Part shown: positions 1 through 64,000 of the stretch, piece after piece
Layout of the letters: each line of letters opens with the position of its first letter
How positions within the stretch are numbered: position 1 is the first letter of the stretch
DNA from: Candidatus Wildermuthbacteria bacterium
GTDB lineage: Bacteria > Patescibacteriota > Minisyncoccia > Minisyncoccales > UBA10102
NCBI GenBank assembly: GCA_016186115.1
Contig: JACPMK010000003.1
Location: forward strand, 90,470 to 154,469
DNA length: 64,000 nt
Direction: 5' to 3'
The notes under the pieces: generated by a model
Told to the model about the DNA's origin: nothing
Databases searched by the model: none
Seen by the model: only the letters and a program-made list of their open reading frames with translations
Program-made: the position numbers and the translations under genes

Positions 1-726
1 CGCTTTGCGAGTTGCTCTGTTGTGAGAACTCACAAGTAAAAATTTCATTACTTTTGTTCGGAAAGAGCGGAACGATCCGTCGAATTTGCTTTGGCGGTGA
101 TAGTGACGGCTGCGCCGGTTGATTTGCTTATCTTTTAGAACCGTTGCGCCGTAATCAAATAGAGCGTAGTGCCATTCACGTAGGGATATAACATGATTAG
201 AGCGGCCGCTCCAATTGTGTAATAGTGCTTGTTGGGCGATTTTCAAAATTTCTTTGTCGGAAACATCTTTTTTGTTCGGAAAGAAAAAGTGGAGGTACGC
301 GCGGCGGATGTTGGTGTCGAGAAACGCATCTTTGCCGTTGAACGCGAAACACGCGACGGCATGCGCGGTGTAGGGGCCAATGCCTGGCAACCTTTCCAGT
401 TCCGCAGGATCCTTTGGAAATTTGCCCCTATATTTCTCGATGATAATTTGAGCCGCCTGTTTTAAGTATTTTGCTCGTCGCCAGTATCCAAGTCCCGACC
501 ATGTTTTCAGCAATCTCTTATCTGCGGCTGCCGCCAGAGATGTGAGATCGGGAAATGCGCGGAGAAATTCTTTGTATTTTGGCAAAACTCTTGAAACTTG
601 TGTCTGCTGGAGCATCACTTCCGAAACAAGGATTTTATAAGGATCTTGCGTCCGCCGCCACGGCAAATCCCTCCGATTTTTTTTGTACCAATCCAAAATA
701 ATATTTTGAAATTTCCGCACCGTCAT
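1..726 (-). CDS. mutY: A/G-specific adenine DNA glycosylase (HhH-GPD family, MutY-like); 3' end cut by window edge
   Basis: My own translation of the minus strand from the ATG at 724-726 gives MTVRKFQNIILDWYKKNRRDLPWRRTQDPYKILVSEVMLQQTQVSRVLPKYKEFL...LPGIGPYTAHAVACFAF. It is absent from the ORF track because it runs off the edge. Confidence 0.85.
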   Translation of the reverse strand, partial: MTVRKFQNIILDWYKKNRRDLPWRRTQDPYKILVSEVMLQQTQVSRVLPKYKEFLRAFPDLTSLAAAADKRLLKTWSGLGYWRRAKYLKQAAQIIIEKYRGKFPKDPAELERLPGIGPYTAHAVACFAFNGKDAFLDTNIRRAYLHFFFPNKKDVSDKEILKIAQQALLHNWSGRSNHVISLREWHYALFDYGATVLKDKQINRRSRHYHRQSKFDGSFRSFRTKVMKFLLVSSHNRATRKA

Positions 727-815
727 ATCTCGATTATACAGATTTTCCTTATCTCATAAAATAATGGACAAAAGGGGCTAAAGTAGGTAAAATCAAGCAT
801 TGAAACGCTATTGAT

Positions 816-3251
816 ATGCAAAAGTACAATCCTCAAAAAATTGAGGCAAAGTGGAAACGGATTTGGAAGAAGGCCAAACAATGGAAGGTGGATTTGAAAA
901 GAGCAAAAAAGCCCTACTACAATTTGATGATGTTTCCCTATCCTTCGGCTGAAGGACTGCACGTAGGGAATGTGTATGCCTTTACCGGATCTGATATCTA
1001 TGGGCGATTTCGCCGCATGCAACAGAACGACGTGTTTGAGCCAATGGGGTTTGATTCTTTTGGAATTCATTCGGAAAACTACGCCATAAAAGTTGGGGTT
1101 CATCCCAAGATCCAAACCAACAAAAATATCCAGAATTTCCGAAAACAGCTCAAAGCGCTTGGCGCGCTTTTTGCTTGGGATCACGAAGTTATTACTTCGG
1201 AACCCGAATACTACAAATGGACCCAGTGGTTGTTTTTGCAATTGTATAAAGCCGGTTTAGCATATCGCGCAAAAGCTCCAGTTGACTGGTGCCCTTCCTG
1301 CAAAACTGTTTTGGCTGATGAGCAGGTAATACAGGGAAGATGCGAACGGTGTGACAGCGAAGTCGTACAAAAAGAATTGGAGCAGTGGTTTTTCCGAATT
1401 ACCAAGTATGCTGAAAAGCTCCTGAAAAACCTCGAAACCATAGATTGGTCCGAAAGAACAAAAATTGCCCAAAGGAATTGGATAGGACGATCTGAGGGTG
1501 CTCAGATCGAATTCAAAATTCAAAGTTCAAAACTCAAAATTGAGGTCTTTACTACGAGGCCAGATACTCTGTTCGGAGCTACATATCTCGTGCTTAGTCC
1601 CGAGCACTCGCAAATTCCAAACCTCAAATCACAAATTACAAATTGGAACGAAGTAGAAAATTATATCGCCCAAGCAAAAAAGAAAAGCGAATTAGAGCGC
1701 ACGGAGCTTACGAAAGAAAAAACAGGAGTTGAGCTCAAAGGGATAAAAGCGATAAATCCTGCGAACAACGAGGAAATTCCCGTGTGGATTGCTGACTACG
1801 TGTTGGCCTCTTATGGCACGGGCGCCATTATGGCCGTTCCCGCGCACGACCAGCGAGATTTAGAATTTGCAACAAAATACAATCTTCCCATCAAACAGGT
1901 AGTTTGCGGCAATTATCCAGAACCTGTATGCCCCATATTAGCGGAGGCGTATCTTGGGCCGGGCCATCTCGTGGGTTCTGATAAGTTTGATGGTATGGAG
2001 TTTGAAAAAGCGAAATGGGAAATTACCAAGTTTGTCGGAGGCAAAAAAACAATAAATTACCATCTTCGCGACTGGCTGATTTCGCGCCAGCGATACTGGG
2101 GACCACCCATACCTATTATATATTGTGATAAGTGTGGAACTGTACCGGTGCCAGAAAAAGATTTACCGGTGTTGCTTCCGAATGTAAAAGAGTTTCGCCC
2201 GACTGGTACCGGAAAATCGCCATTGGCTTCGGTTCCGAGTTTTGTGAATACAAAATGTCCACAGTGCAAGGGGCCGGCTGAACGGGAAACTGATGTTTCA
2301 GATACGTTTCTCGATTCTTCTTGGTATTTCTTTGGGTATCTTTTGAAGTTTGGAAATTGGAAATTAGGATTTGGGAATTCAGCATTTTCTCAACTGTTGA
2401 AAAAATGGTGTCCTGTGGATATGTATATTGGCGGGCAAGAGCATGCGGTTTTGCATTTACTCTACACGCGATTTATTACAATGGCCCTTAAGGACATGGG
2501 CTTTATTGATTTCAAGGAGCCGTTCAAAAAGTTCCGGGCGCATGGATTGCTTACAAAAGACGGCGCAAAGATGTCGAAGTCCAAAGGAAATGTGGTGAAT
2601 CCAGATGAATATTTTGCAAAATACGGAGCTGATACGGTACGAATGTATTTAATGTTTTTGGGGCCATTTAGCGAGGGAGGAGATTGGAGTGACAAGGGGA
2701 TTGTGGGGATTTATCGTTTTCTGAACAGGATCTGGAATTTTCAATTTCCAATTTCCAATTTTCAATCAAATTCTAATGTTCCAAATTCTAAACTTGAGAG
2801 TCTACGACACAAAACGATTAAGAAAGTTACGGAAGATCTTGAGAATCTGCGATACAACACCGCGATCGCAGCGTTGATGGAATACTTTAATGAAATTTCT
2901 AATTTTCAATTTATAATTTCTAAACAATACATTGAAACACTTCTTGTCTTGCTTGCGCCGTTTGCGCCCCATATTGCCGAAGAGCTCTGGAGCCAACTAC
3001 GCGCTAAGGGCAGCGTTCACAACCAACCTTGGCCGTCGTATAGCCCCAAGCTGATCAAAGAAGAAAAAATACGTCTTGTTCTGCAAGTGAATGGAAGGGT
3101 GCGCGATGTGATCGAAGTGCCAGCCCAGATTTCGGAAGGCGAGGCAAAAGAGCTTGCTCTTCGGCAAAAATCGATCCAGAAATGGATCGAAGGCAAACAA
3201 ATCCAGCGAGTAATTTTTATTCCTCAAAAGCTTCTCAATATCGTGGCGTAG
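816..3251 (+). CDS. leuS: Leucyl-tRNA synthetase
   Basis: 811-aa ORF with an N-terminal YNPQKIEAKW, the HIGH-type motif GLHVGNVY, the KMSKS motif GAKMSKSKGN, and the CP1 editing block TRPDTLFGATY...AVPAHDQRD. Confidence 0.97.
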   Translation: MQKYNPQKIEAKWKRIWKKAKQWKVDLKRAKKPYYNLMMFPYPSAEGLHVGNVYAFTGSDIYGRFRRMQQNDVFEPMGFDSFGIHSENYAIKVGVHPKIQTNKNIQNFRKQLKALGALFAWDHEVITSEPEYYKWTQWLFLQLYKAGLAYRAKAPVDWCPSCKTVLADEQVIQGRCERCDSEVVQKELEQWFFRITKYAEKLLKNLETIDWSERTKIAQRNWIGRSEGAQIEFKIQSSKLKIEVFTTRPDTLFGATYLVLSPEHSQIPNLKSQITNWNEVENYIAQAKKKSELERTELTKEKTGVELKGIKAINPANNEEIPVWIADYVLASYGTGAIMAVPAHDQRDLEFATKYNLPIKQVVCGNYPEPVCPILAEAYLGPGHLVGSDKFDGMEFEKAKWEITKFVGGKKTINYHLRDWLISRQRYWGPPIPIIYCDKCGTVPVPEKDLPVLLPNVKEFRPTGTGKSPLASVPSFVNTKCPQCKGPAERETDVSDTFLDSSWYFFGYLLKFGNWKLGFGNSAFSQLLKKWCPVDMYIGGQEHAVLHLLYTRFITMALKDMGFIDFKEPFKKFRAHGLLTKDGAKMSKSKGNVVNPDEYFAKYGADTVRMYLMFLGPFSEGGDWSDKGIVGIYRFLNRIWNFQFPISNFQSNSNVPNSKLESLRHKTIKKVTEDLENLRYNTAIAALMEYFNEISNFQFIISKQYIETLLVLLAPFAPHIAEELWSQLRAKGSVHNQPWPSYSPKLIKEEKIRLVLQVNGRVRDVIEVPAQISEGEAKELALRQKSIQKWIEGKQIQRVIFIPQKLLNIVA
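1511..1545 (+). repeat. 7-nt phased micro-array ATTCAAA|ATTCAAA|GTTCAAA|ACTCAAA|ATTGAGG inside leuS
   Basis: Read directly from the sequence. It encodes KIQSSKLKIE. Confidence 0.8.
1611..1645 (+). repeat. 7-nt phased micro-array CAAATTC|CAAACCT|CAAATCA|CAAATTA|CAAATTG inside leuS
   Basis: Read directly from the sequence. It encodes QIPNLKSQITNW. Confidence 0.8.
2343..2377 (+). repeat. 7-nt phased micro-array TTGAAGT|TTGGAAA|TTGGAAA|TTAGGAT|TTGGGAA inside leuS
   Basis: Read directly from the sequence. It encodes KFGNWKLGFGN. The unit is the reverse complement of the 2736-2770 unit. Confidence 0.8.
2736..2770 (+). repeat. 7-nt phased micro-array AATTTTC|AATTTCC|AATTTCC|AATTTTC|AATCAAA inside leuS
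   Basis: Read directly from the sequence. It encodes NFQFPISNFQSN. Confidence 0.8.
2894..2928 (+). repeat. 7-nt phased micro-array AATTTCT|AATTTTC|AATTTAT|AATTTCT|AAACAAT inside leuS
   Basis: Read directly from the sequence. It encodes ISNFQFIISKQ. Confidence 0.8.
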
Positions 3252-3301
3252 GGTTGTTTTTTCGCTTAAATTGTGGTAGAGTGAGGGCAGAAAAAGATTG
3301 C

Positions 3302-3330
3302 GCACGAACCCCGTTGAGCCGTGCTTTTTT
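3302..3330 (+). terminator. Weak candidate rho-independent terminator after leuS
   Basis: A GCACG(3302-3306)/CGTGC(3320-3324) stem with a 13-nt loop is followed by TTTTTT (3325-3330). The short stem makes this a low-confidence call. Confidence 0.35.
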
Positions 3331-3361
3331 GCTTAATCGCTCGAGTAAGTGATTTTTCTTT

Positions 3362-3420
3362 GCCCCGCCCCGTCATTCGGCTGGGGCGGGGCACATTTCG
3401 CCTCGCCCTTACGGGCTGGC
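3362..3420. other. Two GC-rich hairpins in the leuS-glmS spacer
   Basis: There is a perfect 10-bp stem, GCCCCGCCCC (3362-3371) with GGGGCGGGGC (3383-3392), and a second hairpin GCCtcGCCC-TTAC-GGGCtGGC (3400-3420). Neither has a flanking U-run on either strand. Confidence 0.6.
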
Positions 3421-3537
3421 TCAACGTGGGCACCTACGCGTCTGCAGAAAAACCACTTTTTCTCTCTCTGTCTATATACTAAATGCCCTGCCCGCAATGC
3501 TACGCATAGCGTTGTAGGCGGGTAAATACTAATTACC

Positions 3538-5370
3538 ATGTGCGGAATTGTTGGCTATATTGGCAAGCAAAAAGATATACGGATTGGCCTTGAGGCATTG
3601 CGGCGTCTGGAATACAGAGGATATGATTCTGCCGGGATGGCCGTGTACAATGCCGATGCGAAAACAATTCACTCTTTAAAAGCCGTGGGGAGGGTTGTAA
3701 ATTTGGAGCAAAGATTGAAAGAAGTTTCTTTCGAAGGAAGCCCATTTCTTTTTTATACAAGGTGGGCAACGCATGGCGGCGTCACCGAAGAAAATTGTCA
3801 TCCGCATTCCGATTGCAAAAATTCTGTCTGGGTAGTGCATAACGGCATTATCGAGAATTACCGTGAACTCAAAGAAAAATTGCAGCAGGAAGGTCATGCT
3901 TTTCATTCAGAAACAGATACGGAAGTAATTCCCCATTTGATAGAGCGTTTTTTCGAAGGCAATCTGGAGGAGGCAGTGCGCAAAATGCTTGGGTTGATCA
4001 GAGGGTCATTTGCTTTGGGTATTATTTCCAAGGATGATCCAGAAAAGCTTGTAGTCGTGCGCAATTCGGCACCTTTGCTCATCGGCGTTGGCGAAAATGA
4101 ATATCTGGTCGCATCAGATCCTTCTGCAATTGTGAGCCAGACAAAAAAAGTGATGTATCTGGAAGATGGCGAGATGGCATCTCTTACTCCTGAACGATGT
4201 TTGATTGAGGATATCAATCATCATGCGGTTCGCAAAGCAATTCATGAGATTGATTGGAGCGTAGAAGATGCGCAGAAAGGCGGCTATTCCCATTTTATGC
4301 TCAAGGAAATTATGGAGCAGCCAGAAAGTATTACCAATGCCTTGCGGGGAAGGGTATTGCCAGACACGGGCGAGGCGCGATTCGGTGGGCTAAGCGTAGT
4401 GCGGGAAAGATTGCGCTCAATCAAACGTATCAGCATAACTGCTTGCGGAACCGCATATTATGCCGGCTTGGTGGGAAGGTACATGCTTGAGGAATATACG
4501 GGCTTGCCTTGCGAGGCGGATGTTGCTTCTGAATTTCGCTATCGCAGACCGATCGTGAAAGACGACACCGCATTTCTTTTTATTTCCCAGTCAGGAGAAA
4601 CAGCGGATACCTTGGCCGCATTGCGCGAGGTAAAGAAAAAGGGAGGGCTTACCCTTGGGATTATCAATGTGACCGGGTCGTCGGTGGCAAGAGAGACCGA
4701 TGCAGGGATATACAATCATGCCGGGCCTGAAATCGGGGTTGCTTCGACCAAAGCATTTACCTCGCAGCTCACGATTTTGGCGTTGCTCACTTTGCTTCTA
4801 GGGAGGCAGCGGGAAATGTCGCTGGCGGACGGGCAAGTCGTTACAAGGGAGCTTCAAAGAATTCCCGATTTGGTTAAGCAAATTTTAGAGCAGAGAGAAA
4901 AGATAAAAGAAATTGCAGAGAAATACAAACATGCAGAAAACTTTTTATTCATTGGCAGAAAATATAACTATCCGGTTGCCTTGGAGGGGGCTCTCAAATT
5001 GAAAGAAATCTCGTATATTCATGCCGAGGGATACGGCGCGGGCGAAATGAAGCATGGCCCCATCGCGCTGATCGATGAGCAGTTTCCTACGATTGCTCTT
5101 TGCCCGCAAGACAGCGTGTACGAAAAAATGGTTTCCAATATCCAAGAGATCAAAGCGAGAAAGGGACCAGTGATCGCGATCACGAACGAAGGGAATGGCG
5201 GAATGAAAGAAATTGCAGACGACGTAATTTTTGTTCCAAGAACAATTGAGATGCTCAATCCTATCCTTATGGTTATTCCGTTGCAGCTGTTCGCCTATTT
5301 CATTGGAGTCGCGCGAGGATATGATGTGGACAAGCCCCGCAATTTAGCAAAGAGCGTTACAGTTGAATAG
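3538..5370 (+). CDS. glmS: Glutamine--fructose-6-phosphate aminotransferase (isomerising)
   Basis: 610 aa with an N-terminal MCGIVGY Ntn-amidotransferase start, two SIS domains, and the C-terminal ...LAKSVTVE. Confidence 0.97.
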   Translation: MCGIVGYIGKQKDIRIGLEALRRLEYRGYDSAGMAVYNADAKTIHSLKAVGRVVNLEQRLKEVSFEGSPFLFYTRWATHGGVTEENCHPHSDCKNSVWVVHNGIIENYRELKEKLQQEGHAFHSETDTEVIPHLIERFFEGNLEEAVRKMLGLIRGSFALGIISKDDPEKLVVVRNSAPLLIGVGENEYLVASDPSAIVSQTKKVMYLEDGEMASLTPERCLIEDINHHAVRKAIHEIDWSVEDAQKGGYSHFMLKEIMEQPESITNALRGRVLPDTGEARFGGLSVVRERLRSIKRISITACGTAYYAGLVGRYMLEEYTGLPCEADVASEFRYRRPIVKDDTAFLFISQSGETADTLAALREVKKKGGLTLGIINVTGSSVARETDAGIYNHAGPEIGVASTKAFTSQLTILALLTLLLGRQREMSLADGQVVTRELQRIPDLVKQILEQREKIKEIAEKYKHAENFLFIGRKYNYPVALEGALKLKEISYIHAEGYGAGEMKHGPIALIDEQFPTIALCPQDSVYEKMVSNIQEIKARKGPVIAITNEGNGGMKEIADDVIFVPRTIEMLNPILMVIPLQLFAYFIGVARGYDVDKPRNLAKSVTVE

Positions 5371-5377
5371 AAACACC

Positions 5378-6442
5378 ATGAAACTTTTTGAATACGAAGG
5401 GAAAAAACTTTTCGAAAAATACGGCATTCCCGTGCCAAAGGGTGTGCTTTTGACGATGGAGTCAACCAGACCATTGCTTGCCCCTCCGCTTGCGCTGAAG
5501 GCGCAGGTTCTTGCGGGAGAGCGAAAGGCAAGGGGAGGAGTTCTCTTTGTGGAAGATATGCAGGATTTTGAAAAAGCAAAAAGAAAACTTTTTGAAACAA
5601 CTATTGATGGCGAGACCCCTTCATATATTTTAGCCGAAGAAAGAATTCAAGCAGTTCAGGAATTATATGTAAGCTTTAGTTACGATACCGAAAGCAGAGG
5701 ACCCATTCTTGCAATTTCTGCAAAAGGAGGAACTGGCATTGCCGAGGCACAAATTATTCCTATTGATATTGCTTTGGGGTTGCCCGATTTTCTTATTCGC
5801 AACGCCTTGCTGCAAGCCCAGCTCCCATTGAATTCTTCATTGATCGCACTTATCAAATCGCTTTGGAGATTATTTATAGAGGAGAAAGCGATTCTTGCCG
5901 AAATCAACCCTCTTTTTGTGGTGAAAGAAGGAGTATATGTTGCGGGCGATGCAAAAATTATCCTTGATGACAATGTGATGAATCCTTTGTTCCGTCCCTT
6001 TCTCGATCTTGATGGCGACATTGCGGTGCTGGCATCGGGCGGAGGGGCCTCGCTCATAAATTTAGATGCTCTGCTTTATTTCGGCGGCAAACCTGCAAAT
6101 TATGTGGAGTATTCTGGCAATCCTCCGGCATCGGTGGTTGAAGAGTTGACGGTGCGGGTGTTCTCAAAACCCGGATTGAAGGGCTGCTGGGTGGTTGGGG
6201 GGACAGCGAACTTCACGGATATTTATGAGACCATGCTTGGGTTTGTGCAGGGTTTGCGCAAAATCCAGCCCAAGCCAACTTTTCCCATTGTGATTCGCAG
6301 AGATGGCCCGCGCCAAAAAGAGGGCTTTGAAATGCTACGAGAAGTTGCAAAAAATGAAGGATACAATTTCCATTTGTATGGGCCAGAGCTTCCTATGTCA
6401 GAGACAGCCCGCATTATGGTTGAATTAGCTTATAAAAAATGA
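5378..6442 (+). CDS. ATP-grasp beta-type subunit, ATP-citrate lyase / citryl-CoA synthetase-like (SucC superfamily)
   Basis: The ORF runs 5363-6442 and the likely start is the ATG at 5378 (MKLFEYEGKKLFEKYGIPVP). The motif GGGASLINLDALLYFGGKPANYVEYSGNP resembles the ACL-type ANYGEYSG block more than the SucC block. Confidence 0.7.
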   Translation: MKLFEYEGKKLFEKYGIPVPKGVLLTMESTRPLLAPPLALKAQVLAGERKARGGVLFVEDMQDFEKAKRKLFETTIDGETPSYILAEERIQAVQELYVSFSYDTESRGPILAISAKGGTGIAEAQIIPIDIALGLPDFLIRNALLQAQLPLNSSLIALIKSLWRLFIEEKAILAEINPLFVVKEGVYVAGDAKIILDDNVMNPLFRPFLDLDGDIAVLASGGGASLINLDALLYFGGKPANYVEYSGNPPASVVEELTVRVFSKPGLKGCWVVGGTANFTDIYETMLGFVQGLRKIQPKPTFPIVIRRDGPRQKEGFEMLREVAKNEGYNFHLYGPELPMSETARIMVELAYKK

Positions 6443-7341
6443 GCATTCTTGTTGATAAAAATACAATAGTTCTTGTGCAGGGAATTACGGGGAGAGAGGG
6501 CTCGCGTGCGGCGCGCGAGATGATTTCTTATGGAACAAAAGTTGCTGCTGGCGTGACTCCAGGCAAGGGCGGAACAAAAACCGAAGAAGGAATCCCAGTT
6601 TTCAATAGCGTGAAAGAAGCAAAAGGAGCATTCCCCGAAATCAACACTTCTTTGATTGCGGTGCCTCCGGCATTTGTGCTTGATGCGACTCTGGAGGCAA
6701 TGGCAAATCGTATACGGCTCATTGATATTCTTACCGAAAAAGTGCCTGTTGCAGAAGTGGCTCGCATGATTCGTTTTGCAGAGTATTATCAGGCAAAAAT
6801 TGTTGGGCCGAGTTCGGTTGGCATTCTTTCGCCCGGCAAAGGAAAGGTAGGCAGCATTGGCAGTTCTGAATTGGTGTATCGTATTTTTGCCCCCGGCCCA
6901 GTGGGCGTCATTTCCAAAAGCGGAGGAATGACTGCCGAACTTTCGAGAATTCTTACCGAGCAAGGTCTGGGCCAGAGCACCATTATTGGGATCGGCGGAG
7001 ATTTGTTGATCGGTTCTGATTTTGTTGATCTTGCCCTTGAATTTGAAAAGGACGCAGAAACAAAGGCAATCGCGATCTTTGGTGAGATCGGCGGCACCTA
7101 TGAGGAGCAGCTAGCAGAAGCAATAAGCGCAGGAAAAATTACCAAGCCCGTTGTCGCGCTCATTGCGGGGCGTTTCGCAGAACAGCTTCCGCAAGATACA
7201 GTATTGGGCCATGCGGGAGCAATCGTGAGCAAAGGAAGAGGATCGGCACGATCGAAGATCGAAGCGCTCACCAAGGCAGGCGCTCTTGTTGCCAACACCC
7301 CGGAAGAAATCCCATCGCTTATAAAAAAGGTCCTTACCTAA
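6439..7341 (+). CDS. CoA-binding alpha-type subunit (SucD / ACL-alpha / CcsB-like) with phosphohistidine loop
   Basis: 300 aa with VQGITGREGS, TPGKGG, and the phosphohistidine loop VLGHAGAIVS. It overlaps the upstream gene by 4 nt. Confidence 0.8.
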   Translation: MSILVDKNTIVLVQGITGREGSRAAREMISYGTKVAAGVTPGKGGTKTEEGIPVFNSVKEAKGAFPEINTSLIAVPPAFVLDATLEAMANRIRLIDILTEKVPVAEVARMIRFAEYYQAKIVGPSSVGILSPGKGKVGSIGSSELVYRIFAPGPVGVISKSGGMTAELSRILTEQGLGQSTIIGIGGDLLIGSDFVDLALEFEKDAETKAIAIFGEIGGTYEEQLAEAISAGKITKPVVALIAGRFAEQLPQDTVLGHAGAIVSKGRGSARSKIEALTKAGALVANTPEEIPSLIKKVLT

Positions 7342-7396
7342 GGGTCCTCTCAAACATGTTCCTTCGACGACGTTTCGTATTGTAAATTACAAGAAT

Positions 7397-8122
7397 ATGA
7401 AGTTTCACACAAGTATTAGTAAAACAGAAAATGGGGTTCATGTGATCCGTGGCCATGATCTCATTGAGCTCATGGAAAAGCACTCATTTGTGGAGGTGAT
7501 TTTTTTGCTCTTGCGAGGCAGTTTGCCAGAAGAGCGTGAACGAGAATTGATGGAAACAATGTTGGTAGCTCCGGTAGAAAACGGACTGGAAGCGCCTTCT
7601 ATTTTTATTCCTCGCATCGTGGCTTCTACGGGAAATAATTTTCATACCGCATTGGCTGCAGGAGTATTGGCAATTGGCGAGCGGCACGGCGGCGCAGGAG
7701 AAGCAGCGGCGCAATTGTTTTCCTCAGGAAAAAGTGCAGTTGAAATTGTAGATGAATATATACGCAATAAAAAGATTCTTCCGGGTTTTGGCCACAAGAT
7801 TTATAAAGAAGAAGACCCGAGGGCAACTGCAATATATAAGAGAGCAAAAGAACTCGGATTCTCTTGTCGATATTTTGAACTTGCCTATGCCATAGAGCAG
7901 GAGTTTGCCAAGCAAAAGGGCAAAAAAATTCCTCTCAATATCGATGGCGCGTTGGCGGCAGGATTGCTTGAGCTTGGGTTTGACGCACGGCTCGGGAAAG
8001 CATTCTTTTTGATTTCACGGATCATTGGCATGTCCGCACATATCTTGGAGGAGCTTAATCAGAATAATCCCTATTATCGTCTTGAAGAGAGCGAAGTTAC
8101 TCCTGACGAAAATGCATCATGA
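7397..8122 (+). CDS. Short citrate-synthase-fold protein (citryl-CoA lyase-like)
   Basis: 241 aa that retains the citrate-synthase catalytic contexts ERHGGAGEAA, GFGHKIYKEEDPRA and LNIDGALAA. Its length matches the lyase or C-terminal ACL module, not a full citrate synthase. Confidence 0.7.
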   Translation: MKFHTSISKTENGVHVIRGHDLIELMEKHSFVEVIFLLLRGSLPEERERELMETMLVAPVENGLEAPSIFIPRIVASTGNNFHTALAAGVLAIGERHGGAGEAAAQLFSSGKSAVEIVDEYIRNKKILPGFGHKIYKEEDPRATAIYKRAKELGFSCRYFELAYAIEQEFAKQKGKKIPLNIDGALAAGLLELGFDARLGKAFFLISRIIGMSAHILEELNQNNPYYRLEESEVTPDENAS

Positions 8123-8607
8123 GGTTTAAGAAAATCAAAATACGAAATGCCAAGCCCCGCGATATAAAGAAAATCATCGAGCTCGAAAAGATTCTCGCAA
8201 ACTATCATCATCGGCTCGACCCTCTTTATTATAGATCGGGAACACAGCTCTCGCTTGTAGAAATTGAGAGATATTTACGCAGACAGCTAAAGAAAAACAA
8301 TGTCGTGATGCTTGTCGCGAAAAAAGACAATGAAGTGATCGGTTATTTCGAGGGGCAAATCAATAAACGAGACCCCTTGTTGATTCCTCAAAGGACTGGG
8401 TATCTGTCGAGCGCGGTGATCAAACATCGCTATCGAAAGCTGGGTTTGGGCCGGATGATGTTTGAGAGAATGGAAGAATGGATGAAAAGACGCAAGATAG
8501 AATACCTCGAATTGACGGTTAATTCGAACAATAAGAAAGGCATACGGACGTGGAAAAATTTGAGATTTAGAGAATTTATGAAGGGAATGCGAAAACCAAT
8601 GCTATGA
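8119..8607 (+). CDS. GNAT family N-acetyltransferase
   Basis: 162 aa with the acetyl-CoA binding-type segment RYRKLGLGRMMFERMEEW. Confidence 0.7.
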   Translation: MRFKKIKIRNAKPRDIKKIIELEKILANYHHRLDPLYYRSGTQLSLVEIERYLRRQLKKNNVVMLVAKKDNEVIGYFEGQINKRDPLLIPQRTGYLSSAVIKHRYRKLGLGRMMFERMEEWMKRRKIEYLELTVNSNNKKGIRTWKNLRFREFMKGMRKPML

Positions 8608-9551
8608 GACAAAAAAATGTGGTGGTTATTGGCGGAGGAACAGGAACGTACACGGTATTGAGCGGATTAAAATATTTTCCCGTGCATCTTTCCGCGATTG
8701 TTTCCATGGCTGATGACGGGGGTTCAACCAAGCTTTTGCGCGAGGAGTTTGGAATATTGCCCCCGGGTTCGGTACGCCCTGCTATGATCGCGCTTTCTCA
8801 CACGGAAAAAGCATTAGCCGATTTGTTCAGTTTTCGTTTTTCCGAAGGCAGCTTGAAGGGGCATAATGTCGGTAATTTATTGATTACTGCCCTCACACGG
8901 CATTTAGGAAGTTTTGAAAAAGCGATTGAAGAGGCAGGGAAGATTCTTCACATCAAAGGAGAAGTAATTCCTTCCACGCTCCAGCCCTGCTGGCTTTTTG
9001 CACAACTTGAAAATGGCCGAATTGTAAAGGGCGAGACCAATATCGATATTCCCAAGCACAATGGCGAGCTGAAGATAGCCGATGTTTGGCTGGATCCTCC
9101 ATGCAAGGCCAACCCAAAAGCCCTCGAAGCAATTCACAGAGCAGACCTTATTGTGATAGGCCCCGGAGATCTTTTCTCAAGCATTCTTCCTAATTTTTTG
9201 GTGAAGGGAATTGCAGAGAAAATAAAAAAATCCAAAGCAAAAAAGACCTATGTATGTAATGTGATGACAAAGTTTGGGGAGACAACTGGATATAGCGCAT
9301 CTGACTTTATCACTATGATCGAGCGGTTTATCGGAAAAAATACCTTACGTTATGTGCTTTTAAACAAGGGGAGGCCTTCCCGGGAGCGAATCCAGAAATA
9401 TGAAAAAGAAAAATCTGAAATCGTTTCTCTTTCTCCCCAGCAATTAAAAGGAGCGCATTATGCCGTTATTGAGGGGAATTTTTTACGCTCTCGCGGATTG
9501 ATCCGTCATGATCCAATGAAATTAGCAAGTGCGCTTTTTTCTTTACTATAA
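8604..9551 (+). CDS. YvcK / CofD-family protein (UPF0052, gluconeogenesis factor-like)
   Basis: 315 aa with an N-terminal VVVIGGGTGTYTVLSGLK, MADDGGSTKLLREEFG and LIVIGPGDLFSSILPN. Confidence 0.8.
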   Translation: MRQKNVVVIGGGTGTYTVLSGLKYFPVHLSAIVSMADDGGSTKLLREEFGILPPGSVRPAMIALSHTEKALADLFSFRFSEGSLKGHNVGNLLITALTRHLGSFEKAIEEAGKILHIKGEVIPSTLQPCWLFAQLENGRIVKGETNIDIPKHNGELKIADVWLDPPCKANPKALEAIHRADLIVIGPGDLFSSILPNFLVKGIAEKIKKSKAKKTYVCNVMTKFGETTGYSASDFITMIERFIGKNTLRYVLLNKGRPSRERIQKYEKEKSEIVSLSPQQLKGAHYAVIEGNFLRSRGLIRHDPMKLASALFSLL

Positions 9552-9555
9552 TTCT

Positions 9556-10818
9556 ATGCAGGCAGTTATTATTGCGGCAGGAGAATCTTCTCGGTTTTGG
9601 CCATTAAATCATATCCATAAAACCCAGACCTATCTTTTGGGCAAGCCCATTATCTATTGGACATTGAAGGGTTTTGCAGAACACGGCATTCAAGATATTG
9701 TAATTGTGTGTCGCCCAAACTCTTCGATGCAAGAACTTCTGGAAAAAGAAAATGATCTTGGGGTGAGGATTTCTTTCGTTGTGCAGCAGGAACCTTTGGG
9801 AACGGGCAATGCCTTGTGGCAGGCGAAAGAATTAATCACAAAACCTTTTTATGTCTGCTGGCCAAATAAAGTGAATGCCGGAGAAATTATACATTTGATG
9901 GAGGAAAAACGAAAGGCAGGGGCGCAAGGAGTTCTGGTTGGAGGTTACACTGCAACCCCCTGGGATTACGGGATATTTCGTTGCGAAAATGATCGCATGG
10001 TTGAAATCGTAGAAAATCCTTTGCCTGGCAAGGAGCCATCAAATATCAAAATGCTTGGGCTGATGTATTTTGAGCGGGACTTTTTCAATTATTATGAGAA
10101 GCTGCCGGAGCATCACGAGGCCGACTTTATTGACGCAATCAATGCATACAGCAGAGAAAAACGGATATCCTTTGTGGCGCTTTCTGATGAGGCGCCCGCA
10201 CTAAAATATCCGTGGGAATTATTTGTGCTTTCTGATATTTTATTTAGGTCTTCGCTATTTTTTCCTGCTATTGCTCCAAGCGCGACCATTGGCAAGAACG
10301 TAATTATTGATGGCATGGTTCGTATTGGGGAGCATACGATTATCCACGACAGTACCATTATTACGGGCCCTTGTTTTATCGGCCCCGATTGCGAAATTGG
10401 ATACAGCAATGTGTTGCGGGGGCCGGTGGATTTGGAGCGGGGAGTAAAAACCGGAGCATACATGGAAATAAAACATAGCATTGTACAGGAAGGAACCCAT
10501 TTTCACTCCGGATTTCTTGGGGATTGTCTTGTTGGGAAAAACTGCCGATTCGGCGCTGGGTTTATTGCTGCGAATCGTCGTATGGATCGAGGTTCCATTG
10601 CTGTTTCGATAAAAGGGAAAAAGGTTGATACCGGACTGGATTTTTTTGGCGCCGCAATTGGCGAGGCAAGCCGTTTTGGCATTCACTCGGGAACAATGCC
10701 CGGAGTGCTGATAGGATCTCATTGTGTCATAGGGCCGGGCACCCATGTATTTGACAATATTCCAGACAATACTTCTGTGGTAACGAAATTTGCGAATGAG
10801 GAAAAGGAAATACCCTGA
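9556..10818 (+). CDS. Sugar-phosphate nucleotidyltransferase with C-terminal left-handed beta-helix (GlmU-like)
   Basis: The ORF runs 9529-10818 and the likely start is the ATG at 9556 (MQAVIIAAGESSRFWPL). The C-terminal half is rich in hexapeptide repeats. Confidence 0.75.
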   Translation: MQAVIIAAGESSRFWPLNHIHKTQTYLLGKPIIYWTLKGFAEHGIQDIVIVCRPNSSMQELLEKENDLGVRISFVVQQEPLGTGNALWQAKELITKPFYVCWPNKVNAGEIIHLMEEKRKAGAQGVLVGGYTATPWDYGIFRCENDRMVEIVENPLPGKEPSNIKMLGLMYFERDFFNYYEKLPEHHEADFIDAINAYSREKRISFVALSDEAPALKYPWELFVLSDILFRSSLFFPAIAPSATIGKNVIIDGMVRIGEHTIIHDSTIITGPCFIGPDCEIGYSNVLRGPVDLERGVKTGAYMEIKHSIVQEGTHFHSGFLGDCLVGKNCRFGAGFIAANRRMDRGSIAVSIKGKKVDTGLDFFGAAIGEASRFGIHSGTMPGVLIGSHCVIGPGTHVFDNIPDNTSVVTKFANEEKEIP

Positions 10819-10825
10819 AGACCAT

Positions 10826-11425
10826 ATGGAAATCTGGCGTGTTCCCAAAAAGACAGGGAAAGCATTTGTTGCAAAAATTGTTCATGGGCTCGAGAAAGGC
10901 AAAGTGTTTGTGCTTCCTACTGATACGGTATATGGTTTGGTTGCCGACGCAGCAAATAGCGAGGCAGTGGAGAAAGTATTCCAGATCAAGGGGCGGGAGC
11001 CGGGCAAACCTCTCCCTATTTTTGTGGAGGATATTGCAATGGCAAAGGAATTAGCCGATATTAAAGAAAAGGAAGAGCGATTTTTGCAGAAAGTTTGGCC
11101 GGGTAAAGTAACCGTTGTTTTGCCAAGTAACAATATACTACCTCAAGCAACTGGAACCGCGCGAACCATTGGTTTGCGCATTCCTTCCTATGATTTGATT
11201 CTTTCTATTTTACGAATATTTCCAAGACCTCTCACCGGCACCTCGGCAAATCTTGCGGGCACCCCGTCGTTGCGCGACAGCAAAGATGTTGTTGCGCAAT
11301 TTAAAAAGCGGGAACATCGGCCGGATATCGTTATCGATGCCGGAAAACTTCCTCTTTCTTTGCCCTCCACCGTGATTGATTGGACGGGAGGGAAGCAGAA
11401 AGTATTAAGACAAGGCGCTCTATGA
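10826..11425 (+). CDS. tsaC: L-threonylcarbamoyladenylate synthase (YrdC/Sua5 family)
   Basis: The ORF runs 10790-11425 and the likely start is the ATG at 10826. Motifs are VFVLPTDTVYGLVADA and TGTSANLAG. Confidence 0.8.
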   Translation: MEIWRVPKKTGKAFVAKIVHGLEKGKVFVLPTDTVYGLVADAANSEAVEKVFQIKGREPGKPLPIFVEDIAMAKELADIKEKEERFLQKVWPGKVTVVLPSNNILPQATGTARTIGLRIPSYDLILSILRIFPRPLTGTSANLAGTPSLRDSKDVVAQFKKREHRPDIVIDAGKLPLSLPSTVIDWTGGKQKVLRQGAL

Positions 11426-11442
11426 TCCGATAATTTTACAAC

Positions 11443-12684
11443 ATGAACATTTCAAATATTCGCAAAACAGATGCAAAAGTGGCAAATCTTGTACTCAAGG
11501 AAGAGAAGCGCCAGCGGGAGGGGATGGAACTTATTGCTTCTGAAAACTATGTATCCAAAGCCGTTCTTGAGGCCTTGGGTTCTGTATTTACCAACAAATA
11601 TTCAGAAGGGTATCCGGGGAAAAGATATTATGGGGGGCAACGCTTTACTGATGCTGTTGAAACATTGGCCATACAGAGAGCTCAAAGACTTTTTGGAGCG
11701 GAACATGTAAACGTGCAGCCACTTTCTGGTGCTCCTGCAAATATGATTGTGTATAGCGCACTTTTGAAACCAGGGGATAAGGTATTAGGAATGGATCTTT
11801 CGCACGGCGGGCACTTAACACACGGGCATCCCGTTACATTATCTGCCAAAATCTATACATTTATCCGCTACAAAACAAAAGCTGACGGCCTCATTGACTA
11901 CCAAGAGCTTGAGGAAACAGCTCAGAAAGAGAAGCCAAAACTAATGCTTGCAGGGTTTTCTGCTTACACGAGGCAAATTGATTGCAAGAGGTTTTGTGAT
12001 ATTGCCAAAAGAGTAGGGGCCATATCAATGTTCGATATGGCACATATTGCAGGGCTTATCGCGGGAAAGGCGCTCCCCAATCCCGTTCCTTACTTTGATG
12101 TATTAACTACAACGACGCACAAAACGTTGCGCGGTCCGAGGGGAGGAATGATTCTCTGCAAGAAAGAATTTGCTCAGCAGATAGATAAAGCATGTTTTCC
12201 AGGGTTCCAAGGAGGCCCGCATATGAACAACATTGCGGCAAAGGCAGTTGCGTTTCAGGAGGCGTTGCGGCCGTCTTTCCGCGCCTATGCCAAACAAATT
12301 CTAAAAAATGCCAAAGTTTTAGAACTGGAGTTGAAAAAACACGGGTTCAAAATCATGTTTGGCAGAACGGATAACCATATGGTGTTGGTGGATGTATTTG
12401 GATCAAAAGGAGTTACGGGGAAAGAAGCAGAAACAATTCTGGATGAGATCGGAATTACTATAAACAAAAACATGATTCCTGATGATCCCAGGGGTCCAAT
12501 GGATCCTAGCGGTGTTCGTATTGGAGTTCCAGCGATAACTACGAGAGGGATGAAAGAAAAAGAGATAAAACAAATTGCAGAGTGGATCAATGCGGCAATT
12601 GAGAATCGTGCAAACAAAAAGATAATAGCGAGATTGCATGGGGAAGTTATAATGCTATGTAAGAAGTTTCCTCTTCCTTGTTAA
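11443..12684 (+). CDS. glyA: Serine hydroxymethyltransferase
   Basis: 413 aa with LIASENY, SHGGHLTHG, and the PLP lysine in TTTTHKTLRGPRGG. Confidence 0.97.
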   Translation: MNISNIRKTDAKVANLVLKEEKRQREGMELIASENYVSKAVLEALGSVFTNKYSEGYPGKRYYGGQRFTDAVETLAIQRAQRLFGAEHVNVQPLSGAPANMIVYSALLKPGDKVLGMDLSHGGHLTHGHPVTLSAKIYTFIRYKTKADGLIDYQELEETAQKEKPKLMLAGFSAYTRQIDCKRFCDIAKRVGAISMFDMAHIAGLIAGKALPNPVPYFDVLTTTTHKTLRGPRGGMILCKKEFAQQIDKACFPGFQGGPHMNNIAAKAVAFQEALRPSFRAYAKQILKNAKVLELELKKHGFKIMFGRTDNHMVLVDVFGSKGVTGKEAETILDEIGITINKNMIPDDPRGPMDPSGVRIGVPAITTRGMKEKEIKQIAEWINAAIENRANKKIIARLHGEVIMLCKKFPLPC

Positions 12685-12690
12685 TATCCC

Positions 12691-13515
12691 ATGGCAGAAC
12701 TACTTTCAGGAGAGCGAATCGCAAAAGAAATATTGGAGCAGTTGAAAGCAGAAATTACCCCAAATACATTGGGGATTTCTGTTGTCCAAGTGGGGAAAAA
12801 CACCGTATCTGAAAGCTATATCCAAAAAAAGAAAAAAGCGGCGGAAGATTTGGGAATTCGCTTTTTCCTGTATCGTTTTCCGGAAATCATTAAGAAAGAA
12901 GAATTGCGGGATGGTCTCGAAAAGATTCTCGAAAGTTCAAGGACTGGCGGCATGATTATTCAGCTTCCTCTCCCTTCGCATCTTCCGATGCAGGAGATTC
13001 TGGATTTGATTCCTATCTCTCGGGATATCGATATTTTATCGTCCGAAGCATTTGGAAAATTTGCATTAGGTAGTTTACCTATCCTTCCGCCTACCGTAGG
13101 GGCGATTTCCTCCTTGTTTAAGGCGTATAAAATTTCTGTCGCAGGAAAAAGGGTTGCTATTGTGGGAACCGGCCGATTAGTAGGATTGCCTGTTGCCCTA
13201 TGGCTTATGCGCGCAAAAGCCACTGTGTCGGCTTTAAACAGCTTTACCCCCCGCATCAGCCAGTTTACAAAACAAGCAGATATTATTATTTCAGGAACGG
13301 GCAAGCGGGGAATCATCAAAGGGAATATGATTAAACAAGGGGCTATCCTCGTTGATGCCGGTACGAGCGTGGAAGGGGGAGCAGCAAAGGGCGATGTGGA
13401 TTTCAAGAGCGTTTCTCGGAAGGCAGCAGCAATCACTCCTGTTCCCGGAGGCATCGGGCCTCTCACGGTCGCCTGTCTTTTAAAAAATCTCGTTGTGCTG
13501 TCGCAAACCAAATAG
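12691..13515 (+). CDS. folD: Bifunctional methylenetetrahydrofolate dehydrogenase/cyclohydrolase
   Basis: 274 aa with YIQKKKKAAEDLGI, GMIIQLPLP, VAIVGTGRLVGLPVA and ITPVPGGIGPLTVA. Confidence 0.93.
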   Translation: MAELLSGERIAKEILEQLKAEITPNTLGISVVQVGKNTVSESYIQKKKKAAEDLGIRFFLYRFPEIIKKEELRDGLEKILESSRTGGMIIQLPLPSHLPMQEILDLIPISRDIDILSSEAFGKFALGSLPILPPTVGAISSLFKAYKISVAGKRVAIVGTGRLVGLPVALWLMRAKATVSALNSFTPRISQFTKQADIIISGTGKRGIIKGNMIKQGAILVDAGTSVEGGAAKGDVDFKSVSRKAAAITPVPGGIGPLTVACLLKNLVVLSQTK

Positions 13516-13516
13516 T

Positions 13517-14065
13517 ATGTTGATCGACCCCTTTTTTGTTGCGATCACAAAAAATTTTCTTTTGCATTTGAATTGGGTGAAACTGCCTCTTGCATTTGCC
13601 GCAGATTACAGCGGATACCTCATCATTTTTATTGTTTGTATTCTGCTGGTGAGAAATTTTCAAAAGTATAAGATCATGCTTTGGCAGATGATTGCTGCCG
13701 TAGTTCTCTCGCGTGGGATTATCACCGAGATCATTCGATTTATTTGGCATCGCGATCGCCCTTTTGTCGTAGAACATTTTTTGCCTATTATTAATCATCC
13801 TGAACTTTCTGGTTCATTTCCTTCGGGGCATGCTGCATTTTATTTTGCAATTGCCACCGTTGTATACTTTTACAATAAAAAAATAGGAGTAGTGCTTTTA
13901 CTCCTTAGTTTTGTAATGGGTTTGGGAAGAGTTTTTGCCGGAGTCCACTGGTTTTCTGATATTCTCGCGGGAGCCGCAATCGGAATCCTCTGCGCTTGGT
14001 TTATAAAGAAGATGTGCCGGGGGAGGGAGTTGAACCCTCACCTCCTTGCGAAGACGGGATTTTGA
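13517..14065 (+). CDS. PAP2-family membrane phosphatase (undecaprenyl-diphosphatase-like)
   Basis: The ORF runs 13493-14065 and the likely start is the ATG at 13517, right after the folD stop. Motifs are SFPSGHAAF and GVHWFSDILAG. The last ~17 codons overlap the antisense tRNA-Leu, so the true 3' end is uncertain. Confidence 0.75.
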   Translation: MLIDPFFVAITKNFLLHLNWVKLPLAFAADYSGYLIIFIVCILLVRNFQKYKIMLWQMIAAVVLSRGIITEIIRFIWHRDRPFVVEHFLPIINHPELSGSFPSGHAAFYFAIATVVYFYNKKIGVVLLLLSFVMGLGRVFAGVHWFSDILAGAAIGILCAWFIKKMCRGRELNPHLLAKTGF

Positions 14066-14098
14066 GTCCCGCGTGTCTGCCAGTTCCACCACCCCGGC
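14015..14098 (-). tRNA. tRNA-Leu (anticodon CAA), class II with long variable arm
   Basis: I folded it by hand. The parts are acceptor GCCGGGG/CCCCGGC, D-stem GTG/CAC, anticodon stem CGGGA/TCCCG with loop CTCAAAA, a variable arm with a GCAA loop, T-arm GAGGG-TTCAACT-CCCTC, and discriminator A. No CCA is encoded. Confidence 0.95.
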
Positions 14099-14100
14099 AT

Positions 14101-14145
14101 ATTTGCATTAAGTTGCTTAGCCCGGCTAAGCAATACGAAGCAAAT
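14101..14145 (-). other. Stem-loop between topA stop and tRNA-Leu
   Basis: Inner perfect 9-bp stem TTGCTTAGC/GCTAAGCAA with a 3-nt loop, plus an outer stem ATTTGC/GCAAAT. No U-run follows, so this may be a terminator or a processing element. Confidence 0.4.
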
Positions 14146-14149
14146 GCTA

Positions 14150-16252
14150 TTATACGGCAGGTTCGGGCTTTTGTAAACTTTCTGCTTTTGAGTTTTTGCA
14201 TGCGGGATTGGAGCATTTGATCTGCTTTCGCTTTGTTTCCACAAGCAAAGAGCCGCATTCGGTGCAGGTTTTGTTTATGGGTTTGTCCCACAAAGCAAAA
14301 TCACATTCTGGATAGCGATTGCATCCATAGAAAATTTTTCCCCGCTTGGTGCGTTTGGTAACAATTTCTCCCTTTTGACATTTTGGGCACGAGATGCCAA
14401 GCGAAGTATTTCCGCTGTTTGCAAGCGATTCTGTATATTTGCATCCGGGAAACTTTGTGCAGGCATAGAATTTGCCAAATCTTCCAAGGCGTATCACAAC
14501 CGGCGCGCCGCATTGCGGGCAGAGTTTGTCGGTTACTTCTTGCGCAATTTCTTTTTTCGAAATTTCTTTGTATTTTTGTTCAAGATTCTTGGAGAATGGC
14601 TCATAAAAATTTCGGATCACAGGCACCCATTCCTTTTCGCCCTCGGCAATTTCATCCAGCTCTCCTTCCATTTTTGCGGTAAAATTAATATCAACAATGT
14701 TTTTAAAATGTTGCACGAGAAGATCACTGACGACCTCTCCCATGTCGGTTGGACGAAAACGCTTTTGTTCGTCCTTTTCCACATAGTTGCGTTCCTGAAT
14801 GGTGGAAAGAGTCGGGGCGTAGGTTGAGGGGCGGCCAATGCCATATTTCTCTAACGCTTTTACCAGCGTAGCTTCGGTATAGCGCGGAGGGGGTTCGGTA
14901 AAGTGTTGTGTTGGGATAATTTTTTGCAGTTCAAGCGCCTCGTCTTTCTCCAATGGCGGAAGTTCGGTTTCGGTAAATCTCATGGGATAGACCTTGAGAA
15001 ATCCATCGAAGCGCAAGGTTTGTCCCGAGGATCTGAAGGTATAATTTTTTGCTGCAATATCAACATTGGTTGAATCAAAAATCGCTGGAGACATTTGGCT
15101 TGCGATAAATCGTTGCCAGATGAGATTATAGAGTTTGTATTGCTGCGGATTTATATTATTCTTGAGCGTTTCCGGAGTTTTGTCGGGGTATGCCGGGCGG
15201 ATTGCTTCGTGGGCTTCCTGCGCGCCGCGGGATTTGGTTTTGAACTGCCGCGAAAAGCCGGGCCAATAATTTTGTCCCAACGTATTGATAATGAATTGTT
15301 TTGCGAGAGAAAGGGAGAGTTTGGAAAGGTTGAAAGAATCGGTGCGGTGATAGGTGATAAGTCCGGTTTCATAAAGCTGTTGCGCCGTGGCCATGGTTTG
15401 TTTTGCGGAAAATCGCAAACGCTGCCATGCTTCTTGTTGCAAAGTTGAAGTGGTAAAAGGTGCAAGAGGATTGCGTTTGGTTTCTTTTTTCTCGATATTT
15501 GCTATTTGATACGTTGCTCCCTCGAGTTCCTTGAGGATTTGTTTTGCTTCATTCTCATTTTTTATTCCTAATTTTGGGATTGGTTTTTCATCTTTTGCAA
15601 CAAGCGTTGCGGTAAATTCGTATTGGTCATTTGAAAATTTTCGAAGCATAGCTTCGATGCTCCAATACTCTTCTGGCTCGAATCCGCGGATTTCTCTTTC
15701 CCGTTCCACCACGAGTCGCACCGCAACCGACTGCACTCTTCCGGCAGACAATCCGCGCGCAACTTTTCTCCAGAGAAATGGGGAGAGTTTGTACCCAACC
15801 AAACGGTCGAGTATTCTGCGCGCTTGCTGGGCATCAACAAGGCGGATATCAATGTCTCGCGGATTTTTCAATGCTTCTTCGATTGCCTGCTTTGTAATTT
15901 CATGGAAGACAATTCTTTGAATCGGTTTCGAGTTTCGTGCTTCGGATTTCGAATTTTCCAAGTCAAGGACTTGGGCAAGGTGCCATGAAATTGCTTCCCC
16001 TTCACGGTCTTCATCGGTTGCAAGGATGATTTCATTCGCATTTTTCACCTCATTTTTTAATGCGCTCACCGTTTTTCTTGCTTTGGTGGGAATAATATAT
16101 GCAGGAGCGAAATTGTGCTCAACATCAATGCCGAGCTTTGATTTGGGCAAATCGCGCACATGCCCAAAAGAGGACTCTATTTTGTAGTCCTTGCCAAGAA
16201 ATTGCTGAATTGTTTTTGCTTTGGTGGGGCTTTCAACAATAACGAGTTTCAT
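14150..16252 (-). CDS. topA: DNA topoisomerase I
   Basis: The ORF extends to 16273 and the likely start is MKLVIVESPTKAKTI at 16252. It has the Toprim motif TDEDREGEAISWH, the catalytic context ITYHRTDS, and three C-terminal Cys4 zinc ribbons. Confidence 0.96.
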   Translation of the reverse strand: MKLVIVESPTKAKTIQQFLGKDYKIESSFGHVRDLPKSKLGIDVEHNFAPAYIIPTKARKTVSALKNEVKNANEIILATDEDREGEAISWHLAQVLDLENSKSEARNSKPIQRIVFHEITKQAIEEALKNPRDIDIRLVDAQQARRILDRLVGYKLSPFLWRKVARGLSAGRVQSVAVRLVVEREREIRGFEPEEYWSIEAMLRKFSNDQYEFTATLVAKDEKPIPKLGIKNENEAKQILKELEGATYQIANIEKKETKRNPLAPFTTSTLQQEAWQRLRFSAKQTMATAQQLYETGLITYHRTDSFNLSKLSLSLAKQFIINTLGQNYWPGFSRQFKTKSRGAQEAHEAIRPAYPDKTPETLKNNINPQQYKLYNLIWQRFIASQMSPAIFDSTNVDIAAKNYTFRSSGQTLRFDGFLKVYPMRFTETELPPLEKDEALELQKIIPTQHFTEPPPRYTEATLVKALEKYGIGRPSTYAPTLSTIQERNYVEKDEQKRFRPTDMGEVVSDLLVQHFKNIVDINFTAKMEGELDEIAEGEKEWVPVIRNFYEPFSKNLEQKYKEISKKEIAQEVTDKLCPQCGAPVVIRLGRFGKFYACTKFPGCKYTESLANSGNTSLGISCPKCQKGEIVTKRTKRGKIFYGCNRYPECDFALWDKPINKTCTECGSLLVETKRKQIKCSNPACKNSKAESLQKPEPAV
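15923..15957 (-). repeat. 7-nt phased micro-array inside topA (plus strand CGGTTTC|GAGTTTC|GTGCTTC|GGATTTC|GAATTTT)
   Basis: Read directly from the sequence. The sense strand reads AAAATTC|GAAATCC|GAAGCAC|GAAACTC|GAAACCG and the array lies in the ENSKSEARNSKPI segment. Confidence 0.7.
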
Positions 16253-16347
16253 ATACGCTTTGTTCAATCTCATTCAATAACCCTCACAATATAGAATTTC
16301 TTTCGATGGATGTAAAGTATTTGTGGCAGAGTAAAGGGTATTTCCCT

Positions 16348-16360
16348 TATGGTATCACAG
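16348..16360 (-). promoter_or_regulatory. 13-nt box CTGTGATACCATA (minus-strand reading), identical to the box at 48200-48212
   Basis: This is an exact 13/13 match to the second locus. It contains an extended -10-like TGaTACCAT and lies ~90 nt upstream of the topA start. Confidence 0.4.
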
Positions 16361-16412
16361 CGCGTGGTGAATAAAAAATTTGACTCATCTTTAAGATTGT
16401 AATACATTGGAA

Positions 16413-16791
16413 GTAAGATCTTCATGGAGGTGGGACTTGGAGATTTCGGTTGCTGAAAAACAAAAACTGGAGATTCATGGTGCGGAAGGGAAAATTTCCA
16501 TATGCGGCACCAGAAGAGCAGCAGAGGCACGCGCCGGTTTTTACTGGGAAGTGGATTGGACTATTTTTGGTTCTCCCGGTATACTCAACTTTGGATTTGA
16601 TACCCCGCCCTGTAGCGAGAAGCAGACCCTTCGGGAAGCGTTAGAGCTCCAGCATAGCTGGTTGCGTTGGTTGCAAGGCGCTACGGTCCGCGATGCAACG
16701 ATTGATGCGCTATACAATTGGTTTGCGGGGCGATTCAGATCAGATGGGGTAGGGACGTCGCAGCCCATCTTTCCTCAAGTAGATCTTTTAC
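16413..16791 (+). ncRNA. Candidate structured RNA of unknown class (core closed by a long-range helix)
   Basis: The region has no credible CDS and is more GC-rich than its flanks by eye. GTAAGATCT...GAGG (16413-16430) can pair with CCTC...AGATCTTTTAC (16773-16791). Many local hairpins are present: CCAGC-ATA-GCTGG, AGATGGG...CCCATCT and CC-UUCG-GG. A promoter-like TTGACT lies at 16380-16385 and a strong plus-strand terminator at 16832-16867. The strand assignment is tentative. Confidence 0.4.
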
Positions 16792-16831
16792 ATATTGCAT
16801 AGGCGAGGGCGCGTTCCTCGTCTCGATCTTT

Positions 16832-16867
16832 GCCGTCAGACCTTCTGGTCTGACGGCTTTAATTTTT
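16832..16867 (+). terminator. Rho-independent terminator (plus orientation) overlapping the mfd stop codon
   Basis: A perfect 11-bp stem, GCCGTCAGACC-TTCT-GGTCTGACGGC, is followed by TTTAATTTTT. Confidence 0.7.
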
Positions 16868-18842
16868 CCACTGCTTCAGAAAGCATCTGACAGTAAAGAT
16901 TCAAGCCGACGGCATTGACGCTGCCCGATTGTTCCCGTCCAAGAATATTTCCTGCGCCGCGGATTTCCAAGTCGCGCATCGCAATGCGATAGCCAGAACC
17001 TAATTCGCCAGCTTCTTTTAAGGCATCCAATCGCAGTTTCACCTTTTCGCCAAGTTTGCGGGCGCCATACAAGAAATAGGCATAGGCGGTTTTGGCTCCG
17101 CGCCCGATTCGCCCCCGGATTTGATATGCCTGTGCCAGTCCTAGTTTTGTCGCATCATCTGCAATAAGGGTATTTACATTTGGCAGATCAAGGCCATTTT
17201 CAATAATGGTTGTTGCCACAAGCATATCGAATTTCTTTTCTCTAAATTCGTCCACAATGCGAATGAGCGTTTTCTCTTTCATCCTGGCGTGAGCAATGCC
17301 GATTGTTGCACTGGGCACAATTTTTTCCAGATATTTTTTCACCTCTTCAATGGTGCCGATGCGATTGTGCAGATAATATATCTGCCCGCTTCTTTTTAGT
17401 TCTGTTTCAATCGCTTGCTTGATGGTTTTTTCTTTTCTTTGCGCCACAGCAATTTGTACCGGCATTCTTCCGGCAGGGGGCGTATAGATGAGCGAGATAT
17501 TTTTGAGAGAAGAAAGCGCCATGTACAAGGTGCGGGGGATGGGCGTTGCAGAGAGCGAAAGCACATCGAGCGATGCGCGCATTTCTCGCAGTTTTTCTTT
17601 TTGCTTCACGCCAAATCGTTGTTCGTCATCAATTACCAGCAACCCCAAGTTGCGGAATTTTACATCCGAAGAGAGCAATCGATGCGTGCCAATAACCATA
17701 TCGATTTGCCCGTTTTCGATCTGGGAAAGAATTTGTCGCTGTTCTTTTTTGGATTGGAGCCGTGAAAGCAGGGCTATGCGAAAAGGTAGATTTTTGAGCC
17801 GCGATTGAAAATTCTGAAAATGCTGATAGGCGAGAATGGTGGTGGGCGCGAGGAGAGCAGTTTGGTATCCGTTTTCCACGGCCATGACCATGGTCCGCAG
17901 CGCGATTTCAGTTTTCCCAAAGCCAACATCTCCGCACACGATGCGATCCATTGGCCGCGTACCGGATACGTCATGCTTAATGTCTTCAAGCGCTTTCGTT
18001 TGATCCGGCGTTTCCTGATAGGGGAATGTTGCTGTTACTTTTTCTCCGATTTCATTTGTTGCAAGATAGGGAGGCCGCATTGTAACCTCTCTTTTGGCAT
18101 AAAGTTCCAACAATTGTTTTGCCATTTTTTCCACTTCTTCCCATATTCTCTTTTTGGTCTTTTGCCAGAGCAAAGATCCCAGACGGGAAATGTGCGGCTC
18201 GGCAAAGCCAACATAGCGGGAAAGTTTTCTTTCCAGCCCTACTGGTACGAAGAGCTTGTCGCCAGCCGCGTACTCAAGTTCGTAGTATGTAGTATTTGGT
18301 ATCTGGTATTCAGTATGGAGGGATGCTGCGATGCCGGCAAATCGCGCAACGCCATGATCGAGGTGCACGACGTAGTCCCCGGGCTTCAGTCCTTTGAGAT
18401 CAGAAAAAATTCGCTGTGATTTGAGCCGCTTTTTGAGAATTTCTTTTATTTTTTGTTCTTCTCCTTCGGTATAGGATTTTCCTGCTATAGCATGAATATA
18501 TTCTATGGTGTTTCCCTTGAATTCAATTTGGATCGGATGGCTCGTATTGATGGGGAAGATTTCTACGATTCCCCCTCGATGAGCGAATTCTCCTAAATCT
18601 TGCACCTGAAAAACCTTTTCATAACCCAATTCATCGATTCTGCGAAGTAATTGAGTGAGGGGATATGTTTGACCGACTTCAAGAAAAATAACGTTGTCTT
18701 GAAAAAATGGTTGGGTTTTTCGCGCGGCGAGAATTTTTTGCAAATTCTCTTCAAACCAAACATTCCCCTTTTCCAAAAAGTAGGGGGTGATAGCGACGAT
18801 CAATAAATTTTGTACGGTTTTATCGGGATAAGTATATTCCAT
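16836..18842 (-). CDS. mfd: Transcription-repair coupling factor, short form
   Basis: The track ORF starts at a TTG (18848) and the likely ATG is at 18842. It has the CarD/TRCF motif GDYVVHLDHGVARFAGI, helicase Walker A CGDVGFGKTE, DDEQRFG, and the translocation motif AMRDLEIRGAGNILGREQSG. Confidence 0.9.
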   Translation of the reverse strand: MEYTYPDKTVQNLLIVAITPYFLEKGNVWFEENLQKILAARKTQPFFQDNVIFLEVGQTYPLTQLLRRIDELGYEKVFQVQDLGEFAHRGGIVEIFPINTSHPIQIEFKGNTIEYIHAIAGKSYTEGEEQKIKEILKKRLKSQRIFSDLKGLKPGDYVVHLDHGVARFAGIAASLHTEYQIPNTTYYELEYAAGDKLFVPVGLERKLSRYVGFAEPHISRLGSLLWQKTKKRIWEEVEKMAKQLLELYAKREVTMRPPYLATNEIGEKVTATFPYQETPDQTKALEDIKHDVSGTRPMDRIVCGDVGFGKTEIALRTMVMAVENGYQTALLAPTTILAYQHFQNFQSRLKNLPFRIALLSRLQSKKEQRQILSQIENGQIDMVIGTHRLLSSDVKFRNLGLLVIDDEQRFGVKQKEKLREMRASLDVLSLSATPIPRTLYMALSSLKNISLIYTPPAGRMPVQIAVAQRKEKTIKQAIETELKRSGQIYYLHNRIGTIEEVKKYLEKIVPSATIGIAHARMKEKTLIRIVDEFREKKFDMLVATTIIENGLDLPNVNTLIADDATKLGLAQAYQIRGRIGRGAKTAYAYFLYGARKLGEKVKLRLDALKEAGELGSGYRIAMRDLEIRGAGNILGREQSGSVNAVGLNLYCQMLSEAVEKLKPSDQKV
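18283..18317 (-). repeat. 7-nt phased micro-array inside mfd (plus strand TAGTATG|TAGTATT|TGGTATC|TGGTATT|CAGTATG; sense unit NATACNN)
   Basis: Read directly from the sequence. It encodes EYQIPNTTYYEL. Confidence 0.8.
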
Positions 18843-18880
18843 CCACAATCCATATATAAAACAATCTTTCGAATTTTCAA

Positions 18881-18922
18881 AGAGAGCCGAGGATGCATTG
18901 AATCATCCTCGGCTCTCTTTTT
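18881..18922. terminator. Strong hairpin with T-run between pth and mfd (terminator-like in both orientations)
   Basis: A 15-bp stem, AGAGAGCCGAGGATG (18881-18895) with CATCCTCGGCTCTCT (18904-18918), carries TTTTT on the plus side and TTTGAAAATT on the minus side. Confidence 0.65.
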
Positions 18923-18971
18923 GTATACTGATCTCATCTTCTTACTTATACACATCGCTAAGGAGATATGA

Positions 18972-19008
18972 AGGATATGAAGGAAGTCAAACTTCCTTCA
19001 TATCCTTA
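18972..19008. other. Perfect 17-bp hairpin abutting/overlapping the pth stop codon
   Basis: AAGGATATGAAGGAAGT-CAA-ACTTCCTTCATATCCTT, read directly from the sequence. Confidence 0.7.
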
Positions 19009-19581
19009 TTTCCTTATTAAACTCATTGCTTGGTCGAGGCCTTGGTCGATGATTGTTTGCAGCATTGCGGGAATACTATCTATTGTTTTGCGTATGGCTT
19101 GCAATTCTTGCGGGGTAAATTTGCGGAGCACGAAATTTTCAACGTCCTCCGGTTTTCCCGCAAGCGGCTGAATGCCAATTCTGATTCTTATAAAATCTTT
19201 TGTCCCGAGCTGCTCAATGATGGACTCCACGCCCTTGTGGCCGGCAGATCCGCTGGCAAAGGAAATTTTGAGTTGGCCAAGGGGCAGATCGATGTCGTCG
19301 TGGACAACGACTAGGTATTTAGTATTTAGTATTTTGTATTTAGCATAAAGCAATTTCGCGGCGAGGCCGGAGTTGTTCATGAGGGTCTGGGGCTTGGCGC
19401 AAAGAACGTCGGCCCCATCGATCCGTCCTTCGGAGATGAGAGATTCCGATTTTTTGTGAAGTTTACATTCGGGAAATTCGAATTTTGCCGCCAGCGCATC
19501 CAGCGCCATAAATCCCGCATTGTGACGGGTATGTTCATATTGCTTTCCCGGGTTGCCAAGACCAATGATGAGGTATTTCAT
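19006..19581 (-). CDS. pth: Peptidyl-tRNA hydrolase
   Basis: 191 aa with MKYLIIGLGNPG..YEHTRHNAGF and VVVHDDIDLPLG. Confidence 0.95.
   Translation of the reverse strand: MKYLIIGLGNPGKQYEHTRHNAGFMALDALAAKFEFPECKLHKKSESLISEGRIDGADVLCAKPQTLMNNSGLAAKLLYAKYKILNTKYLVVVHDDIDLPLGQLKISFASGSAGHKGVESIIEQLGTKDFIRIRIGIQPLAGKPEDVENFVLRKFTPQELQAIRKTIDSIPAMLQTIIDQGLDQAMSLIRK
19313..19347 (-). repeat. 7-nt phased micro-array inside pth (plus strand AGGTATT|TAGTATT|TAGTATT|TTGTATT|TAGCATA; sense unit AATACNA)
   Basis: Read directly from the sequence. It encodes AKYKILNTKYLV. Confidence 0.8.
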
Positions 19582-19631
19582 ACTCTATGTAAGAGATTAT
19601 ATCACTTCTTGAAAATGCCTGAAAATCTGTT

Positions 19632-20210
19632 ATGATAGAGCAGTACTTTATGAAAAATTTCCTCGGCATTGTCAAAGAGTTCCTTATCATTGGGTTTATT
19701 GTTTTGGTTATCGTAGTGCCGTTGCGAACATTGGTTTTCCAGCCATTTTTGGTGCGCGGCAGCTCCATGGAGCCAAATTATCACAACGGAGATTATCTTA
19801 TCGTTGATGAGCTGTCCTACCGATTGCGCGAACCAGAGAGAGGAGAAGTCATTGTTTTTCAGTTTCCGGGCAATCCCTCACAAAGATATATTAAAAGAAT
19901 TGTGGGGCTTCCGGGTGAAACGATAGAGATAAAAGATGGCAAGGTTGTGCTGTATAATGAGGTGGGGGGAAGGAAAGCGGTAGTATTGGATGAGTCACCG
20001 TACCTTTCTTCGCAGACCGAAACCACTGGTTCTCTGAAGGTCACGTTGAAGAGTAATGAATATTTCGTCTTGGGCGATAACCGGTTATTCTCTTCCGATT
20101 CAAGGGCATGGGGAGTATTGCCTCGCGATAAAATCATTGGAAGGGTATTGATACGAGTATTTCCCGTAAGCGGGCTGGCATATATTCAAGCCCCTAATTA
20201 TTCTTACTAA
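19632..20210 (+). CDS. lepB: Signal peptidase I
   Basis: 192 aa with GSSMEPN (catalytic Ser), YIKRIVGLPGE (catalytic Lys) and GDNRLFSSDSR. An alternative start is the ATG at 19650. Confidence 0.92.
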   Translation: MIEQYFMKNFLGIVKEFLIIGFIVLVIVVPLRTLVFQPFLVRGSSMEPNYHNGDYLIVDELSYRLREPERGEVIVFQFPGNPSQRYIKRIVGLPGETIEIKDGKVVLYNEVGGRKAVVLDESPYLSSQTETTGSLKVTLKSNEYFVLGDNRLFSSDSRAWGVLPRDKIIGRVLIRVFPVSGLAYIQAPNYSY

Positions 20211-20215
20211 ATAGC

Positions 20216-21532
20216 ATGGCACCAAAATTAAAATTTCAGACCCCAACTGGTATCCACGATATACTGCCCGAAGATCAGCCGTATTTTCAAAAGATTTATT
20301 CGGTTGTTGATGAAATTGCTTCGTATTATGGCTTTGACCGTATTGATATACCGATTCTTGAGGATGCCCAGCTTTATGAAAAGGGCACCGGCGCAACCAC
20401 CGATATCGTAGAAAAACAAATGTACGTGTTGAAAACAAAGGGAGGCGATTTTCTGGCGTTGCGCCCGGAATTTACTCCGGGCATTGCCCGCGCCCACATT
20501 CAGCATGGCATGATCGCCTTGCCCCAGCCCGTGAAATTATATACCACAGGGCCATTGTTTCGCTACGAGCATCCGCAGGCAGGAAGGTATCGTCAGTTCC
20601 ATCAGGTTGATTTCGAGGTTTTTGGCGAACAGAGCCCTTCCATTGATGCTCAAATTATTCAAATTTTCTACGCGATTTTATCAGAACTCAAATTTTCTCA
20701 TTTGATTATCGAAGTAAACAGTATTGGCGATTATCAGTGCCGGCCATATTATAAAAAAGTTCTTTCTGGATTTTTCCGCTCACGACAAAATTCACTATGC
20801 GTTGACTGCCGAAGGCGGCTCAAGATCAATCCCTTGCGGATTCTCGATTGCAAAGAAGAAAAGTGTAAAAGAGTAAGGTCGCAAGCGCCCCAGATCATCG
20901 ATCACTTGTGCGAAGAATGCAAAAATCATTTCAAGTCGCTTCTGGAGTTTCTTGATGAGGCCGACATTCCCTATCATTTGGATCCCTATCTGGTGCGAGG
21001 GCTTGATTACTACACCAAGACCGTATTTGAAGTTTTTTCTGACAAGATTGCTGTTCCGCAGCCCGAATCCGGCGAGGAAAACCAGGAACCTGTGCGAAAT
21101 GCATTAGCAGGGGGCGGCCGTTATGATGCGCTGGTAAAGCTATACGGAGGAAAGGATACTCCGGCTTCGGGAGCCGCGGCGGGCGTAGAGCGTATTGTTT
21201 CTTTGATGAAGCAAATGGGAACTGTGTCTCTTAAAGTTCAGCAGCCAAAAATTTTTCTTGCCCAACTTGGAGATCTTGCCAAAAAGAAGAGCTTGAAACT
21301 TATGGAGGAGTTTCGAAGGGCAAATATTCTTGTTGCAGAATCATTGGGGAGGGATTCTTTGCGCAGCCAGTTGGGCAGAGCAGATAAATTGCATGTTGAG
21401 TACACCCTTATCTTGGGGCAAAAGGAGGTTTTAGAAAATTCGATCGTCATAAGAAAGATGGACACTGGAGAACAAGCAACTGTTTCCCTAGATAAAGCAG
21501 TAGAAGAGGTAAAACGGCGACTTAAAAAGTAA
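20216..21532 (+). CDS. hisS: Histidyl-tRNA synthetase
   Basis: 438 aa with class II motifs (LRPEFTPGIAR, FRYEHPQAGRYRQFHQ, GGGRYD) and a C-terminal anticodon-binding domain. Confidence 0.95.
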   Translation: MAPKLKFQTPTGIHDILPEDQPYFQKIYSVVDEIASYYGFDRIDIPILEDAQLYEKGTGATTDIVEKQMYVLKTKGGDFLALRPEFTPGIARAHIQHGMIALPQPVKLYTTGPLFRYEHPQAGRYRQFHQVDFEVFGEQSPSIDAQIIQIFYAILSELKFSHLIIEVNSIGDYQCRPYYKKVLSGFFRSRQNSLCVDCRRRLKINPLRILDCKEEKCKRVRSQAPQIIDHLCEECKNHFKSLLEFLDEADIPYHLDPYLVRGLDYYTKTVFEVFSDKIAVPQPESGEENQEPVRNALAGGGRYDALVKLYGGKDTPASGAAAGVERIVSLMKQMGTVSLKVQQPKIFLAQLGDLAKKKSLKLMEEFRRANILVAESLGRDSLRSQLGRADKLHVEYTLILGQKEVLENSIVIRKMDTGEQATVSLDKAVEEVKRRLKK

Positions 21533-21547
21533 AGACGAAAAAGGACA

Positions 21548-21865
21548 ATGGAATGTCTTTTCTGCAAAATTGTAAACAAAGAGGAGCCTGCAACACTGGT
21601 CTACGAAGACGAGCGATTTGTGGTTTTTAAAGATATTCATCCCAAGGCCCCTTTCCATGTGTTGATTGTGCCGAGAAAGCATATTGCTTCGGTTGCAGAA
21701 TTGGGAGAGCAAGATAAAGAATTGATTGCAGAGATGATATTTGTGGCAAAACATATCGCCGAAGAACAAAAGTTTCCGGGATATAAGCTTCAGTTTAATG
21801 TCGGCAGACAAGGAGGCCAAATAGTTGACCATTTACACCTTCATCTGCTAGGATATCCTTTATGA
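21548..21865 (+). CDS. HIT-family (histidine triad) nucleotide hydrolase
   Basis: 105 aa with CLFCKI and the triad VDHLHLHLLG. Confidence 0.9.
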   Translation: MECLFCKIVNKEEPATLVYEDERFVVFKDIHPKAPFHVLIVPRKHIASVAELGEQDKELIAEMIFVAKHIAEEQKFPGYKLQFNVGRQGGQIVDHLHLHLLGYPL

Positions 21866-21882
21866 ACAACATGCAAGATCAT

Positions 21883-22098
21883 ATGCCGCTTGAGGTGAGG
21901 AAAAATGAACGAGAGACCAATCTCTCTCTCATTCGCCGTTTTACCAAACGCTTGCGGGCGAGCGGTATTTTAAATTCGGCGAAAAGGGCTCGTTTCCGCG
22001 CGAGGCCGAAAAGTGAACAGACCAAAAAGAAAGCAGCTATCCGTCGCCTGGAGAAAAGACAGGAGTACGAAAAGTTAGTGAAGCTCGGGAAAATATAG
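21883..22098 (+). CDS. rpsU: 30S ribosomal protein S21
   Basis: The ORF runs 21862-22098 and the likely start is MPLEVRKNE at 21883. Characteristic segments are LIRRFTKRLRASGIL and ARPKSEQTKKKAAIRR. Confidence 0.85.
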   Translation: MPLEVRKNERETNLSLIRRFTKRLRASGILNSAKRARFRARPKSEQTKKKAAIRRLEKRQEYEKLVKLGKI

Positions 22099-22107
22099 GA
22101 CTTTTCA

Positions 22108-22605
22108 ATGGCATCGCGACAACAAATTCAAGAAGACCTCAAGGATGCCCTGCGCAAAGGGGATGCCGTGAAGGTGGGAGCATTACGCATGCTCTCTTCT
22201 TCGTTTATAGAGAAACAAAAAGCAAAACGCTATAAAATTTGGAAAGAAAATCCAAGTATCGCCGAAGCAGAACTTCAGCAAAAAAGCGAATTGTCGGAGG
22301 AGGAAATAGAAGAAGTCATCGCGTCCGAAACAAAAAAGCGCAGAGAGTCAATCGAGGCATTCGAAAAGGGAGGGCGGCAGGATTTGGTAGTGAAAGAGAA
22401 AAGGGAATTAGAAGTACTGCAGGGGTATCTTCCCCAGCAGCTTTCAGAAGAAGAACTACGCGCACTGGTAAAAGAAGCCATCGCAAAAACAGGCGCCGCA
22501 GGGCCAAAAGACATGGGCAAGGTTATGGCAGAACTAATGCCCAAAGTAAAAGGCAAATCCGACGGCGCCATTGTGAGCAGAATCGTAAAAGAATCTCTAA
22601 CGTAA
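22108..22605 (+). CDS. GatB/YqeY domain protein
   Basis: 165 aa with IQEDLKDALRKGD..VGALRML and a C-terminal PKDMGKVMAELMPKVKGKSDG. Confidence 0.85.
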   Translation: MASRQQIQEDLKDALRKGDAVKVGALRMLSSSFIEKQKAKRYKIWKENPSIAEAELQQKSELSEEEIEEVIASETKKRRESIEAFEKGGRQDLVVKEKRELEVLQGYLPQQLSEEELRALVKEAIAKTGAAGPKDMGKVMAELMPKVKGKSDGAIVSRIVKESLT

Positions 22606-23078
22606 TGGATGAGCAAGATACAAAAGTTTTTGCGAAAGATATCTGGAAAGCATTTGGAGCTGCCGTTCTCATTATGATGGTTGGGCTGGGAATTTTGGCA
22701 TGGCAATATCAGCGTTTGGCGAAGAATCGCGTGGGAACTCTTGAAGAGCAAATGAAGCGGCAGCAGGAGCTCATAAGCCGTATGGAAGAAAGAGACGCAG
22801 AAGATGTGGTGCGTCTATTTCTCAATGCCCGGGTTTCAGGCAATCAAGCCGAAGTTACCCAATACGTTACCGAGGGAGCAATGGAGGATATCTCGCAAGG
22901 GAAAATCCGTTTTGAAGGATTTACTGCCTACGAAATTCTCAAACGAGAACGTCTCGGAGAAAATGAGTTTCGTTTTCAGGCAAAATTACTTGCTCCAATT
23001 CCCCAGCCGATTGAAATCATACGAGTTATTCGTATGGATGGGCGTTATTATATTGAAAGCGTAGACATAGTTGGTTAG
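22605..23078 (+). CDS. Hypothetical membrane-anchored protein
   Basis: Real start at ATG 22605 (a TAATG junction with yqeY). It has one N-terminal transmembrane segment, AAVLIMMVGLGILAW. I recognise no family. Confidence 0.6.
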   Translation: MDEQDTKVFAKDIWKAFGAAVLIMMVGLGILAWQYQRLAKNRVGTLEEQMKRQQELISRMEERDAEDVVRLFLNARVSGNQAEVTQYVTEGAMEDISQGKIRFEGFTAYEILKRERLGENEFRFQAKLLAPIPQPIEIIRVIRMDGRYYIESVDIVG

Positions 23079-23080
23079 TT

Positions 23081-23794
23081 ATGGCAAAGCGCCGTTCCCA
23101 TGCCAAAAAAAGCTCTCTTATCATTCGAGTTGGCCTCCTTTTTCTTTTTGGACTAGTCGGAGGTATTTTTGTATATCAATTTTTGATAAAGACACCCGGC
23201 AAAGAGCAGAATAATGAAAACGAGAATCAAGCAAAAAAAACCCAGCAGCCAGCAAGCAACAGTCAAGAAATTCCTCAATGGGGCGACCAAGCGAATGAGA
23301 TAGCGCGCATTCTTCAGTCGGCATTTCAGGGCTGTATGAGTATACCTATCCAAATTTTTGCGGAGAAAGATATCTCTGGAGACGGTGTTCCCGAGGCAAT
23401 GGTGAACAACGGGTGCGTAGGAGCTTATACCGAAGAAGTAGTGCTTTTTCGTTTTTCCGATGGGAAGCCGCTTTTGGCTTCTTTTGCTACGTCGAATGGC
23501 GATCCTTTGCCTGCGGAAGTTTTTCTCGATGGAGCATCTGCTCTTCATTATGAGTTTTTCGGAATGATACCCGAGCTTCGCCTACTCTATCAGGCCAGCG
23601 GAAGCGCATCTTCTGAAAAATGCATTGTGGAATGGGATGTGCGCGCGTTTCGTTGGGATAAGGATCGTCAATCTTTTGTATCAGACAAAAACATCGTTCC
23701 GGAAATTATGCGTTTGGATATAAAGCGGTTTCCGCGCTATTTTGATCCGGAATCGGGTCCGGTTGCTTCTCCGGTAAAAAATTGCACGAGCTAG
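23081..23794 (+). CDS. Hypothetical membrane-anchored/secreted protein
   Basis: 237 aa with an N-terminal transmembrane segment, LIIRVGLLFLFGLVGGIFVY. I recognise no family. Confidence 0.6.
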   Translation: MAKRRSHAKKSSLIIRVGLLFLFGLVGGIFVYQFLIKTPGKEQNNENENQAKKTQQPASNSQEIPQWGDQANEIARILQSAFQGCMSIPIQIFAEKDISGDGVPEAMVNNGCVGAYTEEVVLFRFSDGKPLLASFATSNGDPLPAEVFLDGASALHYEFFGMIPELRLLYQASGSASSEKCIVEWDVRAFRWDKDRQSFVSDKNIVPEIMRLDIKRFPRYFDPESGPVASPVKNCTS

Positions 23795-23827
23795 CTTGCG
23801 CAATTTTTCAAACCCCGCGTTTCATTA

Positions 23828-24115
23828 TTATTCACGCACAAATCCTATTTTCGGATCTTCCGCGTGTTTGACTTTTGGCTTGGGAGATTGAATTTGTAGT
23901 TCCCCGTGTTTATGTTCGTAGGCATCGAGCTGCTTTTGCAAAAGAAGCATAATGCGCTTGGCATGCTTTGGCGAGGTTTGATACTTACGCGCCCGATTTC
24001 CAGAGGCGAATGTGAGTTCAAATAATTCGTCATCCGATACTACATTTACCTGCGTTAATGCATATATAATAGGATCGACGATAAGATTTTGATCTTGGCA
24101 CTGTTCTTCTTCCAT
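23828..24115 (-). CDS. Small hypothetical protein, DUF3467-like
   Basis: 95 aa. The segments ELFELTFASGN and SPKHAKRIMLLLQKQLDAYEHKHGEL recall the DUF3467 pattern, judged from memory only. Confidence 0.5.
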   Translation of the reverse strand: MEEEQCQDQNLIVDPIIYALTQVNVVSDDELFELTFASGNRARKYQTSPKHAKRIMLLLQKQLDAYEHKHGELQIQSPKPKVKHAEDPKIGFVRE

Positions 24116-24236
24116 AGGTACAGAACTTCAAATGTGCGGGCGCATCGAGCGAATGCGCGCACAAAAAAAGTCCTAAAAGAGGTACTATTTTTTAATAGTT
24201 CTCGACATCAACTCTATTTTATTCGATCTAGCATAT

Positions 24237-24250
24237 TTGTCAATTGACAA
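24237..24250. promoter_or_regulatory. Perfect 14-bp palindrome TTGTCAATTGACAA upstream of the ybeY-ftsA-ftsZ block
   Basis: Read directly from the sequence. It contains TTGACA in both orientations and lies 86 nt upstream of the ybeY ATG. Confidence 0.4.
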
Positions 24251-24335
24251 ACTCATCAATTATATTACTGATGTGCTTTGTTTCTCTCTCTTGCCAACAG
24301 CAAAGAAGAAGAGATACAATAGTATTGATCCAACA

Positions 24336-24740
24336 ATGGTAAAGATTACAAATCTTTCGCATGAGAAGGTTGATGCGCTGTTTCTCAAGAGGATAGCATA
24401 TAACATTCTTGAACGGGAGCAGCAAAAAAATGCGGATCTTTCGATCGTGCTGGTTGACGCCCAAAAAGCAAAGCAGTTACATCGCATGTACCGCGGCAAA
24501 GATTCTATTCCTAATGTCCTTTCCTTTGAAGAACCGGAGCTTGGCTTGGGAGAAATTGTATTATGCCCCGTTCGGATTAGGAAAGATGCCAAGAAATATG
24601 GTATAACATACAAAGAAGAGCTTGGAAGGATGCTCATTCATGGAGTGTTGCATCTTCTTGGCTACGATCACGAAGCGGGGCGAATAAAAGAGCACGAAAT
24701 GACAAAAAAGGAAATGTATTATTACAATGAAACTCCATAG
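24336..24740 (+). CDS. ybeY: rRNA maturation endoribonuclease YbeY
   Basis: The track ORF starts at a TTG (24237) and the likely ATG is at 24336 (MVKITNL). The zinc motif is HGVLHLLGYDHE. Confidence 0.9.
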   Translation: MVKITNLSHEKVDALFLKRIAYNILEREQQKNADLSIVLVDAQKAKQLHRMYRGKDSIPNVLSFEEPELGLGEIVLCPVRIRKDAKKYGITYKEELGRMLIHGVLHLLGYDHEAGRIKEHEMTKKEMYYYNETP

Positions 24741-25929
24741 TATTGCTGCGTTGGATTTAGGAACCCATTCTTTGAAAATGGTAGTAGCGCGACAAAATGA
24801 AGGCGGCGAATTTGAGATTGTCGCCGCAGCCCAAGAGCCCTCTTCGGGGGTACGAAAAGGAACAATCGTAAATCCGGATGAGGTTGCAAAAAAGATTGGA
24901 ATTCTCATGGGCAAGGTGGAAAGCATGGCTTCTTTGCCAATTACAGAATTCGTGGTTAATATTGGCGGAGGGCACATTTTTATTACTCCTTCCCATGGCA
25001 TTGTCGCGGTATCTCGCGCCGATGGCAATGTTTCGCAAGAGGATGTAGAGCGAGTGTTGCAGGCAGCCCAAGCATTGTCATTGGAATCAAATAAAGAGGT
25101 ACTTGACGTGATACCAAAGGAATTTATTGTTGACGGTACGGGAGGATTAAGAGAAGTAGTAGGGATGAAGGGCGTACGACTCGAAGTGAATGTGCTTGCA
25201 TTGTGCGCATTTTCCCCATACATGAAGCACTTGAGCGATGCAGTGCTTTCGAGCGGGGTTGGAATCGCTGATATGGTCGTGTCGCCACTGGCAGATGCGG
25301 CCGCAGTTCTTAGCCCCCGACAAAAGGAAGTGGGAGCCGCGGTCATTGATATTGGCGCGGGAACGACGGGTCTGGCAGTATTTGAAGAAGGAGATTTGAT
25401 CCATACGAGCGTGTTGCCTGTTGGCTCTGAAAACATTACCAATGATATTGCGATTGGATTACGGGTTGATCCTGCTCTTGCAGAACGGATTAAGCTTGAG
25501 TATGGGATATTGGCCTCGAAGGGGAAAAAGATACAAAAAATTGCTTTGGACAATGGGACGCACTTTTCATTCTCTCAAAAGCTCCTTTCTCATATTATCG
25601 AGGCGCGTATCAATGAGATTTTTCAATGTATTCAAAGAGAATTGAAGCAAGTTGAACGACAGGAAAAGTTGCCAGCAGGAATTATTTTGACGGGAGGGGG
25701 AGCAAAGCTTCCTTCCCTTGCGGACTTTGCAAGGAAAGAATTAAAACTTTCGACCAAGGTTGGCCTGCCCAGTGGGATTGTAGGTTTCCCGGAAGATCCT
25801 GCGTTTGCCGTTGCCTTGGGGTTATTATACCGGGGGATCGAACTCCAGGAATACGCTCCCCGGACTTTCCTTGAGGATAACCCTTTTCTCCAAAGAATAA
25901 AAAAAGTATTCCGGCTTTTCATTCCGTAA
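24727..25929 (+). CDS. ftsA: Cell division protein FtsA
   Basis: 400 aa with an actin-like ATPase fold (ALDLGTHSLKMVVA, VIDIGAGTTGLAVF, LTGGGAKLP) and a C-terminal amphipathic segment LQRIKKVFRLFIP. Confidence 0.93.
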   Translation: MKLHSIAALDLGTHSLKMVVARQNEGGEFEIVAAAQEPSSGVRKGTIVNPDEVAKKIGILMGKVESMASLPITEFVVNIGGGHIFITPSHGIVAVSRADGNVSQEDVERVLQAAQALSLESNKEVLDVIPKEFIVDGTGGLREVVGMKGVRLEVNVLALCAFSPYMKHLSDAVLSSGVGIADMVVSPLADAAAVLSPRQKEVGAAVIDIGAGTTGLAVFEEGDLIHTSVLPVGSENITNDIAIGLRVDPALAERIKLEYGILASKGKKIQKIALDNGTHFSFSQKLLSHIIEARINEIFQCIQRELKQVERQEKLPAGIILTGGGAKLPSLADFARKELKLSTKVGLPSGIVGFPEDPAFAVALGLLYRGIELQEYAPRTFLEDNPFLQRIKKVFRLFIP

Positions 25930-25936
25930 TTTTTCT

Positions 25937-26872
25937 ATGAACCAAGGAACTATTATTAAAGTTATAGGAATTGGAGGAGCCGGCGGCAACGCAATCAATC
26001 GTATGATGCAGGCAAAGGTGAAGGGGATTGAGTTGATTGCCGTCAATACTGATGCCCAGGACTTAAAAAAGATCAGAGCCCATCAAAAAGTTCGCATTGG
26101 AAACGAAAGCACGCAGGGATTGGGGGCAGGCATGAATCCTGAAATTGGCAGACGAGCGGCAGAGGAGAGCAGAGAGGAATTGACCCAGGTATTGCGCGGA
26201 GCAGACATGGTGTTTCTTGCTGCCGGGCTTGGGGGAGGGACTGGCGGAGGAGCAATTGCTATTCTTGCAGAAATTGCAAAGAGCCAAGGAGCTCTTACCA
26301 TTGCCGTTGTTACCAAGCCCTTTTCTTTCGAAGGAGCATGGCGTATGCGATTAGCCGATAAAGCGCTGGAGGAGTTGCGCGGAAAGGTGGATACGCTGCT
26401 TGTGATTCAGAATGATCAGATTGTAAAGCTTTCTGACGCCGAGACCACAGTGCTTGATGCGTTTTGGAAAGCAGATGAGATTTTGCGACAGGCCGTGCAA
26501 GGGATCTCCGATCTTATTGTAATGCCCGGGATTATTAATCTTGATTTTGCGGATGTAAAGAGCATCATGGGGCATTCCGGGCAGGCAGTATTTGGTATGG
26601 GGCGGGCAAAAGGCGAAAAGCGCATCGAATTTGCGCTTGAGATGGCTCTTCAGTCGCCCCTCCTTGATATGTCAATCAAGGGAGCGCGTGGAGTATTGTT
26701 TAATATTGCAGGCGCAGAAGATATCAGCTTGGGTGAGGTTCAGGAAGCGGCGCAAAAAATCAAAGAAAAAGTTTCTCCGCATGCCAAAATTATCTTTGGA
26801 GCGGTGTATGATAAAAGTTTAAAGCAGGGCGAAGTGAAGCTGACAATCATTGCTACCGGATTTGATCGCTAG
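25937..26872 (+). CDS. ftsZ: Cell division GTPase FtsZ (core only, no C-terminal linker/tail)
   Basis: 311 aa with IGIGGAGGNAINRM and the tubulin signature AAGLGGGTGGGA. It ends ...KLTIIATGFDR followed by the stop. Confidence 0.95.
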   Translation: MNQGTIIKVIGIGGAGGNAINRMMQAKVKGIELIAVNTDAQDLKKIRAHQKVRIGNESTQGLGAGMNPEIGRRAAEESREELTQVLRGADMVFLAAGLGGGTGGGAIAILAEIAKSQGALTIAVVTKPFSFEGAWRMRLADKALEELRGKVDTLLVIQNDQIVKLSDAETTVLDAFWKADEILRQAVQGISDLIVMPGIINLDFADVKSIMGHSGQAVFGMGRAKGEKRIEFALEMALQSPLLDMSIKGARGVLFNIAGAEDISLGEVQEAAQKIKEKVSPHAKIIFGAVYDKSLKQGEVKLTIIATGFDR

Positions 26873-26876
26873 GAGA

Positions 26877-28340
26877 ATGATCCCTTTCCTTTTATGCCTC
26901 GCATTTCTCGCGGGCATTTTTATTTCTTCTGTCATTACTATTTCGTTGTGGCAGATTTTTTTTATTTTTACTGCAGGGATTTTTCTCCTTATTTTTACTT
27001 GGCGAACATACCCCAAGATTGTATTGGGACTGCTTTGCATTGCTTTTGGATTTGGTGCTTTGCGCATATTCTTTGCCTATTCGGAAATTGAGCAACAGCA
27101 GCTCCTTTTTGCAGAGATTATCGGGCATCAGGTGGAAGTTACTGCCCGGGTAGTGAAAGAACCCACTCCCCAGGGAAGCCAACTTCGTATTTTTGTAAAA
27201 CCAGAACATCTTGATGCTAAAGTTTTGGTGTATGCCCCGAGAAAAGATGGCATTCATTATGGCGACACCATTTCTATTCGCGGGACTTTGCAGCAGCCGC
27301 CCCAATTTGCTGATTTTTCCTATCGCGACTTTCTTTTGCGCCAAGGCGTCTATGCGGTGCTCTATACGAAAGAAATTCAATTGCAAAAGCAATCTGCGAA
27401 CCAAGGAATATTCCTTGCGTTTTGGCAGCAGATGGAAGGAATAAAAAATGGATTGAGAACTCTTATTCTCCAGCGTTTTCCGTATCCCCAGGATCAGATG
27501 GTTGCCGGACTTGTGCTTGGAGATCAGGATACGCTCTCGCAAGAACTTCGCGATCAGTTAAATCGCAGCGGCGTGCGGCACATCATGGCAATTTCTGGAA
27601 TGAATATTGTTATCTTGATTAATATTGCCATGGCATTTCTTTTGGGAATTGGGCTATGGCGAAAGCACGCGATTTTCCTTGTTCTTTTCTTGATAGGGGC
27701 TTATGTGACCTTTACGGGTTTGCAGCCATCAGCAATACGGGCAGGAATTATGGGGAGCACTTTTTTAATTGCCCAGATTATGGGCAGGCCGGGAAATGAT
27801 TTGCGAATTCTGCTCTATGCTGCGGTTGCGATGCTCGTTTTTCAGCCGTTATGGCTTTTTGATATTGGATTTCTCCTTTCGTTTTTCGCAGTGCTTGGCA
27901 TGATTGCATTTTTGCCTTTTTTAAAGAAGGCCTTGTGTCGCGTGCCGAGTATTCTTGGGATAAAACAGACCCTTGCGACTACGCTTTCTGCTCAAGCATT
28001 TACCTTGCCCATTATGATTTCAAATTTCGGGTATTTTTCTCTCGTATCGCTGGTCACTAATATTCTCGTCCTCCCTCTGATGCCATTTTTGCTTGGCTTT
28101 GGAGCTCTGTTTCTTTTCGTGGGTTCCCTGTTCGGCACGATCGGAGGATTTTTGCTTTCTTTGCCTTTGGTTTGGTTGCTTTCCTACTTCTTTTGGGTGG
28201 TAGATTTTTTTGCGGATATTCCTTTTGCAGTTCTTCAGTTTTCTGGAACTGGTTTGCTGATTCCCATATTCATTGCTGTTCCTCTTGCTTTTGCCGCTTG
28301 GAAATTGCGCAGAAGAAGTGAATTTCTGCCTTATGAGTAG
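26877..28340 (+). CDS. comEC: ComEC/Rec2-family competence membrane protein
   Basis: The ORF runs 26850-28340 and the likely start is the ATG at 26877, after GGAGA. It is polytopic and has the competence-domain block GVRHIMAISGMNI. Confidence 0.8.
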   Translation: MIPFLLCLAFLAGIFISSVITISLWQIFFIFTAGIFLLIFTWRTYPKIVLGLLCIAFGFGALRIFFAYSEIEQQQLLFAEIIGHQVEVTARVVKEPTPQGSQLRIFVKPEHLDAKVLVYAPRKDGIHYGDTISIRGTLQQPPQFADFSYRDFLLRQGVYAVLYTKEIQLQKQSANQGIFLAFWQQMEGIKNGLRTLILQRFPYPQDQMVAGLVLGDQDTLSQELRDQLNRSGVRHIMAISGMNIVILINIAMAFLLGIGLWRKHAIFLVLFLIGAYVTFTGLQPSAIRAGIMGSTFLIAQIMGRPGNDLRILLYAAVAMLVFQPLWLFDIGFLLSFFAVLGMIAFLPFLKKALCRVPSILGIKQTLATTLSAQAFTLPIMISNFGYFSLVSLVTNILVLPLMPFLLGFGALFLFVGSLFGTIGGFLLSLPLVWLLSYFFWVVDFFADIPFAVLQFSGTGLLIPIFIAVPLAFAAWKLRRRSEFLPYE

Positions 28341-28342
28341 CA

Positions 28343-28351
28343 TGGTATGAT
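28343..28351 (+). promoter_or_regulatory. Extended -10 box TGgTATGAT, 6 nt upstream of the GH1 start codon (leaderless-type geometry)
   Basis: Read directly from the sequence: catGGTATGATaccataATG. It is embedded in the inverted repeat ATGGTAT-g-ATACCAT. Confidence 0.45.
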
Positions 28352-28357
28352 ACCATA

Positions 28358-29551
28358 ATGGCTCGGACACTTTTATTTCCTCAGGGATTTTTTTGGGGTA
28401 CTGCAACTTCTGCTCATCAAGTCGAGGGGAATAATATTTATTCAGATTGGTGGAAGGCAGAACAGGAAGGCAAGGTGCCCCATAAATCGCAAAGAGCATG
28501 CGATTCATACAATCGCTACGAAGAAGATTTTGATTTGGCAAAAGCAATGCACAACAATGCGTATCGTTTTTCTATTGAGTGGGCGCGCATTGAGCCCCAA
28601 GAGGGCAAGTTTCAAGAAGAAGAAATCGAGCATTATCGCAGGGTGATCCGTGCCGCAAAAGAGCGGGGGCTGGAACCATTCGTAACATTGCACCATTATA
28701 CAGTTCCACAATGGTTTGCAGAAAAAGGTGGATGGACTCATAAAAAAGCTCCAGAGTATTTCGAGCGATATGTGCAATTTGTTGTAGAGCGGCTTGGAAA
28801 TGATGCGCGCTATTGGGTCACAATCAATGAACCCCTTATTCTGCTTGTGAAGGGGTATGGATCAGGAAGTTTCCCGCCATTTAAACGAAATAATTTCTTA
28901 GGGATGTTGCAAGCTACTTTTACAATGATAAAAGCCCATAAAAGGGCCTATAAAGTTATTCATGATCGAAATCCCGAAGCAAAAGTAGGCGTTGCGCATG
29001 CGATTAACTATTTAGAATCATCTGGGGGGATATTTCATGTTTTACAGATTCCAGTTGTTTTTGTACTGCGGTATGTTAAAGATCAATGGTTTTTGGATCA
29101 AATTAAAAACTCACAGGATTTTATTGGGGTAAACCACTATAGGCGTATAAAATTTTCATTCCGTAGAGGATCTTTTACAGAAGGAGATATTCTAAGCGAT
29201 TTTGGGTGGGAAGTTTATCCTCGTGGTATGTACCATGTGGTAAAATCCTTGCAAAGGTTTAAGCTACCCATTTTTATTACGGAAAATGGTATTGCGAATG
29301 CAAAGGATGATCATCGCTCAGCTTTTATAGTCGAACATTTGCAAGAGTTGCATAAAGCAATTGAAGAGGGGGCTGATGTGAGGGGATATTTTCATTGGTC
29401 GTTGCTCGATAACTTTGAATGGGCAGAGGGATTTCATATGAAATTTGGATTGGTCGAGGTTGATTTTGAAACATTAGAGAGGCGGCCTCGCCCCAGCGCA
29501 AATACATATGCCGAAATCTGCAGAACCAGTTCATTGGAAATTGATAGTTGA
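28358..29551 (+). CDS. Glycoside hydrolase family 1 beta-glucosidase
   Basis: 397 aa with FFWGTATSAHQVEG, the acid/base TINEP, and the nucleophile FITENG. Confidence 0.9.
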   Translation: MARTLLFPQGFFWGTATSAHQVEGNNIYSDWWKAEQEGKVPHKSQRACDSYNRYEEDFDLAKAMHNNAYRFSIEWARIEPQEGKFQEEEIEHYRRVIRAAKERGLEPFVTLHHYTVPQWFAEKGGWTHKKAPEYFERYVQFVVERLGNDARYWVTINEPLILLVKGYGSGSFPPFKRNNFLGMLQATFTMIKAHKRAYKVIHDRNPEAKVGVAHAINYLESSGGIFHVLQIPVVFVLRYVKDQWFLDQIKNSQDFIGVNHYRRIKFSFRRGSFTEGDILSDFGWEVYPRGMYHVVKSLQRFKLPIFITENGIANAKDDHRSAFIVEHLQELHKAIEEGADVRGYFHWSLLDNFEWAEGFHMKFGLVEVDFETLERRPRPSANTYAEICRTSSLEIDS

Positions 29552-29569
29552 TAATTGAAAATTTGTATC

Positions 29570-30487
29570 ATGGTGTGGCTTTTTGTAACAATATTTTCAT
29601 ACTTCCTTTTTGCATTTTCTTCCTTAACGGATCGGTATCTTTTGGCAGGCCCATTGCCCCATCCCCGCGTGTACGCATTTTATACCGGCATCACCGGCAT
29701 TCTTGCGGTTGCGCTTATTCCTTTGGGATTTCAGTTTTTGGGCCTGCCCTTTGCCTTGCGAGGTTTGGCAGCTGGAGCAATCGGCCTGCTTGGCATTTAT
29801 GCCTTGTACCGAGCAGTGTTTCGGGGCGGGGTATCCAGAATTGTGCCGATGGTGGGGGCGCTTGTGCCTATTTTTACATCTCTTATGGCAATAAGCATTC
29901 TTTCTGAACCAGTGGAACTTTCGCAAAACATTCTGATTGCGCTGGTCTTGTTTATTGTAGGGACATTCTTTTTATCGTTGCGAGGTTCTTTGCTTGAATT
30001 TCGGCCCTCATGGTTTGATATGGGCAATGCGCTCGTGATTGCGTTTCTTTTTTCCTTTTCCCTTGTTTTGACAAAGAACGTGTATGATGAAGGCGGATTT
30101 CTGAATGGATTTATGTGGATGCGCTGGGGTGGGTTTTTGGCCTCGCTTTCTTTCCTTGTATTTCCCGTTACGCGTGGAGTTGTATTTCGGAAACAACAAA
30201 ATCCAGTGCAGCAGAAGCGCATTCTTTTGCCATTTCTATCGGGAAAAGGGGCCGGCATGTTCGCATTTCTCTTGCAGCAGGTGGCGTTGTATCTGGCAAG
30301 GCCATTTCAAGTCGCCTTAATGAGCGCATTGCAGGGAGTGCAGTACGCATTTTTGCTCGTATTTGTTGCGATATTGTCTTTTAAAAACCCAGACATATTG
30401 AAAGAAGAATTTTCTAGTGCAAATGCCATTTGGCGTATCATCGGCGTGGCATGTATAGGAGCAGGATTTTTGTTTTTCGCGGTATGA
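29570..30487 (+). CDS. Polytopic membrane protein, DMT/EamA-like transporter
   Basis: The track ORF starts at a TTG (29555) and an in-frame ATG lies at 29570. It has ~10 predicted hydrophobic segments. The family call is weak. Confidence 0.5.
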   Translation: MVWLFVTIFSYFLFAFSSLTDRYLLAGPLPHPRVYAFYTGITGILAVALIPLGFQFLGLPFALRGLAAGAIGLLGIYALYRAVFRGGVSRIVPMVGALVPIFTSLMAISILSEPVELSQNILIALVLFIVGTFFLSLRGSLLEFRPSWFDMGNALVIAFLFSFSLVLTKNVYDEGGFLNGFMWMRWGGFLASLSFLVFPVTRGVVFRKQQNPVQQKRILLPFLSGKGAGMFAFLLQQVALYLARPFQVALMSALQGVQYAFLLVFVAILSFKNPDILKEEFSSANAIWRIIGVACIGAGFLFFAV

Positions 30488-31509
30488 AATTTATATTCCT
30501 TCGTTTCCGCATTTTCTTTATTTTTTTGGCTATCCTTCTTTTCACGCTGGGGGGCGTGTTTATCTTCTTGTTCATCGGCAACACAAAGCAAGCAGAACAT
30601 ATTACATGGGGCGCAACATTCGGGCATTCGCAGGCAGAGTCGCTTGGGCTTAATTGGAGAGAGACGTACCTTGCGCTTGTAGATGATATGGGGGTTCGGA
30701 GGTTTCGCATCCCAATTTATTGGGATGAGTTAGAAAAAGAAAAGGGCAAGTTCGATTTTTCTGCATGGGATTGGCAATTGCAAGAATTAGAAAAGCGGGG
30801 CGGAAAAGCGTTTTTGGCAATTGGCATGAAATTACCGCGCTGGCCTGAGTGCCGAATTCCAGAATGGGCAAAGGATTTATCGAAAGAAGATCGGGAAAAA
30901 GAGATTCTAGCTATGCTTAGTGTAGTAGTTGAGCATTTTAAAGATAATCCCGCGGTATGGGCTTGGCAGGTGGAAAATGAACCAATGCTGCGATTTGGAA
31001 ATTGCCCGGAACCGCGCATAGAGAAAAGATTTCTTGATCAGGAAATTGCGCTGGTGCGTAAAGCCGATCCTTCGCGCCCCATTATTCTTTCTGATACCGG
31101 AGAGAATTCCTTTTGGTTGCAAACAGGAAAACGGGCTGATATTTTCTCGAGCACCCTATTCCGTATTATCCATAATCCCACTATTGGCTATGTTCGATAT
31201 CCGTATCCTCCGATCATGTATCATCGCAAAGCAGCATGGCTGCATATATGGTATCCGAATGTGCGGATTATTGTGGGAGAACTTCAGGCAGAACCATGGG
31301 TTGTGAAACCTCCGATTTCGCAATATTCCGTTGAGGAGCAATATGAAACCATGAGTCCGGAACAATTTTCAAACAACATCGAATATGCCAAGAATACGGG
31401 TTTTGATGAGTTTTATTTGTGGGGGAGCGAATGGTGGTATTGGTTAAAAACCCATGGCGAAACAGATATTTGGCAAAAAGCAGGAGAGCTATTTCATAGT
31501 AAGAATTAA
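30484..31509 (+). CDS. Membrane-anchored clan GH-A TIM-barrel glycosidase-like protein (GH42/GH5-like), paralogue 1
   Basis: The likely start is the ATG at 30484 (an ATGA junction). It has an N-terminal transmembrane segment, WQVENEP (acid/base-like) and IVGELQAEPW (nucleophile-like). Confidence 0.6.
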   Translation: MKFIFLRFRIFFIFLAILLFTLGGVFIFLFIGNTKQAEHITWGATFGHSQAESLGLNWRETYLALVDDMGVRRFRIPIYWDELEKEKGKFDFSAWDWQLQELEKRGGKAFLAIGMKLPRWPECRIPEWAKDLSKEDREKEILAMLSVVVEHFKDNPAVWAWQVENEPMLRFGNCPEPRIEKRFLDQEIALVRKADPSRPIILSDTGENSFWLQTGKRADIFSSTLFRIIHNPTIGYVRYPYPPIMYHRKAAWLHIWYPNVRIIVGELQAEPWVVKPPISQYSVEEQYETMSPEQFSNNIEYAKNTGFDEFYLWGSEWWYWLKTHGETDIWQKAGELFHSKN

Positions 31510-32517
31510 ATGAAGCGTATTTTCTTAGCTATTATCTTGCTACTGGTTGCGGCTGTTTTGTTTTTCTTTACGGGCGTTCCCAAGCCCGCAGAAAAAATTC
31601 TATGGGGCATAACTTTTTCTCATTCTTATGCAAGAGACCTTGGATTGGATTGGCGCCAGACATATCTTGCTTTGCTCGATGATCTTGGCGTAAGGAATAT
31701 CCGTATTCCTCTCTATTGGAATGAGTTGGAGCGGGAGGAGGGAGCATTCGATTTTTCTTTATGGGATTGGCAATTGCAAGAATTAGAAAAAAGACAGGGC
31801 AAGGCAATCATAGCAATTGGCGTAAAACTTCCTCGCTGGCCCGAATGCCATATACCAGAGTGGGCAAGGGGTTTATCGCAAGAAAAGCGCCAAGAAGCAG
31901 TTCTTTCGATGCTTCAGGAGGTTGTTGAGCATTACAAAAATTGGAATGTTATTGAGAAATGGCAGGTGGAAAACGAATATACCGCGTCTTCGGGCATTTG
32001 CCCGAAATTAGACGTATCCTTGCTTCCAAAAGAAGTACATTTGGTGCGTACGCTGGATCAGCGACAAATTATTCTACAAGATGAGGGCATTGCATCTTCA
32101 TGGTTTTTTGCTGGGGAATATGCTGATATTATTGGAATTTCGATGTATCGTTTTCGAGCAAGCGAGACATTGGGATTGATTCATTATCCCTTTCCTCCAG
32201 CCATTTTCCAGAGAAAAGCGCAGCTTTTTCATATGAAATATCCCAACAAAAAAGTGATTATCACAGAACTGCAAGCAGAGCCATGGCCAGTAACTGGAAC
32301 AGTGGAGGGAGATTATAGAACAATGGACCCGCAGCGTTTTCAGCAGCATATTGCATACGCGAAACGCACTGGTTTTGATGAATTTTATCTCTGGGGCGCC
32401 GAATGGTGGTACTGGTTGAAAATTCATGGCGAGAATGCTATTTGGAATGAGGCAAAAGAATTGTATAATGAAATATATTTATTGAACTTTTTGCATGCGA
32501 AAACGCATCTATCTTGA
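31510..32517 (+). CDS. Membrane-anchored clan GH-A TIM-barrel glycosidase-like protein, paralogue 2 (tandem duplicate)
   Basis: It is collinear with paralogue 1: LGLDWRQTYLALLDDLGVRNIRIPLYWNELEREEGAFDFSLWDWQLQELEKR against LGLNWRETYLALVDDMGVRRFRIPIYWDELEKEKGKFDFSAWDWQLQELEKR. It also has WQVENEY and IITELQAEPW. Confidence 0.6.
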   Translation: MKRIFLAIILLLVAAVLFFFTGVPKPAEKILWGITFSHSYARDLGLDWRQTYLALLDDLGVRNIRIPLYWNELEREEGAFDFSLWDWQLQELEKRQGKAIIAIGVKLPRWPECHIPEWARGLSQEKRQEAVLSMLQEVVEHYKNWNVIEKWQVENEYTASSGICPKLDVSLLPKEVHLVRTLDQRQIILQDEGIASSWFFAGEYADIIGISMYRFRASETLGLIHYPFPPAIFQRKAQLFHMKYPNKKVIITELQAEPWPVTGTVEGDYRTMDPQRFQQHIAYAKRTGFDEFYLWGAEWWYWLKIHGENAIWNEAKELYNEIYLLNFLHAKTHLS

Positions 32518-33667
32518 TTATTCGGCTTCGACACCGGTTGATCCTAAGGTTTTGCGAGCAATGCTCCCGTATTTCAAAAAGGAATTTGGCAATCCCTCTT
32601 CGCGTCATGGCTATGGCCAGCGCGCCAGCGCAGCAATTGAACACGCAAGAACTCAAGTAGCCAACTTTCTGGGCTGCGCTGCCCAAGAAATTATTTTTAC
32701 AGGCGGCGCAACAGAATCAAACAATCTTGCTATCCAAGGCATTGTCGGACAAAAAAGAGCAACAAAGCCGCATGTTATTACTTCTGCTATTGAACATGAA
32801 TCTGTGCTGGAAGTATGCCGGACCCTTGAAAAAGAAGGAGCGGCAGAAGTGAGCTATCTTACTCCCGATGCAGAAGGAATAATAGAAGTGAAAGAGGTGG
32901 AGCGCGCAATCCGTCCCAACACCACGCTCGTTTCTATCGGCTATGCCAACAGCGTAATCGGTACCATTCAGCCCATTGCAGAAATTGGGAAATTGCTTTC
33001 TCAATACAATATACAAAATACTACATACAAGATACTATTTCATACCGATGCGGTGCAGGCAGCCCTTTATCTTTCTTGCGACGTGAAAAAGTTGGGAGTT
33101 GATTTGCTCACGTTGAGCGCGCATAAGCTGTATGGTCCCAAAGGTGTTGGCGCTCTTTTCGTCAAAACAGGGGTTGCGCTTCGGCCTTTGCTTTTTGGCG
33201 GAGGGCAGGAGAATGATCAAAGAGCAGGTACTCAAAATGTTCCGGGAATTGTCGGGTTGGGAACAGCGATCCAAGAACTTCAGAATCCCCGTATGGCCCT
33301 GACCGCAATCAAAATCCGGCAATTGAGGGACCGGCTTACCAAAACCATTCTTAAAAAAATTTCTGGAGCAGCTCTTTCGGGTTCTTCTCAAAAGCGTCTT
33401 CCATCGAATGTGCATATAAGATTTGAGGGATGCCAAGCGCGAGATATCGCATTTCTTTTTGATCAAAAGGGTATCGCCGTTTCTACGGGTTCTGCGTGCT
33501 CTGAAAGAAGTCAGGAGCCCTGCCATGTGCTTTTGGCAATGGGTTTTTCCGCAGGCGAAGCGCTTTCTGGGGTGCGCATCACTCTTGGAAGATATACCAC
33601 AGCAGAAGAAATTGATGCTGTGGCAGAGAAATTGCCCGCAATTATTACGCAATTAAGAAAATCATAA
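32495..33667 (+). CDS. iscS: Cysteine desulfurase (IscS/NifS class)
   Basis: 390 aa with IYLDYSASTP, the PLP lysine in SAHKLYGPKG, and the catalytic Cys in STGSACS. Confidence 0.9.
   Translation: MRKRIYLDYSASTPVDPKVLRAMLPYFKKEFGNPSSRHGYGQRASAAIEHARTQVANFLGCAAQEIIFTGGATESNNLAIQGIVGQKRATKPHVITSAIEHESVLEVCRTLEKEGAAEVSYLTPDAEGIIEVKEVERAIRPNTTLVSIGYANSVIGTIQPIAEIGKLLSQYNIQNTTYKILFHTDAVQAALYLSCDVKKLGVDLLTLSAHKLYGPKGVGALFVKTGVALRPLLFGGGQENDQRAGTQNVPGIVGLGTAIQELQNPRMALTAIKIRQLRDRLTKTILKKISGAALSGSSQKRLPSNVHIRFEGCQARDIAFLFDQKGIAVSTGSACSERSQEPCHVLLAMGFSAGEALSGVRITLGRYTTAEEIDAVAEKLPAIITQLRKS
33004..33038 (+). repeat. 7-nt phased micro-array ATACAAT|ATACAAA|ATACTAC|ATACAAG|ATACTAT inside the cysteine desulfurase gene
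   Basis: Read directly from the sequence. It encodes QYNIQNTTYKIL and uses the same unit family as the mfd and pth arrays. Confidence 0.8.
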
Positions 33668-34941
33668 TGGACGAAGAAAAAGATCTAAAAATTTTACCAA
33701 AGCCAGCCCTCAAGAGTAGAAGAATCGGCAAACGCACATTCAGGCACAAGAACTTGCTGTGGATTCTTCTTTTTGTTGTGTTGCTTTCTGCTGCAGCAGG
33801 TTTTGGCGGAGGTCTTGCCGGAGGATTTGTATACGAGAAATGGAAGAGCAATGCCGTCTTTGCCCTGCCCTTCAAAGAACCAGATAAGGTGATTGAGCGA
33901 ACGGTGGTGGAAAAAGAGTATGTTCCTCAGACCAGCGAAGAACAGAAGATTATTGATGTTGCAAAAAAGACGGCTTCTTCAGTAGTGAGCATTGTTATCA
34001 AGAAAAATACGGCGTCTGGCGCAGAAGCAGGATCAACATTAAATAAAAACGGCAAGCCCATCGAAGAAGAGGAACTTGGCGAGGGATCCGGTTTTGTCAT
34101 CTCCAAAGAAGGAATGGTATTGACGAATAAGCACGTGGTAAGAGAAGAGAATGCTACGTACACTATTTCAACAAGTGAAGGGAAATCATATCCCGCAATT
34201 GTCTTAGCCAGAGATCCCCTCCAGGATCTTGCAGTGTTAAAAATTGATCAGCAGGGCAAGCAAATGATTTTCACCCCTCTTCTTTTAGGGGATTCAGAGG
34301 TTTTGGAGATCGGGCAAACGGTAGTAGCAGTTGGGAATTCCTTGGGGGAGTTTAACAATACCGTTTCTGTGGGAGTAATTTCGGGATTGGGGCGAACCAT
34401 TACTGCTTCGGGCGGCAGTTTCGTTGAGACCATTGAAGATGTCATTCAGACCGATGCAGCAATCAACAAGGGAAATTCGGGAGGGCCGTTGCTGAACCTT
34501 GCAGGAGAAGTGATCGGGGTGAATACCGCAATGGTGGTGGGAGCGCAAAGTATGGGATTTGCCATTCCCGTGAATGAGGCAAAACGAGGCATCGAACAAG
34601 TGAAGGTTGAGGGGAGAATCAGCTATGCCTTGCTTGGAGTGCGGTATAGCATGATAACGAGAAAATTGCAGCAAGAGAAAGATTTGACCGTTGATTATGG
34701 GGCTTTGGTGATGCGGGGAGGGCAGGGAGAGCCGGCTGTTGCCCCTGATTCTGCTGCGGCAAAGGCAGGGATAAGAGAGGGGGATGTTCTTATCGAGATT
34801 AATGGGGAACGCCTCACGCAGGAGTATACCTTGGCAAAGGCAATAAAAAAGAGAAAACCGGGTGACAAAATCGTCATCAAGGTATGGAGGGATAATCAGG
34901 AGAAGATTTTCACTGCGGTTTTGGGAGAAGTGAGCGGCTAG
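33667..34941 (+). CDS. htrA: HtrA/DegP-family serine protease with PDZ domain
   Basis: 424 aa with an N-terminal transmembrane segment, catalytic triad contexts TNKHVV, DLAVLKI and GNSGGPLLN, and a C-terminal PDZ domain. Confidence 0.9.
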
Positions 34942-35003
34942 AACAGAGTACTTTCCAAGCTCCGCATTTGCTAAAAAGCAAATTTTATGTTAAAGTTTAC
35001 TAT

Positions 35004-37706
35004 ATGAACGGAAACAGCAATTTTACTCAAAAAGCACAAGAAGCGCTTTTTCAGGCGCAAAATTTGGCCCAAGAAAGGGGGCAGCAGCAGGTGGATGCTC
35101 TTCATTTGCTTGCCGCTCTTATTGCGCAAGAAGATAGCGTCATTTTGACGTTACTGCAAAAAATGGGGGCTGACATCGAAAACTTAAAGCGCAGAATTTC
35201 TATTGAGCTGGATCGTTTGCCTATCATTGCCGCAGTAAACCCGTTTGGCCAGTTTTATCTTACACAGGATCTGGCCAAGATTTTAGAGCGTGCAAAGCAG
35301 GAGGCAGTAAAAATGGGAGACGAGTATATTTCGGTGGAGCATCTTTTTCTTGCTTTTCTCGATACTCCTTCAAAAGCCAAAGAAGTTCTCGAGCGAACGA
35401 ATTTTGTTCGCGGAGTTGATACTGCTCAATCCCTTGAATATGGAAAGATTGATTATGAGACCGCTCTCAAGGCATTAGCGCAAATTCGGGGAGGAGTCCG
35501 GATTACTGATCCCAATCCCGAATCGAAATATCAGGTTATTGAAAGATACGCAAGAAATCTTACGCGTCTTGCTAAACAAGGCAAGCTCGATCCAGTAATT
35601 GGGAGAGAAAATGAAATTCGAAGGTTGATGCAGGTGCTCTCGCGTAGGACCAAGAACAATCCAGTGCTGATTGGAGAAGCAGGCGTAGGAAAGACCGCCG
35701 TGGTAGAGGGATTAGCTCAGAAAATCGTGAAAGGAGAGGTGCCCGAGAGTTTGCGCGATAAAGAAATCATTGCGCTTGATCTGGGAGCTATTATCGCTGG
35801 TACGAAATACCGAGGCGAATTCGAGGACCGCATCAAGACCCTTTTAAAAGAGCTGGAACGGAGCGGAGGGAAATATCTCCTTTTTATCGATGAATTGCAT
35901 ACTTTGGTTGGGGCCGGAGCTGCAGAAGGAGCAATTGATGCCTCTAATCTTCTGAAGCCGGCTTTGGCTCGCGGTGAACTCCGGGCAATCGGAGCTACCA
36001 CTCTTAAAGAGTATCAGCGGTACATTGAAAGGGATCCTGCGCTTGAACGCAGATTCCAGCCGATTTATGTTGCTGAACCCTCTATCGAGGATACTATCCT
36101 TATTTTGCGCGGCATCAAGGAGAAATACGAATTGCATCATGGGGTTAAGATTAAAGATGTTGCTTTGATTGCCGCGGCGAATCTTGCCGCGCGTTACATT
36201 ACGGATCGGTTTCTTCCCGATAAAGCAGTCGATCTTTTGGATGAGGCCATGAGTTCTTTACGGTTGGATATGGAATCAGATCCGGTAGAACTGGATTCGC
36301 TGCGAAGAGAAATCCAAAAGCTTGAAATTGAAAAAGAGGCATTGAAGAATGAACCCGAAGAAGAGCAACGCATCAGGGTAATCGAAAGAGCGCTTGCGGA
36401 TTTGCGGGAGCGTTCCAAGGCGATTGAAGCAAAGTGGGTTACTGAAAAAGAATCGATTGGGAAAATCAAAGAGCTCAAACAGGAAATCGAACGACTACGC
36501 TTTGCTCTTGAACGCGAGCAGGCCGACGGAAATCTTCAGAAGGTAGCCGAGATCAAATACGGCACAATGCCCGATCTCTTAAAGAAGCTTCGGAACGAAG
36601 AGAAAAAGCTTGCCAGAATTCAAAAAGATCACGCTCTTTTGCAGGAAGAGGTGAGCGAAGAGGATGTGGCGAAGGTAGTTGCCAAATGGACTGGTATTCC
36701 CGCGATGCGTCTGATGGAGCAGGAGGCACAAAAACTGGAACGCATGGAAGAAGTATTGTCGAGAAGGGTTATCGGGCAGGAAGAGGCAATTCAGGCAATT
36801 TCAAATGCGATCCGAAGAAATCGCGCCGGACTTTCCGAAGAGAACCGGCCGTTGGGATCATTTCTTTTCCTTGGCCCTACCGGAGTAGGAAAAACAGAAA
36901 CAGCCAAAACCCTTGCTGAATTTCTTTTCAACGATGCAAATGCTCTGATTCGTATTGATATGTCAGAGTATATGGAGCGGCACGCCACGGCCAAGATGAT
37001 TGGTTCTCCTCCGGGATATGTGGGTTATGAAGAGGGTGGCCAGCTTACCGAAAAAATACGCAGGAGACCGTATAGCGTGGTGCTGTTCGATGAAATCGAA
37101 AAGGCGCATCCCGAGGTATTTAATATGTTGCTGCAGATTCTGGAAGATGGCCGGCTTACAGATGCCAAGGGAAGAATTGCTTCGTTTAAGAATGGGATTA
37201 TCATTATGACTTCGAACATTGGTTCGCAATACATTGCGGAGTTAAATCCCATCGGATTTTTGAGCGGCTCGGAGGTAGGCAAGAAAGAAATGGTGAAAGA
37301 AAAGGTGATGGATGCCTTGCGAGAGCAATTTCGCCCGGAATTTTTGAATCGTATTGATGAAATTGTGCTTTTCAACTACCTTGGAAAACCCGAGGTTCGA
37401 AAGATTGTCGAACTGGAGCTTTCGAAAATCGCAAAACGTCTTCAGGAGCGACGTATGGAATTGCAGGTTTCAGATAAGGCCAAGGCCCTTCTTGCGGAAA
37501 AGGGATTTGATCCCCAGTATGGAGCAAGGCCTTTGCGAAGAATAGTCCAACGATTAGTGCTGGATCCGCTTTCCTTTAAGATCGTATCAGGAGAAATTTC
37601 TTTGGGTTCAAAAGCTCTTGTGGATGAGAAGGATGGGAAAGTGCTCTTTCACGTCATGCACAGCGTAAAGGAGAATAAAAAGAAACTCGCCAAGACAGAA
37701 GCATAA
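35004..37706 (+). CDS. clpB: ATP-dependent chaperone ClpB
   Basis: The track ORF starts upstream at 34968 and the likely ATG is at 35004 ([15 protein letters not shown]). It has two AAA+ modules ([16 protein letters not shown]) and a long middle coiled coil. Confidence 0.95.
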
Positions 37707-38446
37707 TGAACTTCCTTCGCATTATTCTTTTTTTGTTTTTCAGTTTTTGCTTTGGTTTGCTTGGCGGGATATGGGCCCAGGCATCTCTCCTGCCCTACAT
37801 GGCTGTTCATCAGCCCTTTCAGGATTGGGGATTGATACGTTCTTGGAATGAGAAAACGATTGTGGTGAGAGAGGTGCAGAGAGAAGTCATTGATGGACGA
37901 GAGGGATTGGAGCGCGCAGTCGCGGATGTTCAAAAAGGAATAGTGGCAATCCAAAGTTCTAAAGGGACACGCGCTATTCAGGGATCCGGATTTATCTATG
38001 CGTCAGAAGGGCTCATACTGACATTAGCAAGCATCGTTCCCCAAGGGTATGCGCCCGTTGTGTATCGCGAGAATAGAGAGTTTAGCGCAAGCGAAGTGCA
38101 AGTGCTCAAGCGCGATGCGACAAGCAATCTCGCGCTGTTGAAAATCAATCAAACCGATTTGCCGACATTTCGTTTGGCAGAAAAAGAAGACGTGAAACTT
38201 GGAATGTCTGTATTTCTTCTTGGAGCAAAAATCCAAAGCGGACAGGTTCAATATCGAGTAGACGAAGGAATTATTCAACAGATCACCCCAGATACATTTA
38301 TTCCTACGATTACTGCCCCCATTCTTGCCGGAAGCGCTCTTTTTGATGTACAGGGAAGAATTCTTGGGCTCACAGAAACCACTTCACAGGGGAATTTTCA
38401 TATCATTCCCGTGGATCGACTTCGTGAGTTTTTGCAGCCAAGGTAA
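37706..38446 (+). CDS. Membrane-anchored trypsin-fold (HtrA-like) protein with all three catalytic positions substituted
   Basis: 246 aa. Aligned by eye to the neighbouring HtrA, TNKHVV becomes TLASIV, DLAVLKI becomes NLALLKI, and GNSGGPLLN becomes ILAGSALFD. Confidence 0.6.
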   Translation: MNFLRIILFLFFSFCFGLLGGIWAQASLLPYMAVHQPFQDWGLIRSWNEKTIVVREVQREVIDGREGLERAVADVQKGIVAIQSSKGTRAIQGSGFIYASEGLILTLASIVPQGYAPVVYRENREFSASEVQVLKRDATSNLALLKINQTDLPTFRLAEKEDVKLGMSVFLLGAKIQSGQVQYRVDEGIIQQITPDTFIPTITAPILAGSALFDVQGRILGLTETTSQGNFHIIPVDRLREFLQPR

Positions 38447-38493
38447 TTTTGACGCAGCCGGTCTTTTTTCCTATAGTGAGGGAATGCTTATCT

Positions 38494-39054
38494 ATGGATA
38501 AGGATTTTCTTATTAAGGTTACTTTGGCTGTTTATAAGGTTTGCCATGCGCTACCCGATGAGGAGCCATTGAAAATTTCTGTACAAACCACAGCAAATGA
38601 CATTTTGTGCGCTCTTGTTTTGCTTTTGCATAGGGAGTATGTAAGGGGTCCGATTGAGCATTTGATTTCCCATTCGTTGCAACAGCTTGGGCTCCTTTCT
38701 CATTACTTTTCCCAGATCCAAACAAGAAATTGGATTGACAGGAAGAATTTCTTGATCCTTCAGTATGAATATGCTAAAATCAGAACGTTTGTTGAACAAT
38801 TGGCAGAAGTTTCGCAGCAAAAGAACGAAGTCAAATCGCAAAGAAAGGAAGACATCACCCTCCCTTTGAGGCAAAGGAAAATTCTTGAGATATTGCGCAA
38901 TAAAGAAAAAATTCAGGTACAGGAAATTCAAAAAATCATGCCAGAGGTTACCAAGCGAACTCTCCGTCGTGATCTGGACGCACTGCTACATTTAGATCTC
39001 ATTGAACGGCTTGGCGAATGGAATGCTGTTTCCTATAAGTTGAAGGTAAAATAG
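38494..39054 (+). CDS. DNA-binding protein with C-terminal DeoR-type winged HTH
   Basis: The track ORF starts at a TTG (38449) and the likely ATG is at 38494. The C-terminus reads RQRKILEILRNKEKIQVQEIQKIMPEVTKRTLRRDLDALLHLDLIER. Confidence 0.65.
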   Translation: MDKDFLIKVTLAVYKVCHALPDEEPLKISVQTTANDILCALVLLLHREYVRGPIEHLISHSLQQLGLLSHYFSQIQTRNWIDRKNFLILQYEYAKIRTFVEQLAEVSQQKNEVKSQRKEDITLPLRQRKILEILRNKEKIQVQEIQKIMPEVTKRTLRRDLDALLHLDLIERLGEWNAVSYKLKVK

Positions 39055-39082
39055 GGGTGTGGATAACTTGTGTAGAAAACTA

Positions 39083-39156
39083 GGACAACTGGGACATTGA
39101 TGGGACACTACTTTTTCGTGGCATATGTCCTATTGCTTCTATTAAGCTTGTCCTAT
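39083..39156 (+). promoter_or_regulatory. Cluster of GGGACA / TGTCCTAT motifs upstream of the sigma-factor gene
   Basis: Direct copies are GGACA at 39083, GGGACA at 39091 and GGGACA at 39102. Inverted copies of TGTCCTAT lie at 39126 and 39149. Confidence 0.4.
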
Positions 39157-39175
39157 CTTAGTGAGTAATCTTCTC

Positions 39176-39676
39176 ATGCCCAATTTCAAAGAAAGTTTTG
39201 AAGAACTTTACGATCGCTATCTCGAACGTATATTCCGATTTGTTTTTGTTAAAGTAAACAGCCGTGAGCTAGCCGAAGATCTCTGTTCAGAGATTTTTTC
39301 CCGTTTCTGGAAAAAATATCAGGAGATCGACATCGAAAACCCGCAGGCCTTTCTCTACCAGATTGCAAGAAATGTTGTCGCTGATTACTACCGCAGCAGG
39401 AAACCCCAGACAGTCAACCTCGAAGAGGTAATGAATGTTGTTGATATAAACTCTTCGAAGACAGAGGAAGAAATGCATAGAAGTTTAGAAATGGAGAAGG
39501 TATACAAGGCAATCAGGTTGCTTAATGAAGATTATCAAAACTTTATTATCTGGTATTACCTTGAAGAACTTTCCGTGCCAGAAATTGTGCAGATTGTTTC
39601 AAAAACAGAGAATAGCGTTCGAGTTGCTATCCATCGGTCTCTCCATGCCCTAAAGCAACAGTTAGAAAGGGTGTAA
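39176..39676 (+). CDS. RNA polymerase sigma-70 family factor, ECF-type (regions 2 and 4 only)
   Basis: The track ORF starts at a GTG (39161) and an ATG lies at 39176. Characteristic segments are YDRYLERIFRFVFVKV, FLYQIARNVVADYYR and YYLEELSVPEIVQIVSKTENSVRVAIHRSL. Confidence 0.85.
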   Translation: MPNFKESFEELYDRYLERIFRFVFVKVNSRELAEDLCSEIFSRFWKKYQEIDIENPQAFLYQIARNVVADYYRSRKPQTVNLEEVMNVVDINSSKTEEEMHRSLEMEKVYKAIRLLNEDYQNFIIWYYLEELSVPEIVQIVSKTENSVRVAIHRSLHALKQQLERV

Positions 39677-39709
39677 CAAAGCAGGCCAATTTGCCGACAT
39701 AAGTAGTGT

Positions 39710-40492
39710 ATGGAAGAGAAAGAACTGTTGCATACCATTTCTCTCCTTAAGACCAAAATTAAACCCAAAGAAGATTGGGCTTTTTTGCTTAAGAAACAGA
39801 TCCTGCGAGAAGAGCAAGCTAATACACTGGTGGGGATAGGACATAGAACAGAGGGAGGATTTTTTGTAAGGGTTGTGTCCATGGCTAGGACATTTAGGAT
39901 GTTACAGAATCCCGTGTTGGTAACTCCTGTCATTTTATTGCTGATGGTGGGAGGAGTTGGATACGCTGCGAGCAAAAGTTTGCCGGGCGATACACTCTAT
40001 TCGGTTCGGTCTTTTGTTGAGCGCAGTCGGCTTTCAGTAGTTCCAGAGGATCAGAAAACCATTTTGCATGTTGAGCTCGCTCAAAAGCGGCTGGAGGATC
40101 TTAAAAAGATTACCGAAGAAAACAAGGTAAAAAATCTTCACGCCACGATTCAGCAGCTGGAAGGCAATATTGCAAAGGCGTCACAGGAATTTACCGTACT
40201 TGTGGAAAAAGAGCCAAAAAAAGCTTTACAGGCCAGCAAGGGAATCGTAGAATTACAAAAAGAGAAAAATAAGGTGGAAAAAGTGCTCGGCACTACACTT
40301 GGAGGCAAAGAAGCCGAGGAATTGGAAATTGCGACCAAGACATTGGTGGAAAGGGAAGTAGCAGATTTGGAGACCCGATCGCTCACGCCAGAACAAGAGG
40401 CAATATTGAGCGAAATAAAAAAGGATGTTGAACAAAAAGAATATCAGAATGCGCTAGAGCAACTTTGGAAGATTTCAGGTACTGCTGAGTAA
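39710..40492 (+). CDS. Single-pass membrane coiled-coil protein, anti-sigma-like (DUF5667-like)
   Basis: 260 aa lying immediately after the sigma gene. It has a transmembrane segment, VLVTPVILLLMVGGVGYAA, followed by a helical Lys/Glu-rich ectodomain. The family name is from memory. Confidence 0.55.
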   Translation: MEEKELLHTISLLKTKIKPKEDWAFLLKKQILREEQANTLVGIGHRTEGGFFVRVVSMARTFRMLQNPVLVTPVILLLMVGGVGYAASKSLPGDTLYSVRSFVERSRLSVVPEDQKTILHVELAQKRLEDLKKITEENKVKNLHATIQQLEGNIAKASQEFTVLVEKEPKKALQASKGIVELQKEKNKVEKVLGTTLGGKEAEELEIATKTLVEREVADLETRSLTPEQEAILSEIKKDVEQKEYQNALEQLWKISGTAE

Positions 40493-40608
40493 TACTATTT
40501 GACGGTTACCCCGCCTGTTTATTTTGTCGATAACGGGAGGGTTTTAAACCAAAAAGTCGAAAATCATTACAAAAGGTCATAACATAGTAATTCATTATTA
40601 ATTCTTAC

Positions 40609-43600
40609 ATGAGTAAATTCGCAAAGAAATTCTTTACGACTGCAATTATTTCCGTTGTGGCGGTAAGCGTTGCCGTTCCTGCTGGAGTAGCGAACGGAGC
40701 AACGGTAGATGAGCTTCAGGCGCAGATTAATGCGCTTTTAGCGCAGATCGCTCAATTGCAGACGCAGTTGTCAGGACAGACGACTGGCGGCACAACCGGT
40801 ACTCTTTCCGGAATTCCTGCCGGTTTCACCTTTACGACAAATCTTTCGCAGGGTGCCAGCGGAAATGACGCGAAATATCTCCAGATTGTGCTGAACTCTG
40901 ATTCTGCTACAATGGTCGCGAGTTCAGGAGCTGGTTCTTCGGGAAATGAAACTACATTCTTTGGTCCTAAAACCAAGACTGCAGTTGTAAAGTTCCAGGA
41001 GAAATATGCTTCTGAAGTTTTGGCTCCATGGGGAATGACACAGGGGAGCGGTTTTGTTGGATCTACCACCAGAGCAAAGTTGAATGCTTTGATTTCTGGC
41101 GGAGTGAGTCCATCACCTAGCCCGTCTGCTTCGCCATCTCCTTCAGCTTCTCCGACACCAACACCAACACCCGGAACAGGAAATACCCTTCAGGTATCTC
41201 TTGCTTCTGACACACCCGCAGCAGCAACAGTTGTAGCGGGTGGAAATGCCAACTTCACCAAATTCTGGCTAACAGCCGGAAGTTCAGAAGTTGCGATCTC
41301 CAGCTTGTATGTTACGAGATCTGGATTGACAGCAAATTCTGATCTCGAGAACGTCAAAATTCTCGATGAGAATGGAGTAAAGGTAGGATCGCTTGGCACG
41401 TTGAATACCAACAGTAAAGCGCAGATTACCTTCTCTCCGTCATTGAAGATTGCTGCGAATACCAGCAAAGCGTTCTATATCAGAGCAGGAGCAATCAGTG
41501 GCATTACTGCTGGGAAAACCGCAGTATTGGGCATTGATGCTGCCGCAGATGTCAATGCAGGAGGCGCTACGGTAAGTGGTTCTTTCCCAGTAAAGGGGAA
41601 CACCATGACCGCAGTATCTCTTACGATTGGTTCTGTTGAGGTTATGGAAGACGGCGCATTGACTGATTCCCAGCCCAATGTTGGGGATAAGGATGTTGTC
41701 GTGAACGCCTTCAAAGTGGTGGTGGGATCAACAGAAGGAGTAACTATTGAGCAGATTACCGTAGAGGAATCGGGTACTGCTTCGTTGACTGACACCCAGA
41801 ATATCGAGCTGTATGATGTGACCAAGGGAGTGTCATTGGGAACAACCCAGTGGACTGCTGACGGCAAAGCATCATGGGGCGGCTTGAATCTTTCTCTTAC
41901 TAAAGGAGAAACACGCCGCTTGAGAGTGCAACTCGATGTTATTGATGGCCCCAGCTTGACTGTGAATGCTGATCTTATGGATGGAAGCGATGTATTGATG
42001 TCTGTCAAGGGTAATACCTATGGCTTCTACATCACTCCTGATGGAAACGATGCTTCCGACTGGACGAACAGCAATGATGGTTTGGCAAACAGCAACCAGA
42101 CCGTTCAAACAGGAGCAGTAACAGTGTCTAAGTCCTCATCTACCCCTGCAACTGGAAATATTGCCCAAGCGAACAATCAATCGCTTGCCGCATTTGATTT
42201 CTTGGTTCAGGGCGAATCAGTCAAGATTACTTCGCTGAAGTTATCCTTTGACTTGGGAAGCATGGAGGAAACAGAGGTAACCAATGTCAAGATATATGAT
42301 AAGAACGGAACTCTGCTTGCAGGACCCCAGGATTTGAACACAACCAACGTAACTGGCGCAAACAGCACCACCTACGAAGGTTCTGTTACGTTCACTGATA
42401 CGATTATTCTTCCCGTGGGCACAAATACCTTATCCGTGAAAGCGGATATTGCAACCGCTACTTCGGGAGATGACACCATTAGGGTTGGTATTTCTGATGC
42501 CGATGCCACTGACATTACGGTAACCGGAATGACATCGAATAATACGATTGGCTCAACGCCAGCTAACACGGAAGTAAATGCCAACACTCAAACAGTGAAG
42601 GCAGCTGCTTTGGTAGCGCGAACTCTTACTACTCCTGCGGCTACGAACGTAGCAAAGGGAGTAAATGATTACGTATTTGCCATTGTTGCTCTGGATGCAA
42701 ATAACTCCGGCGAGGATGTATTGGTAACGTCATTAACCGTTACTGATACTCCGGCGGGAGGCGCAGACGCGAGCGACATTGACAATACCGAGATTTGGGC
42801 TGACTTGACCGCAGACAAGAGTTCCCGCGGAGATGTGTACGAGACCCTTGTGGGCAATCCTCTGCAGTTCGACGAAACAACCCTTAACACCGCAGATACA
42901 TTGGCTTACACATTGACCAAGACCATTCGCGTTCCGAAGGATAGTTACGTCAATGTGGCGGTAGTCGGAGATGTGGCGACAGGAGCTACTAACGGATCTC
43001 ATACAATGAAAATCAGCGCCGCAACTGGTACCGGAGCTGACACGGGAAATGCCATTACCGAAACGTTTTCTGGCAATGGTCAGGCAATGACCCTATCTAC
43101 CAGCGGTGCCTTAACAGTTGCGTTGGATGCCTCTTCTCCCGCATCAAAGCTGATGGTTGGAAGCGCGAGCAAGGAAACCTTGGCAGCATTCAAGCTTTCA
43201 GCCAATGCAGTGGAGAATCTGGATATCGACTCTGTGCAGTTAAAGGTGACCAATGGTGATATGGTGGCTACGTGGTATCTCTATGATGGTGATACCCTGT
43301 TGAGCTCGAGTTCTTCCGTAACAGCTTCTACGGAAACCGATCTCACGATCAATCTTGTTGACAATACGCTTGTGGTTCCTGCTGGAAGCAGCAAGCGACT
43401 CACCGTGAAAGGTGATTTGCAGCCAGCTACTACAAGCAGCCATGACAACGTGAGTATTCAGGTTGGCGTGGTGGATGCGAGTGACATTGTTTCAACCGGG
43501 AAATCATCCGGTGCTGCCGTAAACTCAACCGGCACAGGAACTGCTTCGGCACATGATCTCTATCGATCGTATCCGAAGTTTAGTGTCAATTCAGCATCGC

Positions 43601-44067
43601 CTGCCACCGGAAGCCATGTTACCTTGGGAGCCAAGCAATTGATCGCGATCTTCGATGTGACTTCTGTTGGCGGAAAAGATATCTCCTTCGAGAACGGTGA
43701 TTCCAACAGCTTTGTCTTGCAGATTACCTTAAACGGTGACGATACGGATACCGCCAATGAAACGATTACCATCGAAGATGGAGCCGGTAACATACTTGAT
43801 ACAGGCACTGTTACCAGCGCTTCGGCAACATCCGAGATTACAGTTGACTTCTCGACTAATAACCTTACAGTGTCTGGCACAGCAGGTGCCCAGATAAAGG
43901 TGTATGCTGATACCTCTGACTTGGAAGATCAGGGAAATACCATTCAGGCGTGGCTTGATCCTACCGCCGGTGATGTGAACTGGGGTATTGATGGATCGGG
44001 CAACTACACTGATGGCGATAAGATCTTCAAGGGAGGCATCTATGGCGGTTCTCTGGTAAAGCCGTAA
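40609..44067 (+). CDS. Giant secreted/cell-surface repeat protein with N-terminal anchor, coiled coil, PG-binding-like domain and Pro/Ser linker
   Basis: 1152 aa. In order it has a signal/anchor FTTAIISVVAVSVAVPAG, a coil LQAQINALLAQIAQLQTQL, a PG_binding_1-like segment GNDAKYLQIVLNSD...FGPKTKTAVVKFQEKY, a linker SPSPSPSASPSPSASPTPTPTPG, and then ~6-7 divergent 130-150-aa beta-rich modules. Confidence 0.85.
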   Translation: MSKFAKKFFTTAIISVVAVSVAVPAGVANGATVDELQAQINALLAQIAQLQTQLSGQTTGGTTGTLSGIPAGFTFTTNLSQGASGNDAKYLQIVLNSDSATMVASSGAGSSGNETTFFGPKTKTAVVKFQEKYASEVLAPWGMTQGSGFVGSTTRAKLNALISGGVSPSPSPSASPSPSASPTPTPTPGTGNTLQVSLASDTPAAATVVAGGNANFTKFWLTAGSSEVAISSLYVTRSGLTANSDLENVKILDENGVKVGSLGTLNTNSKAQITFSPSLKIAANTSKAFYIRAGAISGITAGKTAVLGIDAAADVNAGGATVSGSFPVKGNTMTAVSLTIGSVEVMEDGALTDSQPNVGDKDVVVNAFKVVVGSTEGVTIEQITVEESGTASLTDTQNIELYDVTKGVSLGTTQWTADGKASWGGLNLSLTKGETRRLRVQLDVIDGPSLTVNADLMDGSDVLMSVKGNTYGFYITPDGNDASDWTNSNDGLANSNQTVQTGAVTVSKSSSTPATGNIAQANNQSLAAFDFLVQGESVKITSLKLSFDLGSMEETEVTNVKIYDKNGTLLAGPQDLNTTNVTGANSTTYEGSVTFTDTIILPVGTNTLSVKADIATATSGDDTIRVGISDADATDITVTGMTSNNTIGSTPANTEVNANTQTVKAAALVARTLTTPAATNVAKGVNDYVFAIVALDANNSGEDVLVTSLTVTDTPAGGADASDIDNTEIWADLTADKSSRGDVYETLVGNPLQFDETTLNTADTLAYTLTKTIRVPKDSYVNVAVVGDVATGATNGSHTMKISAATGTGADTGNAITETFSGNGQAMTLSTSGALTVALDASSPASKLMVGSASKETLAAFKLSANAVENLDIDSVQLKVTNGDMVATWYLYDGDTLLSSSSSVTASTETDLTINLVDNTLVVPAGSSKRLTVKGDLQPATTSSHDNVSIQVGVVDASDIVSTGKSSGAAVNSTGTGTASAHDLYRSYPKFSVNSASPATGSHVTLGAKQLIAIFDVTSVGGKDISFENGDSNSFVLQITLNGDDTDTANETITIEDGAGNILDTGTVTSASATSEITVDFSTNNLTVSGTAGAQIKVYADTSDLEDQGNTIQAWLDPTAGDVNWGIDGSGNYTDGDKIFKGGIYGGSLVKP

Positions 44068-44120
44068 CTTCTGAATTGAACTTCCGCCTCTCTATCCTTG
44101 TGAGAGAGTAGCGGATAAAA

Positions 44121-44165
44121 ACAGAAACCCCCCTCTGCTGATTATGGCGGAGCGGGGTTTTCTGT
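44121..44165 (+). terminator. Imperfect long hairpin after the giant protein gene (candidate terminator)
   Basis: ACAGAAACCCC...GGGGTTTTCTGT with inner CTC/GAG and GC pairs, followed by TTTGG. Confidence 0.45.
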
Positions 44166-44179
44166 TTGGCCGGGGTTTA

Positions 44180-44188
44180 TGGTATACT
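44180..44188 (+). promoter_or_regulatory. Extended -10 box TGgTATACT, 10 nt upstream of the ATG at 44199
   Basis: Read directly from the sequence: tttaTGGTATACTcaagttagatATG. Confidence 0.45.
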
Positions 44189-44198
44189 CAAGTTAGAT

Positions 44199-45857
44199 AT
44201 GCTCAAGATTTTTATTTTTTTAAATTTGTTTTTTTTCTTATTGATCCCGAGCAAAAGTTTTGCTGCTGATGCAGAAATCGGGTCTGCGTACAGCGATACG
44301 GGATTTCAATTGGTGCAGCCCGGGCCGGTGTGGACGGATGAAAAAACCGCATACTTGTTTTTTAACAACAGCGGGCAATATCTCGCGTATCGCAAAACTA
44401 CTGATGGAGGATTAAGTTGGTCAACAGAGGTCCTTATTTCTTTTGGTTTGGTGCGGCAGGTTGGCATCTGGTTTGATCAATGGACCCCCGGGATTACGGG
44501 GAGCACGATTCATGTTGCCTATCTTGATACCAGATCCACAAGCAAAGGGATTAAATACCGCTCGTTGAATACAAAAAGCGATTCTTTGGGGCCAGAACGT
44601 TTTGTGTATCAAACTGTTGGCTTCGATACTGTTTCCTCGGACTTTGCGGGCGGGGTCATTAGTATTACAAGAGCTCGTGGAGGGAATATCTATATTGCAG
44701 GAGCTACGAATCGTTCGGGTGATTACGGATTTTGGCGAAGCATTGATGGCGGGACTATGTGGGGGCAAAGAGCAAATGTGTTTGACGGACAATTTTTTTC
44801 CGGCGTCTCGCCGGTGTGGTTGGAACCGGGCAATGAAGAAGACGATCAGGATATTTGGGGATTTACATGGAGCAGAGCAACAGGCCAAATTGCATTACAA
44901 GCGTACGATAACTCAAAGAACCTTTGGACTGAAACACCTCTTGCTTCTGATATGACCACAACCCCAGCTGTATATCAGATGGCGGCAGCTACGCGACATT
45001 CGGATAACCACGCGATAGTAGCGGCATGGTCTGATTTCAATACGTCAAGCGCAGACCTCAAGATTTGGGATGTTGGAGGGAAGGATGATATTGTTGCAAA
45101 AAGTAATGTGCTTTCGGATACAAAAAATGCCGCAGGCGTGTCGGTGTTTATCAATCAGCAAAACAATGATCTGTATATTGCATACCTTGTAGGAACTTCA
45201 TGGGGTTCTTTGGAAAGAGCATGGTATAAAAAATCAGACAACGGAGGAGAAGCATGGGGACCTGATATTGTATTGGGCGAACAAGAGCAGGATTTCAAGG
45301 GAATCTGGGCTGGTGCAGGAGTAGGCAAATACGGGGGCAAATTTATGCCCATTTGGTTCAACGATACTACAGATCTCTTTTTAACAAATATAAGTAATGC
45401 TGTTGCAATTTCATTGCCGTCCCCAATTCCAAGTCCCAGCCCAACGCCTTCTCCGACTCCAGAGCCCACGCCGATTCCGACGCCTGCGCCCACACCGACA
45501 CCATCCCCAGCAACTGCAGAGCAATTGCAGAAGCAAATCTCAGAGCTGCAAGCTCTTGTTGCTAAACTTCAAGATCAACTCCGGCTTCTTCAGCAATCTT
45601 CTCCGCAGGAATTTGCAAGGAGCATGTCTTTTGGGACGCGTGATGCCGAAGTAAGCCGTTTGCAGCAATTTCTTGCAACGTTGCCCGGCATATATTCCGA
45701 AGGGCTTGTGACTGGCTACTATGGTTTTCTTACGAAAAAAGCAGTTGAGAGATTTCAACTGCAATACAACATCGTATCTTCATCTGCAGATCTTGGCTAC
45801 GGTATGGTAGGGCCAAAGACAAGAGCAAAACTCAATGAGTTGTTGGGAGCTCTTTGA
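44199..45857 (+). CDS. Secreted Asp-box (BNR) beta-propeller-like protein with C-terminal Pro-rich linker, coiled coil and PG-binding-like domain
   Basis: The track ORF starts at a TTG (44166) and the likely ATG is at 44199. It has a signal peptide and Asp-boxes TTDGGLSWS, SIDGGTMWG and SDNGGEAWG. These are followed by the linker SPIPSPSPTPSPTPEPTPIPTPAPTPTPSP, the coil LQKQISELQALVAKLQDQLRLLQQ, and EVSRLQQFLATL...GYYGFLTKKAVERFQ. Confidence 0.8.
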   Translation: MLKIFIFLNLFFFLLIPSKSFAADAEIGSAYSDTGFQLVQPGPVWTDEKTAYLFFNNSGQYLAYRKTTDGGLSWSTEVLISFGLVRQVGIWFDQWTPGITGSTIHVAYLDTRSTSKGIKYRSLNTKSDSLGPERFVYQTVGFDTVSSDFAGGVISITRARGGNIYIAGATNRSGDYGFWRSIDGGTMWGQRANVFDGQFFSGVSPVWLEPGNEEDDQDIWGFTWSRATGQIALQAYDNSKNLWTETPLASDMTTTPAVYQMAAATRHSDNHAIVAAWSDFNTSSADLKIWDVGGKDDIVAKSNVLSDTKNAAGVSVFINQQNNDLYIAYLVGTSWGSLERAWYKKSDNGGEAWGPDIVLGEQEQDFKGIWAGAGVGKYGGKFMPIWFNDTTDLFLTNISNAVAISLPSPIPSPSPTPSPTPEPTPIPTPAPTPTPSPATAEQLQKQISELQALVAKLQDQLRLLQQSSPQEFARSMSFGTRDAEVSRLQQFLATLPGIYSEGLVTGYYGFLTKKAVERFQLQYNIVSSSADLGYGMVGPKTRAKLNELLGAL

Positions 45858-48192
45858 GGAATGTTTCTACTTCAGATTTGGTGGCGGGATTCAATTCCAG
45901 TACCATGAGCGCATGCTGACGGGCATCGTCAAATTTCCTTAATTCTTTAAAGACAATCGCGAGCGAGGCATGATATTGTGCATTCTTTGGATCTCGTTCG
46001 AGCATTTGCTGGTATGCGGTCATTAAGAGAGGGTAATTTTTGGTTGTAATATAGGCATTGGCAAGAGTTTGGAGCGAACCAAGAGAACGTATGGGGTATT
46101 CTTTTTGGTTAGCAATTTTGATATCGTTTTGCGCTTGTGGGAGATCGCCAAGATATATCTCTGCTAATCCTTTAAACCACCAGCATGCGCCCGTTTCCAG
46201 ATTGAGTTCAATGCACTGGCTCGCGCGTTCTTTCGCATCCGCATATTCTTGAGCAAGGATGTCAGTTTTCATCCATTCAATGAGCACTTTTTGACGTTTT
46301 GGACTTAATTCATGAGCTTTTCTGAATGCAGCGTCTGCCTCCTGAATAAGCGGTGCGATCTGTTCTTGCGGTAATGCATTGATTATTGCAGCTTCAATTA
46401 TCGTATTGGTAAGCCCCCCATAGAAAAGCCAGCTTCCCGTATGAACAGGGTGTGATTTTATTGCCTCTGCAAGAAGCCCTCTTGCTTTTTGGGTGAAAGG
46501 AATTTTTCGTTCCGGGATCTGATTCCCGCATTTCTTCAATATCTCTGCGAATTCCGTGTTGAAATACGCGGCAAGAAATGTTTGATCAAAATTTTGCGCG
46601 CGCTCCATTCGTAAAACAGCTTGTTCGCACTTCTTTGTTTCAACGTCATGTTGCGCAAGGTTGATTTGAGTCGTAAGTTGAATGGGCTGGACAGCTGTTT
46701 TCCATGTGAAGAAAGCGAGAAGAGCAAAAAGCAAGACGAAGAGGAGCGTTCGGGGGCTTTGGATAATTTTCCACGTCAGAAGGTATGATTGCGTCGACAA
46801 GGAAGTTGATTCCTTTGCTTTTCGTAAAAGAAAGAAAGCATAGGCGACGAGAAAGAAAAGAAGGAGATACGTGGAGAAGGTGTCAAAGCTGAATATATTG
46901 ACAACAAGATATGCGAGAAGAGTTGTCTGGGTTCCATGGATAAGGAGCGCATCCTGCGGAATAATTTTTTTGAGCGAGTAAAGTTTCCAAAACAAGAAAC
47001 CGAGCAATGCAAGGAAAGTAAGAAGCGCTGGAATTCCTGCGGCTACTCCAATATCCAAGAAAATATTATGCGCCCTATCCCACCAGTTTGTGGGAGAACT
47101 AAGATCTTTTGTTTCAAAGTTAGGCAATGCGGGATCGAAAAACTGATCAAACCCAACCGCAAAATTTTCAGGGCCATACCCCAGCAAAGGTCTTTCTTTG
47201 AGGGCTTGGAGTCCTATGAGCCAGGCAGAAGTTCGGGGATCATCAAAAAGGAGTTGCGCAGAAAATCTTGAGGCAAGTCCCTGGACCATAATCTGCAGGT
47301 TCGGGCGTTCTGAAAGAAATCTATTTTTGACAAAGATATCAGGATGAGTGTTGAAGTAATATATGGCAATGCTTCCTCCAATGAGTATCAGGGAAAGCAC
47401 GATTTTTGCGGCGCGTAAGGTGGAAGGGTTGAGAATGCGAGTTTGTCTTTGAGGAAGCGGTAAAAAGAGGAGGAAATAAAAAATGCCAACTGCGAATGCG
47501 ATGTACGCCGATCTGCTGCCAGAGAGCAAAATGATAATGCAAAAAAGGATGGAAGCAGAAAGGAAGAATATTTTTCGAGGTTTCGATTGGGAATGAAAAA
47601 AGAAAGCGAGGGCAAGAAAAATAAGAAGCACCATATAGGTTCCTAGGAAGATAGCGCCTCCTACTGTGGAGGGAGGACGGGTTTCAGCAAATATAAAAAT
47701 TTGGTTCAGAAGGCGAAATTGCTGGAATATTGCAACCAGAGATATGCCGATGCCAGCGCTTATCGCAATAGTCCATAGGGCTGGCCAGGAGCGATCTTTG
47801 ATTGCCAAAAAGGCGAGTATACAGAAAAGAAAGAAGAGAAAAAGCTGAAGAAATCCTCCTGCCCGTCCCGGATCGCCCCAAAAGCTGAAGGAAGGATCCA
47901 CGGAAAGGAGAGTAGAGAGGAAAAAGAGCAAAAAAAGAAGGGCGAAAAGAAAAAAAGCCCATTTGATCTGAATGATTCTATGGCAGATATAGGAAAAAAC
48001 ATGGGAGTCCCTGCGAACAGCTTCGAAGGCAAAGAGAGCGATGAGAAAACCAATAACGACCCGAAATACCATCGCTTGTCCCCATGCAGGCGGAGAAAAC
48101 CAAGGAGGCATGCTTAGCAGGGGGATAAAGAGGATAAGGGCTATGCCAGCAAGGAGTACCTTTTCTAAGAGAAAAATTCTTTGCTCTGCCAT
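45832..48192 (-). CDS. O-antigen ligase/polymerase (Wzy_C-like) polytopic membrane protein fused to C-terminal TPR repeats
   Basis: 786 aa. It has more than 10 transmembrane segments in the first ~480 aa, followed by TPR-like helices (ANAYITTKNYPLLMTAYQQMLERDPKNAQYHASLAIVFKELRKFDDARQHALMVLELNP). Confidence 0.75.
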   Translation of the reverse strand: MAEQRIFLLEKVLLAGIALILFIPLLSMPPWFSPPAWGQAMVFRVVIGFLIALFAFEAVRRDSHVFSYICHRIIQIKWAFFLFALLFLLFFLSTLLSVDPSFSFWGDPGRAGGFLQLFLFFLFCILAFLAIKDRSWPALWTIAISAGIGISLVAIFQQFRLLNQIFIFAETRPPSTVGGAIFLGTYMVLLIFLALAFFFHSQSKPRKIFFLSASILFCIIILLSGSRSAYIAFAVGIFYFLLFLPLPQRQTRILNPSTLRAAKIVLSLILIGGSIAIYYFNTHPDIFVKNRFLSERPNLQIMVQGLASRFSAQLLFDDPRTSAWLIGLQALKERPLLGYGPENFAVGFDQFFDPALPNFETKDLSSPTNWWDRAHNIFLDIGVAAGIPALLTFLALLGFLFWKLYSLKKIIPQDALLIHGTQTTLLAYLVVNIFSFDTFSTYLLLFFLVAYAFFLLRKAKESTSLSTQSYLLTWKIIQSPRTLLFVLLFALLAFFTWKTAVQPIQLTTQINLAQHDVETKKCEQAVLRMERAQNFDQTFLAAYFNTEFAEILKKCGNQIPERKIPFTQKARGLLAEAIKSHPVHTGSWLFYGGLTNTIIEAAIINALPQEQIAPLIQEADAAFRKAHELSPKRQKVLIEWMKTDILAQEYADAKERASQCIELNLETGACWWFKGLAEIYLGDLPQAQNDIKIANQKEYPIRSLGSLQTLANAYITTKNYPLLMTAYQQMLERDPKNAQYHASLAIVFKELRKFDDARQHALMVLELNPATKSEVETFLKELPTTH

Positions 48193-48199
48193 ATTGTTC

Positions 48200-48212
48200 T
48201 ATGGTATCACAG
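48200..48212 (-). promoter_or_regulatory. 13-nt box CTGTGATACCATA, 7 nt upstream of the Wzy/TPR start codon
   Basis: The minus strand reads CTGTGATACCATAgaacaatATG. It is identical to 16348-16360. The box contains the extended -10-like TGaTACCAT. Confidence 0.45.
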
Positions 48213-48297
48213 AGCTGGTTTTGGAGCTAGTTTTCTCTTTGAGTCAGATGACACCCATTGACACCATTTTGCAGAAAGGATATGAGTAGAGTAAGGT

Positions 48298-48546
48298 ATG
48301 GCAGATCCAATCAAACAAGATCAATTGTACACCACGCAGGAGACAAGAGAATTTCTGCGGATAAGCGAAAGAACGCTCAAACGTTTTTTAAAAAGCGGAA
48401 TGATTCGGGCCCACAAAGTTGGCGGGCAGTATCGAATATGGGGAAAAGAGATTCTCAAGCTCGTTTCTCCGGGGGTAGAAGAAGAGGTCGCAAAGATATA
48501 TCATCGTTTAAAAGAAAAGACAAAAGAAAAAATCCGCAATTGGTAG
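48298..48546 (+). CDS. Small excisionase/MerR-type HTH DNA-binding protein
   Basis: 82 aa with LYTTQETREFLRISERTLKRFLKSGMIRAHKVGGQYRI. TTGACA-N17-TATGAG lies upstream and AAGG lies before the ATG. Confidence 0.75.
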   Translation: MADPIKQDQLYTTQETREFLRISERTLKRFLKSGMIRAHKVGGQYRIWGKEILKLVSPGVEEEVAKIYHRLKEKTKEKIRNW

Positions 48547-48568
48547 CGGATAAAATGGCAATAGTTTT

Positions 48569-49333
48569 ATGAAAAATACCTTAGTTGCAAAAGAGAAAGT
48601 CGGAATCTTGGGATTTGGAGAAGTAGGAAAGGCGATTGCAAGATTTTATAAAAATCCAAAGATTAAGGACCTCAAACGAGACGATGGACTTGAGGGCAGC
48701 ACTATTTTCCATGTTTGTATCCCATGGAATGGTAAGTTTTTGAATATTGTAAAAGAAGAAATCGAAAAGATAAAACCAAAGCTTACCATTATCCATTCTA
48801 CGGTTGCGCCGGGCACAACCAGAAACCTCAACGCAATGCTCCCGAAGGGCTTGGCTGGCACGGTAGTGCACAGTCCTATCCGAGGAGATCATCCTTATTT
48901 ATACCGTGGGGTCAAATTATTCCTTAAGTACATTGGCGCCGATGACAAAAAAATAGCTCTTTTTGCACAAAAGCATCTCTGCGGCCTTGGCATGAAGATC
49001 AAGATCTTTTATCCTTCAGCAACAACAGAATTAGGAAAGCTTTTCGATACTACGTATTATGGACTTTGCATCGCATGGCATGGGGAGATGAAAAAAATTT
49101 GCGATAAAGAAGGAGTGGATTTCGCAGAAGCGATTCAGGATTTCAATCGTACGTATAACGAAGGATATAAAAAATTGAAAAAGGAACACGTAGTGCGTCC
49201 GGTGCTCTATGCGCCCAATCCCTTGATTGGCGGACATTGCGTTATCCCAAATGTGAAAATACTGAAACAATTCTACCAAAGCAAGGCCTTCGATTTGATT
49301 TTAGAGTACGGCCAAAAAGAAAATCAGGAGTAG
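48569..49333 (+). CDS. Short nucleotide-sugar dehydrogenase-like NAD-binding protein
   Basis: 254 aa with the Rossmann segment VGILGFGEVGKAIA, HSTVAPGTTRNL (compare the STVPxGT block of UDP-glucose/GDP-mannose dehydrogenases), and GGHCVIPN (compare the GGSCFPKD catalytic Cys). Confidence 0.5.
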   Translation: MKNTLVAKEKVGILGFGEVGKAIARFYKNPKIKDLKRDDGLEGSTIFHVCIPWNGKFLNIVKEEIEKIKPKLTIIHSTVAPGTTRNLNAMLPKGLAGTVVHSPIRGDHPYLYRGVKLFLKYIGADDKKIALFAQKHLCGLGMKIKIFYPSATTELGKLFDTTYYGLCIAWHGEMKKICDKEGVDFAEAIQDFNRTYNEGYKKLKKEHVVRPVLYAPNPLIGGHCVIPNVKILKQFYQSKAFDLILEYGQKENQE

Positions 49334-49342
49334 CATTATTTG

Positions 49343-50272
49343 ATGGATGTTATTATTGTTTGCCACACTGAATTCGGGTTTGTTGCCGGCAGGCAGATCA
49401 TATTTGACAAAAAAGGTGTGGATGGAGTACGCGGGGGGGTTATCAATGCCAAGGACATAGCAGAAAAATACGGGGCAAAGATTACGTTTGCGGTATGCCC
49501 CGAAACCGCGGAGTTCTTTCCAAAAGGAATACATCATGAAATTGGCCTGCATATTCATCCGGGATGGGAAAAATTTCGCTGGAAGAATTTTGAATGGTAT
49601 GTGGGGGACGCCTATTTGAGAAAGCATTGCCGACAGTCCCTGAATTCTACCGTATTGCGCGATTATCCATTTGGGGAACAAAAAAACATGATTCAAGCGG
49701 GCGCATGTTTGCTGGAGGAGCATTTTGGAACGAGGCCAAAGGTGTTTGTTGCCGGGAGATGGTCTGAAAATGGAGACACCATGCGAGCCCTGACAACTTT
49801 AGGATTTACCCATGATTGTTCTGCGCCGCCCCATTTGAAAACCGATCATTTTGACTGGTCGAGAATCCCGCGCATTTGTTTGCCGTACCATCCGGACGAG
49901 AACGACTATCAGAAAAAGGGAGGAGTCCCCTTGCTGATAATCCCGATTTCCCGGATGTTGTTCCGGGGAATTGCCAATCCGGAATTAGCCCCCCTTTTTG
50001 GATATCCATGGCTCAAGGCATCGTTTCTTGAATACTATAACCAACAGGTACCAATTTTCCATATTTGTTTTCATTCACCATCCATGACCAGCCCTTATTT
50101 TATGAATACTTTAGACAAGTATCTGCAGTTTCTTTCTCATCATCAGGTGCGATATCGATTTGCTTCAGAAATTACCGAGTATCCGGTGATGAATCCTTCC
50201 ACAAATGTGGTCCCCTATCTCAAGGGAATCAATGCGCAATTATTTGTATCTGCGATTCGAAAGTTTTTATGA
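49343..50272 (+). CDS. Putative polysaccharide deacetylase-like (CE4/NodB-related) protein
   Basis: ~309 aa with the His-rich segment GIHHEIGLHIHPGW, reminiscent of NodB metal motifs. The family call is weak. Confidence 0.4.
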   Translation: MDVIIVCHTEFGFVAGRQIIFDKKGVDGVRGGVINAKDIAEKYGAKITFAVCPETAEFFPKGIHHEIGLHIHPGWEKFRWKNFEWYVGDAYLRKHCRQSLNSTVLRDYPFGEQKNMIQAGACLLEEHFGTRPKVFVAGRWSENGDTMRALTTLGFTHDCSAPPHLKTDHFDWSRIPRICLPYHPDENDYQKKGGVPLLIIPISRMLFRGIANPELAPLFGYPWLKASFLEYYNQQVPIFHICFHSPSMTSPYFMNTLDKYLQFLSHHQVRYRFASEITEYPVMNPSTNVVPYLKGINAQLFVSAIRKFL

Positions 50273-50979
50273 GAAATTATGACACAGTGAATCCAGAGGT
50301 ATACGAGCGGCGGTTTTTGGATATACCAAGAGAGCGATATCTTGATCATCATTGGCTTCCCCGTTTTATCCGGGCAATTGAAAATTATTGCGATGCAAGA
50401 AAAGTGCTTGATCTGGGATGCGGAACCGGAAGGTATACGCAGATCATTGAAAAGTTCGCGAAAGAAGTCACTGGCGTTGACATTTCTGAAAGATTTCTTC
50501 AATATGCAAGAGAAACATACGGACTTCCCCATCTTATCTGCGGAGATGCGCATCATCTTTCATTGGATGATACATTCGACGTTGTTACTACCTTTGGTCT
50601 TTTTGAATATATTGATCGGGATAGAGTCATGAGAGAGATCGATCGGGTTCTTATTCCGGGAGGGTATCTTATTGTGGCAACCGTCAATAAGTATGGCTTT
50701 GGACGGATGTTACGCAGATTGCGCAGGAGTATTCTTCAGAAAAAGCCCCAAGTTATGGAACCGTCGAAGGGCGAGATGCTCACGCATTTTAAGAGGCATC
50801 ACTTTGAAATTATAGAAGTGCAGATGACCGATGGATTGATTTGGCTTCCAGATTTTTTAGATCGCATGATGGGAGAACAAATCTACATGCTCATCGAAAA
50901 GATATTCCATTTTATCGGCACGAATCCATTAAGCAATACCATGTTATTTATAGCGAAAAAGCAAAATGCCACCAATTGA
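50269..50979 (+). CDS. Class I SAM-dependent methyltransferase
   Basis: The likely start is the ATG at 50269 (an ATGA junction). Motif I is VLDLGCGTGRY, and the segment FDVVTTFGLFEYI is also present. Confidence 0.8.
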   Translation: MRNYDTVNPEVYERRFLDIPRERYLDHHWLPRFIRAIENYCDARKVLDLGCGTGRYTQIIEKFAKEVTGVDISERFLQYARETYGLPHLICGDAHHLSLDDTFDVVTTFGLFEYIDRDRVMREIDRVLIPGGYLIVATVNKYGFGRMLRRLRRSILQKKPQVMEPSKGEMLTHFKRHHFEIIEVQMTDGLIWLPDFLDRMMGEQIYMLIEKIFHFIGTNPLSNTMLFIAKKQNATN

Positions 50980-51961
50980 TTTAAAACACAAAACATTCTT
51001 AATCACTGGAGGAACCGGCTCTTTTGGGCAGAAATGCACCGAGATTCTTTTGAGGGAATACGAACCCAATGCCGTGAGGATTTATTCACGGGGAGAATTA
51101 CTCCAGTTCGAAATGGTCCAAAAATTTAACCATGACGAACGCTTACGCTTTTTTATTGGTGATGTGCGTGACAGGGAACGTCTCTCAAGAGCAATGGAAG
51201 GAGTGGATATCGTAGTGCATGCTGCTGCCTTAAAACAAGTTCCCGCTGCAGAATACAATCCATTGGAAGTTATCAAAACAAATATTTTGGGAAGCGCTCA
51301 TGTAGTTGATGCAGCAATTGATAGCAGGGTAAAACGAGCTATTCTGATTAGTACCGATAAGGCGGTTAACCCCGTAAATCTGTACGGCGCTACAAAGCTG
51401 TGCGCGGAGAAGCTCTTCGTTCAAGCGAATTCCTACGTGGGCGGAAGGGAAACAAAATTCAGCTGTTCCCGCTATGGGAATGTGATTGGGAGCCGGGGGA
51501 GTGTAGCTCCGCTTTTTTGCGAACAAAGAAAGAACGGATTTCTTACTATTACCGATGAACGCATGACGAGATTTTGGATTACCCTTGAACAAGGAGTGCG
51601 GTTTGTGCTTCGTTGTCTTGAGCGGATGAATGGGGGAGAAATTTTTATCCCCAAGATTCCGAGTACGAAAATTACCGAAATCGCAGATGCCATTGCTCCG
51701 GGAATGGAAAAGAAGACAGTAGGAATTCGGCCAGGAGAAAAGATTCATGAGATTCTTTTGACTGAATACGAAGCCCTGCACGCGAAAGAATTTGCCGATC
51801 ATTTTGTGATAGAACCAGAATTTAAATTTTGGAAAGATAATGGCGGCGGAACGAATGGGGGCATACCTCTTCATGAGGGATTCCGCTATACGAGCGACAG
51901 GAATGATTGGTATCTCTTGAGAGATGAAATCAAAAACTTGGTACAGGAATTCTTGATATGA
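50966..51961 (+). CDS. UDP-N-acetylglucosamine 4,6-dehydratase (PseB/FlaA1/CapD-type SDR)
   Basis: 331 aa with FLITGGTGSFG, ISTDKAVNPVNLYGATKLCAEK and RYGNVIGSRGSV. Confidence 0.85.
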   Translation: MPPIDLKHKTFLITGGTGSFGQKCTEILLREYEPNAVRIYSRGELLQFEMVQKFNHDERLRFFIGDVRDRERLSRAMEGVDIVVHAAALKQVPAAEYNPLEVIKTNILGSAHVVDAAIDSRVKRAILISTDKAVNPVNLYGATKLCAEKLFVQANSYVGGRETKFSCSRYGNVIGSRGSVAPLFCEQRKNGFLTITDERMTRFWITLEQGVRFVLRCLERMNGGEIFIPKIPSTKITEIADAIAPGMEKKTVGIRPGEKIHEILLTEYEALHAKEFADHFVIEPEFKFWKDNGGGTNGGIPLHEGFRYTSDRNDWYLLRDEIKNLVQEFLI

Positions 51962-52344
51962 AATTTGTTTTAAAAAGAGAGAAGCATCAGGCACCGAGCG
52001 GGTTTTTGGCAGAACTCGTGTCTTCGAAGTATGCAGATGAACCCTTCAAAATTCATAGTTATTTGGTAAAGATTAATAAAGGATACACGAGAGCAAACCA
52101 TTACCACAAAAAGAAAAAAGAATGGATCACTTCTATCGGAGGCAAGACCCTTTTGAAGCTTAAACACGTCAAGACGGGCCAAAGGAAGCAATACCTTCTT
52201 GATTTTGAGGCCAAAGACCAAAAGATTATTTTTATGCCGCCTTTCTGGTCTCATTCCATAGCAGCCATAGGGGGCGCCTCGGCAGTATTAGTGTTTACGC
52301 TTCGTCCTGAAGATAAGGAAGATACTATTTCTCATGAAGTATAA
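51958..52344 (+). CDS. Cupin-fold sugar isomerase/epimerase (WxcM/FdtA-like)
   Basis: 128 aa with TRANHYHKKKKEW (compare RGxHAHK). Confidence 0.6.
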   Translation: MKFVLKREKHQAPSGFLAELVSSKYADEPFKIHSYLVKINKGYTRANHYHKKKKEWITSIGGKTLLKLKHVKTGQRKQYLLDFEAKDQKIIFMPPFWSHSIAAIGGASAVLVFTLRPEDKEDTISHEV

Positions 52345-52347
52345 AAA

Positions 52348-53493
52348 ATGGTGAAAAATTTTATTCCTTACGGCAAGCAATGGATTGATGAGCAAGATGT
52401 GAAGGAGGCGGCAAAGATTTTGAGGACCGACTGGATTACTCAAGGTCCTGTCATTGAGAAATTTGAACATGCAATTGCGAACTATTGCGGAGCATCCTAT
52501 GGAGTGGCAGTAGCATCGGGCACGGCAGCGCTTCATGCGGCATATGCTGTTGCAGGCATTGGCCAGGGAGACGAAGTGATCACAAGCCCTTTAACATTTG
52601 CAGCAACCGCCAATGGAGTTGTGTATTGCGGAGGGAAACCCGTATTTGCAGATATTCAAGAGGATACTCTTACTATTGATCCAAGAGAGATCGAGAAAAA
52701 GATTACGAAAAGAACAAAAGCAATAGCGCCAGTTGACTTTGCCGGGCATCCCTGCGAATATAATAAGATTCTGCAGATTGCAAAGAAGCATAAGTTATTA
52801 GTAATTGAAGATGCAGCTCATGCGTTGGGTTCTGAATACCGGGGAAAGAAAATTGGCAGTTTTGCCGACCTTACCATTTTAAGCTTTCATCCTGTTAAAA
52901 CTATCACCACAGGAGAAGGGGGGATGATTCTGACGAATCACAAAGACCTCTACGAAAAGCTGAAGGTTTTCCGCCATCATGGGATTGTGAAAAAACCAGA
53001 ACAGGGGGGGTGGTATTATGAAATCGAACATCCGGGATACAATTATCGGATCACTGATTTTCAATGTGCGTTGGGCTTAAGTCAATTTCGGAAATTACCC
53101 CGATTCATCAAAAGGAGAAAAGAGATTGTCGCAAGGTATGACGCTGCTTTTCAAGATGAGGAGGCGTTGATTATCCCAAAAGAAAAATCCTATGTGGAAG
53201 CGGTTTACCATATCTATGTGGTACAACTGCGATTAGAGAAACTTCAGGCAGGAAGAAGAGAAATCTTTGAAGCATTACAGAAGCGAGGTATTGGATGCCA
53301 AGTGCATTATGTCCCGGTGCATTTTCAGCCCTTCTATCAAAAAACATTCGGATATCAAAGGGGAGATTTTCCAGTGGCAGAGCGATATTACGAGGGGGCA
53401 CTCACACTCCCTTTATTCCCTAAGATGACCGATGCGCAGGTGGAAAAGGTGATTCGAACCGTTCGTAGTATTATTCGCTTCAATCGCAAGTAG
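52348..53493 (+). CDS. DegT/DnrJ/EryC1/StrS-family sugar aminotransferase (PseC-like)
   Basis: 381 aa with IPYGKQWIDEQDV, VASGTAALH and the PLP lysine in SFHPVKTITTGEGG. Confidence 0.88.
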   Translation: MVKNFIPYGKQWIDEQDVKEAAKILRTDWITQGPVIEKFEHAIANYCGASYGVAVASGTAALHAAYAVAGIGQGDEVITSPLTFAATANGVVYCGGKPVFADIQEDTLTIDPREIEKKITKRTKAIAPVDFAGHPCEYNKILQIAKKHKLLVIEDAAHALGSEYRGKKIGSFADLTILSFHPVKTITTGEGGMILTNHKDLYEKLKVFRHHGIVKKPEQGGWYYEIEHPGYNYRITDFQCALGLSQFRKLPRFIKRRKEIVARYDAAFQDEEALIIPKEKSYVEAVYHIYVVQLRLEKLQAGRREIFEALQKRGIGCQVHYVPVHFQPFYQKTFGYQRGDFPVAERYYEGALTLPLFPKMTDAQVEKVIRTVRSIIRFNRK

Positions 53494-53494
53494 T

Positions 53495-54271
53495 ATGAGT
53501 ATGACGAAAAAACCGGTTGTAGGGGCTATTATACAGGCAAGAATGGGTGCAACGCGTTTGCCGGGCAAGGTATTAAAAATTCTTGGAGACAAGCCCGTGC
53601 TTGAGCACGTGATTGAACGGGTTAAACGCGTTCCAAGCTGCGATAAAATTGTACTCGCAACCACCACAGGACAAGATAATGATGCCTTGGAGAAATTGGG
53701 ACGAAATCTCGGCGTTGATGTGTACCGCGGATCCGAAAAGGATGTACTTGATCGCTATTACCAGGCAGCAAAACAATTCAACATTGATATTATTGTTCGT
53801 ATTACCGCCGATTGTCCATGCCTAGATCCTCAAATAGTGCAGGAAACGATTGATCTCTACAGGAAGAGCAATTACGATCATGTAAGCAATGTTCAACCAC
53901 CTTCGTTGCCAGATGGCCTTGACGCAGAAGTATTCAGTTTTCAGGCGCTCGAAAAAGCATGGAGAGAGGCAAGGGATCCTTTAGAGCGAGAGCATGTATC
54001 TTTATATCTGGTGAGACATCCGGAATTATTTTCTCATGGAAATTACGTATACCCCCAAGATTTTTCTCACTTACGACTTACGCTCGATGAAGAAGCAGAT
54101 TACCTGCTTTTGCAGGAGGTTTTCAGAGAGCTTTATCCCAGCAATCCGTGGTTTGGACTGCAGGAGATTGCACAATTGTTTACAAGACGGCCAGAACTTA
54201 TAAATATCAATCAGCACGTTGTGCCTCATCCTGTGAGTCGTTGGCAAAAGGGTCAAACAAAGTCAGAATAA
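53495..54271 (+). CDS. SpsF-type cytidylyltransferase (CTP_transf_3 family)
   Basis: 258 aa with GAIIQARMGATRLPGKVL and VRITADCPCLDP. Confidence 0.8.
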   Translation: MSMTKKPVVGAIIQARMGATRLPGKVLKILGDKPVLEHVIERVKRVPSCDKIVLATTTGQDNDALEKLGRNLGVDVYRGSEKDVLDRYYQAAKQFNIDIIVRITADCPCLDPQIVQETIDLYRKSNYDHVSNVQPPSLPDGLDAEVFSFQALEKAWREARDPLEREHVSLYLVRHPELFSHGNYVYPQDFSHLRLTLDEEADYLLLQEVFRELYPSNPWFGLQEIAQLFTRRPELININQHVVPHPVSRWQKGQTKSE

Positions 54272-54288
54272 TTTATTAAACCCATTGT

Positions 54289-55608
54289 ATGACGCAAAGA
54301 TCAGTAAAAAGTATCGAGCTATGGGATAAGGGCAAGAAGATTCTTCCCGGAGGAAGTCAGCTTTTGTCAAAAAGATCAGAGCTTTTTGCTCCCAATCAAT
54401 GGCCTTCTTACTACAAAAAAGCAAGAGGCATTGAGGTTGAAGATCTAGACGGTAATACTTATATTGATATGTACGGTATGGGTATCGGGAGTTGCATTTT
54501 AGGGTATGCAGACGATGAAGTGAACGAGGCAGTAAAAAAGGCAGTAGATTCTGGTTCCATGTGTTTGCTCAATGCGCCCGAGGAGGTAGAGCTTGCCGAA
54601 CTCTTTTGCCAGATTCATCCGTGGGCGAAGATGGTGCGTTATACAAGAGGAGGCGGAGAGGCAATGGCGGTGGCGGTGAGAATTGCCCGGGCATATTCTG
54701 GCAAAGAGAAAGTGGCGTTTTGCGGGTATCACGGTTGGCATGACTGGTATATTTCTTCAAATCTTGCGGACGATAAGAATCTCGATGGACATCTGATCCC
54801 GGGGTTGGAACCGCGGGGTATCCCTCGTGGATTGCAGGGAACTGCACTTCCTTTTCAGTACAATCATATTGAGGAATTAGAAAAAATTGTTGCGGAGAAC
54901 GAAATTGGTGTTATCGTTGTAGAAACATTTCGGTTTCAAGAGCCGGAAGACAATTTTTTGGGAAAAATCAGGGCAATTGCAGATAGAATCGGCGCAGTAT
55001 TAATTTTTGACGAGATAACCGCAGGATGGCGGTTCGTTCTCGGGGGAGTTCACCTGAAATACGGAGTAAATCCTGATATTGCCGTCTTTGCAAAAGGAAC
55101 GAGCAATGGATTTGCGATGGCAGTGGTTATTGGGAAAGAGGAGGTTATGCAAGCGGCCCAAGCAACCTTTATCAGTAGCAGTTATTGGACAGAACGCATC
55201 GGCCCTGTTGCTGCGCTTGCAACCATTCGGAAAATGATAAGAGAAAATATCCCTCAATATTTAGAGCGCATCGGAACTTTATTCGTACATACCGTAAAGG
55301 AAGCAGCAACGAAATATGGTCTGGAAGTCCATGCGGGGGGGTTGCCGGGGCTCCTGCACTTTTCGTTTGAGTATGGAGAAAAAAGTCAGGCAATCAGGAC
55401 TCTTTTTACTCAAGAGATGCTACGGCGGGGAATCCTTGCCTCGGGGGGGTTATATACTTCTTTCGCCCATAAGGAAGAACATATAGAACGGTATCAGAAA
55501 GCGTTAGATGGGGTATTCCCATTTTTGAAAAGGGCGATTGATTCGAATCAGGTAGAACAAATGCTGGAGGGGCCCGTTGCGCAGCAAGGGTTTAAACGGT
55601 TGACGTAG
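54289..55608 (+). CDS. Class III aminotransferase (glutamate-1-semialdehyde aminomutase-like)
   Basis: 439 aa with FCGYHGWHDW, LIFDEITAGWRF and the PLP lysine context DIAVFAKGTSNG. Confidence 0.8.
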   Translation: MTQRSVKSIELWDKGKKILPGGSQLLSKRSELFAPNQWPSYYKKARGIEVEDLDGNTYIDMYGMGIGSCILGYADDEVNEAVKKAVDSGSMCLLNAPEEVELAELFCQIHPWAKMVRYTRGGGEAMAVAVRIARAYSGKEKVAFCGYHGWHDWYISSNLADDKNLDGHLIPGLEPRGIPRGLQGTALPFQYNHIEELEKIVAENEIGVIVVETFRFQEPEDNFLGKIRAIADRIGAVLIFDEITAGWRFVLGGVHLKYGVNPDIAVFAKGTSNGFAMAVVIGKEEVMQAAQATFISSSYWTERIGPVAALATIRKMIRENIPQYLERIGTLFVHTVKEAATKYGLEVHAGGLPGLLHFSFEYGEKSQAIRTLFTQEMLRRGILASGGLYTSFAHKEEHIERYQKALDGVFPFLKRAIDSNQVEQMLEGPVAQQGFKRLT

Positions 55609-55622
55609 ATTAACGAAAGGGC

Positions 55623-56237
55623 ATGTCGGTTGTTGTCATCGATTACGGCATGGGGAACGTTGCCTCCGTGAAGAACGCAGTGGATGCGCTTGGGTACGAT
55701 GCAGTGATTTCCCGAAAAAAAGAGGACATTGAAAATGCAAGCCATATCATATTACCCGGCGTGGGAGCATTTGGAAACGGAATACATAATCTTATCGATT
55801 TTGGCCTCGCAGATCTTTTAGGAAAGGAAATATTGCAGAAAGGTAAACCATTCCTTGGCTTATGTCTAGGGTTGCAACTCTTGGCTGACACAGGTCAGGA
55901 AGGTGGAGCATATAAGGGTCTGGGGTGGATACGCGGGTACGTACGGAGGTTTCAGGTTAATGAGAGTAAGGTAAAAGTTCCTCATGTGGGCTGGGATGAT
56001 ATTATCATAAAAAGGCAGTCGGTATTGTTTCAAAATATCAGGAAGCCGATTTTCTATTTTGTCCACAGCTATCACCTTATTCCCGAGGATGAGTCGATTG
56101 TTATTGCAAAAACAGAATATGGCGAGACATTTGTTGCTGCGATAGAAAAAGAAAATATTTTTGGATTGCAGTTTCACCCAGAAAAAAGTCAACGAGAGGG
56201 TCTTCGATTGCTCAAAAACTTTCTTCAAATACGCTAG
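55623..56237 (+). CDS. HisH-like glutamine amidotransferase (WbuY-type)
   Basis: 204 aa with VVVIDYGMGNVASV, the catalytic Cys in GLCLGLQLL, and QFHPEKS. Confidence 0.85.
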   Translation: MSVVVIDYGMGNVASVKNAVDALGYDAVISRKKEDIENASHIILPGVGAFGNGIHNLIDFGLADLLGKEILQKGKPFLGLCLGLQLLADTGQEGGAYKGLGWIRGYVRRFQVNESKVKVPHVGWDDIIIKRQSVLFQNIRKPIFYFVHSYHLIPEDESIVIAKTEYGETFVAAIEKENIFGLQFHPEKSQREGLRLLKNFLQIR

Positions 56238-56256
56238 CGAACATATTCATCATTCT

Positions 56257-57432
56257 ATGGCACAGGATTTCTCCTCTACATATATTCTTAATGATCTCCG
56301 ACGTTGTACGCGTTGCACGATTCCTGAAACTCATGAGACGGTGGTGTTTGATGAACAAGGCGTGTGCAATATTTGCAAGAACATCGAATACAAGCACACG
56401 CAAGTTGATTGGGATGACAGAAAAAAGCAACTCTTGGAGCTTGTGGAGCAATATAGAGGAAAGGGGCCTTATGATTGCATCGTTCCTTTTAGCGGCGGGA
56501 AAGACAGCACTTTTACGCTTTGGTATATTATGAGAGAATTGGGATTAAAACCCTTGGTAGTGAGTTTTGATCATAGTTTTTATCGGCCGAAGACAATAGA
56601 GAATAATGAACGCACCCAGCGCAAGTTGGGAATTGACTTTTTGAAGTTTCGTTCCGATTGGAAGATTGTCCGGAAGCTCATGCTCGAATCACTCAAGCGC
56701 AAGGGAGATTTCGATTGGCATGCGCACGTGGGATGTTTTGTCTATCCCATGCAGATTGCCGTTAAGTTTCGTATCCCCCTTCTTTTTTGGGGTGAATCGA
56801 GTGCGGAATATACGGCATATTATAATTATGCGGAAATTGAAGAGGTTGATGAACGAAGACATCACCGCATTAATGATTTGGGGATTAGCGCTGAAGATAT
56901 GGTCGGGTTTCTAGGAGGAGCAGTAACGATGCGCGATATGGAACCCTATATCTATCCTTCATCGCAAGAGCTGCGCCAATTGGGAGTTCGTTCTGTTTGT
57001 CTTGGTTCATATATTCCATGGGATGTAAAAAAACATTATGAAATTATTCATCGGGAGCTAGACTGGCAGGGGGATCAGGTTGAAGGAGTTCCTCCGCAAT
57101 ATCCTTATGAGAAAGTTGAATATCAACTTCAAGGGCCTCGTGATTATCTCAAATTTATTAAACGCGGATATGCCCGTACGACCCATTTAACAAGCATCGA
57201 TATCCGAAACGGTAGGAGGACAAGAGATGAGGCAAAGGAATTAATTGAGAAATATGAAGGCAAAAGGCCAGCAAGTTTGGATTACCTTCTCCCAATTTTA
57301 GGTATTTCCGAAAAAGAGTGGAGGGAGATTGCGCTTGCTCAAGCAATTCCTCCCTATCAACACGATTTTTCCAGAGAACAAAATGATGAGCCGCTATGGG
57401 ATATGAAATTGTGGGAATGGAATCCCCAATAG
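56257..57432 (+). CDS. N-acetyl sugar amidotransferase (PP-loop ATP pyrophosphatase, WbuX-type)
   Basis: The ORF runs 56161-57432 and the likely start is the ATG at 56257. It has the zinc ribbon CTRCTIPETHE..GVCNIC and the PP-loop VPFSGGKDST. Confidence 0.8.
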   Translation: MAQDFSSTYILNDLRRCTRCTIPETHETVVFDEQGVCNICKNIEYKHTQVDWDDRKKQLLELVEQYRGKGPYDCIVPFSGGKDSTFTLWYIMRELGLKPLVVSFDHSFYRPKTIENNERTQRKLGIDFLKFRSDWKIVRKLMLESLKRKGDFDWHAHVGCFVYPMQIAVKFRIPLLFWGESSAEYTAYYNYAEIEEVDERRHHRINDLGISAEDMVGFLGGAVTMRDMEPYIYPSSQELRQLGVRSVCLGSYIPWDVKKHYEIIHRELDWQGDQVEGVPPQYPYEKVEYQLQGPRDYLKFIKRGYARTTHLTSIDIRNGRRTRDEAKELIEKYEGKRPASLDYLLPILGISEKEWREIALAQAIPPYQHDFSREQNDEPLWDMKLWEWNPQ

Positions 57433-57433
57433 C

Positions 57434-58201
57434 ATGGTAAAGGTAAGAGTTATTCCTGTATTGCTTTTGAAAAATGGAAGAATGGTAAAGCCGATAAAGT
57501 TTGGCGAGGGTGGCGAGAGAGATGTTGGTTGGCCTATAACGACAGCTCGGATTTATGACTCCCAAGATCCAGATGAACTTGTTTTCCTCGATATCACGGC
57601 TACTGGCGAGGGGCGGCAATTTCTTTTTGATACCTTGCGAGAAGTCGCGGCAAACAGTTTTCTTCCGTTGACTGCGGGCGGAGGAGTCAAAACCATTGAG
57701 GACATAAACGAACTCTTAAAAGCTGGAGCAGATAAGGTATCTATAAATACTGCGGCAGTAGAGCAGCCGCAACTGATTAGAGAGGGCGCAGAAAAGTTCG
57801 GAGTACAATGTATTGTCGTGGCAATTGATGTGAGAGAAACAAAACCAGGATACTACGAGGTGTTTACTCATGGAGGCAAAACGCCGACTGGTCTGGAAGC
57901 AGTTGCATGGGCAAAGGAAGCAGCGCGGCTTGGCGCTGGGGAGATTCTTCTCACCTCAATTGACCGCGAAGGAACAATGCAGGGCTACGATACAAAACTT
58001 ATCCGAATGGTTGCTGATGCTGTTTCTATTCCTGTGATCGCTCATGGAGGCGCTGGAACCAGACAGCATTTTGTGGATGCGGTGAGAGAAGGGCATGCTT
58101 CCGCAGTTGCGGCAGCTTCTGTGTTTCATTTTACCGATTCAAATCTTACCCAGGTAAAATCTTATCTGTTTAACGCAGGAGTGCCTGTCAGGCCGATTTA
58201 A
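57434..58201 (+). CDS. HisF-like cyclase subunit (WbuZ-type)
   Basis: 255 aa with [24 protein letters not shown] and [14 protein letters not shown]. Confidence 0.85.
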
Positions 58202-58211
58202 ATGCATCTAT

Positions 58212-58787
58212 ATGGATCAAGGAAATTTCGAGCACGAACTCAAAAAAGAAAATCTGCGAATCGAGGGGGAAAGGATATATTTGCGTCCAGTTGGAGAATT
58301 GGATGCGACTGTAGAATATGTTGGTTGGTTGAATGATCCTGAAGTGAATCAATTTCTTGAAAGCAGATTCACCGTCCACACGAAAGCAAATTTGCAAGAA
58401 TACATCCGAAAACAGTCGGCAGATCCGAACACATTATTTTTGGCTATTGTTCTCAAGGAAACCGGAGAACACATTGGCAATATAAAACTAGGGCCTATGG
58501 ATTGGCATCATGGCATCGGGGATATTGGCATCATGATTGGAGACAAGAAATCTTGGGGCAAAGGATTTGCTACGGAAGCAATCCAGCTCCTTGAGCACTA
58601 TGCATTTGAAGTTCTGCATTTGCATAAGTTGACTGCGAGCGCATATGAGCCAAATAGAGGATCGACAAAGGCCTTTTTAAAGGCGGGTTTCTTTGAGGAA
58701 GGAAAAAGAAGTGAGCATGCGTTGTTTGAGGGAAGCTATATTAATGTGGTGCTTATGGGAAAAATAAACAAAAATGGAAAAAATTGA
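58212..58787 (+). CDS. GNAT acetyltransferase (RimJ/RimL-like)
   Basis: 191 aa with YLRPVGELDA..WLNDPEV and GKGFATEAIQLLEHYAF. Confidence 0.75.
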   Translation: MDQGNFEHELKKENLRIEGERIYLRPVGELDATVEYVGWLNDPEVNQFLESRFTVHTKANLQEYIRKQSADPNTLFLAIVLKETGEHIGNIKLGPMDWHHGIGDIGIMIGDKKSWGKGFATEAIQLLEHYAFEVLHLHKLTASAYEPNRGSTKAFLKAGFFEEGKRSEHALFEGSYINVVLMGKINKNGKN

Positions 58788-59700
58788 ACAAAAATCAAAA
58801 TTAGTGTTAGGAACTGTGCAGCTTGGATTGGCGTATGGAGTAAATAATCAACACGGGAAACCCGCAGAGGAAGAAGCGTTTTCTATTCTCGATACTGCTT
58901 TTGCCGGGGAAATCAATACGTTTGATACGGCTTCTGCCTATGGAGATGCTGAAGAGGTTTTGGGAAGATGGCTCAAGGCAAGATCTCTTGCGGAAAAAGT
59001 GAGAATTATTAGCAAGCTGAAACCTCATATTCTCAACGAATATCCCGATGGGACAAAGGGTTCTGATGTGATAAGAAGCGAAATTGAAAAATCGCTTGAT
59101 CGGCTTGGGATAGGACAGCTAGACGGATATCTATTCCATTCCCCGCATTATATTTATTTGAGCCATTTGGTTGCGGGAATGCGCAAGGCAAAGGAGGAAG
59201 GGTTAACTCGAAACATTGGCGTATCTATTTATGATGAAGACGAGGCATTGCAGGCAGCAGAGCTTGTAGTGGATTACATTCAGATCCCTTATAATGTATT
59301 TGATCAACGACTCGATAAAACCAATTTTTTCGAAATTGCCAAGCGCAATAACGTGACTGTTTTTGCGCGTAGTCCATTTCTGCAGGGCCTTTTGCTTATG
59401 GACGTAAATCGCATTCCTTCGCATCTTGGCCATGCGCGGCAATTTGTATCCGAGTTTGCAGCCGTCAGCAATAAACTCGGAGTATCCCGTGCCGCTCTTT
59501 CTTTGCTCTTTTCTTATAATCATTCCCATCTTGACCACATTGTTTTTGGGGTTGATACAGCTGACCAGCTGAAAGAAGATCTCGCTATTATTTCCAATCC
59601 TCCTGCTATTGCAAGAGAAGCCGTTTCGGACCTTAAGGAGCGATTTCAGAATATCAACAGAAGCATTGTTCTCCCCAGCTTATGGGCAAAAGTGAAATAA
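58774..59700 (+). CDS. Aldo/keto reductase
   Basis: 308 aa with LGTVQLGLAYG, FDTASAYGDAE and IGVSIYD. Confidence 0.8.
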   Translation: MEKIEQKSKLVLGTVQLGLAYGVNNQHGKPAEEEAFSILDTAFAGEINTFDTASAYGDAEEVLGRWLKARSLAEKVRIISKLKPHILNEYPDGTKGSDVIRSEIEKSLDRLGIGQLDGYLFHSPHYIYLSHLVAGMRKAKEEGLTRNIGVSIYDEDEALQAAELVVDYIQIPYNVFDQRLDKTNFFEIAKRNNVTVFARSPFLQGLLLMDVNRIPSHLGHARQFVSEFAAVSNKLGVSRAALSLLFSYNHSHLDHIVFGVDTADQLKEDLAIISNPPAIAREAVSDLKERFQNINRSIVLPSLWAKVK

Positions 59701-59712
59701 ATCCGTTTATGT

Positions 59713-60192
59713 ATGAATGATACCACTATTACTCCGGCTACGTTTTCCGACATCGAATTCTTGTGGTATATTCGGAATCAAAGAGATGCATATGAATTTC
59801 CCAAGCATCCAAATCCAGCAGTAAAATTGGAAGAGCATATCGATTGGATCATACCTGTTCTTTTGCATATCGCTGGGAAAGATCTTTTTGTTGTTCGCTA
59901 TGGAGATGTTCCAGTGGGTCAAGTACGATTTGATTATGAGGAAGATCGCAAAGCATTGATCAGTATCGCTATTGTGAAAGAGTTTCGCGGTAAGGGCATT
60001 GCCTCGATAGCGCTTGAGCAAGCAATTCAATATATTGCAAAAAAGGGGCTTGTTGCGATCTTGGTCGCTGAAATTCATAAAGAGAATGCGGCCTCCATAC
60101 GATTATTCGAAAAGCTGCATTTTGTGTATACAAGTGAAGATCAGACGTATTTTCGATACGAATTGGCATTAGAGAATAATATGATGAGCTGA
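59713..60192 (+). CDS. GNAT acetyltransferase, PseH-like
   Basis: 159 aa with FLWYIRNQRDAYEF and FRGKGIASIALEQAIQY. Confidence 0.65.
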   Translation: MNDTTITPATFSDIEFLWYIRNQRDAYEFPKHPNPAVKLEEHIDWIIPVLLHIAGKDLFVVRYGDVPVGQVRFDYEEDRKALISIAIVKEFRGKGIASIALEQAIQYIAKKGLVAILVAEIHKENAASIRLFEKLHFVYTSEDQTYFRYELALENNMMS

Positions 60193-60221
60193 AGGTAGTC
60201 AAAATACCGAATGATTGAGAT

Positions 60222-60935
60222 ATGACAGCGAGTATTATTATTCCCGTATACAATGCAGAGCATACTCTTCAGGCGGCGCTCGAAAGCGCTTTACGCCAAA
60301 AGTTTCCCGGAACTGAATTTGAAGTGATTGTAGTAAATGATGGTTCTACCGATCATACGGCAGCGATTTTAGAATCTTATAAGCAAGAAATCCGAATTTT
60401 TACCCAGAAGAATAGTGGCGCACTCAAAGCGTCCAATGCCGGATTCCGTGCGGCTCAAGGCAAGTATGTAATAAAACTTGATGCTGATGATAGATTTGAA
60501 CCCCCTCTGCTACAGGAAATGACTGCTGCGAAGGAGCGGCATCCAGATGTTACATTTGTATACTGCGATTACTACGAGAAGAATGTAGCCACTGGCGAGG
60601 TCAAGGTTGTCTCGGCCGAAAATATATTTTCTACTGTTGGGGGAGGAATATTATTCTGCAGAGATGCATTTGCGAGAGAAGGTTTTTTTAGGGAAGATAT
60701 AAAGTTTGCAGAGTATGATTTACTGTTGCGAACGAAAGATAAATGGAAGGGGTGTTATGTCCCAAAACCACTTTTCTGGTATAACCGAAGAATCGGCAGC
60801 TTAACGAGTAGTGCGCAATGGCTCAAAGAAGCTTTTCGGGAATTATATCAGATCCATCCGGATAAACATGCAGAGATTAAGCAAATTCGAGGTTATGAAA
60901 TTACACGCACCAACAACGATTTATTCTCTTCTTGA
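60222..60935 (+). CDS. Family 2 glycosyltransferase
   Basis: 237 aa with SIIIPVYNAE, VIVVNDGSTD and KLDADD. Confidence 0.85.
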   Translation: MTASIIIPVYNAEHTLQAALESALRQKFPGTEFEVIVVNDGSTDHTAAILESYKQEIRIFTQKNSGALKASNAGFRAAQGKYVIKLDADDRFEPPLLQEMTAAKERHPDVTFVYCDYYEKNVATGEVKVVSAENIFSTVGGGILFCRDAFAREGFFREDIKFAEYDLLLRTKDKWKGCYVPKPLFWYNRRIGSLTSSAQWLKEAFRELYQIHPDKHAEIKQIRGYEITRTNNDLFSS

Positions 60936-62409
60936 GAATCAGGCCAAACAAAGGCCTCATCACCTTGCACTTATCGGAGAAAGAGCGTATACATATCGTG
61001 AATTTTTGAACTCTGTTTTGAGTTTTGTATCGGTGCTGCGTTCGAAATATCATGTGAAACCCAAGCAGAGAGTCGGCATTTACCTGCCAAATATCCCGGA
61101 GCACGCAATTGCCCTTTTTGCATTAAACAGAATTGGCGCAATTGCCGTGGTATTAAATATCCGTTTAGACGAGAGCAATCTCCGATTCATTATAGAAGAT
61201 GCGGGAATTTCTTTATTGATTACGCAAAAAGATTCCCAGAATTTTTTTAAGAAGGTATTCCCAGCCGTGCAAACGATAGCCAGAGAAGACGAAATACAGC
61301 CCTCATCAGCGCAAAGTTTTTCTACGATTCTTAAACAGGAATATCAACGACAGATCCCGACAGGCAAAGATGATGTAGCGCTTTTGATGTACACCTCCGG
61401 CACTACAGGCACGCCGAAAGGTGCCATGATGACCAATGCGAATTTGTTATTTAATTGCGCTTCTTCTAAACGTGGGTTTGGTTTAACAAAAAACGATATT
61501 CATTTGATCGTCGTGCCATTGTTTCACGTCACCGGGCTTAACAGTCAGCTTCTCGCTTCCATAGCAATGGGAAGTACGGCTATTCTTTTAAAAAAATACG
61601 ATACCGCCCAAGTAATGCGTTTGCTCAAGAAATATAACGTTACGATATTTATTGCTGTGCCTGCCGTGTTTAATTTATTGATTGCTAAATACAGACGGAT
61701 CCTGACACAACTGGAAGCGCTTCAGAAGATTGGATATGCTGGAGCGCCAATGCCGGTGCGTACGATTTTGACATTCAAAAAATATCTTCCTCGTATTCAA
61801 TGCTATAATTTTTATGGGCTTACCGAGACCTCTTCTATTACCACCGTACTGCCGGATCGCTATGCACTTAAAACTCCGGATTCTGTGGGTATCCCGGCAA
61901 AAGGAGTACAGATAAAGATTGTGGATGAACATGGCAAGGAGGTGGCGATAGGAGAACAAGGAGAGCTATGGATTAAAGGCGGAAATATTGTGAAGGGCTA
62001 TTGGAATAACGTACAAAAGACAAAAGAAACAATAACGAATGGCTGGCTTCACTCGGGAGATATTGCTCGTATCGACCAAAAAAGAAGAGTATTTTTGATG
62101 GGGCGAAAGAAAGAGGTTATAAATCGTGGAGGAGAAAAAATATATCCCATTACTTTGGAAAATAAATTATGTAATCATCCGAAGATTGTAGAGGCTGCGG
62201 TTGTAGGTGTTCCTGACAAAATTTTTGGCGAGGCAGTGAGAGTATACATCGTGAAAAAAGCGAGTGCTCATTTTTCCGAAGAAGAGTTTTTTGATTACTG
62301 TCGAAGCGTTTGTTCGGAGTACGAAATTCCTCGCGATGTCATCTTTATTCCAGAACTTCCTCGAAACGCAAATGGCAAAGTGCAGAAAGATATTTTGCGT
62401 ACTTTATGA
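60895..62409 (+). CDS. AMP-dependent acyl-CoA/acyl-carrier ligase (ANL superfamily)
   Basis: The ORF begins at 60811 and the start is ambiguous (ATG at 60868 or 60895). It has the AMP-binding motif MYTSGTTGTPKG, YGLTETS, and the C-terminal NGKVQK. Confidence 0.85.
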   Translation: MKLHAPTTIYSLLENQAKQRPHHLALIGERAYTYREFLNSVLSFVSVLRSKYHVKPKQRVGIYLPNIPEHAIALFALNRIGAIAVVLNIRLDESNLRFIIEDAGISLLITQKDSQNFFKKVFPAVQTIAREDEIQPSSAQSFSTILKQEYQRQIPTGKDDVALLMYTSGTTGTPKGAMMTNANLLFNCASSKRGFGLTKNDIHLIVVPLFHVTGLNSQLLASIAMGSTAILLKKYDTAQVMRLLKKYNVTIFIAVPAVFNLLIAKYRRILTQLEALQKIGYAGAPMPVRTILTFKKYLPRIQCYNFYGLTETSSITTVLPDRYALKTPDSVGIPAKGVQIKIVDEHGKEVAIGEQGELWIKGGNIVKGYWNNVQKTKETITNGWLHSGDIARIDQKRRVFLMGRKKEVINRGGEKIYPITLENKLCNHPKIVEAAVVGVPDKIFGEAVRVYIVKKASAHFSEEEFFDYCRSVCSEYEIPRDVIFIPELPRNANGKVQKDILRTL

Positions 62410-63527
62410 TACTCCCGCGAACAATTCTTTTTGGGAAAGATGCAATGGATCAATTGTATGCAACGATGTTGCCGCAGATGAAAGGGAAAGGGACAGATGC
62501 CCTTCTGTTTCTGCCTCCCTTTGTGCAGGCACAAAGGATTGACGAGAAAATTACAGATGTACTTCGTGCCATCGGAATGCGAACAGAAATTGTTGCGTAT
62601 GACGAGGGGGAACCAGAAGTTTCATATCTGGATGCCTTGGTTCAACAGCACCAGCATCAAAGTTATGATCTTATCATTGCTATTGGTGGAGGAAGTATCA
62701 TTGATCTTGCGAAAGCATATTCCCTTTGCGTGGAGAATTCCGTTTCTTGTACAGAATTGTTGAGCAAGAATAGCATCAGAGAAAGGAAGAATCATTTTAT
62801 ATGCATTCCCACTACCGCAGGTACGGGATCTGAAGCAACCAGCATTTCTATTATGAAAGAGAATGGCATAAAACGAGCAATCAGTGCCAGTTGTTTCATT
62901 CCAGATACTGTGGTGCTGGATCCAATATTTTTAGCTCAAGCTTCATTCGATGTGAAGTTCTTCCCCTTAGTGGATGCAGCATCTCATGCACTGGAATCGT
63001 TACTTTCAAATCGAAGCAATGAAATAAGCGAATGGTATGCGGTTGATGCGCTTTCTCGTATAATCGAGAATGAGCAATACTATCTTTCAACTCTTCAAGA
63101 TAAGGGAGACGTGGCAAATAAAATTCAAATTGCAGCATTCCATGCAGGAGTGGCTTTTGAAATGACAGGAGTACATGTTATTCATTCTTTTGCTTATGCT
63201 CTCTGTGAGCAGATTCCTTTGCGGCATGGGCATGCCATTAGTATTGCCTTCGGGCCTATCTTGGAGTATCTTTTATCTGCTCGAGGCAAAGAGATTCCGG
63301 CTTTCGCAAGATATGAATATCTTATCAAGCGCGTTGCTGCGTTTCTGGACAAACACGAGGCAGAGATATATGATATACCAGAAAATATAAGAAACATTCA
63401 GTTGCTGGCAGAGCGTGTACTTGGGAATGAACGTTTAATGAAAAACTCTCCTATGAGATTTGAATTACAAGAGATGATCCATATTGCAAAAATGATGTAT
63501 GAACGCATCGCGTCAAAGCAAAAGTAA
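62406..63527 (+). CDS. Iron-containing (group III) alcohol dehydrogenase
   Basis: The likely start is the ATG at 62406 (an ATGA junction). It has IAIGGGSIIDLAKA, PTTAGTGSE and His-rich metal-site contexts (DAASHALES, HSFAY..RHGHA). Confidence 0.8.
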   Translation: MILPRTILFGKDAMDQLYATMLPQMKGKGTDALLFLPPFVQAQRIDEKITDVLRAIGMRTEIVAYDEGEPEVSYLDALVQQHQHQSYDLIIAIGGGSIIDLAKAYSLCVENSVSCTELLSKNSIRERKNHFICIPTTAGTGSEATSISIMKENGIKRAISASCFIPDTVVLDPIFLAQASFDVKFFPLVDAASHALESLLSNRSNEISEWYAVDALSRIIENEQYYLSTLQDKGDVANKIQIAAFHAGVAFEMTGVHVIHSFAYALCEQIPLRHGHAISIAFGPILEYLLSARGKEIPAFARYEYLIKRVAAFLDKHEAEIYDIPENIRNIQLLAERVLGNERLMKNSPMRFELQEMIHIAKMMYERIASKQK

Positions 63528-64000
63528 TCTTCTTATAGAGGGGTTAGAAACGATAGGCATAGAATATCTCGCTTATTTACCATGCAGCACTGCATGCGAT
63601 GTGTTAGAGCATTTTAGAAAAGATAAGAAAGTGACCATGATTCCCTTGACTAAAGAAGAGGAGGGAATCGGTGTTATGGCTGGGTTGGAAGCATGCGGCA
63701 AAAAAGCAGTGCTTTTGATTCAAGATTCCGGGTTAGGAAATTTTTTGAATGCCCTTGTTACGCTGGGGACTTCCTATAAGATTCCCATATGCATTGTTGC
63801 AACCCGGCGCGGGGGATTTTATGAAATCAACGAGGCGAATGCGGAGTTTGGAGAAATTGCTCCCGAGCTTATTGATGCTTCGCGGAGCATGGGATTTATC
63901 TTGGATTACAAAGTTCCTTTGGAACATTGGAAAGATGTTGTGGCGAATACCTATCAGTATGCGCATATGATGCATAAACCAATTATTTTACTTATCAATC
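63499..64000 (+). CDS. ThDP-dependent (phosphono/sulfo)pyruvate decarboxylase, alpha/N-terminal part; cut by window edge
   Basis: My own translation from the ATG at 63499 gives MNASRQSKSNLLIEGLETIGIEYLAYLPCSTACDVLEHF...EEEGIGVMAGLEACGKKAVLLIQDSGLGNFLNALVTL...PICIVATRRGG. It is absent from the track because it runs off the edge. Confidence 0.7.
   Translation, partial: MNASRQSKSNLLIEGLETIGIEYLAYLPCSTACDVLEHFRKDKKVTMIPLTKEEEGIGVMAGLEACGKKAVLLIQDSGLGNFLNALVTLGTSYKIPICIVATRRGGFYEINEANAEFGEIAPELIDASRSMGFILDYKVPLEHWKDVVANTYQYAHMMHKPIILLIN

Follow-up and report, generated by a model that had tools for sequence, protein, structure and literature searches.

Short heptanucleotide arrays translated in frame within leuS and other genes of a Candidatus Wildermuthbacteria genome

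Heptanucleotides are reported to be the most abundant class of long SSRs (LSSRs) in bacteria, and polymerase slippage has been offered as the rationale (Mrazek, Guo and Shah 2007, as relayed by PMC4679880 and PMC4692102). The arrays described here, five of which lie within the leuS gene of a Candidatus Wildermuthbacteria genome, belong to the short heptanucleotide repeats, a known, little-studied class that is over-represented in bacteria. As LSSRs are characterized in these accounts, the likeness comprises a head-to-tail 7-nt unit, many units per genome, an over-representation specific to period 7 and a proposed origin by slippage at the DNA level. A preliminary description of the leuS arrays knew of no described mechanism, which was too strong, as the heptanucleotide excess and a slippage account are published (in the work relayed by the same two sources, with the STRR repeats discussed below as a further case). 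The accounts place LSSRs mainly in intergenic DNA, those in ORFs favouring multiples of three, whereas 75 of the 109 arrays counted in 650 kb of mostly CPR loci (69%) are inside ORFs, including the interiors of essential genes. Unlike LSSRs as there described, the arrays also recur at the same sites, leave loop length constant and comprise merely 4-5 units, and the variation in unit number between strains that marks LSSRs was not seen in approximately 20 pairs of at least 99% nucleotide identity.

The STRR (short tandemly repeated repetitive) heptanucleotides of Calothrix, Nostoc and Anabaena were reportedly described by Mazel and colleagues in 1990. In these heterocystous cyanobacteria the units are few and fixed, such as CCCCAGT, and form long intergenic arrays. 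Like the arrays here, STRR are dispersed tandem heptanucleotides with no assigned function, and one cyanobacterial locus among those compared (L025) has such arrays. Unlike STRR, the arrays here have diverse, AT-rich units, are short (4-5 units), are translated in frame and occur in a CPR host. STRR are also mentioned in PMC4692102, the report of the GGGNATC heptamer repeats of Xanthomonas and Nostoc (Rehm et al. 2015), in which period 7 and a preference for approximately four units recur. In contrast to GGGNATC repeats, the arrays here are inside ORFs and G-poor on the sense strand (6% G), and neither strand of the five leuS arrays holds a G-tract, whereas a G-quadruplex takes at least four tracts of at least three G. 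The TAACTGA direct repeats of Beggiatoaceae, cyanobacteria and Bacteroidetes (MacGregor 2015, PMC4679880) are likewise short heptamer direct repeats (2-6 copies), and when in ORFs they occur only in the stop-free orientation and encode a repeated heptapeptide, which is a further likeness. They consist of one specific unit, mostly directly upstream of start codons, and those in ORFs are at the protein periphery or in hypothetical proteins (PMC4679880). The arrays here, in contrast, have many different units and lie in loops in the interior of conserved enzymes.

Palindromic elements (RPE) are said to be inserted in frame in Rickettsia protein-coding genes, as described by Ogata and colleagues in 2000. 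RPE are dispersed copies of one element of approximately 100-150 bp, and they add residues. The resemblance lies in a DNA-driven pattern that essential proteins accept in frame within their surface segments, and in some orthologues of the present genes the same hot sites also hold in-frame hairpin insertions. The difference is that the arrays here have no element consensus in common, and that leuS arrays 1, 2 and 5 add zero residues; a kinship with such elements may hold for array 3 alone, a 6-aa insertion. Phase-variable repeats are long, perfect tracts in or upstream of surface or virulence genes, whose copy number switches the frame or the promoter; the present arrays, in contrast, are imperfect, short and in the interior of essential cytoplasmic enzymes, with an intact ORF and no copy-number variants. 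Each array spans only 1.4-1.7 heptapeptides, unlike the several consecutive heptads of an amphipathic coiled-coil helix. Programmed ribosomal frameshifting, in which a slippery X XXY YYZ heptamer and a change of frame are needed for the product, is likewise unlike the present case, where one uninterrupted frame yields a complete LeuRS, alignable with its homologues over the whole length. No paper in the literature searched reports heptamer or simple repeats in connection with CPR or Patescibacteria, and the new aspect is the setting, i.e. heptamer arrays that are read in frame within essential genes, across CPR lineages.

The whole 64-kb stretch of DNA analysed is referred to as the window, and its leuS gene and arrays are as follows.

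816..3251, plus strand: leuS, host of the five arrays, an intact ORF with its translation into an 811-aa leucine--tRNA ligase (LeuRS).
1511..1545, plus strand: array 1, 4-5 copies of ATTCAAA, encoding FKIQSSKLKIE at the entry to the CP1 editing domain.
1611..1645, plus strand: array 2, unit CAAAnnn / CAAATTA, encoding QIPNLKSQITN in the editing domain.
2343..2377, plus strand: array 3, unit TTGGAAA, encoding LKFGNWKLGFG.
2736..2770, plus strand: array 4, units AATTTCC / AATTTTC, encoding NFQFPISNFQS in the loop past helix 626-641 of the anticodon-binding domain.
2894..2928, plus strand: array 5, unit AATTTCT, encoding ISNFQFIISKQ in the loop between helices 680-695 and 703-713.

The five 35-nt strings quoted in the preliminary description are all found here letter for letter, and the odd peptides it had listed for these in-frame arrays are obtained by uninterrupted translation of the ORF. 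Tandem Repeats Finder independently returned period-7 arrays at 1510-1541, 1625-1644, 2350-2365 and 2736-2766. Each array has 4-5 units with a lag-7 identity of 63-80%, at a GC content of 14-29% versus 44% for the window. An AAATT core is found in every leuS array, and AAATACT is used by both mfd and pth. A LeuRS of identical sequence (100%), P0001 from a Candidatus Wildermuthbacteria MAG at NCBI, was retrieved by homology search, an exact-sequence look-up with the window LeuRS having given no match; the best solved homologue is the LeuRS of T. thermophilus (1H3N). In an AF2 model, site 1 is an ordered beta-hairpin (strands 224-235 and 241-246, pLDDT 81-88), sites 2, 4 and 5 are helix ends or loops, and site 3 is of low confidence (residues 508-531, pLDDT < 50). 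The placement of the arrays in poorly conserved loops, claimed at the outset, is confirmed by a column identity of 0.55 in arrays versus 0.82 elsewhere in LeuRS (p=2e-15). All six of the least conserved 12-aa windows of the protein (6/6) fall at array sites, the very least conserved being array 5. The claim that arrays 1 and 2 preserve loop length holds and extends to array 5, these three loops being as long as in relatives, whereas in comparison with most relatives arrays 3 and 4 are inserted sequence, of 6 aa for array 3 and, compared with relatives lacking the array, of 2-4 aa for array 4. The latter is common to the relative P0008/L081 (RIWNFQFSISDF).

Arrays were called by a lag scan requiring at least 16/21 matches, with a 28-nt detection window. 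By this measure the 64-kb window holds 10 period-7 arrays versus 0.02 in dinucleotide shuffles and 0.06 in within-gene codon shuffles, an excess of approximately 150-500-fold, and the phenomenon thereby passes the comparison with shuffled sequence that had been proposed as its test. Among the periods scanned (1 to 24), only 7 and its double, 14, rise above background. The same specificity is seen in the 650 kb of AT-rich, mostly CPR loci (109 period-7 arrays, and 14, 13 and 7 arrays for periods 6, 8 and 9) and in 694 kb of Mfd loci (83 versus 23, 10 and 21, respectively), while a 50-kb control around leuS of E. coli K-12 has zero period-7 arrays. Chance, AT-rich low complexity or an assembly artefact, with which the short and AT-rich nature of the arrays would agree, is refuted as an explanation by the two kinds of shuffles, by the restriction to period 7, by the intact leuS ORF and by the presence of arrays at the same sites in independent NCBI, JGI and ENA assemblies. 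The global lag-7 excess of the window (z=3.2) falls to 1.5 once 12 arrays are masked, so that the period-7 signal resides in discrete arrays, and a diffuse genome-wide signal was rejected. Within the 650 kb of loci, non-coding DNA is 2.8 times as dense in arrays as coding DNA (3.7 versus 1.3 per 10 kb), array density thus rising as constraint falls. The arrays of the window outside leuS are the following.

15924..15956, strand unspecified: topA array, weaker (15/21 matches), unit nnTTTCG; gene at 14150..16273, minus strand, assigned by Pfam.
18277..18311, strand unspecified: mfd array, nnnGTAT on the plus strand and nnATACn on the sense strand; gene at 16836..18848, minus strand.
19309..19352, strand unspecified: pth array, TAGTATT on the plus strand; gene at 19006..19581, minus strand.
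29533..29563, strand unspecified: GH1 glycosidase array, AATTGAT, at the 3' end of the gene and its junction with the next ORF.
33003..33035, plus strand: class-V aminotransferase / cysteine desulfurase-like array, AATACAA; gene at 32495..33667.
62013..62040, plus strand: AMP-binding enzyme array, ACAAAAG; gene at 60811..62409.

The recurrence claimed earlier for topA, mfd, pth and the cysteine desulfurase gene is thus real in every case. The mfd array corresponds to a hairpin loop in the CarD/TRCF-RID domain. Of the 12 arrays in the window, 11 lie within genes, and intergenic arrays are almost absent from this genome. Large window ORFs encoding an 1152-aa unknown protein, a Wzy_C protein and a PG-binding protein contain no array, and an Rfam search of the window returned one tRNA only and no other RNA family.

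One explanation would be that the peptides are selected, as amphipathic hairpin or loop heptapeptides (e.g. F-K-I-Q-N-S-K), and that the DNA period is a side effect of codon bias in an AT-rich genome. Synonymous recoding, in which proteins were kept fixed and codons redrawn by the window's own usage, yielded 0.65+-0.77 genic arrays versus 9 observed, and 0.44 in leuS versus 5 observed (maximum 3 in 1000 redraws), while lag-7 matches in the five leuS arrays number 106 versus 74+-6 under synonymous codon choice. The periodicity therefore depends on particular synonymous codons and is borne by the DNA, as had been claimed, the observed arrays being approximately 14-fold above the peptide-only expectation. 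The peptides alone do give some signal (0.65 arrays after synonymous recoding versus 0.06 after codon shuffling), and the ordered hairpin at site 1 follows a conserved pattern of hydrophobic-x-Ile, turn, hydrophobic-x-Ile. Also, the array 2 peptide LKSQITNW is kept in the closest relatives on less periodic DNA (lag-7 0.69 here versus 0.37-0.49 in those relatives), which indicates that it is partly conserved in its own right. Close relatives otherwise mostly have different peptides at the same site, translated from differently phased heptamer DNA, so that the phenomenon also passes the second proposed test, which asked whether relatives encode the same loop peptides with non-periodic DNA. Intergenic DNA is also filled with heptamer arrays, and a constraint on triplet codons cannot demand a 7-nt period. 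Selection on the peptides is largely refuted by the recoding and appears very improbable.

Orthologues at 50-76% identity have heptamer arrays at the same LeuS sites, made of other units. LeuS site 1, which accounts for 15 of the 45 arrays across 73 LeuS genes, has more than eight different units, among them ATTCAAA here, ATACAAG in L082, AATTTCC in L083, AATCAAC in L081, ATACGnn in L007 and TTTAGGG in L027. In L082 an identical T>A substitution is present in 4/4 units, which implies concerted evolution. The array 2 site holds arrays in six LeuS genes, and two relatives (L081 and L083) have other heptamer insertions at the array 3 site. Recurrent hot sites are likewise found in TopA, Mfd and Pth orthologues: 22 of 23 Mfd arrays are at one site among 81 orthologues, with many different units, and 13 arrays in 70 Pth orthologues fall at the site at aa 76-94. 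Many orthologues have no array at a given site. Nucleotide identity with relatives is 0.49-0.60 at array sites versus 0.70-0.72 in the rest of the gene, and unit diversity is high and tracks genome composition, units being AT-rich in CPR and GC-rich in Gemmatimonadota. Units thus turn over at permissive sites at constant length, and the different 7-base units of relatives at the same spots argue that these loops are kept 7-base periodic by something at work on the DNA rather than by ordinary protein evolution. Arrays are almost always 4-5 units long, intergenic DNA included; as the 28-nt detection window sets a lower limit to the peak at 4 units, the sole claim on length is that arrays rarely exceed 5 units. 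The leuS gene is 7.5-fold denser in arrays than neighbouring genes, a figure that may be somewhat inflated because L081, L083 and L084 were chosen partly for heptamer-like peptides and loci were ranked by similarity to the window LeuRS. A leuS-specific phenomenon was rejected, since pth is equally dense and mfd and topA have hot sites of their own.

Such recurrence could also mean that the arrays are selected nucleic-acid elements, either a binding platform of 4-5 units phased at 7 nt, located in the mRNA or in ssDNA, or a structural or kinetic signal. The candidate binder would be an OB-fold or cold-shock-type protein covering approximately 7 nt per domain, and the elements would fit only into sequence-free loops. 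This is consistent with synonymous sites tuned to period 7, with the use of the same sites across a deep CPR divergence at which synonymous sites should be saturated, with the narrow array length (likewise a property of GGGNATC repeats, PMC4692102), with the approximately 7-fold density of leuS and pth over their neighbours, with the frequency of inverted, hairpin-capable array pairs and with a report of one CspB per heptamer (PMC4679880). However, orthologues have no common unit or motif at a given site, units follow base composition, any given site is without an array in many orthologues, and a neutral process would likewise place arrays in the least conserved segments. The A-richness and G-poverty of the sense strand can be explained by filters on stop codons and hydrophilicity. 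The clustering of variable positions within the unit is slightly above that of a random-decay null (0.77 versus 0.70), which would favour selected elements, although partial units at array edges confound this statistic; a unit with a conserved 4-nt core and 3 variable positions was not retained, as such edges can produce the excess. Selection of this kind is considered unlikely. A broader proposal, to be regarded as doubtful, is that CPR and some other phyla have an active mechanism or a selective requirement in heptamer register, by which permissive loops and intergenic hairpins are rewritten into 4-5-unit runs that act as functional nucleic-acid elements. The runs would be, for example, platforms for an OB-fold protein that binds single strands or signals pacing transcription or translation at domain boundaries, and the odd loop peptides would be a tolerated by-product of a nucleic-acid code laid over the coding sequence.

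Inverted arrangements bear on a further possibility. Array 3 is the reverse complement of array 4, forming an inverted repeat with 2735-2765 (31 nt at 81% complementarity, or 23 nt at 91%). Inverted array pairs are present as insertions in Mfd (L096, L097, L118 and L144), at LeuS site 439 (L010) and at LeuS site 1 (L067), near-identical strains are told apart by in-frame palindromic insertions, and intergenic DNA of a Levybacteria locus (L080) has several hairpin elements of approximately 110 nt, the arms of which are AATTnnn heptamer arrays. These hairpins, together with array 3 as an insertion, would agree with arrays being remnants of small, possibly mobile hairpin elements with heptamer arms, placed in frame at surface sites and later trimmed or decayed. 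Arrays 1, 2 and 5, on the other hand, substitute loops at unchanged length, the window arrays have no common flanks and no consensus longer than the unit, intergenic arrays are nearly absent here, and the units of close relatives at one site differ by parallel point changes. Nor are nearby arrays more similar than distant ones of the same locus (unit distance 2.18 at 60-3000 nt versus 2.14 beyond 3 kb), for which reason local spreading of unit types was rejected; the mean distance between loci, 2.46, points to a genome-level preference only. An origin from such elements is thus quite unlikely.

The reading preferred here, to which about an even chance is given, is that misalignment or conversion in a 7-nt register, filtered by protein constraints, makes the arrays. 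Acting on DNA and genome-wide, such a process would both generate arrays and keep their units homogeneous. We infer misalignment and conversion as the molecular step, most likely as strands misalign transiently in the course of replication or repair: one of them would slip by a unit, copy or be corrected and realign, so that neighbouring units would be converted to each other with no net change in length. A slip by a single unit would shift the reading frame of an essential gene, so that unit gain or loss of the ordinary kind is ruled out as the route. Slippage by three units (21 nt), which would keep the frame and had been suggested earlier, was rejected, as loop lengths at the Mfd, Pth and TopA hot sites form no convincing 7-aa ladder. 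The search for unit-number polymorphism likewise gave a negative answer: no indel or unit-number variant is present at arrays in the approximately 20 near-identical orthologue pairs, and P0002, P0003 and P0004 are of equal length. Coding products would persist only where the protein accepts almost any hydrophilic sequence of the right length, and would also have to avoid an in-frame stop. Coding arrays are A-rich on the sense strand, and a stop triplet is present in the consensus unit of 11/45 arrays in the sense and 27/45 in the antisense direction (expected 57-60%), i.e. there is a translational filter against stop-bearing units on the sense strand. In array 5 a perfect array would give an in-frame TAA; its unit 2 is AATTTTC, and its three TAA triplets are all out of frame.

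Several points weigh against misalignment and conversion in a 7-nt register. Length-neutral conversion is postulated, unit-number variants are lacking in the near-identical pairs, and the reading offers no reason for a period of 7 over 5, 8 or 10. Free slippage is expected to give a longer tail than 4-5 units, several large, presumably weakly constrained ORFs of the window are free of arrays, and the approximately 7-fold density in leuS and pth over their neighbours is beyond what lack of constraint alone predicts.

If true, a force at the nucleotide level, not at that of the protein, sets the most variable loops of essential enzymes across a very large and poorly understood bacterial radiation. 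This would offer a concrete, testable way into the long-standing bacterial excess of 7-nt repeats, the coding arrays recording the process under conditions in which gain and loss of units are forbidden, with units turning over at constant length. Where CPR proteins have low-complexity 'insertions' or odd peptides (such as NFQFPISNFQ, KIQNSKFKI and DTKYKIQ), these would then be DNA signatures rather than functional protein motifs, and array-derived peptides may mislead alignment, phylogeny and structure prediction. The hot sites, in turn, would chart where LeuRS, Mfd, Pth and TopA accept arbitrary sequence.

The leuS gene is a single unbroken ORF (816..3251, forward strand) encoding a leucine--tRNA ligase (LeuRS) of 811 aa. 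An NCBI protein of a Candidatus Wildermuthbacteria MAG (CPR/Patescibacteria) matches it at 100% identity, and the next relatives reach 76%. The five heptamer strings quoted from this gene in the preliminary description are all present at exactly the coordinates reported, and four of the five were called as period 7 independently by Tandem Repeats Finder, which returned 44 rows for the whole window, 11 of period 7 and three of period 14. The structural placement of the arrays was derived from homology to T. thermophilus LeuRS 1H3N and from an AlphaFold model (mean pLDDT 69.5).

Period-7 arrays in leuS (forward strand), with predicted placement in LeuRS and loop length
1511-1545, array 1: ordered beta-hairpin (pLDDT 81-88 in the model) at the entrance of the CP1 editing domain; length equal to that of relatives
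1611-1645, array 2: helix ends in the CP1 editing domain; length equal to that of relatives
2343-2377, array 3: low-confidence loop preceding the VDxYIGGxEHA block; 6 aa longer than in most relatives
2736-2770, array 4: loop in the anticodon-binding domain; 2-4 aa longer than in relatives
2894-2928, array 5: loop in the anticodon-binding domain; length equal to that of relatives

A lag scan of the window (lags 1-24, at least 16 matches per 21) identified ten period-7 arrays, compared to 0.02 in dinucleotide-preserving shuffles and 0.06 after codon shuffling within genes, so that the enrichment over shuffled controls, set beforehand as the test of the pattern, was found. All other lags were at background except 14 (2x7), and the 50-kb around leuS in E. 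coli K-12 contains zero period-7 arrays. Chance or artefact is refuted as the source of the arrays. In the strictest control, in which proteins were kept fixed and codons were redrawn from the window's own usage, 0.65+-0.77 arrays were left in the genes of the window versus nine observed, which largely refutes selection at the peptide level and leaves it highly improbable. For leuS itself the redraw gave 0.44 arrays versus five (maximum three among 1000 redraws), and lag-7 matches (nucleotide identity at distance 7) summed over its five arrays were 106, compared to 74+-6 after recoding of their own peptides. The global lag-7 autocorrelation of the window fell from z=3.2 to 1.5 when 12 arrays were masked, showing that the signal sits in discrete arrays. 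The shuffling and recoding controls thus establish a genuine periodicity that is specific for 7 and lies in the DNA, exceeding what the peptides impose. With the arrays masked, lag 21 (seven codons) remains at z ~3 above codon shuffles across the whole window, an excess absent at lags 18, 24 and 27. Other repeats in the window include a 24-nt tandem repeat (45452-45498, two copies, 82% identity) inside a 563-aa peptidoglycan-binding-domain protein; unlike the heptamers, it is a coding repeat of the ordinary, in-frame sort. Where ORFs 58212..58787 and 58774..59700 meet, there is an A-rich tandem repeat with periods of 10 and 20 (58755-58795).

The arrays occupy the most variable parts of the protein. 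In an alignment of the window LeuRS with 21 relatives at 67-76% identity, mean column identity is 0.55 in arrays versus 0.82 elsewhere (p=2e-15), and the six least conserved 12-aa windows all lie at array sites. The earlier view that the first two arrays match the homologous loop in length is borne out, and the same holds for array 5. Arrays 3 (2343-2380) and 4 (2735-2765) are also mutually reverse complementary, forming the best inverted repeat within leuS (31 nt at 81%, or 23 nt at 91%, spacer 354 nt), whereas in the relative L083 the complementary pair consists of sites 1 and 3. Downstream, the 285-nt intergenic region between leuS and glmS (3252-3537) holds hairpins rich in GC, such as GCCCCGCCCC...GGGGCGGGGC at ~3361-3391, and no Rfam family, the glmS ribozyme included, attains its gathering score there.

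Codon alignments were built from leuS DNA of four close relatives and 80 species-level genomes (L handles denote loci of relatives carrying LeuS or Mfd orthologues). At site 1, the position of array 1, most genomes have an equal number of codons, yet the heptamer unit varies by lineage.

Heptamer unit at LeuS site 1
ATTCAAA: window, L084 and the Levybacteria-type loci L080 and L020
ATACAAG: L082
AATTTCC: L083
AATCAAC: L081
ATACGnn: L007
TTTAGGG: L027
No periodicity: L002, L003, L066

Relative to the window, the identical T>A change is found in all four units of L082, the signature of concerted evolution. On the contig of this closest relative, a 222-aa RVT_1 reverse-transcriptase-domain gene (1260-1928) lies immediately upstream of leuS. 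Compared with the close relatives, array sites show a nucleotide identity of 0.49-0.60 and the remaining sequence 0.70-0.72. Encoding of the same loop peptides by non-periodic DNA in relatives, named earlier as a sign of peptide selection, is not the rule, as relatives mostly have other peptides, from heptamer DNA in other phases, at these sites; it holds in part for array 2: the closest relatives retain its peptide LKSQITNW at a lag-7 of 0.37-0.49 versus 0.69 in the window. Retention despite less periodic DNA shows that this peptide is partly conserved in its own right, the window's codon choices supplying the periodicity. Among 73 LeuS genes surveyed, 45 arrays are spread over 20 genes and cluster at few positions.

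LeuS hot sites, where arrays recur among orthologues (window residues)
230-245: 15 arrays
265-280: 6 arrays
insertion at 439: 5 arrays
509-526: 8 arrays
638-661: 4 arrays
691-706: 3 arrays

Translation runs through a heptamer array in all three phases, so that a unit bearing a stop cannot last on the sense strand. Signs of such a filter at the protein level are seen: the consensus units of coding arrays contain a stop triplet in 11/45 cases on the sense and 27/45 on the antisense strand, the expectation being 57-60%. A perfect (AATTTCT)n in array 5 would translate as ISNF*; its actual second unit is AATTTTC, and every one of its three TAA triplets is out of frame. On their sense strands, coding arrays consist of A to 52% and of G to 6% (host genes 35% and 21%), a bias which the stop filter together with hydrophilic loop residues can explain.

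The pattern extends beyond leuS. Its claimed recurrence in topA, mfd, pth and a cysteine desulfurase gene was found in all four, the last being the class-V aminotransferase gene; the window's remaining arrays are located in the gene of an AMP-binding enzyme and at one gene junction. When metagenomes were scanned with Mfd of the window as query, 80 relative loci (694 kb) were recovered, with 83 arrays of period 7, compared to 23, 10 and 21 of periods 6, 8 and 9, and 22 of 23 arrays in Mfd orthologues, with many different units, fall at a single hairpin loop of the CarD/TRCF-RID domain. Orthologues of Pth and TopA have three hot sites each. The AT-rich LeuS loci (650 kb) hold 109 arrays of period 7, compared to 14 of period 6, 13 of period 8 and 7 of period 9. 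Heptamer arrays with GC-rich units occur in some GC-rich Gemmatimonadota loci and one cyanobacterial locus. Densities reach 4.9 arrays per 10 kb in leuS, a value possibly somewhat inflated by locus choice, and 5.2 in pth, ~7x those of neighbouring genes.

We give about even odds to what we consider the best reading, that a DNA-acting process in a 7-nt register makes and homogenises short tandem heptamers. Such a process would operate everywhere in the genome, its products being visible in genes only where the protein tolerates nearly any hydrophilic stretch, provided that its length stays fixed. As gain or loss of one unit is a frameshift in an essential gene, homogenisation must be length-neutral, and could proceed by transient misalignment followed by realignment, or by slipped-structure repair in which one unit is duplicated while another is deleted. 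Published work ranks heptanucleotides first in abundance among the long simple repeats of many bacteria and suggests that 7 nt may correspond to a polymerase contact length (PMC4679880; PMC4692102). No unit-number polymorphism was seen in ~20 near-identical orthologue pairs (at least 99% identity), and no clear 7-aa ladder in loop lengths; within one locus, neighbouring arrays resemble each other no more closely than distant ones do. Support for a 'core plus variable positions' architecture is weak and confounded by array edges. The 7-nt-register reading does not account for the number 7, the narrow length of 4-5 units or the strong gene-to-gene differences, and the zero arrays in several ORFs presumed weakly constrained count against it. 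A 1152-aa ORF with no Pfam match (40609-44067), presumably less constrained than LeuRS, has no heptamer array, an absence that a pure 'lack of constraint' model leaves unexplained. A selected nucleic-acid function, such as a 7-nt-phased platform for an OB-fold protein, would be in line with the reported binding of one CspB protein per heptamer (PMC4679880), and appears unlikely.

Another origin for the arrays, as decayed in-frame insertions of heptamer-built hairpin elements, draws on such elements in the intergenic DNA of L080 and on inverted array pairs found as in-frame insertions at hot sites; we regard it as improbable. In the Levybacteria locus L080 a ~110-nt intergenic hairpin element is present at least five times (3855-3971, 4778-4883, 7772-7882, 8546-8651, 12774-12857). 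Both of its arms are AATTnnn / nnnAATT heptamer arrays, and it resembles a dispersed repeat of the REP or terminator type. Long in-frame insertions occupy LeuS hot sites in other lineages, at site 1 (L074, L059, L067) and window aa 439 (L005, L010, L027, L080). Some are palindromic, as at site 1 of L074 (TCATTGCGAG...CTCGCGATGA), and inverted heptamer-array pairs occur at aa 439 of L010 (GAAGTAA... then ACTTCGA...) and site 1 of L067 (ACGCGGA then CCGCGTT). In-frame GC-rich palindromic insertions of 6-54 nt, for example GAGACTTCGTCTC...CTCCACTTCGTGGAG with TTCG loops, distinguish orthologues that are 93-99.5% identical at the nucleotide level: L148 vs L163 (Mfd, near window aa 264), L125 vs L134 (near aa 184), L137 (near aa 539) and L086 (near aa 148). 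These represent strain-level polymorphism within an essential gene, separate from the heptamer arrays.

Heptanucleotide repeats as such are of a known kind, of which the arrays are a variant. They share with bacterial heptanucleotide simple repeats the tandem 7-nt unit and the period-specific excess, but show neither copy-number variation nor, in absolute numbers, the usual intergenic bias: in the AT-rich LeuS loci 75/109 arrays lie inside ORFs, although their density is higher in non-coding (3.7 per 10 kb) than in coding DNA (1.3). They do not qualify as STRR in the strict sense. Contingency loci, G-quadruplex repeats, coiled-coil heptads and frameshift sites were ruled out for the arrays, and RPE-like elements for arrays 1, 2 and 5. 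Heptamer repeats within ORFs have been described as rare and peripheral (PMC4679880; PMC4692102), and in the literature searched no paper was found that ties CPR/Patescibacteria to heptamer repeats. What is new is that, across CPR lineages, essential genes carry heptamer micro-arrays in frame at permissive sites that recur, and that their units turn over at constant length.

Follow-up and report, generated by a model that had tools for sequence, protein, structure and literature searches.

A probable ATP-dependent citrate-cleavage trio of the CCS/CCL-ACL family in Candidatus Wildermuthbacteria and other CPR bacteria

What do three adjacent genes that resemble pieces of the TCA cycle do in the tiny genome of a CPR bacterium? 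Members of the CPR/Patescibacteria are usually described as being without this cycle, and stray TCA-type genes in them are either left unexplained or labelled succinyl-CoA synthetase or citrate synthase. One such trio lies in a metagenome-assembled genome of Candidatus Wildermuthbacteria, within a stretch of 64,000 nucleotides that we analysed as a whole (hereafter the window). Judging from the sequences, we think it very probable that the trio encodes two enzymes of the CCS/CCL-ACL family which together cleave citrate at the expense of ATP. That its role would be to supply acetyl-CoA for the N-acetylation of amino sugars is a more tentative proposal, while in the joint reading of enzyme identity and acetyl-CoA-supply role we have moderate confidence.

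All three genes are on the + strand. P1 (5378..6442) encodes a large, CcsA/AclB-type beta subunit of 354 aa counted from its ATG, with a TTG at 5363 as an alternative start; P2 (6439..7341, 300 aa), which overlaps P1 by 4 nt (ATGA), encodes the small alpha subunit; and P3 (7397..8122, 241 aa), the putative citryl-CoA lyase, is a separate ORF that begins after a spacing of 55 nt. Gene calls made independently on public contigs yield these three products as well. An earlier note on this DNA had described three adjacent, partly overlapping genes for an ATP-grasp beta protein, a CoA-binding alpha protein and a short lyase. All of them are present where it had put them, each motif that it quoted occurs in the translations, and its domain set is matched by Pfam domains and by the NCBIfam Ccl model. 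Its warning of mis-annotation was apt as well: GenBank has P1 as a 'hypothetical protein', P2 as 'succinate--CoA ligase subunit alpha' and P3 as 'citryl-CoA lyase', and succinate--CoA ligase is the label that both JGI and GenBank give to the subunits. The profile-HMM searches and phylogenies that the note had proposed, carried out here for each protein, had outcomes favourable or neutral to an ACL/CCS-like reading. A scan for promoters and terminators did not rise above chance (18 for an expected 16.6; 19 for an expected 13.8), and co-transcription gains no support from it.

The trio is a widespread CPR trait and not a peculiarity of one genome. Genomes with the beta subunit number at least 186 at species level, and the best 80 of them all belong to the CPR. 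The order beta-alpha-lyase is preserved along with the strand in about 75 of these 80 loci; among loci that are long enough, nearly all have the trio in this order. The three genes occur together and in order in two CPR superphyla, Parcubacteria and Microgenomates. Chance ORFs are ruled out by the Pfam domains and by relatives at 42-70% identity across the at least 186 genomes. A pseudogene or fragment was considered and rejected, given the conserved synteny, as was a phage or mobile origin, the composition at 4-8 kb being without anomaly and the synteny again conserved.

P1 consists of an ATP-grasp domain (residues 1-203; Pfam ATP-grasp_2, 94.2 bits) and an ACL-type citrate-binding domain (residues 207-345; Citrate_bind PF16114, 83.3 bits against a cutoff of 26.8). 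Aligned with CcsA, AclB, M. concilii ACLY-A and two SucC sequences, its C-terminal domain carries the ACL/CcsA motifs GGGAS, ANYxEYSGxP (here ANYVEYSGNP, residues 240-249, nt 6095-6124), ANFTD (in GGTANFTD, nt 6197-6220) and RRxGP (RRDGP, nt 6296-6310), for which the SucC counterparts are GNGAG, ANFLDxGGG, FGGIxR and R[LV]xG. The pocket motifs are invariant among 12 CPR homologues, and ANFT aligns with N346-F347-T348 of human ACLY and RRxGP with R378-R379. Residues N346-T348 and R378-R379 of ACLY were reportedly assigned to citrate binding by Sun and colleagues in 2010. Our ACLY numbering follows a docking paper.

Comparisons of the whole beta protein separate it from SucC as well. Its top match among solved structures is 6hxq_B, the CcsA of H. 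thermophilus (1.9e-46, against 8e-31 for the top SucC), and it scores 155.7 bits against the NCBIfam SucC model, whose cutoff is 375.55. An AF2 model of P1 (pLDDT 87) has the complete SCS-beta/CcsA fold, and a Foldseek search with this model places SCS-beta nearest in overall fold, a comparison that does not tell SCS, CCS and ACL apart. The beta trees, all neighbour-joining and with two SucC outgroups, split SucC from every other beta sequence in 100% of bootstraps and set the CPR sequences in a clade of their own (98-100%). With full-length ACL sequences included, this clade joins ACL beta in 97% of bootstraps on all columns and in 85% on the citrate-binding C-domain, the N-domain being without resolution. 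Over the beta trees as a whole, a grouping with the CcsA clade of Aquificae and Nitrospirota appears in only 2-8%, and in 2% with the full-length sequences. The claim that P1 is of ACL type rather than SucC is thus borne out by the citrate-binding domain, the pocket motifs and the SucC split. The parallel that the earlier note drew with the CcsA of Aquificae stands as regards domain content, but the beta subunit falls outside the CcsA clade, in a separate CPR clade beside ACL beta. On sequence evidence, then, the CPR beta is a member of the wider CCS/ACL beta family, outside the CcsA orthologue group.

Such a separate clade, whose identity to characterised CcsA and AclB is no more than 30-40% and whose proteins are more compact, could also be taken to mean that the substrate is another di- or tricarboxylate, such as malate, isocitrate, 2-methylcitrate or tartrate, and that the lyase cleaves the matching acyl-CoA. 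However, the pocket residues GGGAS, ANFT and RRxGP are the same as in ACL and invariant in the CPR, and the lyase, which scores above the cutoff of the curated Ccl model, has the citrate-synthase triad complete and its two arginines in place. We consider a different substrate improbable, and citrate remains the substrate that we favour.

The evidence for the lyase is of several kinds. P3 matches Pfam Citrate_synt with 156 bits over profile positions 164-355 of 357, the N-terminal part being absent, and keeps the catalytic residues His97 in HGGA (residues 97-100, nt 7685-7696), His133 in GFGHKIY (residues 130-136; GFGH at nt 7784-7795) and Asp183 in NIDG (residues 181-184, nt 7937-7948), as well as Arg142 and Arg208. 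These five residues are invariant in 66 of 66 lyase homologues, and the length of the CPR lyase stays between 226 and 282 aa in 65 loci. Since length is stable and the catalytic residues are invariant, P3 is not a fragment. It scores above the cutoff of the curated NCBIfam model NF004869 'citryl-CoA lyase' (238.5 against 212 bits) and far below every cutoff for citrate or 2-methylcitrate synthases (e.g., 113.8 against 421.3 for TIGR01800). Its top PDB match is 6hxp, the Ccl of H. thermophilus, at 9.3e-57, compared with 4.7e-31 for the top citrate synthase, and the CPR lyases group with free-standing Ccl in 91% of bootstraps. Mean identity is 44% to Ccl and 29% to citrate synthase, and the CPR lyase is thus far nearer to free-standing Ccl than to the C-terminal module of ACL (26%). 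The suggestion that the third protein is Ccl-like, and no citrate synthase, agrees with the NF004869 score, the grouping with Ccl and the catalytic motifs.

The alpha subunit is the ambiguous member of the trio. P2 comprises a Rossmann CoA-binding domain and a CoA-ligase domain (Pfam CoA_binding, Ligase_CoA and Succ_CoA_lig). It has the phosphohistidine loop GHAGA pointed out in the note (residues 257-261, nt 7207-7221) and the further motifs GEIGG and SKSGGMT; His258 of the loop and Glu216 of GEIGG are invariant in 75 of 75 CPR alpha homologues. P2 is under both NCBIfam SucD cutoffs (287.2 against 353.2). On the whole the alpha subunit is nearer to SucD (mean identity 47% against 39%; 43-50% identical to SucD), and a distance tree with only two SucD references places it beside SucD in 84% of bootstraps. 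On the other hand, two insertions and the motif [ST]KSGG[ML] are common to CPR alpha, CcsB and ACL-alpha and absent from the two SucD references. Alpha thus appears SucD-like overall, with three CcsB/ACL-specific signatures. Since alpha takes no part in binding the organic acid, its affinity to SucD leaves the citrate reading unrefuted.

This affinity of alpha on identity and distance is also a starting point for a more conventional explanation, namely that the genes are an ordinary SucCD plus a truncated citrate or 2-methylcitrate synthase, left over from a lost TCA cycle and with no joint function. It can further draw on the succinate--CoA ligase labels and on an overall fold nearest to SCS-beta; indeed, SucC/SucD and the CPR proteins have the fold, the ATP-grasp domain, the phosphohistidine and the CoA site in common. 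Nevertheless, SucC differs in the succinate-type pocket of its C-terminal domain, where P1 has the citrate-binding domain of ACL, and the low SucC score and 100% split of the beta subunit tell against such an origin, as do the stable length and invariant catalytic residues of the lyase. Both synthetase subunits score under the curated SCS cutoffs, a gene for citryl-CoA lyase invariably accompanies the synthetase genes, and the three are ordered together across two superphyla. We regard unrelated leftovers as highly improbable.

If the trio is a citrate-cleavage system, its steps would be as follows. The ATP-grasp domain of P1 would bind ATP, and the phosphate would pass to His258 of alpha; the phosphohistidine loop would then move to the citrate site in the C-terminal domain of beta and form citryl-phosphate, which CoA bound to alpha would attack to give citryl-CoA. 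We infer these synthetase steps because the residues are conserved and the mechanism of succinyl-CoA synthetase and ACL is established. P3 would presumably split citryl-CoA into acetyl-CoA and oxaloacetate by way of its His/His/Asp triad.

The surroundings of the trio point to a use for the acetyl-CoA. Upstream on the same strand, GlmS (glutamine--fructose-6-phosphate transaminase, 3538..5370; TIGR01135, 811.6 bits against a cutoff of 418), the first step of the UDP-GlcNAc pathway, ends 7 nt ahead of P1. Downstream, also on the + strand, follow a GNAT-family acetyl-CoA-dependent N-acetyltransferase of 162 aa (8119..8607; Pfam Acetyltransf_1/10), whose start overlaps the stop of P3 by 4 nt; a YvcK/CofD-related protein that NCBIfam names 'UDP-N-acetylglucosamine-binding' (8604..9551; TIGR01826, 331.3 bits, cutoff 196); and an archaeal-type GlmU-like nucleotidylyltransferase/acetyltransferase (9556..10818; TIGR03992, 253.9 bits, slightly under the cutoff of 292). 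The last is a bifunctional sugar-1-phosphate enzyme with an NTP_transferase domain and a left-handed beta-helix, and a consumer of acetyl-CoA. The GNAT of the window had only generic GNAT matches and no sugar-specific signal in NCBIfam and the PDB. In other loci, too, a small GNAT comes immediately after Ccl, and one cluster of these GNATs (7 loci) is GNA1-like, with its greatest similarity to GlcN-6-P N-acetyltransferases.

Similar neighbourhoods recur in related loci. Besides the Wildermuth-type arrangement GlmS-trio-GNAT-YvcK-GlmU, there are Microgenomates-type loci, 20 of 23 with a GlmU-like homologue directly upstream of the trio, and a third group in which the trio sits amid sugar-modifying genes. 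Among Parcubacteria-type loci, GlmS lies within 3 kb upstream in 21 (directly adjoining in about 12) and the GlmU-like gene downstream in 9; in 13 loci YvcK is no more than 3 kb away from the trio. Overall, at least one of GlmS, the GlmU-like gene, YvcK and GNAT is found within 3 kb in 51 of 77 loci and none of the four in 26, and an acetyl-CoA-dependent acetyltransferase is near the trio in 44 of 77. Part of the GlmS/YvcK adjacency in Parcubacteria may be inherited synteny (LeuRS-GlmS...Sua5-SHMT-FolD) and not selection.

The earlier observation that the 64 kb hold no other TCA-cycle gene remains true after annotation of the whole window. Aconitase, IDH, 2-oxoglutarate:ferredoxin oxidoreductase and fumarate reductase (FRD), which accompany citrate cleavage in a reductive TCA module, are all missing from the window. 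Across 1.15 Mb (the window and 80 loci), tblastn with aconitase, IDH, FRD, SdhA and SucA as queries likewise gave no match. This sets the CPR loci apart from classical CCS/CCL loci, whose neighbours are aconitase, IDH, FRD and SucC and whose task in autotrophs is the reductive TCA cycle, whereas those of the CPR have amino-sugar and acetyltransferase genes around them. Near the trio, neither a citrate transporter nor an oxaloacetate-consuming enzyme was seen. Two sets of candidates were rejected: class I/II aminotransferases near the trio, considered as aspartate aminotransferase, are sugar aminotransferases and Kbl-type enzymes, and a protein recurrent in Daviesbacteria-type loci, considered as a citrate carrier, is an NRAMP metal transporter. 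With GlmS, GNAT, YvcK and an archaeal-type GlmU as neighbours and no TCA genes nearby, acetyl-CoA supply is the most likely role: citrate, presumably scavenged, would yield acetyl-CoA for N-acetyl amino sugars that go into UDP-GlcNAc and the cell envelope.

The direction of the reaction is a separate matter. Published free energies lie near equilibrium (about -8 kJ/mol for ACL, -5.9 for CCS and -2.1 for CCL), and for this reason direction is not fixable from sequence. These small values would allow the same enzymes to run in reverse, from acetyl-CoA and oxaloacetate through citryl-CoA to citrate and CoA with conversion of ADP to ATP. An energy-limited fermenter would thereby have an ATP-conserving citrate synthase and could excrete the citrate or pass it on, for example to glutamate and glutamine for GlmS, the commonest neighbour, which uses glutamine. 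Desulfobacter postgatei reportedly runs its ACL in the citrate-forming direction. Yet aconitase, IDH or any other citrate-consuming gene is absent from the window and the 80 loci, the recurrent neighbours consume acetyl-CoA and do not make oxaloacetate, and an organism that makes acetyl-CoA gains ATP more simply via ACD or Pta-Ack. Citrate synthesis is in our judgement unlikely, and cleavage is the direction that we prefer.

Some of this was known before. GenBank already names P3 'citryl-CoA lyase', and a 2022 preprint mentions CCS/CCL-like sequences in the CPR in one passing sentence, so the novelty is limited. A literature note describes aclAB as enriched in Saccharimonadia; apart from these two mentions, our search of the literature on citryl-CoA and citrate lyase in Patescibacteria, CPR and Parcubacteria found no paper on the system. 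New here are the genomic setting and the clade specific to the CPR, the enzymology being of a known kind. Recognising CCS/CCL corrects automated reconstructions that could otherwise take such genes to indicate a partial TCA cycle, a reductive TCA cycle or carbon fixation. Citrate would be a metabolite that CPR symbionts may depend on hosts or media to provide, which is useful for cultivation, and the linkage with GlmS, GlmU-like and GNAT genes offers a testable hypothesis for the source of cell-wall acetyl groups under a minimal central metabolism.

More speculatively, the trio is possibly a CPR-wide stand-alone module that turns citrate from the host or community into acetyl-CoA for envelope N-acetyl sugars in the manner of cytosolic ACLY, and perhaps also the closest living unfused relative of ACL. 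The parallel with eukaryotic ACLY, an acetyl-CoA supplier outside the TCA cycle, depends on the proposed role being right; the kinship with ACL is suggested because beta groups with ACL beta, alpha and lyase are separate, and the gene order is that of ACL. With a beta close to ACL, a lyase close to Ccl and an alpha close to SucD, the CPR system could enter the debate on the origin of ACL and citrate synthase as a third lineage. Like the CPR trio, the classical system divides this set of domains over three polypeptides, CcsA, CcsB and Ccl, with the gene order beta-alpha-Ccl in one classical locus (L095), although CcsA (413-438 aa) is 60-80 aa longer than the CPR beta and the CPR alpha, despite its CcsB-type insertions and SKSGG motif, is nearer to SucD overall than to CcsB. 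With the ACL AclB/AclA (EC 2.3.3.8) of Chlorobium, Nitrospira and Methanothrix, the CPR beta shares the ANYxEYSG and ANFTD blocks, and aclB-aclA likewise runs beta, alpha, lyase; AclA, however, is an alpha-lyase fusion of about 606-608 aa (confirmed in L092 and L093), whereas alpha and lyase are unfused in the window and in related CPR loci too.

The window belongs to a MAG of Candidatus Wildermuthbacteria, from the Parcubacteria group within Patescibacteria (CPR). The three genes of the trio lie co-directionally on the forward strand: a large or beta-type subunit of 354 aa (P1, 5378-6442), a small or alpha-type subunit of 300 aa (P2, 6439-7341) that overlaps it by 4 nt, and, after a 55-nt gap, a citryl-CoA lyase (Ccl)-type protein of 241 aa (P3, 7397-8122). 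These coordinates match exactly those of the earlier note, which had read the genes as an ATP-citrate-lyase-like set; all of the motifs it quoted were found in the window translations, and independent gene calls on 8 public contigs gave the same three products. P1 combines ATP-grasp_2 with PF16114, "ATP citrate lyase citrate-binding" (83 bits, cutoff 26.8), P2 combines CoA_binding with Ligase_CoA, and P3 matches the C-terminal part only of the Pfam citrate-synthase profile. Among NCBIfam models, P3 exceeds the curated cutoff of the citryl-CoA lyase subfamily NF004869 (238.5 vs 212) and falls far under all citrate and 2-methylcitrate synthase models, while P1 and P2 stay well under the cutoffs of the SucC (155.7 vs 375.55) and SucD (287.2 vs 353.2) models of succinyl-CoA synthetase (SCS).

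Among solved structures, the best relative of P1 is 6HXQ_B, the large subunit of H. thermophilus citryl-CoA synthetase (CCS, CcsA/CcsB; 1.9e-46), ahead of the best SucC (8e-31) and Chlorobium AclB of ATP-citrate lyase (ACL; 3e-28), and that of P3 is H. thermophilus Ccl, 6HXP (9.3e-57, vs 4.7e-31 for the best citrate synthase). P2 matches SCS alpha chains best (7.5e-83 with an archaeal chain), followed by CcsB (2.3e-55) and ACL (1e-42). The N-terminal ATP-grasp domain of P1 scores 78 bits with CcsA and with SucC alike and poorly with ACL (15-27 bits), and for its C-terminal domain AclB (85 bits) and CcsA (83 bits) are nearly level, with SucC at 20-36 bits. In the same alignments, P1 carries GGGAS, ANYVEYSGNP, GGTANFTD and VIRRDGP where SucC has GNGAG, ANFLDxGGG, FGGIxR and VVR[LV]xG; its ANFT and RR align to N346-F347-T348 and R378-R379 of human ACLY, residues that are reported to bind citrate. 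The pocket blocks of the P1 type do not vary among 12 CPR homologues, and invariance extends to H97, H133, D183, R142 and R208 of the lyase family (n=66 sequences) as well as to Glu216 and His258 (of GHAGA) of the alpha family (n=75). The AlphaFold model of P1 (pLDDT 87.4) predicts a complete two-domain SCS-beta/CcsA/ACL fold (TM ~0.7), which by itself does not separate the SCS, CcsA and ACL subfamilies.

For family placement we used neighbour-joining trees with 200 bootstraps, with CcsA references from Hydrogenobacter, Thermocrinis, Hydrogenobaculum and Nitrospirota/Leptospirillum, AclB references from Chlorobi and Nitrospira, CcsB, Ccl and AclA references from their loci, and further references from E. 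coli (SucC, SucD, GltA) and PDB-derived fragments. SucC separates from all other beta sequences at 100%, and the CPR sequences are monophyletic (98%), grouping with ACL at 97% (85% for the C-domain alone, unresolved for the N-domain) and with CcsA at 2%. Because the trees are built from plain distances and include only a small set of outgroups, a sister relation of CPR and ACL beta subunits is a lead rather than a result. In the lyase tree, CPR sequences join free-standing Ccl (91%), apart from the ACL lyase module and the citrate synthases. The earlier note's readings of the beta protein as something other than SucC and of the lyase as something other than a citrate synthase are thus upheld, and an SCS accompanied by a degraded citrate synthase is effectively excluded. 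For the alpha protein the outcome is ambiguous. By overall distance CPR alpha groups with SucD (84%), yet CPR alpha, CcsB and ACL-alpha have in common an insertion of 4-8 residues after G[ASI]IG, another of 3 residues just ahead of GHAGA, and the block [ST]KSGG[ML] where SucD has SRSGTL; none of the three occurs in either SucD reference. The alpha subunit carries no organic-acid specificity. The CPR system is therefore most aptly regarded as a third lineage within the CCS/CCL-ACL family.

The trio is widespread. When one genome per species was scanned, beta-subunit relatives were found in at least 186 genomes, and the best 80 of these 186 are essentially all from CPR, spanning many Parcubacteria orders, Daviesbacteria and other Microgenomates. 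Beta, alpha and lyase follow one another in constant order and strand at ~75 of the 80 loci. No lyase was detected at 5 loci, 4 of which stop ~1 kb or less past beta; at locus L009, no alpha or lyase match was found in the ~2.2 kb past beta. Median lengths at CPR loci are 363 (beta), 300 (alpha) and 244 aa (lyase), and compared with CcsA (413-438 aa) the beta subunit lacks 60-80 aa, chiefly by loss of the inter-domain linker. In loci of the Daviesbacteria type, small ORFs (77-130 aa, several recurring clusters) are interposed among the trio genes; the loci with such insertions are L060, L063, L071, L076, L084, L085 and L086, and at L085 a 509-aa ORF separates beta from alpha. Additionally, many 'binchicken' MAG records titled 'uncultured Candidatus Saccharibacteria' or 'Gammaproteobacteria' (L007, L008, L010, L049, L064, L066 and others) have trio sequences and synteny that match Wildermuth- or Daviesbacteria-type loci, and their titles therefore look like placeholder or wrong taxonomy.

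In the window, the trio is packed among a GlmS gene (TIGR01135, 812 bits) ending 7 nt before P1, a GNAT acetyltransferase gene whose start overlaps the Ccl stop, a YvcK-type gene (NCBIfam name UDP-GlcNAc-binding, 331 bits, cutoff 196) and a gene for an archaeal-type GlmU-like nucleotidylyltransferase/acetyltransferase (254 bits, under the cutoff of 292). When the two ORFs closest to the trio on either side were tallied at all loci without preselection, GlmS proved to be commonest upstream (17), followed by NTP_transferase+Hexapep proteins (11) and LeuRS (11), and GNAT to be commonest downstream (8), followed by Hexapep (7), TrpRS (7) and CofD/YvcK (5). GlmS, GlmU-like, YvcK or GNAT genes occur within 3 kb of the trio at 51/77 loci, and an acetyl-CoA-dependent acetyltransferase at 44/77 (20/23 of the Microgenomates type, 24/54 of the Parcubacteria type). 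The Wildermuth-type order is GlmS-trio-(GNAT)-YvcK-GlmU and that of other loci GlmS-trio-GNAT; Daviesbacteria-type loci have the GlmU-like gene directly upstream, sometimes with a gap of only 2-8 nt, and another group places the trio amid epimerase, DegT/PseC-type aminotransferase, WbuX amidotransferase and PseH-like GNAT genes. The GNAT found after Ccl at 7 loci has eukaryotic glucosamine-6-phosphate N-acetyltransferases as its nearest relatives, weakly matched (E 3e-7 to 1e-5); the window GNAT has generic matches without a specific subfamily.

Some neighbours are confined to smaller sets of loci. A Kbl-type glycine C-acetyltransferase, a further enzyme interconverting acetyl-CoA, lies divergently beside the trio at L078:5808-6995 (-) and L085:5743-6936 (-) (~450 bits, cutoff 460), adjoined by an ORF of ~335 aa. 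An NRAMP/MntH-like divalent-metal transporter accompanies the GlmU-like gene and trio at 13 Daviesbacteria/Microgenomates-type loci (within L063-L085), 1.5-3.8 kb upstream. At three related loci (L009:4637-7993, L010:4622-7975, L017:4639-7995), the upstream GlmS is an ORF of ~1118 aa; the upstream-neighbour set holds three proteins with Pfam LAGLIDADG_3 and Intein_splicing, and GlmS therefore appears to contain a homing-endonuclease intein in these three CPR genomes.

Homologues of aconitase, IDH, FRD, SdhA and SucA were absent from the window and the 80 loci (1.15 Mb), which bears out the initial impression that the 64 kb hold no other TCA-cycle gene; the remainder of the window consists of housekeeping, envelope and N-acetyl-sugar genes. 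Classical CCS/CCL genes, in contrast, neighbour IDH, aconitase, a fumarate-reductase-like gene and SucC. At L088, the H. thermophilus locus, ccsA stands by itself, with neither ccsB nor ccl found within 8 kb; NCBI records list even the CcsA of this organism, which is biochemically characterised, as 'succinate--CoA ligase subunit beta'.

By analogy with the established SCS/ACL mechanism, His258 of alpha would be phosphorylated by ATP, citryl-phosphate and then citryl-CoA would form at the interface of the beta C-domain and alpha, and Ccl would split citryl-CoA into acetyl-CoA and oxaloacetate. The most economical reading is that the trio supplies acetyl-CoA from citrate, a direction and purpose that we infer because the recurrent neighbours use acetyl-CoA or serve the UDP-GlcNAc pathway. 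The overall reaction is near equilibrium, at about -8 kJ/mol (survey of rTCA autotroph genomes), and the main rival is operation in reverse, namely citrate synthesis that conserves ATP. A substrate other than citrate is less likely, given that the citrate-type pocket is conserved. The route to acetyl-CoA usually described for CPR is PFOR + ACS, and supply from citrate by the trio offers a testable hypothesis of acetyl-CoA provision and citrate dependence in ultra-small bacteria.

The enzymology of CCS and CCL was already known (Aoshima et al. 2004, as cited in the rTCA autotroph genome survey), and structures are available (6HXP, 6HXQ). According to a single sentence of a 2022 bioRxiv preprint, CPR and DPANN sequences that carry SCS or CS annotations are monophyletic with CCS or CCL; a broad carbon-fixation pathway survey and the rTCA autotroph genome survey report CCS/CCL from autotroph lineages only and leave CPR unmentioned. 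Within the literature searched, and as far as our searches reach, what is new is the breadth of trio conservation across CPR, a CPR clade that is distinct, compact and mosaic in its affinities, and a consistent link to amino-sugar and acetyltransferase genes in place of TCA genes. A common annotation error is corrected and nothing is overturned: as predicted, P2 is misnamed in GenBank ("succinate--CoA ligase subunit alpha"), but P3 is already "citryl-CoA lyase"; P1 is a "hypothetical protein", and its homologues in newer records are "ATP citrate lyase citrate-binding domain-containing protein".

Elsewhere in the window, 50966-60192 holds a cluster typical for N-acetyl or nonulosonic sugar synthesis, with a PseB-like Polysacc_synt_2 dehydratase, a DegT aminotransferase, a CTP_transf_3 cytidylyltransferase, a class-III aminotransferase, a GATase + His_biosynth pair, an aldo-keto reductase, two PseH-like GNATs and an ORF (56161-57432) that has no Pfam match and resembles WbuX-type N-acetyl sugar amidotransferases; the cluster represents additional acetyl-CoA consumers within the trio's window. 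The 1152-aa product of 40609-44067 is rich in Ser/Thr/Ala, begins with a hydrophobic segment and matches no Pfam family; together with the 563-aa protein encoded downstream (44166-45857), which ends in a peptidoglycan-binding domain, it probably belongs to the cell surface or envelope. A family-1 glycoside hydrolase (28358-29551) lies just upstream of tandem membrane-anchored paralogues (30430-31509 and 31510-32517), the first with a weak Glyco_hydro_42-like match. Finally, cumulative GC skew climbs monotonically over 1-64000 and almost all genes lie on the + strand, consistent with a single replichore and a strong gene-strand bias in the window.

Follow-up and report, generated by a model that had tools for sequence, protein, structure and literature searches.

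The window analysed here is 64 kb of a Candidatus Wildermuthbacteria MAG, an uncultured member of the CPR/Parcubacteria. Three unrelated essential housekeeping genes in the window each contain a tandem array of an A-rich 7-nt unit (Table 1). There are about five units in each array and the consensus is A-A-R-A-T-A-C; the core is common to the three arrays and the spacer positions differ. TRF finds period 7 with 4.1-5.1 copies, the arrays being imperfect (75-90% matches). The positions and letters of these arrays had been given in an earlier sequence-only reading and proved exact when re-read in the window, as did the peptides EYQIPNTTYYEL, KYKILNTKYLVV and QYNIQNTTYKIL (mfd, pth and cysteine desulfurase, respectively).

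Table 1. Host genes and heptamer arrays in the window.
Feature	Positions	Strand	Unit, peptide or remarks
Host gene 1, Mfd/TRCF-like helicase	16836-18848	minus	short, 670 aa; UvrB_inter, CarD_TRCF_RID, DEAD, Helicase_C
Host gene 2, peptidyl-tRNA hydrolase (Pth)	19006-19581	minus	
Host gene 3, NifS/IscS-type cysteine desulfurase	32495-33667	plus	class-V aminotransferase, Aminotran_5
Mfd-like gene array	18283-18317	minus	CATACTG AATACCA GATACCA AATACTA CATACTA; (H)TEYQIPNTTYY
pth array	19313-19347	minus	TATGCTA AATACAA AATACTA AATACTA AATACCT; (Y)AKYKILNTKYL
Cysteine desulfurase (NifS) array	33003-33037	plus	AATACAA TATACAA AATACTA CATACAA GATACTA; QYNIQNTTYKIL
LeuRS array	1508-1543	plus	AATTCAA (necklace AAAATTC); IEFKIQSSKLKI
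LeuRS array	1616-1648	plus	CAAATYA (necklace AAATTAC); IPNLKSQITNW
LeuRS array	2342-2380	plus	TTGGAAA; inverted partner of array 2728-2770, 354 nt away
LeuRS array	2728-2770	plus	AATTTCC/AATTTTC; RIWNFQFPISNFQS
LeuRS array	2894-2923	plus	AATTTCT; EISNFQFIIS
AATTGAT-type array with stop codons	29533-29563	plus	spans GH1 stop; just upstream of ATG at 29571

Other genes carry heptamers of other types. LeuRS contains five or six arrays with AATT-type units, and the unit family of TopA is AAGAATC. The first LeuRS array aligns without gaps to the LeuRS of T. thermophilus, and its peptide is common to the orthologue P0362.

The pattern ATACNNNATACNNNATAC has 8 matches in the window, all within the three ATAC-type arrays, against 0.00 expected from 100 dinucleotide shuffles of the window. 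The enrichment over shuffled controls that had been proposed as a check is thus clear, as none of the 100 shuffles gives even one 3-unit match; the 2-unit version of the pattern has 14 matches against 0.44 expected. Period 7 alone is enriched in the window, with 11 arrays against none in shuffles and 0-3 arrays for other periods. Ten of the 11 lie inside long ORFs of conserved genes. Measured on the 64-kb window and on pieces of about 20 kb from relatives of this genome, the density of period-7 arrays per 100 kb is 17.2 in the window and 15.8 in the CPR relatives; in other bacteria (1.0 Mb) it is 1.4. The dominant tandem period is 7 in this genome and its relatives, and 6, 9 and 12 in the other bacteria. 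The ATAC arrays belong to a wider lineage excess of 7-base repeats inside genes; the census loci were picked via the host genes, which biases the apparent ATAC dominance. The identical peptide family also occurs in other CPR genes, among them glycosyltransferases, SerRS and LigA, and (AARATAC)n is generic, being found as a repeat on viral contigs and across many phyla.

Chance, a compositional artefact or an assembly error has a negligible probability as an explanation. The AT-richness of the segments speaks for it and nothing else does; it is refuted by the shuffles and by independent assemblies. Five independent assemblies of one population, from different samples, have the Pth array letter for letter the same, with no length polymorphism among the five, and arrays are also found in orthologues from other studies.

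The likeness of the three peptides follows from the length of the unit. Seven is not a multiple of three, so successive units meet the ribosome in different frames, and all three are used. Because of this cycling any sense array of at least four units contains Y-x-I-x-N-T-x-Y, and a sense ATAC array gives the heptad peptide x-Y-x-I-x-(N/D)-T whatever the host protein. The codon strings of the Mfd and Pth arrays run through the frames as a-b-c-a-b and those of the NifS array as b-c-a-b-c. The earlier statement that all three arrays are read in the same phase is not independent evidence, since 21 nt of a 7-nt repeat take the reading through every frame. The sense orientation reported for all three is confirmed, but is weak alone (p=0.125); antisense and paired (hairpin) versions of the ATAC array are present in relatives.

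The arrays are DNA-level objects, and it is the repeat that sets the codons within them. The window ATAC arrays use genome-rare codons, with ATA for 4/4 Ile, CTA for 3/3 Leu and TAC for 7/8 Tyr; genome-wide use is 15% for ATA and 4% for CTA. In a codon test log10 P is -19.6 for the window arrays against -14.3 +/- 0.9, and 20,000 synonymous re-draws give no value as extreme. The proposal that the shared peptide has its cause in the DNA and not in the protein is therefore upheld. Across 15 arrays Ile is encoded by ATA in 20/20 cases against 27% outside the arrays in those genes (p=1e-11), Tyr by TAC in 27/33 against 44% (p=6e-5) and Leu by CTA in 9/13 against 7%. At alignment columns with the same amino acid, codons are identical in 161/215 (75%) within arrays and in 3522/8515 (41%) elsewhere in these genes (p=1e-22); the Mfd hairpin group has values of 80% and 44%. 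T5 and C7 of the core are present in 64/64 units and A6 in 62/64, while spacer positions vary. The synonymous sites flanking the conserved arrays are saturated across the compared lineages. By these alignments, the DNA of the repeat core is conserved much more strongly than the protein would need.

Orthologues that are 55-70% identical have the arrays at the same sites. The sequence-only reading had held that a peptide shared by orthologues across distant lineages would count against its DNA-level account. Within the Parcubacteria orthologues do share the peptide, but they share the DNA repeat as well, so the shared peptide does not rescue an explanation by protein function. Aligning the host proteins with their orthologues had also been suggested as a way to recognise insertions, and the answer differs between genes. 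The Mfd array adds exactly 7 aa (three units) relative to the array-free orthologue P0242, and at the NifS array the protein is exactly 7 aa longer than P0139-type orthologues and 5-8 aa longer than solved IscS/NifS structures. The Pth array adds just 1 aa relative to M. tuberculosis Pth and overlies a native FY(K/S)(I/V)...(L/I) segment. The LeuRS arrays (about 0 to +5 aa) likewise overlie native residues. The NifS and Mfd arrays adjoin native codons containing ATAC, and these seeds are visible in orthologue and outgroup DNA. Near-perfect (AAAATAC)3-4 arrays are found at one locus of a relative (L211). Orthologues bearing the motif are scattered on gene trees and many close orthologues are without it; this distribution fits turnover and conflicts with a single ancient constrained origin.

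The array peptides are located in exposed, poorly ordered loops running into a native beta-strand, as modelled structures show. In the CarD/RID domain of Mfd the array makes up the loop that joins two beta-strands, with a predicted pLDDT below 50 at residues 176-181. In NifS, residues 170-180 are the sole low-confidence coil in a model with a mean pLDDT of 91. In NifS, Pth and Mfd the arrays are immediately upstream of a buried beta-strand.

Two explanations at the level of the protein or its translation have to be weighed against these data. The first is convergence, in which each enzyme has separately been selected for Y-x-I-x-N-T-x-Y, say as a beta-hairpin or turn, with the likeness in DNA as a by-product. 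The peptide is conserved among orthologues and its hydrophobic/polar alternation leads into a beta-strand, but the segment is a low-confidence coil that many close orthologues lack, and the same genome-rare codons in all hosts and lineages contradict selection on the peptide; we regard convergence as highly improbable. The second is a conserved cluster of rare codons, in which ATA, CTA and TAC slow the ribosome before a core beta-strand for the benefit of co-translational folding. The position of the arrays and the retention of ATA and CTA despite their rarity suit this idea. Pausing, however, needs no 7-nt periodicity, most array codons (AAA, CAA, AAT, GAT) are common and many orthologues of the same fold have no array, and a rare-codon cluster is accordingly very unlikely.

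In some Mfd orthologues an inverted (GTATCTn)x5 precedes the array and gives an in-frame hairpin. The Mfd genes L006 and L008 have the arrangement (nGTATCT)x5 - GAAGAA - (AAnATAC)x6, in frame, with folding z-scores of -4.3 and -5.5, and the paired positions are the ATAC cores. Several phyla show the same layout of array, loop and inverted array, in SerRS and further ORFs and also in intergenic DNA. Folding of the window arrays is no stronger than that of shuffled sequences (z = -0.15, -0.99 and -0.41), and no partner arm in cis or antisense GTAT array was found in the window for any of the three. A covariance-model scan of the window against Rfam matched only a tRNA at 14015-14098.

These hairpins raise the question of a small selfish palindromic element with inverted-heptamer arms, inserted in frame in many genes, of which the window arrays would be half-elements that have lost the other arm. 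Ogata et al. reportedly described such DNA in 2000, the Rickettsia palindromic elements (RPEs), as selfish palindromes in frame in protein-coding genes. RPEs are dispersed copies, about 100-150 bp long, of one element family. As with RPEs, one DNA-derived peptide is found in unrelated essential proteins, where surface loops tolerate it and orthologues may have or lack it, and the hairpin forms of the Mfd and SerRS orthologues are palindromic and in frame. The recurrence of the peptide family in many unrelated CPR proteins and the alignment of the window Mfd as the right arm alone of the hairpin form also favour such an element. Unlike RPEs, the segments here are 35-90 nt of tandem heptamers, the unit varies by gene (AATT-type in LeuRS, AAGAATC in TopA) and the arrays are often not palindromic, with none of the three window ATAC arrays being so; a hairpin of the RPE kind is confined to orthologues (L006 and L008 Mfd). 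At least two arrays look like local 3-unit expansions of native codons, not foreign insertions: in NifS precisely three units have been added, directly next to a native seed. In Pth and LeuRS the arrays stand in place of native residues rather than adding to them. There are no target-site duplications, no terminal repeats beyond the arrays themselves, and no transposase, reverse transcriptase or Y1_Tnp in the window ORFs scanned. We consider a palindromic element unlikely. The earlier suggestion that a short element was copied into genes finds no support in the window, where the arrays are orthologous at the same sites in relatives, overlie native residues in Pth and LeuRS and are accompanied by no transposase.

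The suggestion that the arrays are a sense-strand recognition motif fares differently. The ATAC heptads could be a functional cis-element, an mRNA or DNA motif marking a set of housekeeping genes, and candidate readers would be a cold-shock/OB-fold protein (single strands), a ribbon-helix-helix heptad binder (duplex DNA) or a complementary GUAU-repeat RNA. The invariant core with variable spacers, the conserved synonymous sites in a disordered-loop peptide with saturated flanks and the pairing of the cores in hairpin forms point in this direction. Compensatory synonymous changes in the Pth loop also preserve a different in-frame hairpin. For CspB, binding to heptamer repeats has been reported, with a single protein on each heptamer (PMC4679880). 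On the other side, no candidate reader, antisense GTAT array or known RNA family was found at the arrays in the window, the same genome has heptamer families with other cores, the repeat is generic on viral contigs and in many phyla, and presence of the motif is phylogenetically scattered. The conservation of the core thus supports the suggestion and the missing reader and generic repeat do not, and we find a cis-element rather doubtful.

The arrays have most in common with known heptanucleotide microsatellites. Heptanucleotide long SSRs (LSSRs; Mrazek et al. 2007) include GGGAATC in Xanthomonas, GGGGAYT in Nostoc, the cyanobacterial STRR and TAACTGA in Beggiatoaceae; their excess is lineage-specific and polymerase slippage has been proposed as their origin (PMC4679880, PMC4692102). 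They are overwhelmingly intergenic, or lie at ORF ends or in hypothetical proteins (PMC4679880, PMC4692102). Like them, the arrays here are head-to-tail 7-nt units in 2-6 or more copies, beyond the expectation from composition, with period 7 favoured over other non-triplet periods, a lineage-specific excess and occasional inverted pairs able to form stem-loops. Unlike them, these arrays are inside conserved housekeeping enzymes and read through in frame, they are shared by orthologues with conserved synonymous sites and their unit is A-rich (AARATAC), not G-rich, in a CPR/Parcubacteria host. The ATAC arrays are heptanucleotide microsatellites in a setting that differs from the known ones, the difference from their predominantly intergenic location being one of setting and not of repeat type.

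Several other classes of repeat were rejected. STRRs have specific unit sequences and occur in heterocystous cyanobacteria, and the units here are AARATAC, AAAATTC and similar in a Candidatus Wildermuthbacteria host. REP/BIME sequences are extragenic palindromes with a GTAG/CTAC tag and an associated Y1 transposase (RAYT); the arrays here are intragenic, have a GTAT/ATAC core and are without a Y1_Tnp in the ORFs scanned. Phase-variable contingency loci are near-perfect, length-polymorphic SSRs in surface and virulence genes. The arrays share with them a non-triplet unit within a reading frame, and are set apart from them by the imperfect matches, the identity in five assemblies and the essential hosts mfd, pth and nifS. 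Intragenic repeats of Borg elements all have a unit length divisible by three (PMC9879509). As in Borgs, ORF-internal DNA repeats create mostly disordered peptides, so that unrelated proteins gain similar low-complexity peptides (PMC9879509); with the 7-nt unit, in contrast, the frame is kept in three-unit steps only and the peptide is a 7-residue read-out of all frames.

We therefore hold, with moderate confidence, that the three arrays are in-frame heptanucleotide microsatellites in genes of a CPR genome dominated by period 7. Convergent heptamer expansion is the best supported of the three origins offered by the sequence-only reading, because of the 21-nt additions beside native ATAC codons, the stop-codon filter described below and the lineage excess of period 7 with other units. 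Slipped-strand expansion may have produced the arrays, three units (21 nt, 7 aa) at a time so that the frame was kept, and orthologue length differences of +7 aa correspond to three units. The seeds would be native codon strings already holding about two units, probably K-Y-K-I-L (AAA TAC AAR ATA CTn) in NifS and Pth and T-T-Y-Y (ACT ACA TAC TAC) in Mfd. Slippage as an ongoing process is at most putative given the lack of length polymorphism and the imperfect arrays, and simple expansion does not predict the near-zero net length change of the Pth and LeuRS arrays.

Unrelated genes may converge on one unit since an A/T-rich array must be stop-free in three frames, and this requirement together with A-richness would leave almost only ATAC-type units. 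Stop-free units are 2/15 of those with five A's (AAAATAC, AAAAATC) and 24/95 of those with four, every unit family seen being included. ATAC is contained in 8/26 of the stop-free units with at least four A's, compared with 3/10 observed. At genome-average composition it is expected in 3-4% of stop-free units and 3/10 gives p about 0.003-0.006, so the explanation depends on a further and itself unexplained assumption, the A-richness of the arrays. The stop-free set also includes AAAATTC and AAAATCC, and the stop filter does not account for ATA never drifting to ATT or ATC. The conserved synonymous sites could reflect selection on the nucleic acid, as a hairpin arm or heptad recognition motif, or slippage turnover that re-homogenises the units. 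We lean slightly towards nucleic-acid-level selection for the hairpin form; either reading may hold for the lone arrays of the window.

Heptanucleotide repeats are the commonest long SSR in many bacteria, as known since 2007, and cyanobacterial STRRs have been known since about 1990. To our knowledge heptamer repeats have no accepted origin or function, and we know of no neutral yardstick for the intergenic ones, which makes them hard to study. Location in frame in conserved enzymes supplies built-in controls, the synonymous sites and the array-free orthologues. These controls show that the repeat shapes the protein and not the reverse, and a simple stop-codon filter would force unrelated genes onto the same unit and peptide. 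In-frame arrays also make selection of heptamer repeats as nucleic acid directly testable. We raise tentatively, as unlikely, that the ATAC arrays and hairpins are a second information layer in CPR housekeeping genes under purifying selection. They would then act as in-frame mRNA or DNA hairpin arms or as sites bound by one subunit per heptad, a possibility of the same tentative standing, with the loop peptides a tolerated read-out. In practice, when unrelated CPR proteins have an identical short peptide, this should not be taken as a sign of a shared domain, recent transfer or contamination. If the second layer is real, the same would apply to bacterial period-7 repeats at large, which would be functional cis-elements rather than debris of slippage.

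In an exact search, runs of at least two NATACNA units occur at three sites alone in the 64 kb. These arrays lie inside the genes for a short Mfd/TRCF-like helicase, peptidyl-tRNA hydrolase (Pth) and a NifS/IscS-type cysteine desulfurase, and the sequence-only reading had placed and spelled them correctly. Tandem Repeats Finder gives them a period of 7 and 4.1-5.1 copies. The pattern ATACNNNATACNNNATAC has eight matches in the window, every one inside the three arrays, against 0.00 expected from 100 dinucleotide-preserving shuffles of the window, bearing out the suggested enrichment over shuffled controls. The ATAC heptamer arrays are real and non-random. Protein sequences place the host lineage in Candidatus Wildermuthbacteria (CPR/Parcubacteria), with nearest relatives 59-70% identical.

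Coordinates of the heptamer arrays, their host genes and other features in the window and in loci of relatives (L-numbers)
Feature	Sequence	Position	Strand	Remarks
ATAC-core array in mfd	window	18283-18317	minus	
Mfd/TRCF-like helicase	window	16836-18848	minus	670 aa
ATAC-core array in pth	window	19313-19347	minus	
Peptidyl-tRNA hydrolase (Pth)	window	19006-19581	minus	
ATAC-core array in nifS	window	33003-33037	plus	
Class-V aminotransferase, NifS/IscS type	window	32495-33667	plus	
LeuRS gene	window	816-3251		
LeuRS heptamer arrays	window	1508-1543, 1616-1648, 2342-2380, 2728-2770, 2894-2923		
Stop-containing heptamer array	window	29533-29563		AATTGAT AGTTGAT AATTGAA
mfd-pth spacer inverted repeats	window	18879-18920, 18971-19007		perfect, 17 bp; loops 8 nt and 3 nt
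Three adjacent citrate-related genes	window	5363-8122		
ORF	window	40609-44067		1152 aa; no Pfam match at E<=1e-5
ORF	window	56161-57432		423 aa; no Pfam match at E<=1e-5
Pth with ~45-aa insertion	L212	10199-10435		
Intergenic hairpin arrays	L132	975-1110, 3315-3420		
(AAGAATC)n array in topoisomerase I gene	L008	12645-12689		
Palindromic Pth loop	L006	8575-8630		
Palindromic Pth loop	L218	2145-2200		
Arrays in NifS orthologue	L211	10245-10287, 10516-10557		(AAAATAC)3-4

The Mfd homologue contains UvrB_inter, CarD/RID and helicase domains, the usual N-terminal modules and the C-terminal TRCF domain being without a match. Its roughly 120 closest relatives are all of similar length, so the short form is lineage-wide. 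Of the two inverted repeats in the short mfd-pth spacer, one directly follows the pth stop codon and the second lies shortly before the mfd start; the pair probably comprises a terminator and a regulatory hairpin. Elsewhere in the window three adjacent genes encode ATP-grasp_2 with Citrate_bind, CoA_binding with Ligase_CoA, and the C-terminal domain of Citrate_synt. Judged by their domains, these genes together resemble a split ATP-citrate lyase or citryl-CoA system, which would be surprising in a metabolically reduced CPR genome.

The three arrays had been described as read in the same phase, giving a shared peptide that is hard to explain by protein function. A 7-nt repeat visits all three frames every 21 nt, and any sense array of four or more units therefore always contains Y-x-I-x-N-T-x-Y. 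The codon strings run through the frames as a-b-c-a-b in Mfd and Pth and as b-c-a-b-c in NifS, thus the same phase reflects the starting point of counting and is not independent evidence. Within the arrays, Tyr is TAC in 7/8 cases (30% genome-wide), Ile is ATA in 4/4 (15%) and Leu is CTA in 3/3 (4%). Given the peptides, the joint probability of these choices is 10^-19.6, compared with 10^-14.3 +/- 0.9 in random synonymous draws, none of which was as extreme (0/20,000). Protein-level convergence as the cause of the DNA similarity is therefore excluded; the peptide follows from the DNA repeat, and the doubt about protein function was well placed. The sense orientation does hold for 3/3 arrays, but this has p=0.125, and antisense arrays, encoding peptides like VSSIKYQVS and ISYLVSGILY, are present in relatives.

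The three arrays are part of a lineage-wide period-7 phenomenon. When the window was scanned for tandem periods only period 7 was enriched, with 11 arrays against 0 in shuffles and 0-3 arrays for each other period. Its density is 17.2 per 100 kb in the window and 15.8 per 100 kb in 70 kb of related Parcubacteria, with 7 the dominant period in both. The corresponding value is 1.4 per 100 kb in 1.0 Mb of other bacteria, collected via universal Mfd anchoring peptides (76/80 loci non-CPR), where periods 6, 9 and 12 dominate at 5-7.5 per 100 kb. Every intragenic heptamer unit is A-rich on the sense strand. The LeuRS gene contains five or six arrays of AATT-type units, of which the third and fourth listed are inverted copies (over 2343-2380 and 2735-2765) 354 nt apart, and two of its array peptides, IEFKIQxSxLKI and QITNWxEVEKYI, recur in orthologues. 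Many of the closest LeuRS relatives (P0361-P0510) are 900-1340 aa long, and their matches to the 811-aa query are broken into 2-5 pieces. Large insertions are thereby implied close to residues ~240, ~364-377 and ~441 of the query. A stop-containing array spans the stop codon of the GH1 gene, and 8 nt separate its end from the following ATG (29571); it is thus like the start-codon-proximal TAACTGA repeats of Beggiatoaceae.

Sharing of the peptide by orthologues across distant lineages had been named as a finding that would refute the proposal. Peptides of the KYKI(Q/L)(D/N)TKY type are found at the same three sites in many Parcubacteria orthologues, but the array DNA is kept too, the ATAC core being intact in eleven related loci. 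In 15 arrays chosen by peptide alone, Ile is ATA in 20/20 cases (27% in the remainder of these genes, p=1e-11), Tyr is TAC in 27/33 (44%, p=6e-5), Leu is CTA in 9/13 (7%) and Asp is GAT in 9/9 (58%). Columns with the same amino acid have identical codons in 161/215 cases (75%) within arrays, compared with 3522/8515 (41%) elsewhere in these genes (p=1e-22). The unit logo is A-A-R-A-T-A-C, with T5 and C7 invariant in 64 units. The spacer positions of the unit vary, although such changes alter amino acids.

Compared with orthologues like P0139 (LLKKF-KILFHTD), NifS has exactly 7 aa more at its array (21 nt, three units), and at the Mfd array the excess over P0242, a 70% identical orthologue, is likewise exactly 7 aa. 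Native codons adjoining the array already hold the unit, as K-Y-K-I-L (AAA TAC AAR ATA CTn) in NifS and Pth and as T-T-Y-Y (ACT ACA TAC TAC) in Mfd. Slipped-strand expansion from these seed codons would have proceeded by three units, or 21 nt, the sole frame-preserving step. We infer this origin for the NifS and Mfd arrays, where it fits both the gain of 7 aa and the adjoining seeds. Among the origins first proposed, convergent heptamer expansion is the best supported, but the arrays of Pth (+1 aa) and LeuRS (about 0 to +5 aa when compared with T. thermophilus LeuRS, in native variable segments) lie over native residues. Since their net gain is close to nil, any expansion at these sites must have been offset by the loss of adjacent residues, unless a different process was involved. 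The Pth site in diverse bacteria reads (F/Y)-(K/R)-I, often with ATA for Ile. No array length polymorphism was seen, and the Pth array is identical in five independent assemblies.

In the proteins, the counterpart of the Pth array in the M. tuberculosis Pth structure is the FYSV-APANI segment, which is 1 aa shorter. Relative to solved structures, the NifS array inserts 5-8 aa just before the (I/L)FH(T/I)DA strand. In the AlphaFold model of NifS (mean pLDDT 91.3) the only low-confidence coil, residues 170-180, connects helix 161-169 to strand 181-185. The Mfd model (mean pLDDT 70.5) shows the array as a loop joining two CarD/RID strands, and pLDDT is <50 at residues 176-181.

An in-frame heptamer array must be stop-free in all three frames, which leaves few usable units. 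Counting T-containing units irrespective of start position, only 2/15 of those with five A are stop-free (AAAATAC and AAAAATC), and 24/95 of those with four A. All four-A families seen (AAGATAC, AAACTAC, AAAATTC, AAGAATC, AAAATCC and AAATTAC) are stop-free. At the genome's average coding composition 3-4% of stop-free units contain ATAC, compared with 3/10 observed (p about 0.003-0.006), and average composition with the stop filter is therefore insufficient as the full cause. The arrays are 83% A+T, compared with 55% for the coding strand. ATAC is present in 8/26 stop-free units with at least four A, matching the 3/10 observed; the stop filter accounts for the recurrence only when conditioned on A-rich units. 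ATAC-core heptamers are found in many phyla, and (AARATAC)n is common on viral contigs, giant-virus MAGs included. A contig scan for (ATACNNN)3ATAC gave at least 120 loci, in file order; among the matches listed are generic heptamer SSRs of many phyla and many spacer types. Copying of a short element from gene to gene is not needed to account for the same unit in unrelated genes. The likeness of the three genes is mechanistically explained. The period-7 preference and the synonymous conservation of the core are not: the stop filter together with A-richness accounts for recurrence of the unit, but not for the absence of drift from ATA to ATT or ATC.

Selection on the nucleic acid, in which an array would act as one arm of a hairpin or as a recognition motif for heptads, is one of two readings of this conservation. 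It is the more novel one, and that the arrays are such selected elements is rather unlikely. Hairpins do occur in relatives. The loop of one Mfd orthologue group is (nGTATCT)x5 - GAAGAA - (AAnATAC)x6, encoding GISYLVSGILY-PEE-KIQNTNYKIQDTKYY, and folds at z = -4.3 and -5.5 relative to shuffled sequence. This hairpin is common to four lineages, irregular units included, with codon identity of 80% compared with 44% in the flanks; the window Mfd aligns to its right arm only. In other lineages (L006, L218) the Pth loop is a perfect 14-15 bp in-frame palindrome encoding KLGLSKTKPSL (z = -4.9 and -6.7), and the two loci differ by four coordinated synonymous changes that preserve pairing. The array-loop-inverted-array architecture is also found in SerRS, in other ORFs and between genes. 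The shared irregular units of the Mfd hairpin, the position-specific spacers of the NifS arrays, the combination of diverged spacers with intact cores in the window, and the identity of arrays across assemblies all favour inheritance under constraint. Against recognition, no reader of the motif was found among the window genes. The window arrays folded as RNA show no structure beyond shuffles (z between -0.15 and -0.99), no distant complementary partner was found within the transcripts, and no Rfam family overlies them. Transposase, reverse transcriptase and cold-shock genes were not found in the window.

Intergenic hairpin arrays in L132 have units AAGAATC/GATTCTT and AAGATAC/GTTTCTT (z = -4.1 and -5.4); in L132 one such hairpin directly follows the Mfd stop codon, and the L008 topoisomerase I gene contains an (AAGAATC)n array. 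Five Pth orthologues (P0043, P0060, P0066, P0087 and P0092; locus L212) share a homologous ~45-aa insertion (…GKTEIQGRHFQDQ.GLL…), which interrupts the array motif precisely at the junction of QIRD and RYM. A structured RNA was rejected for this insertion (z = +1.1). Programmed-frameshift slippery heptamers, Rho or Hfq binding motifs, DNA uptake sequences and omega-type WATCACW heptad iterons were set aside as resemblances without support.

The other reading is turnover by ongoing slippage, which would make the units uniform again and again. Motif-bearing orthologues are scattered on the gene trees, with 13 state changes for NifS (16.2 after shuffling), 12 for Mfd (14.5) and 7 for Pth (13.5), counts from single-gene NJ trees at 55-70% identity that are weak for separating ancient from recurrent origin. 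The NifS orthologue L211 carries near-perfect arrays at two sites of one gene, the second without a counterpart in the window nifS, which also favours turnover and suggests recent expansion.

The Rickettsia palindromic element places the same DNA-derived peptide in unrelated essential proteins and is defined by its palindrome. It is the closest functional analogy for the shared peptide, but the window arrays lack the defining palindrome. Heptamers are reported to be the most abundant long SSRs in many bacterial genomes, and polymerase slippage is the proposed cause (PMC4692102, PMC4679880). Those described, including Xanthomonas GGGAATC, Nostoc GGGGAYT, Beggiatoaceae TAACTGA and the cyanobacterial STRRs, are mainly intergenic or at the protein periphery (PMC4692102, PMC4679880), and repeats within genes are normally multiples of three (PMC4692102, PMC4679880; Borg elements, PMC9879509). 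No prior description of in-frame heptamer arrays in CPR/Patescibacteria was found in the literature searched. The window arrays are the same kind of repeat as the described heptamer SSRs but lie in frame within conserved genes: they are heptanucleotide microsatellites embedded in conserved coding sequence.
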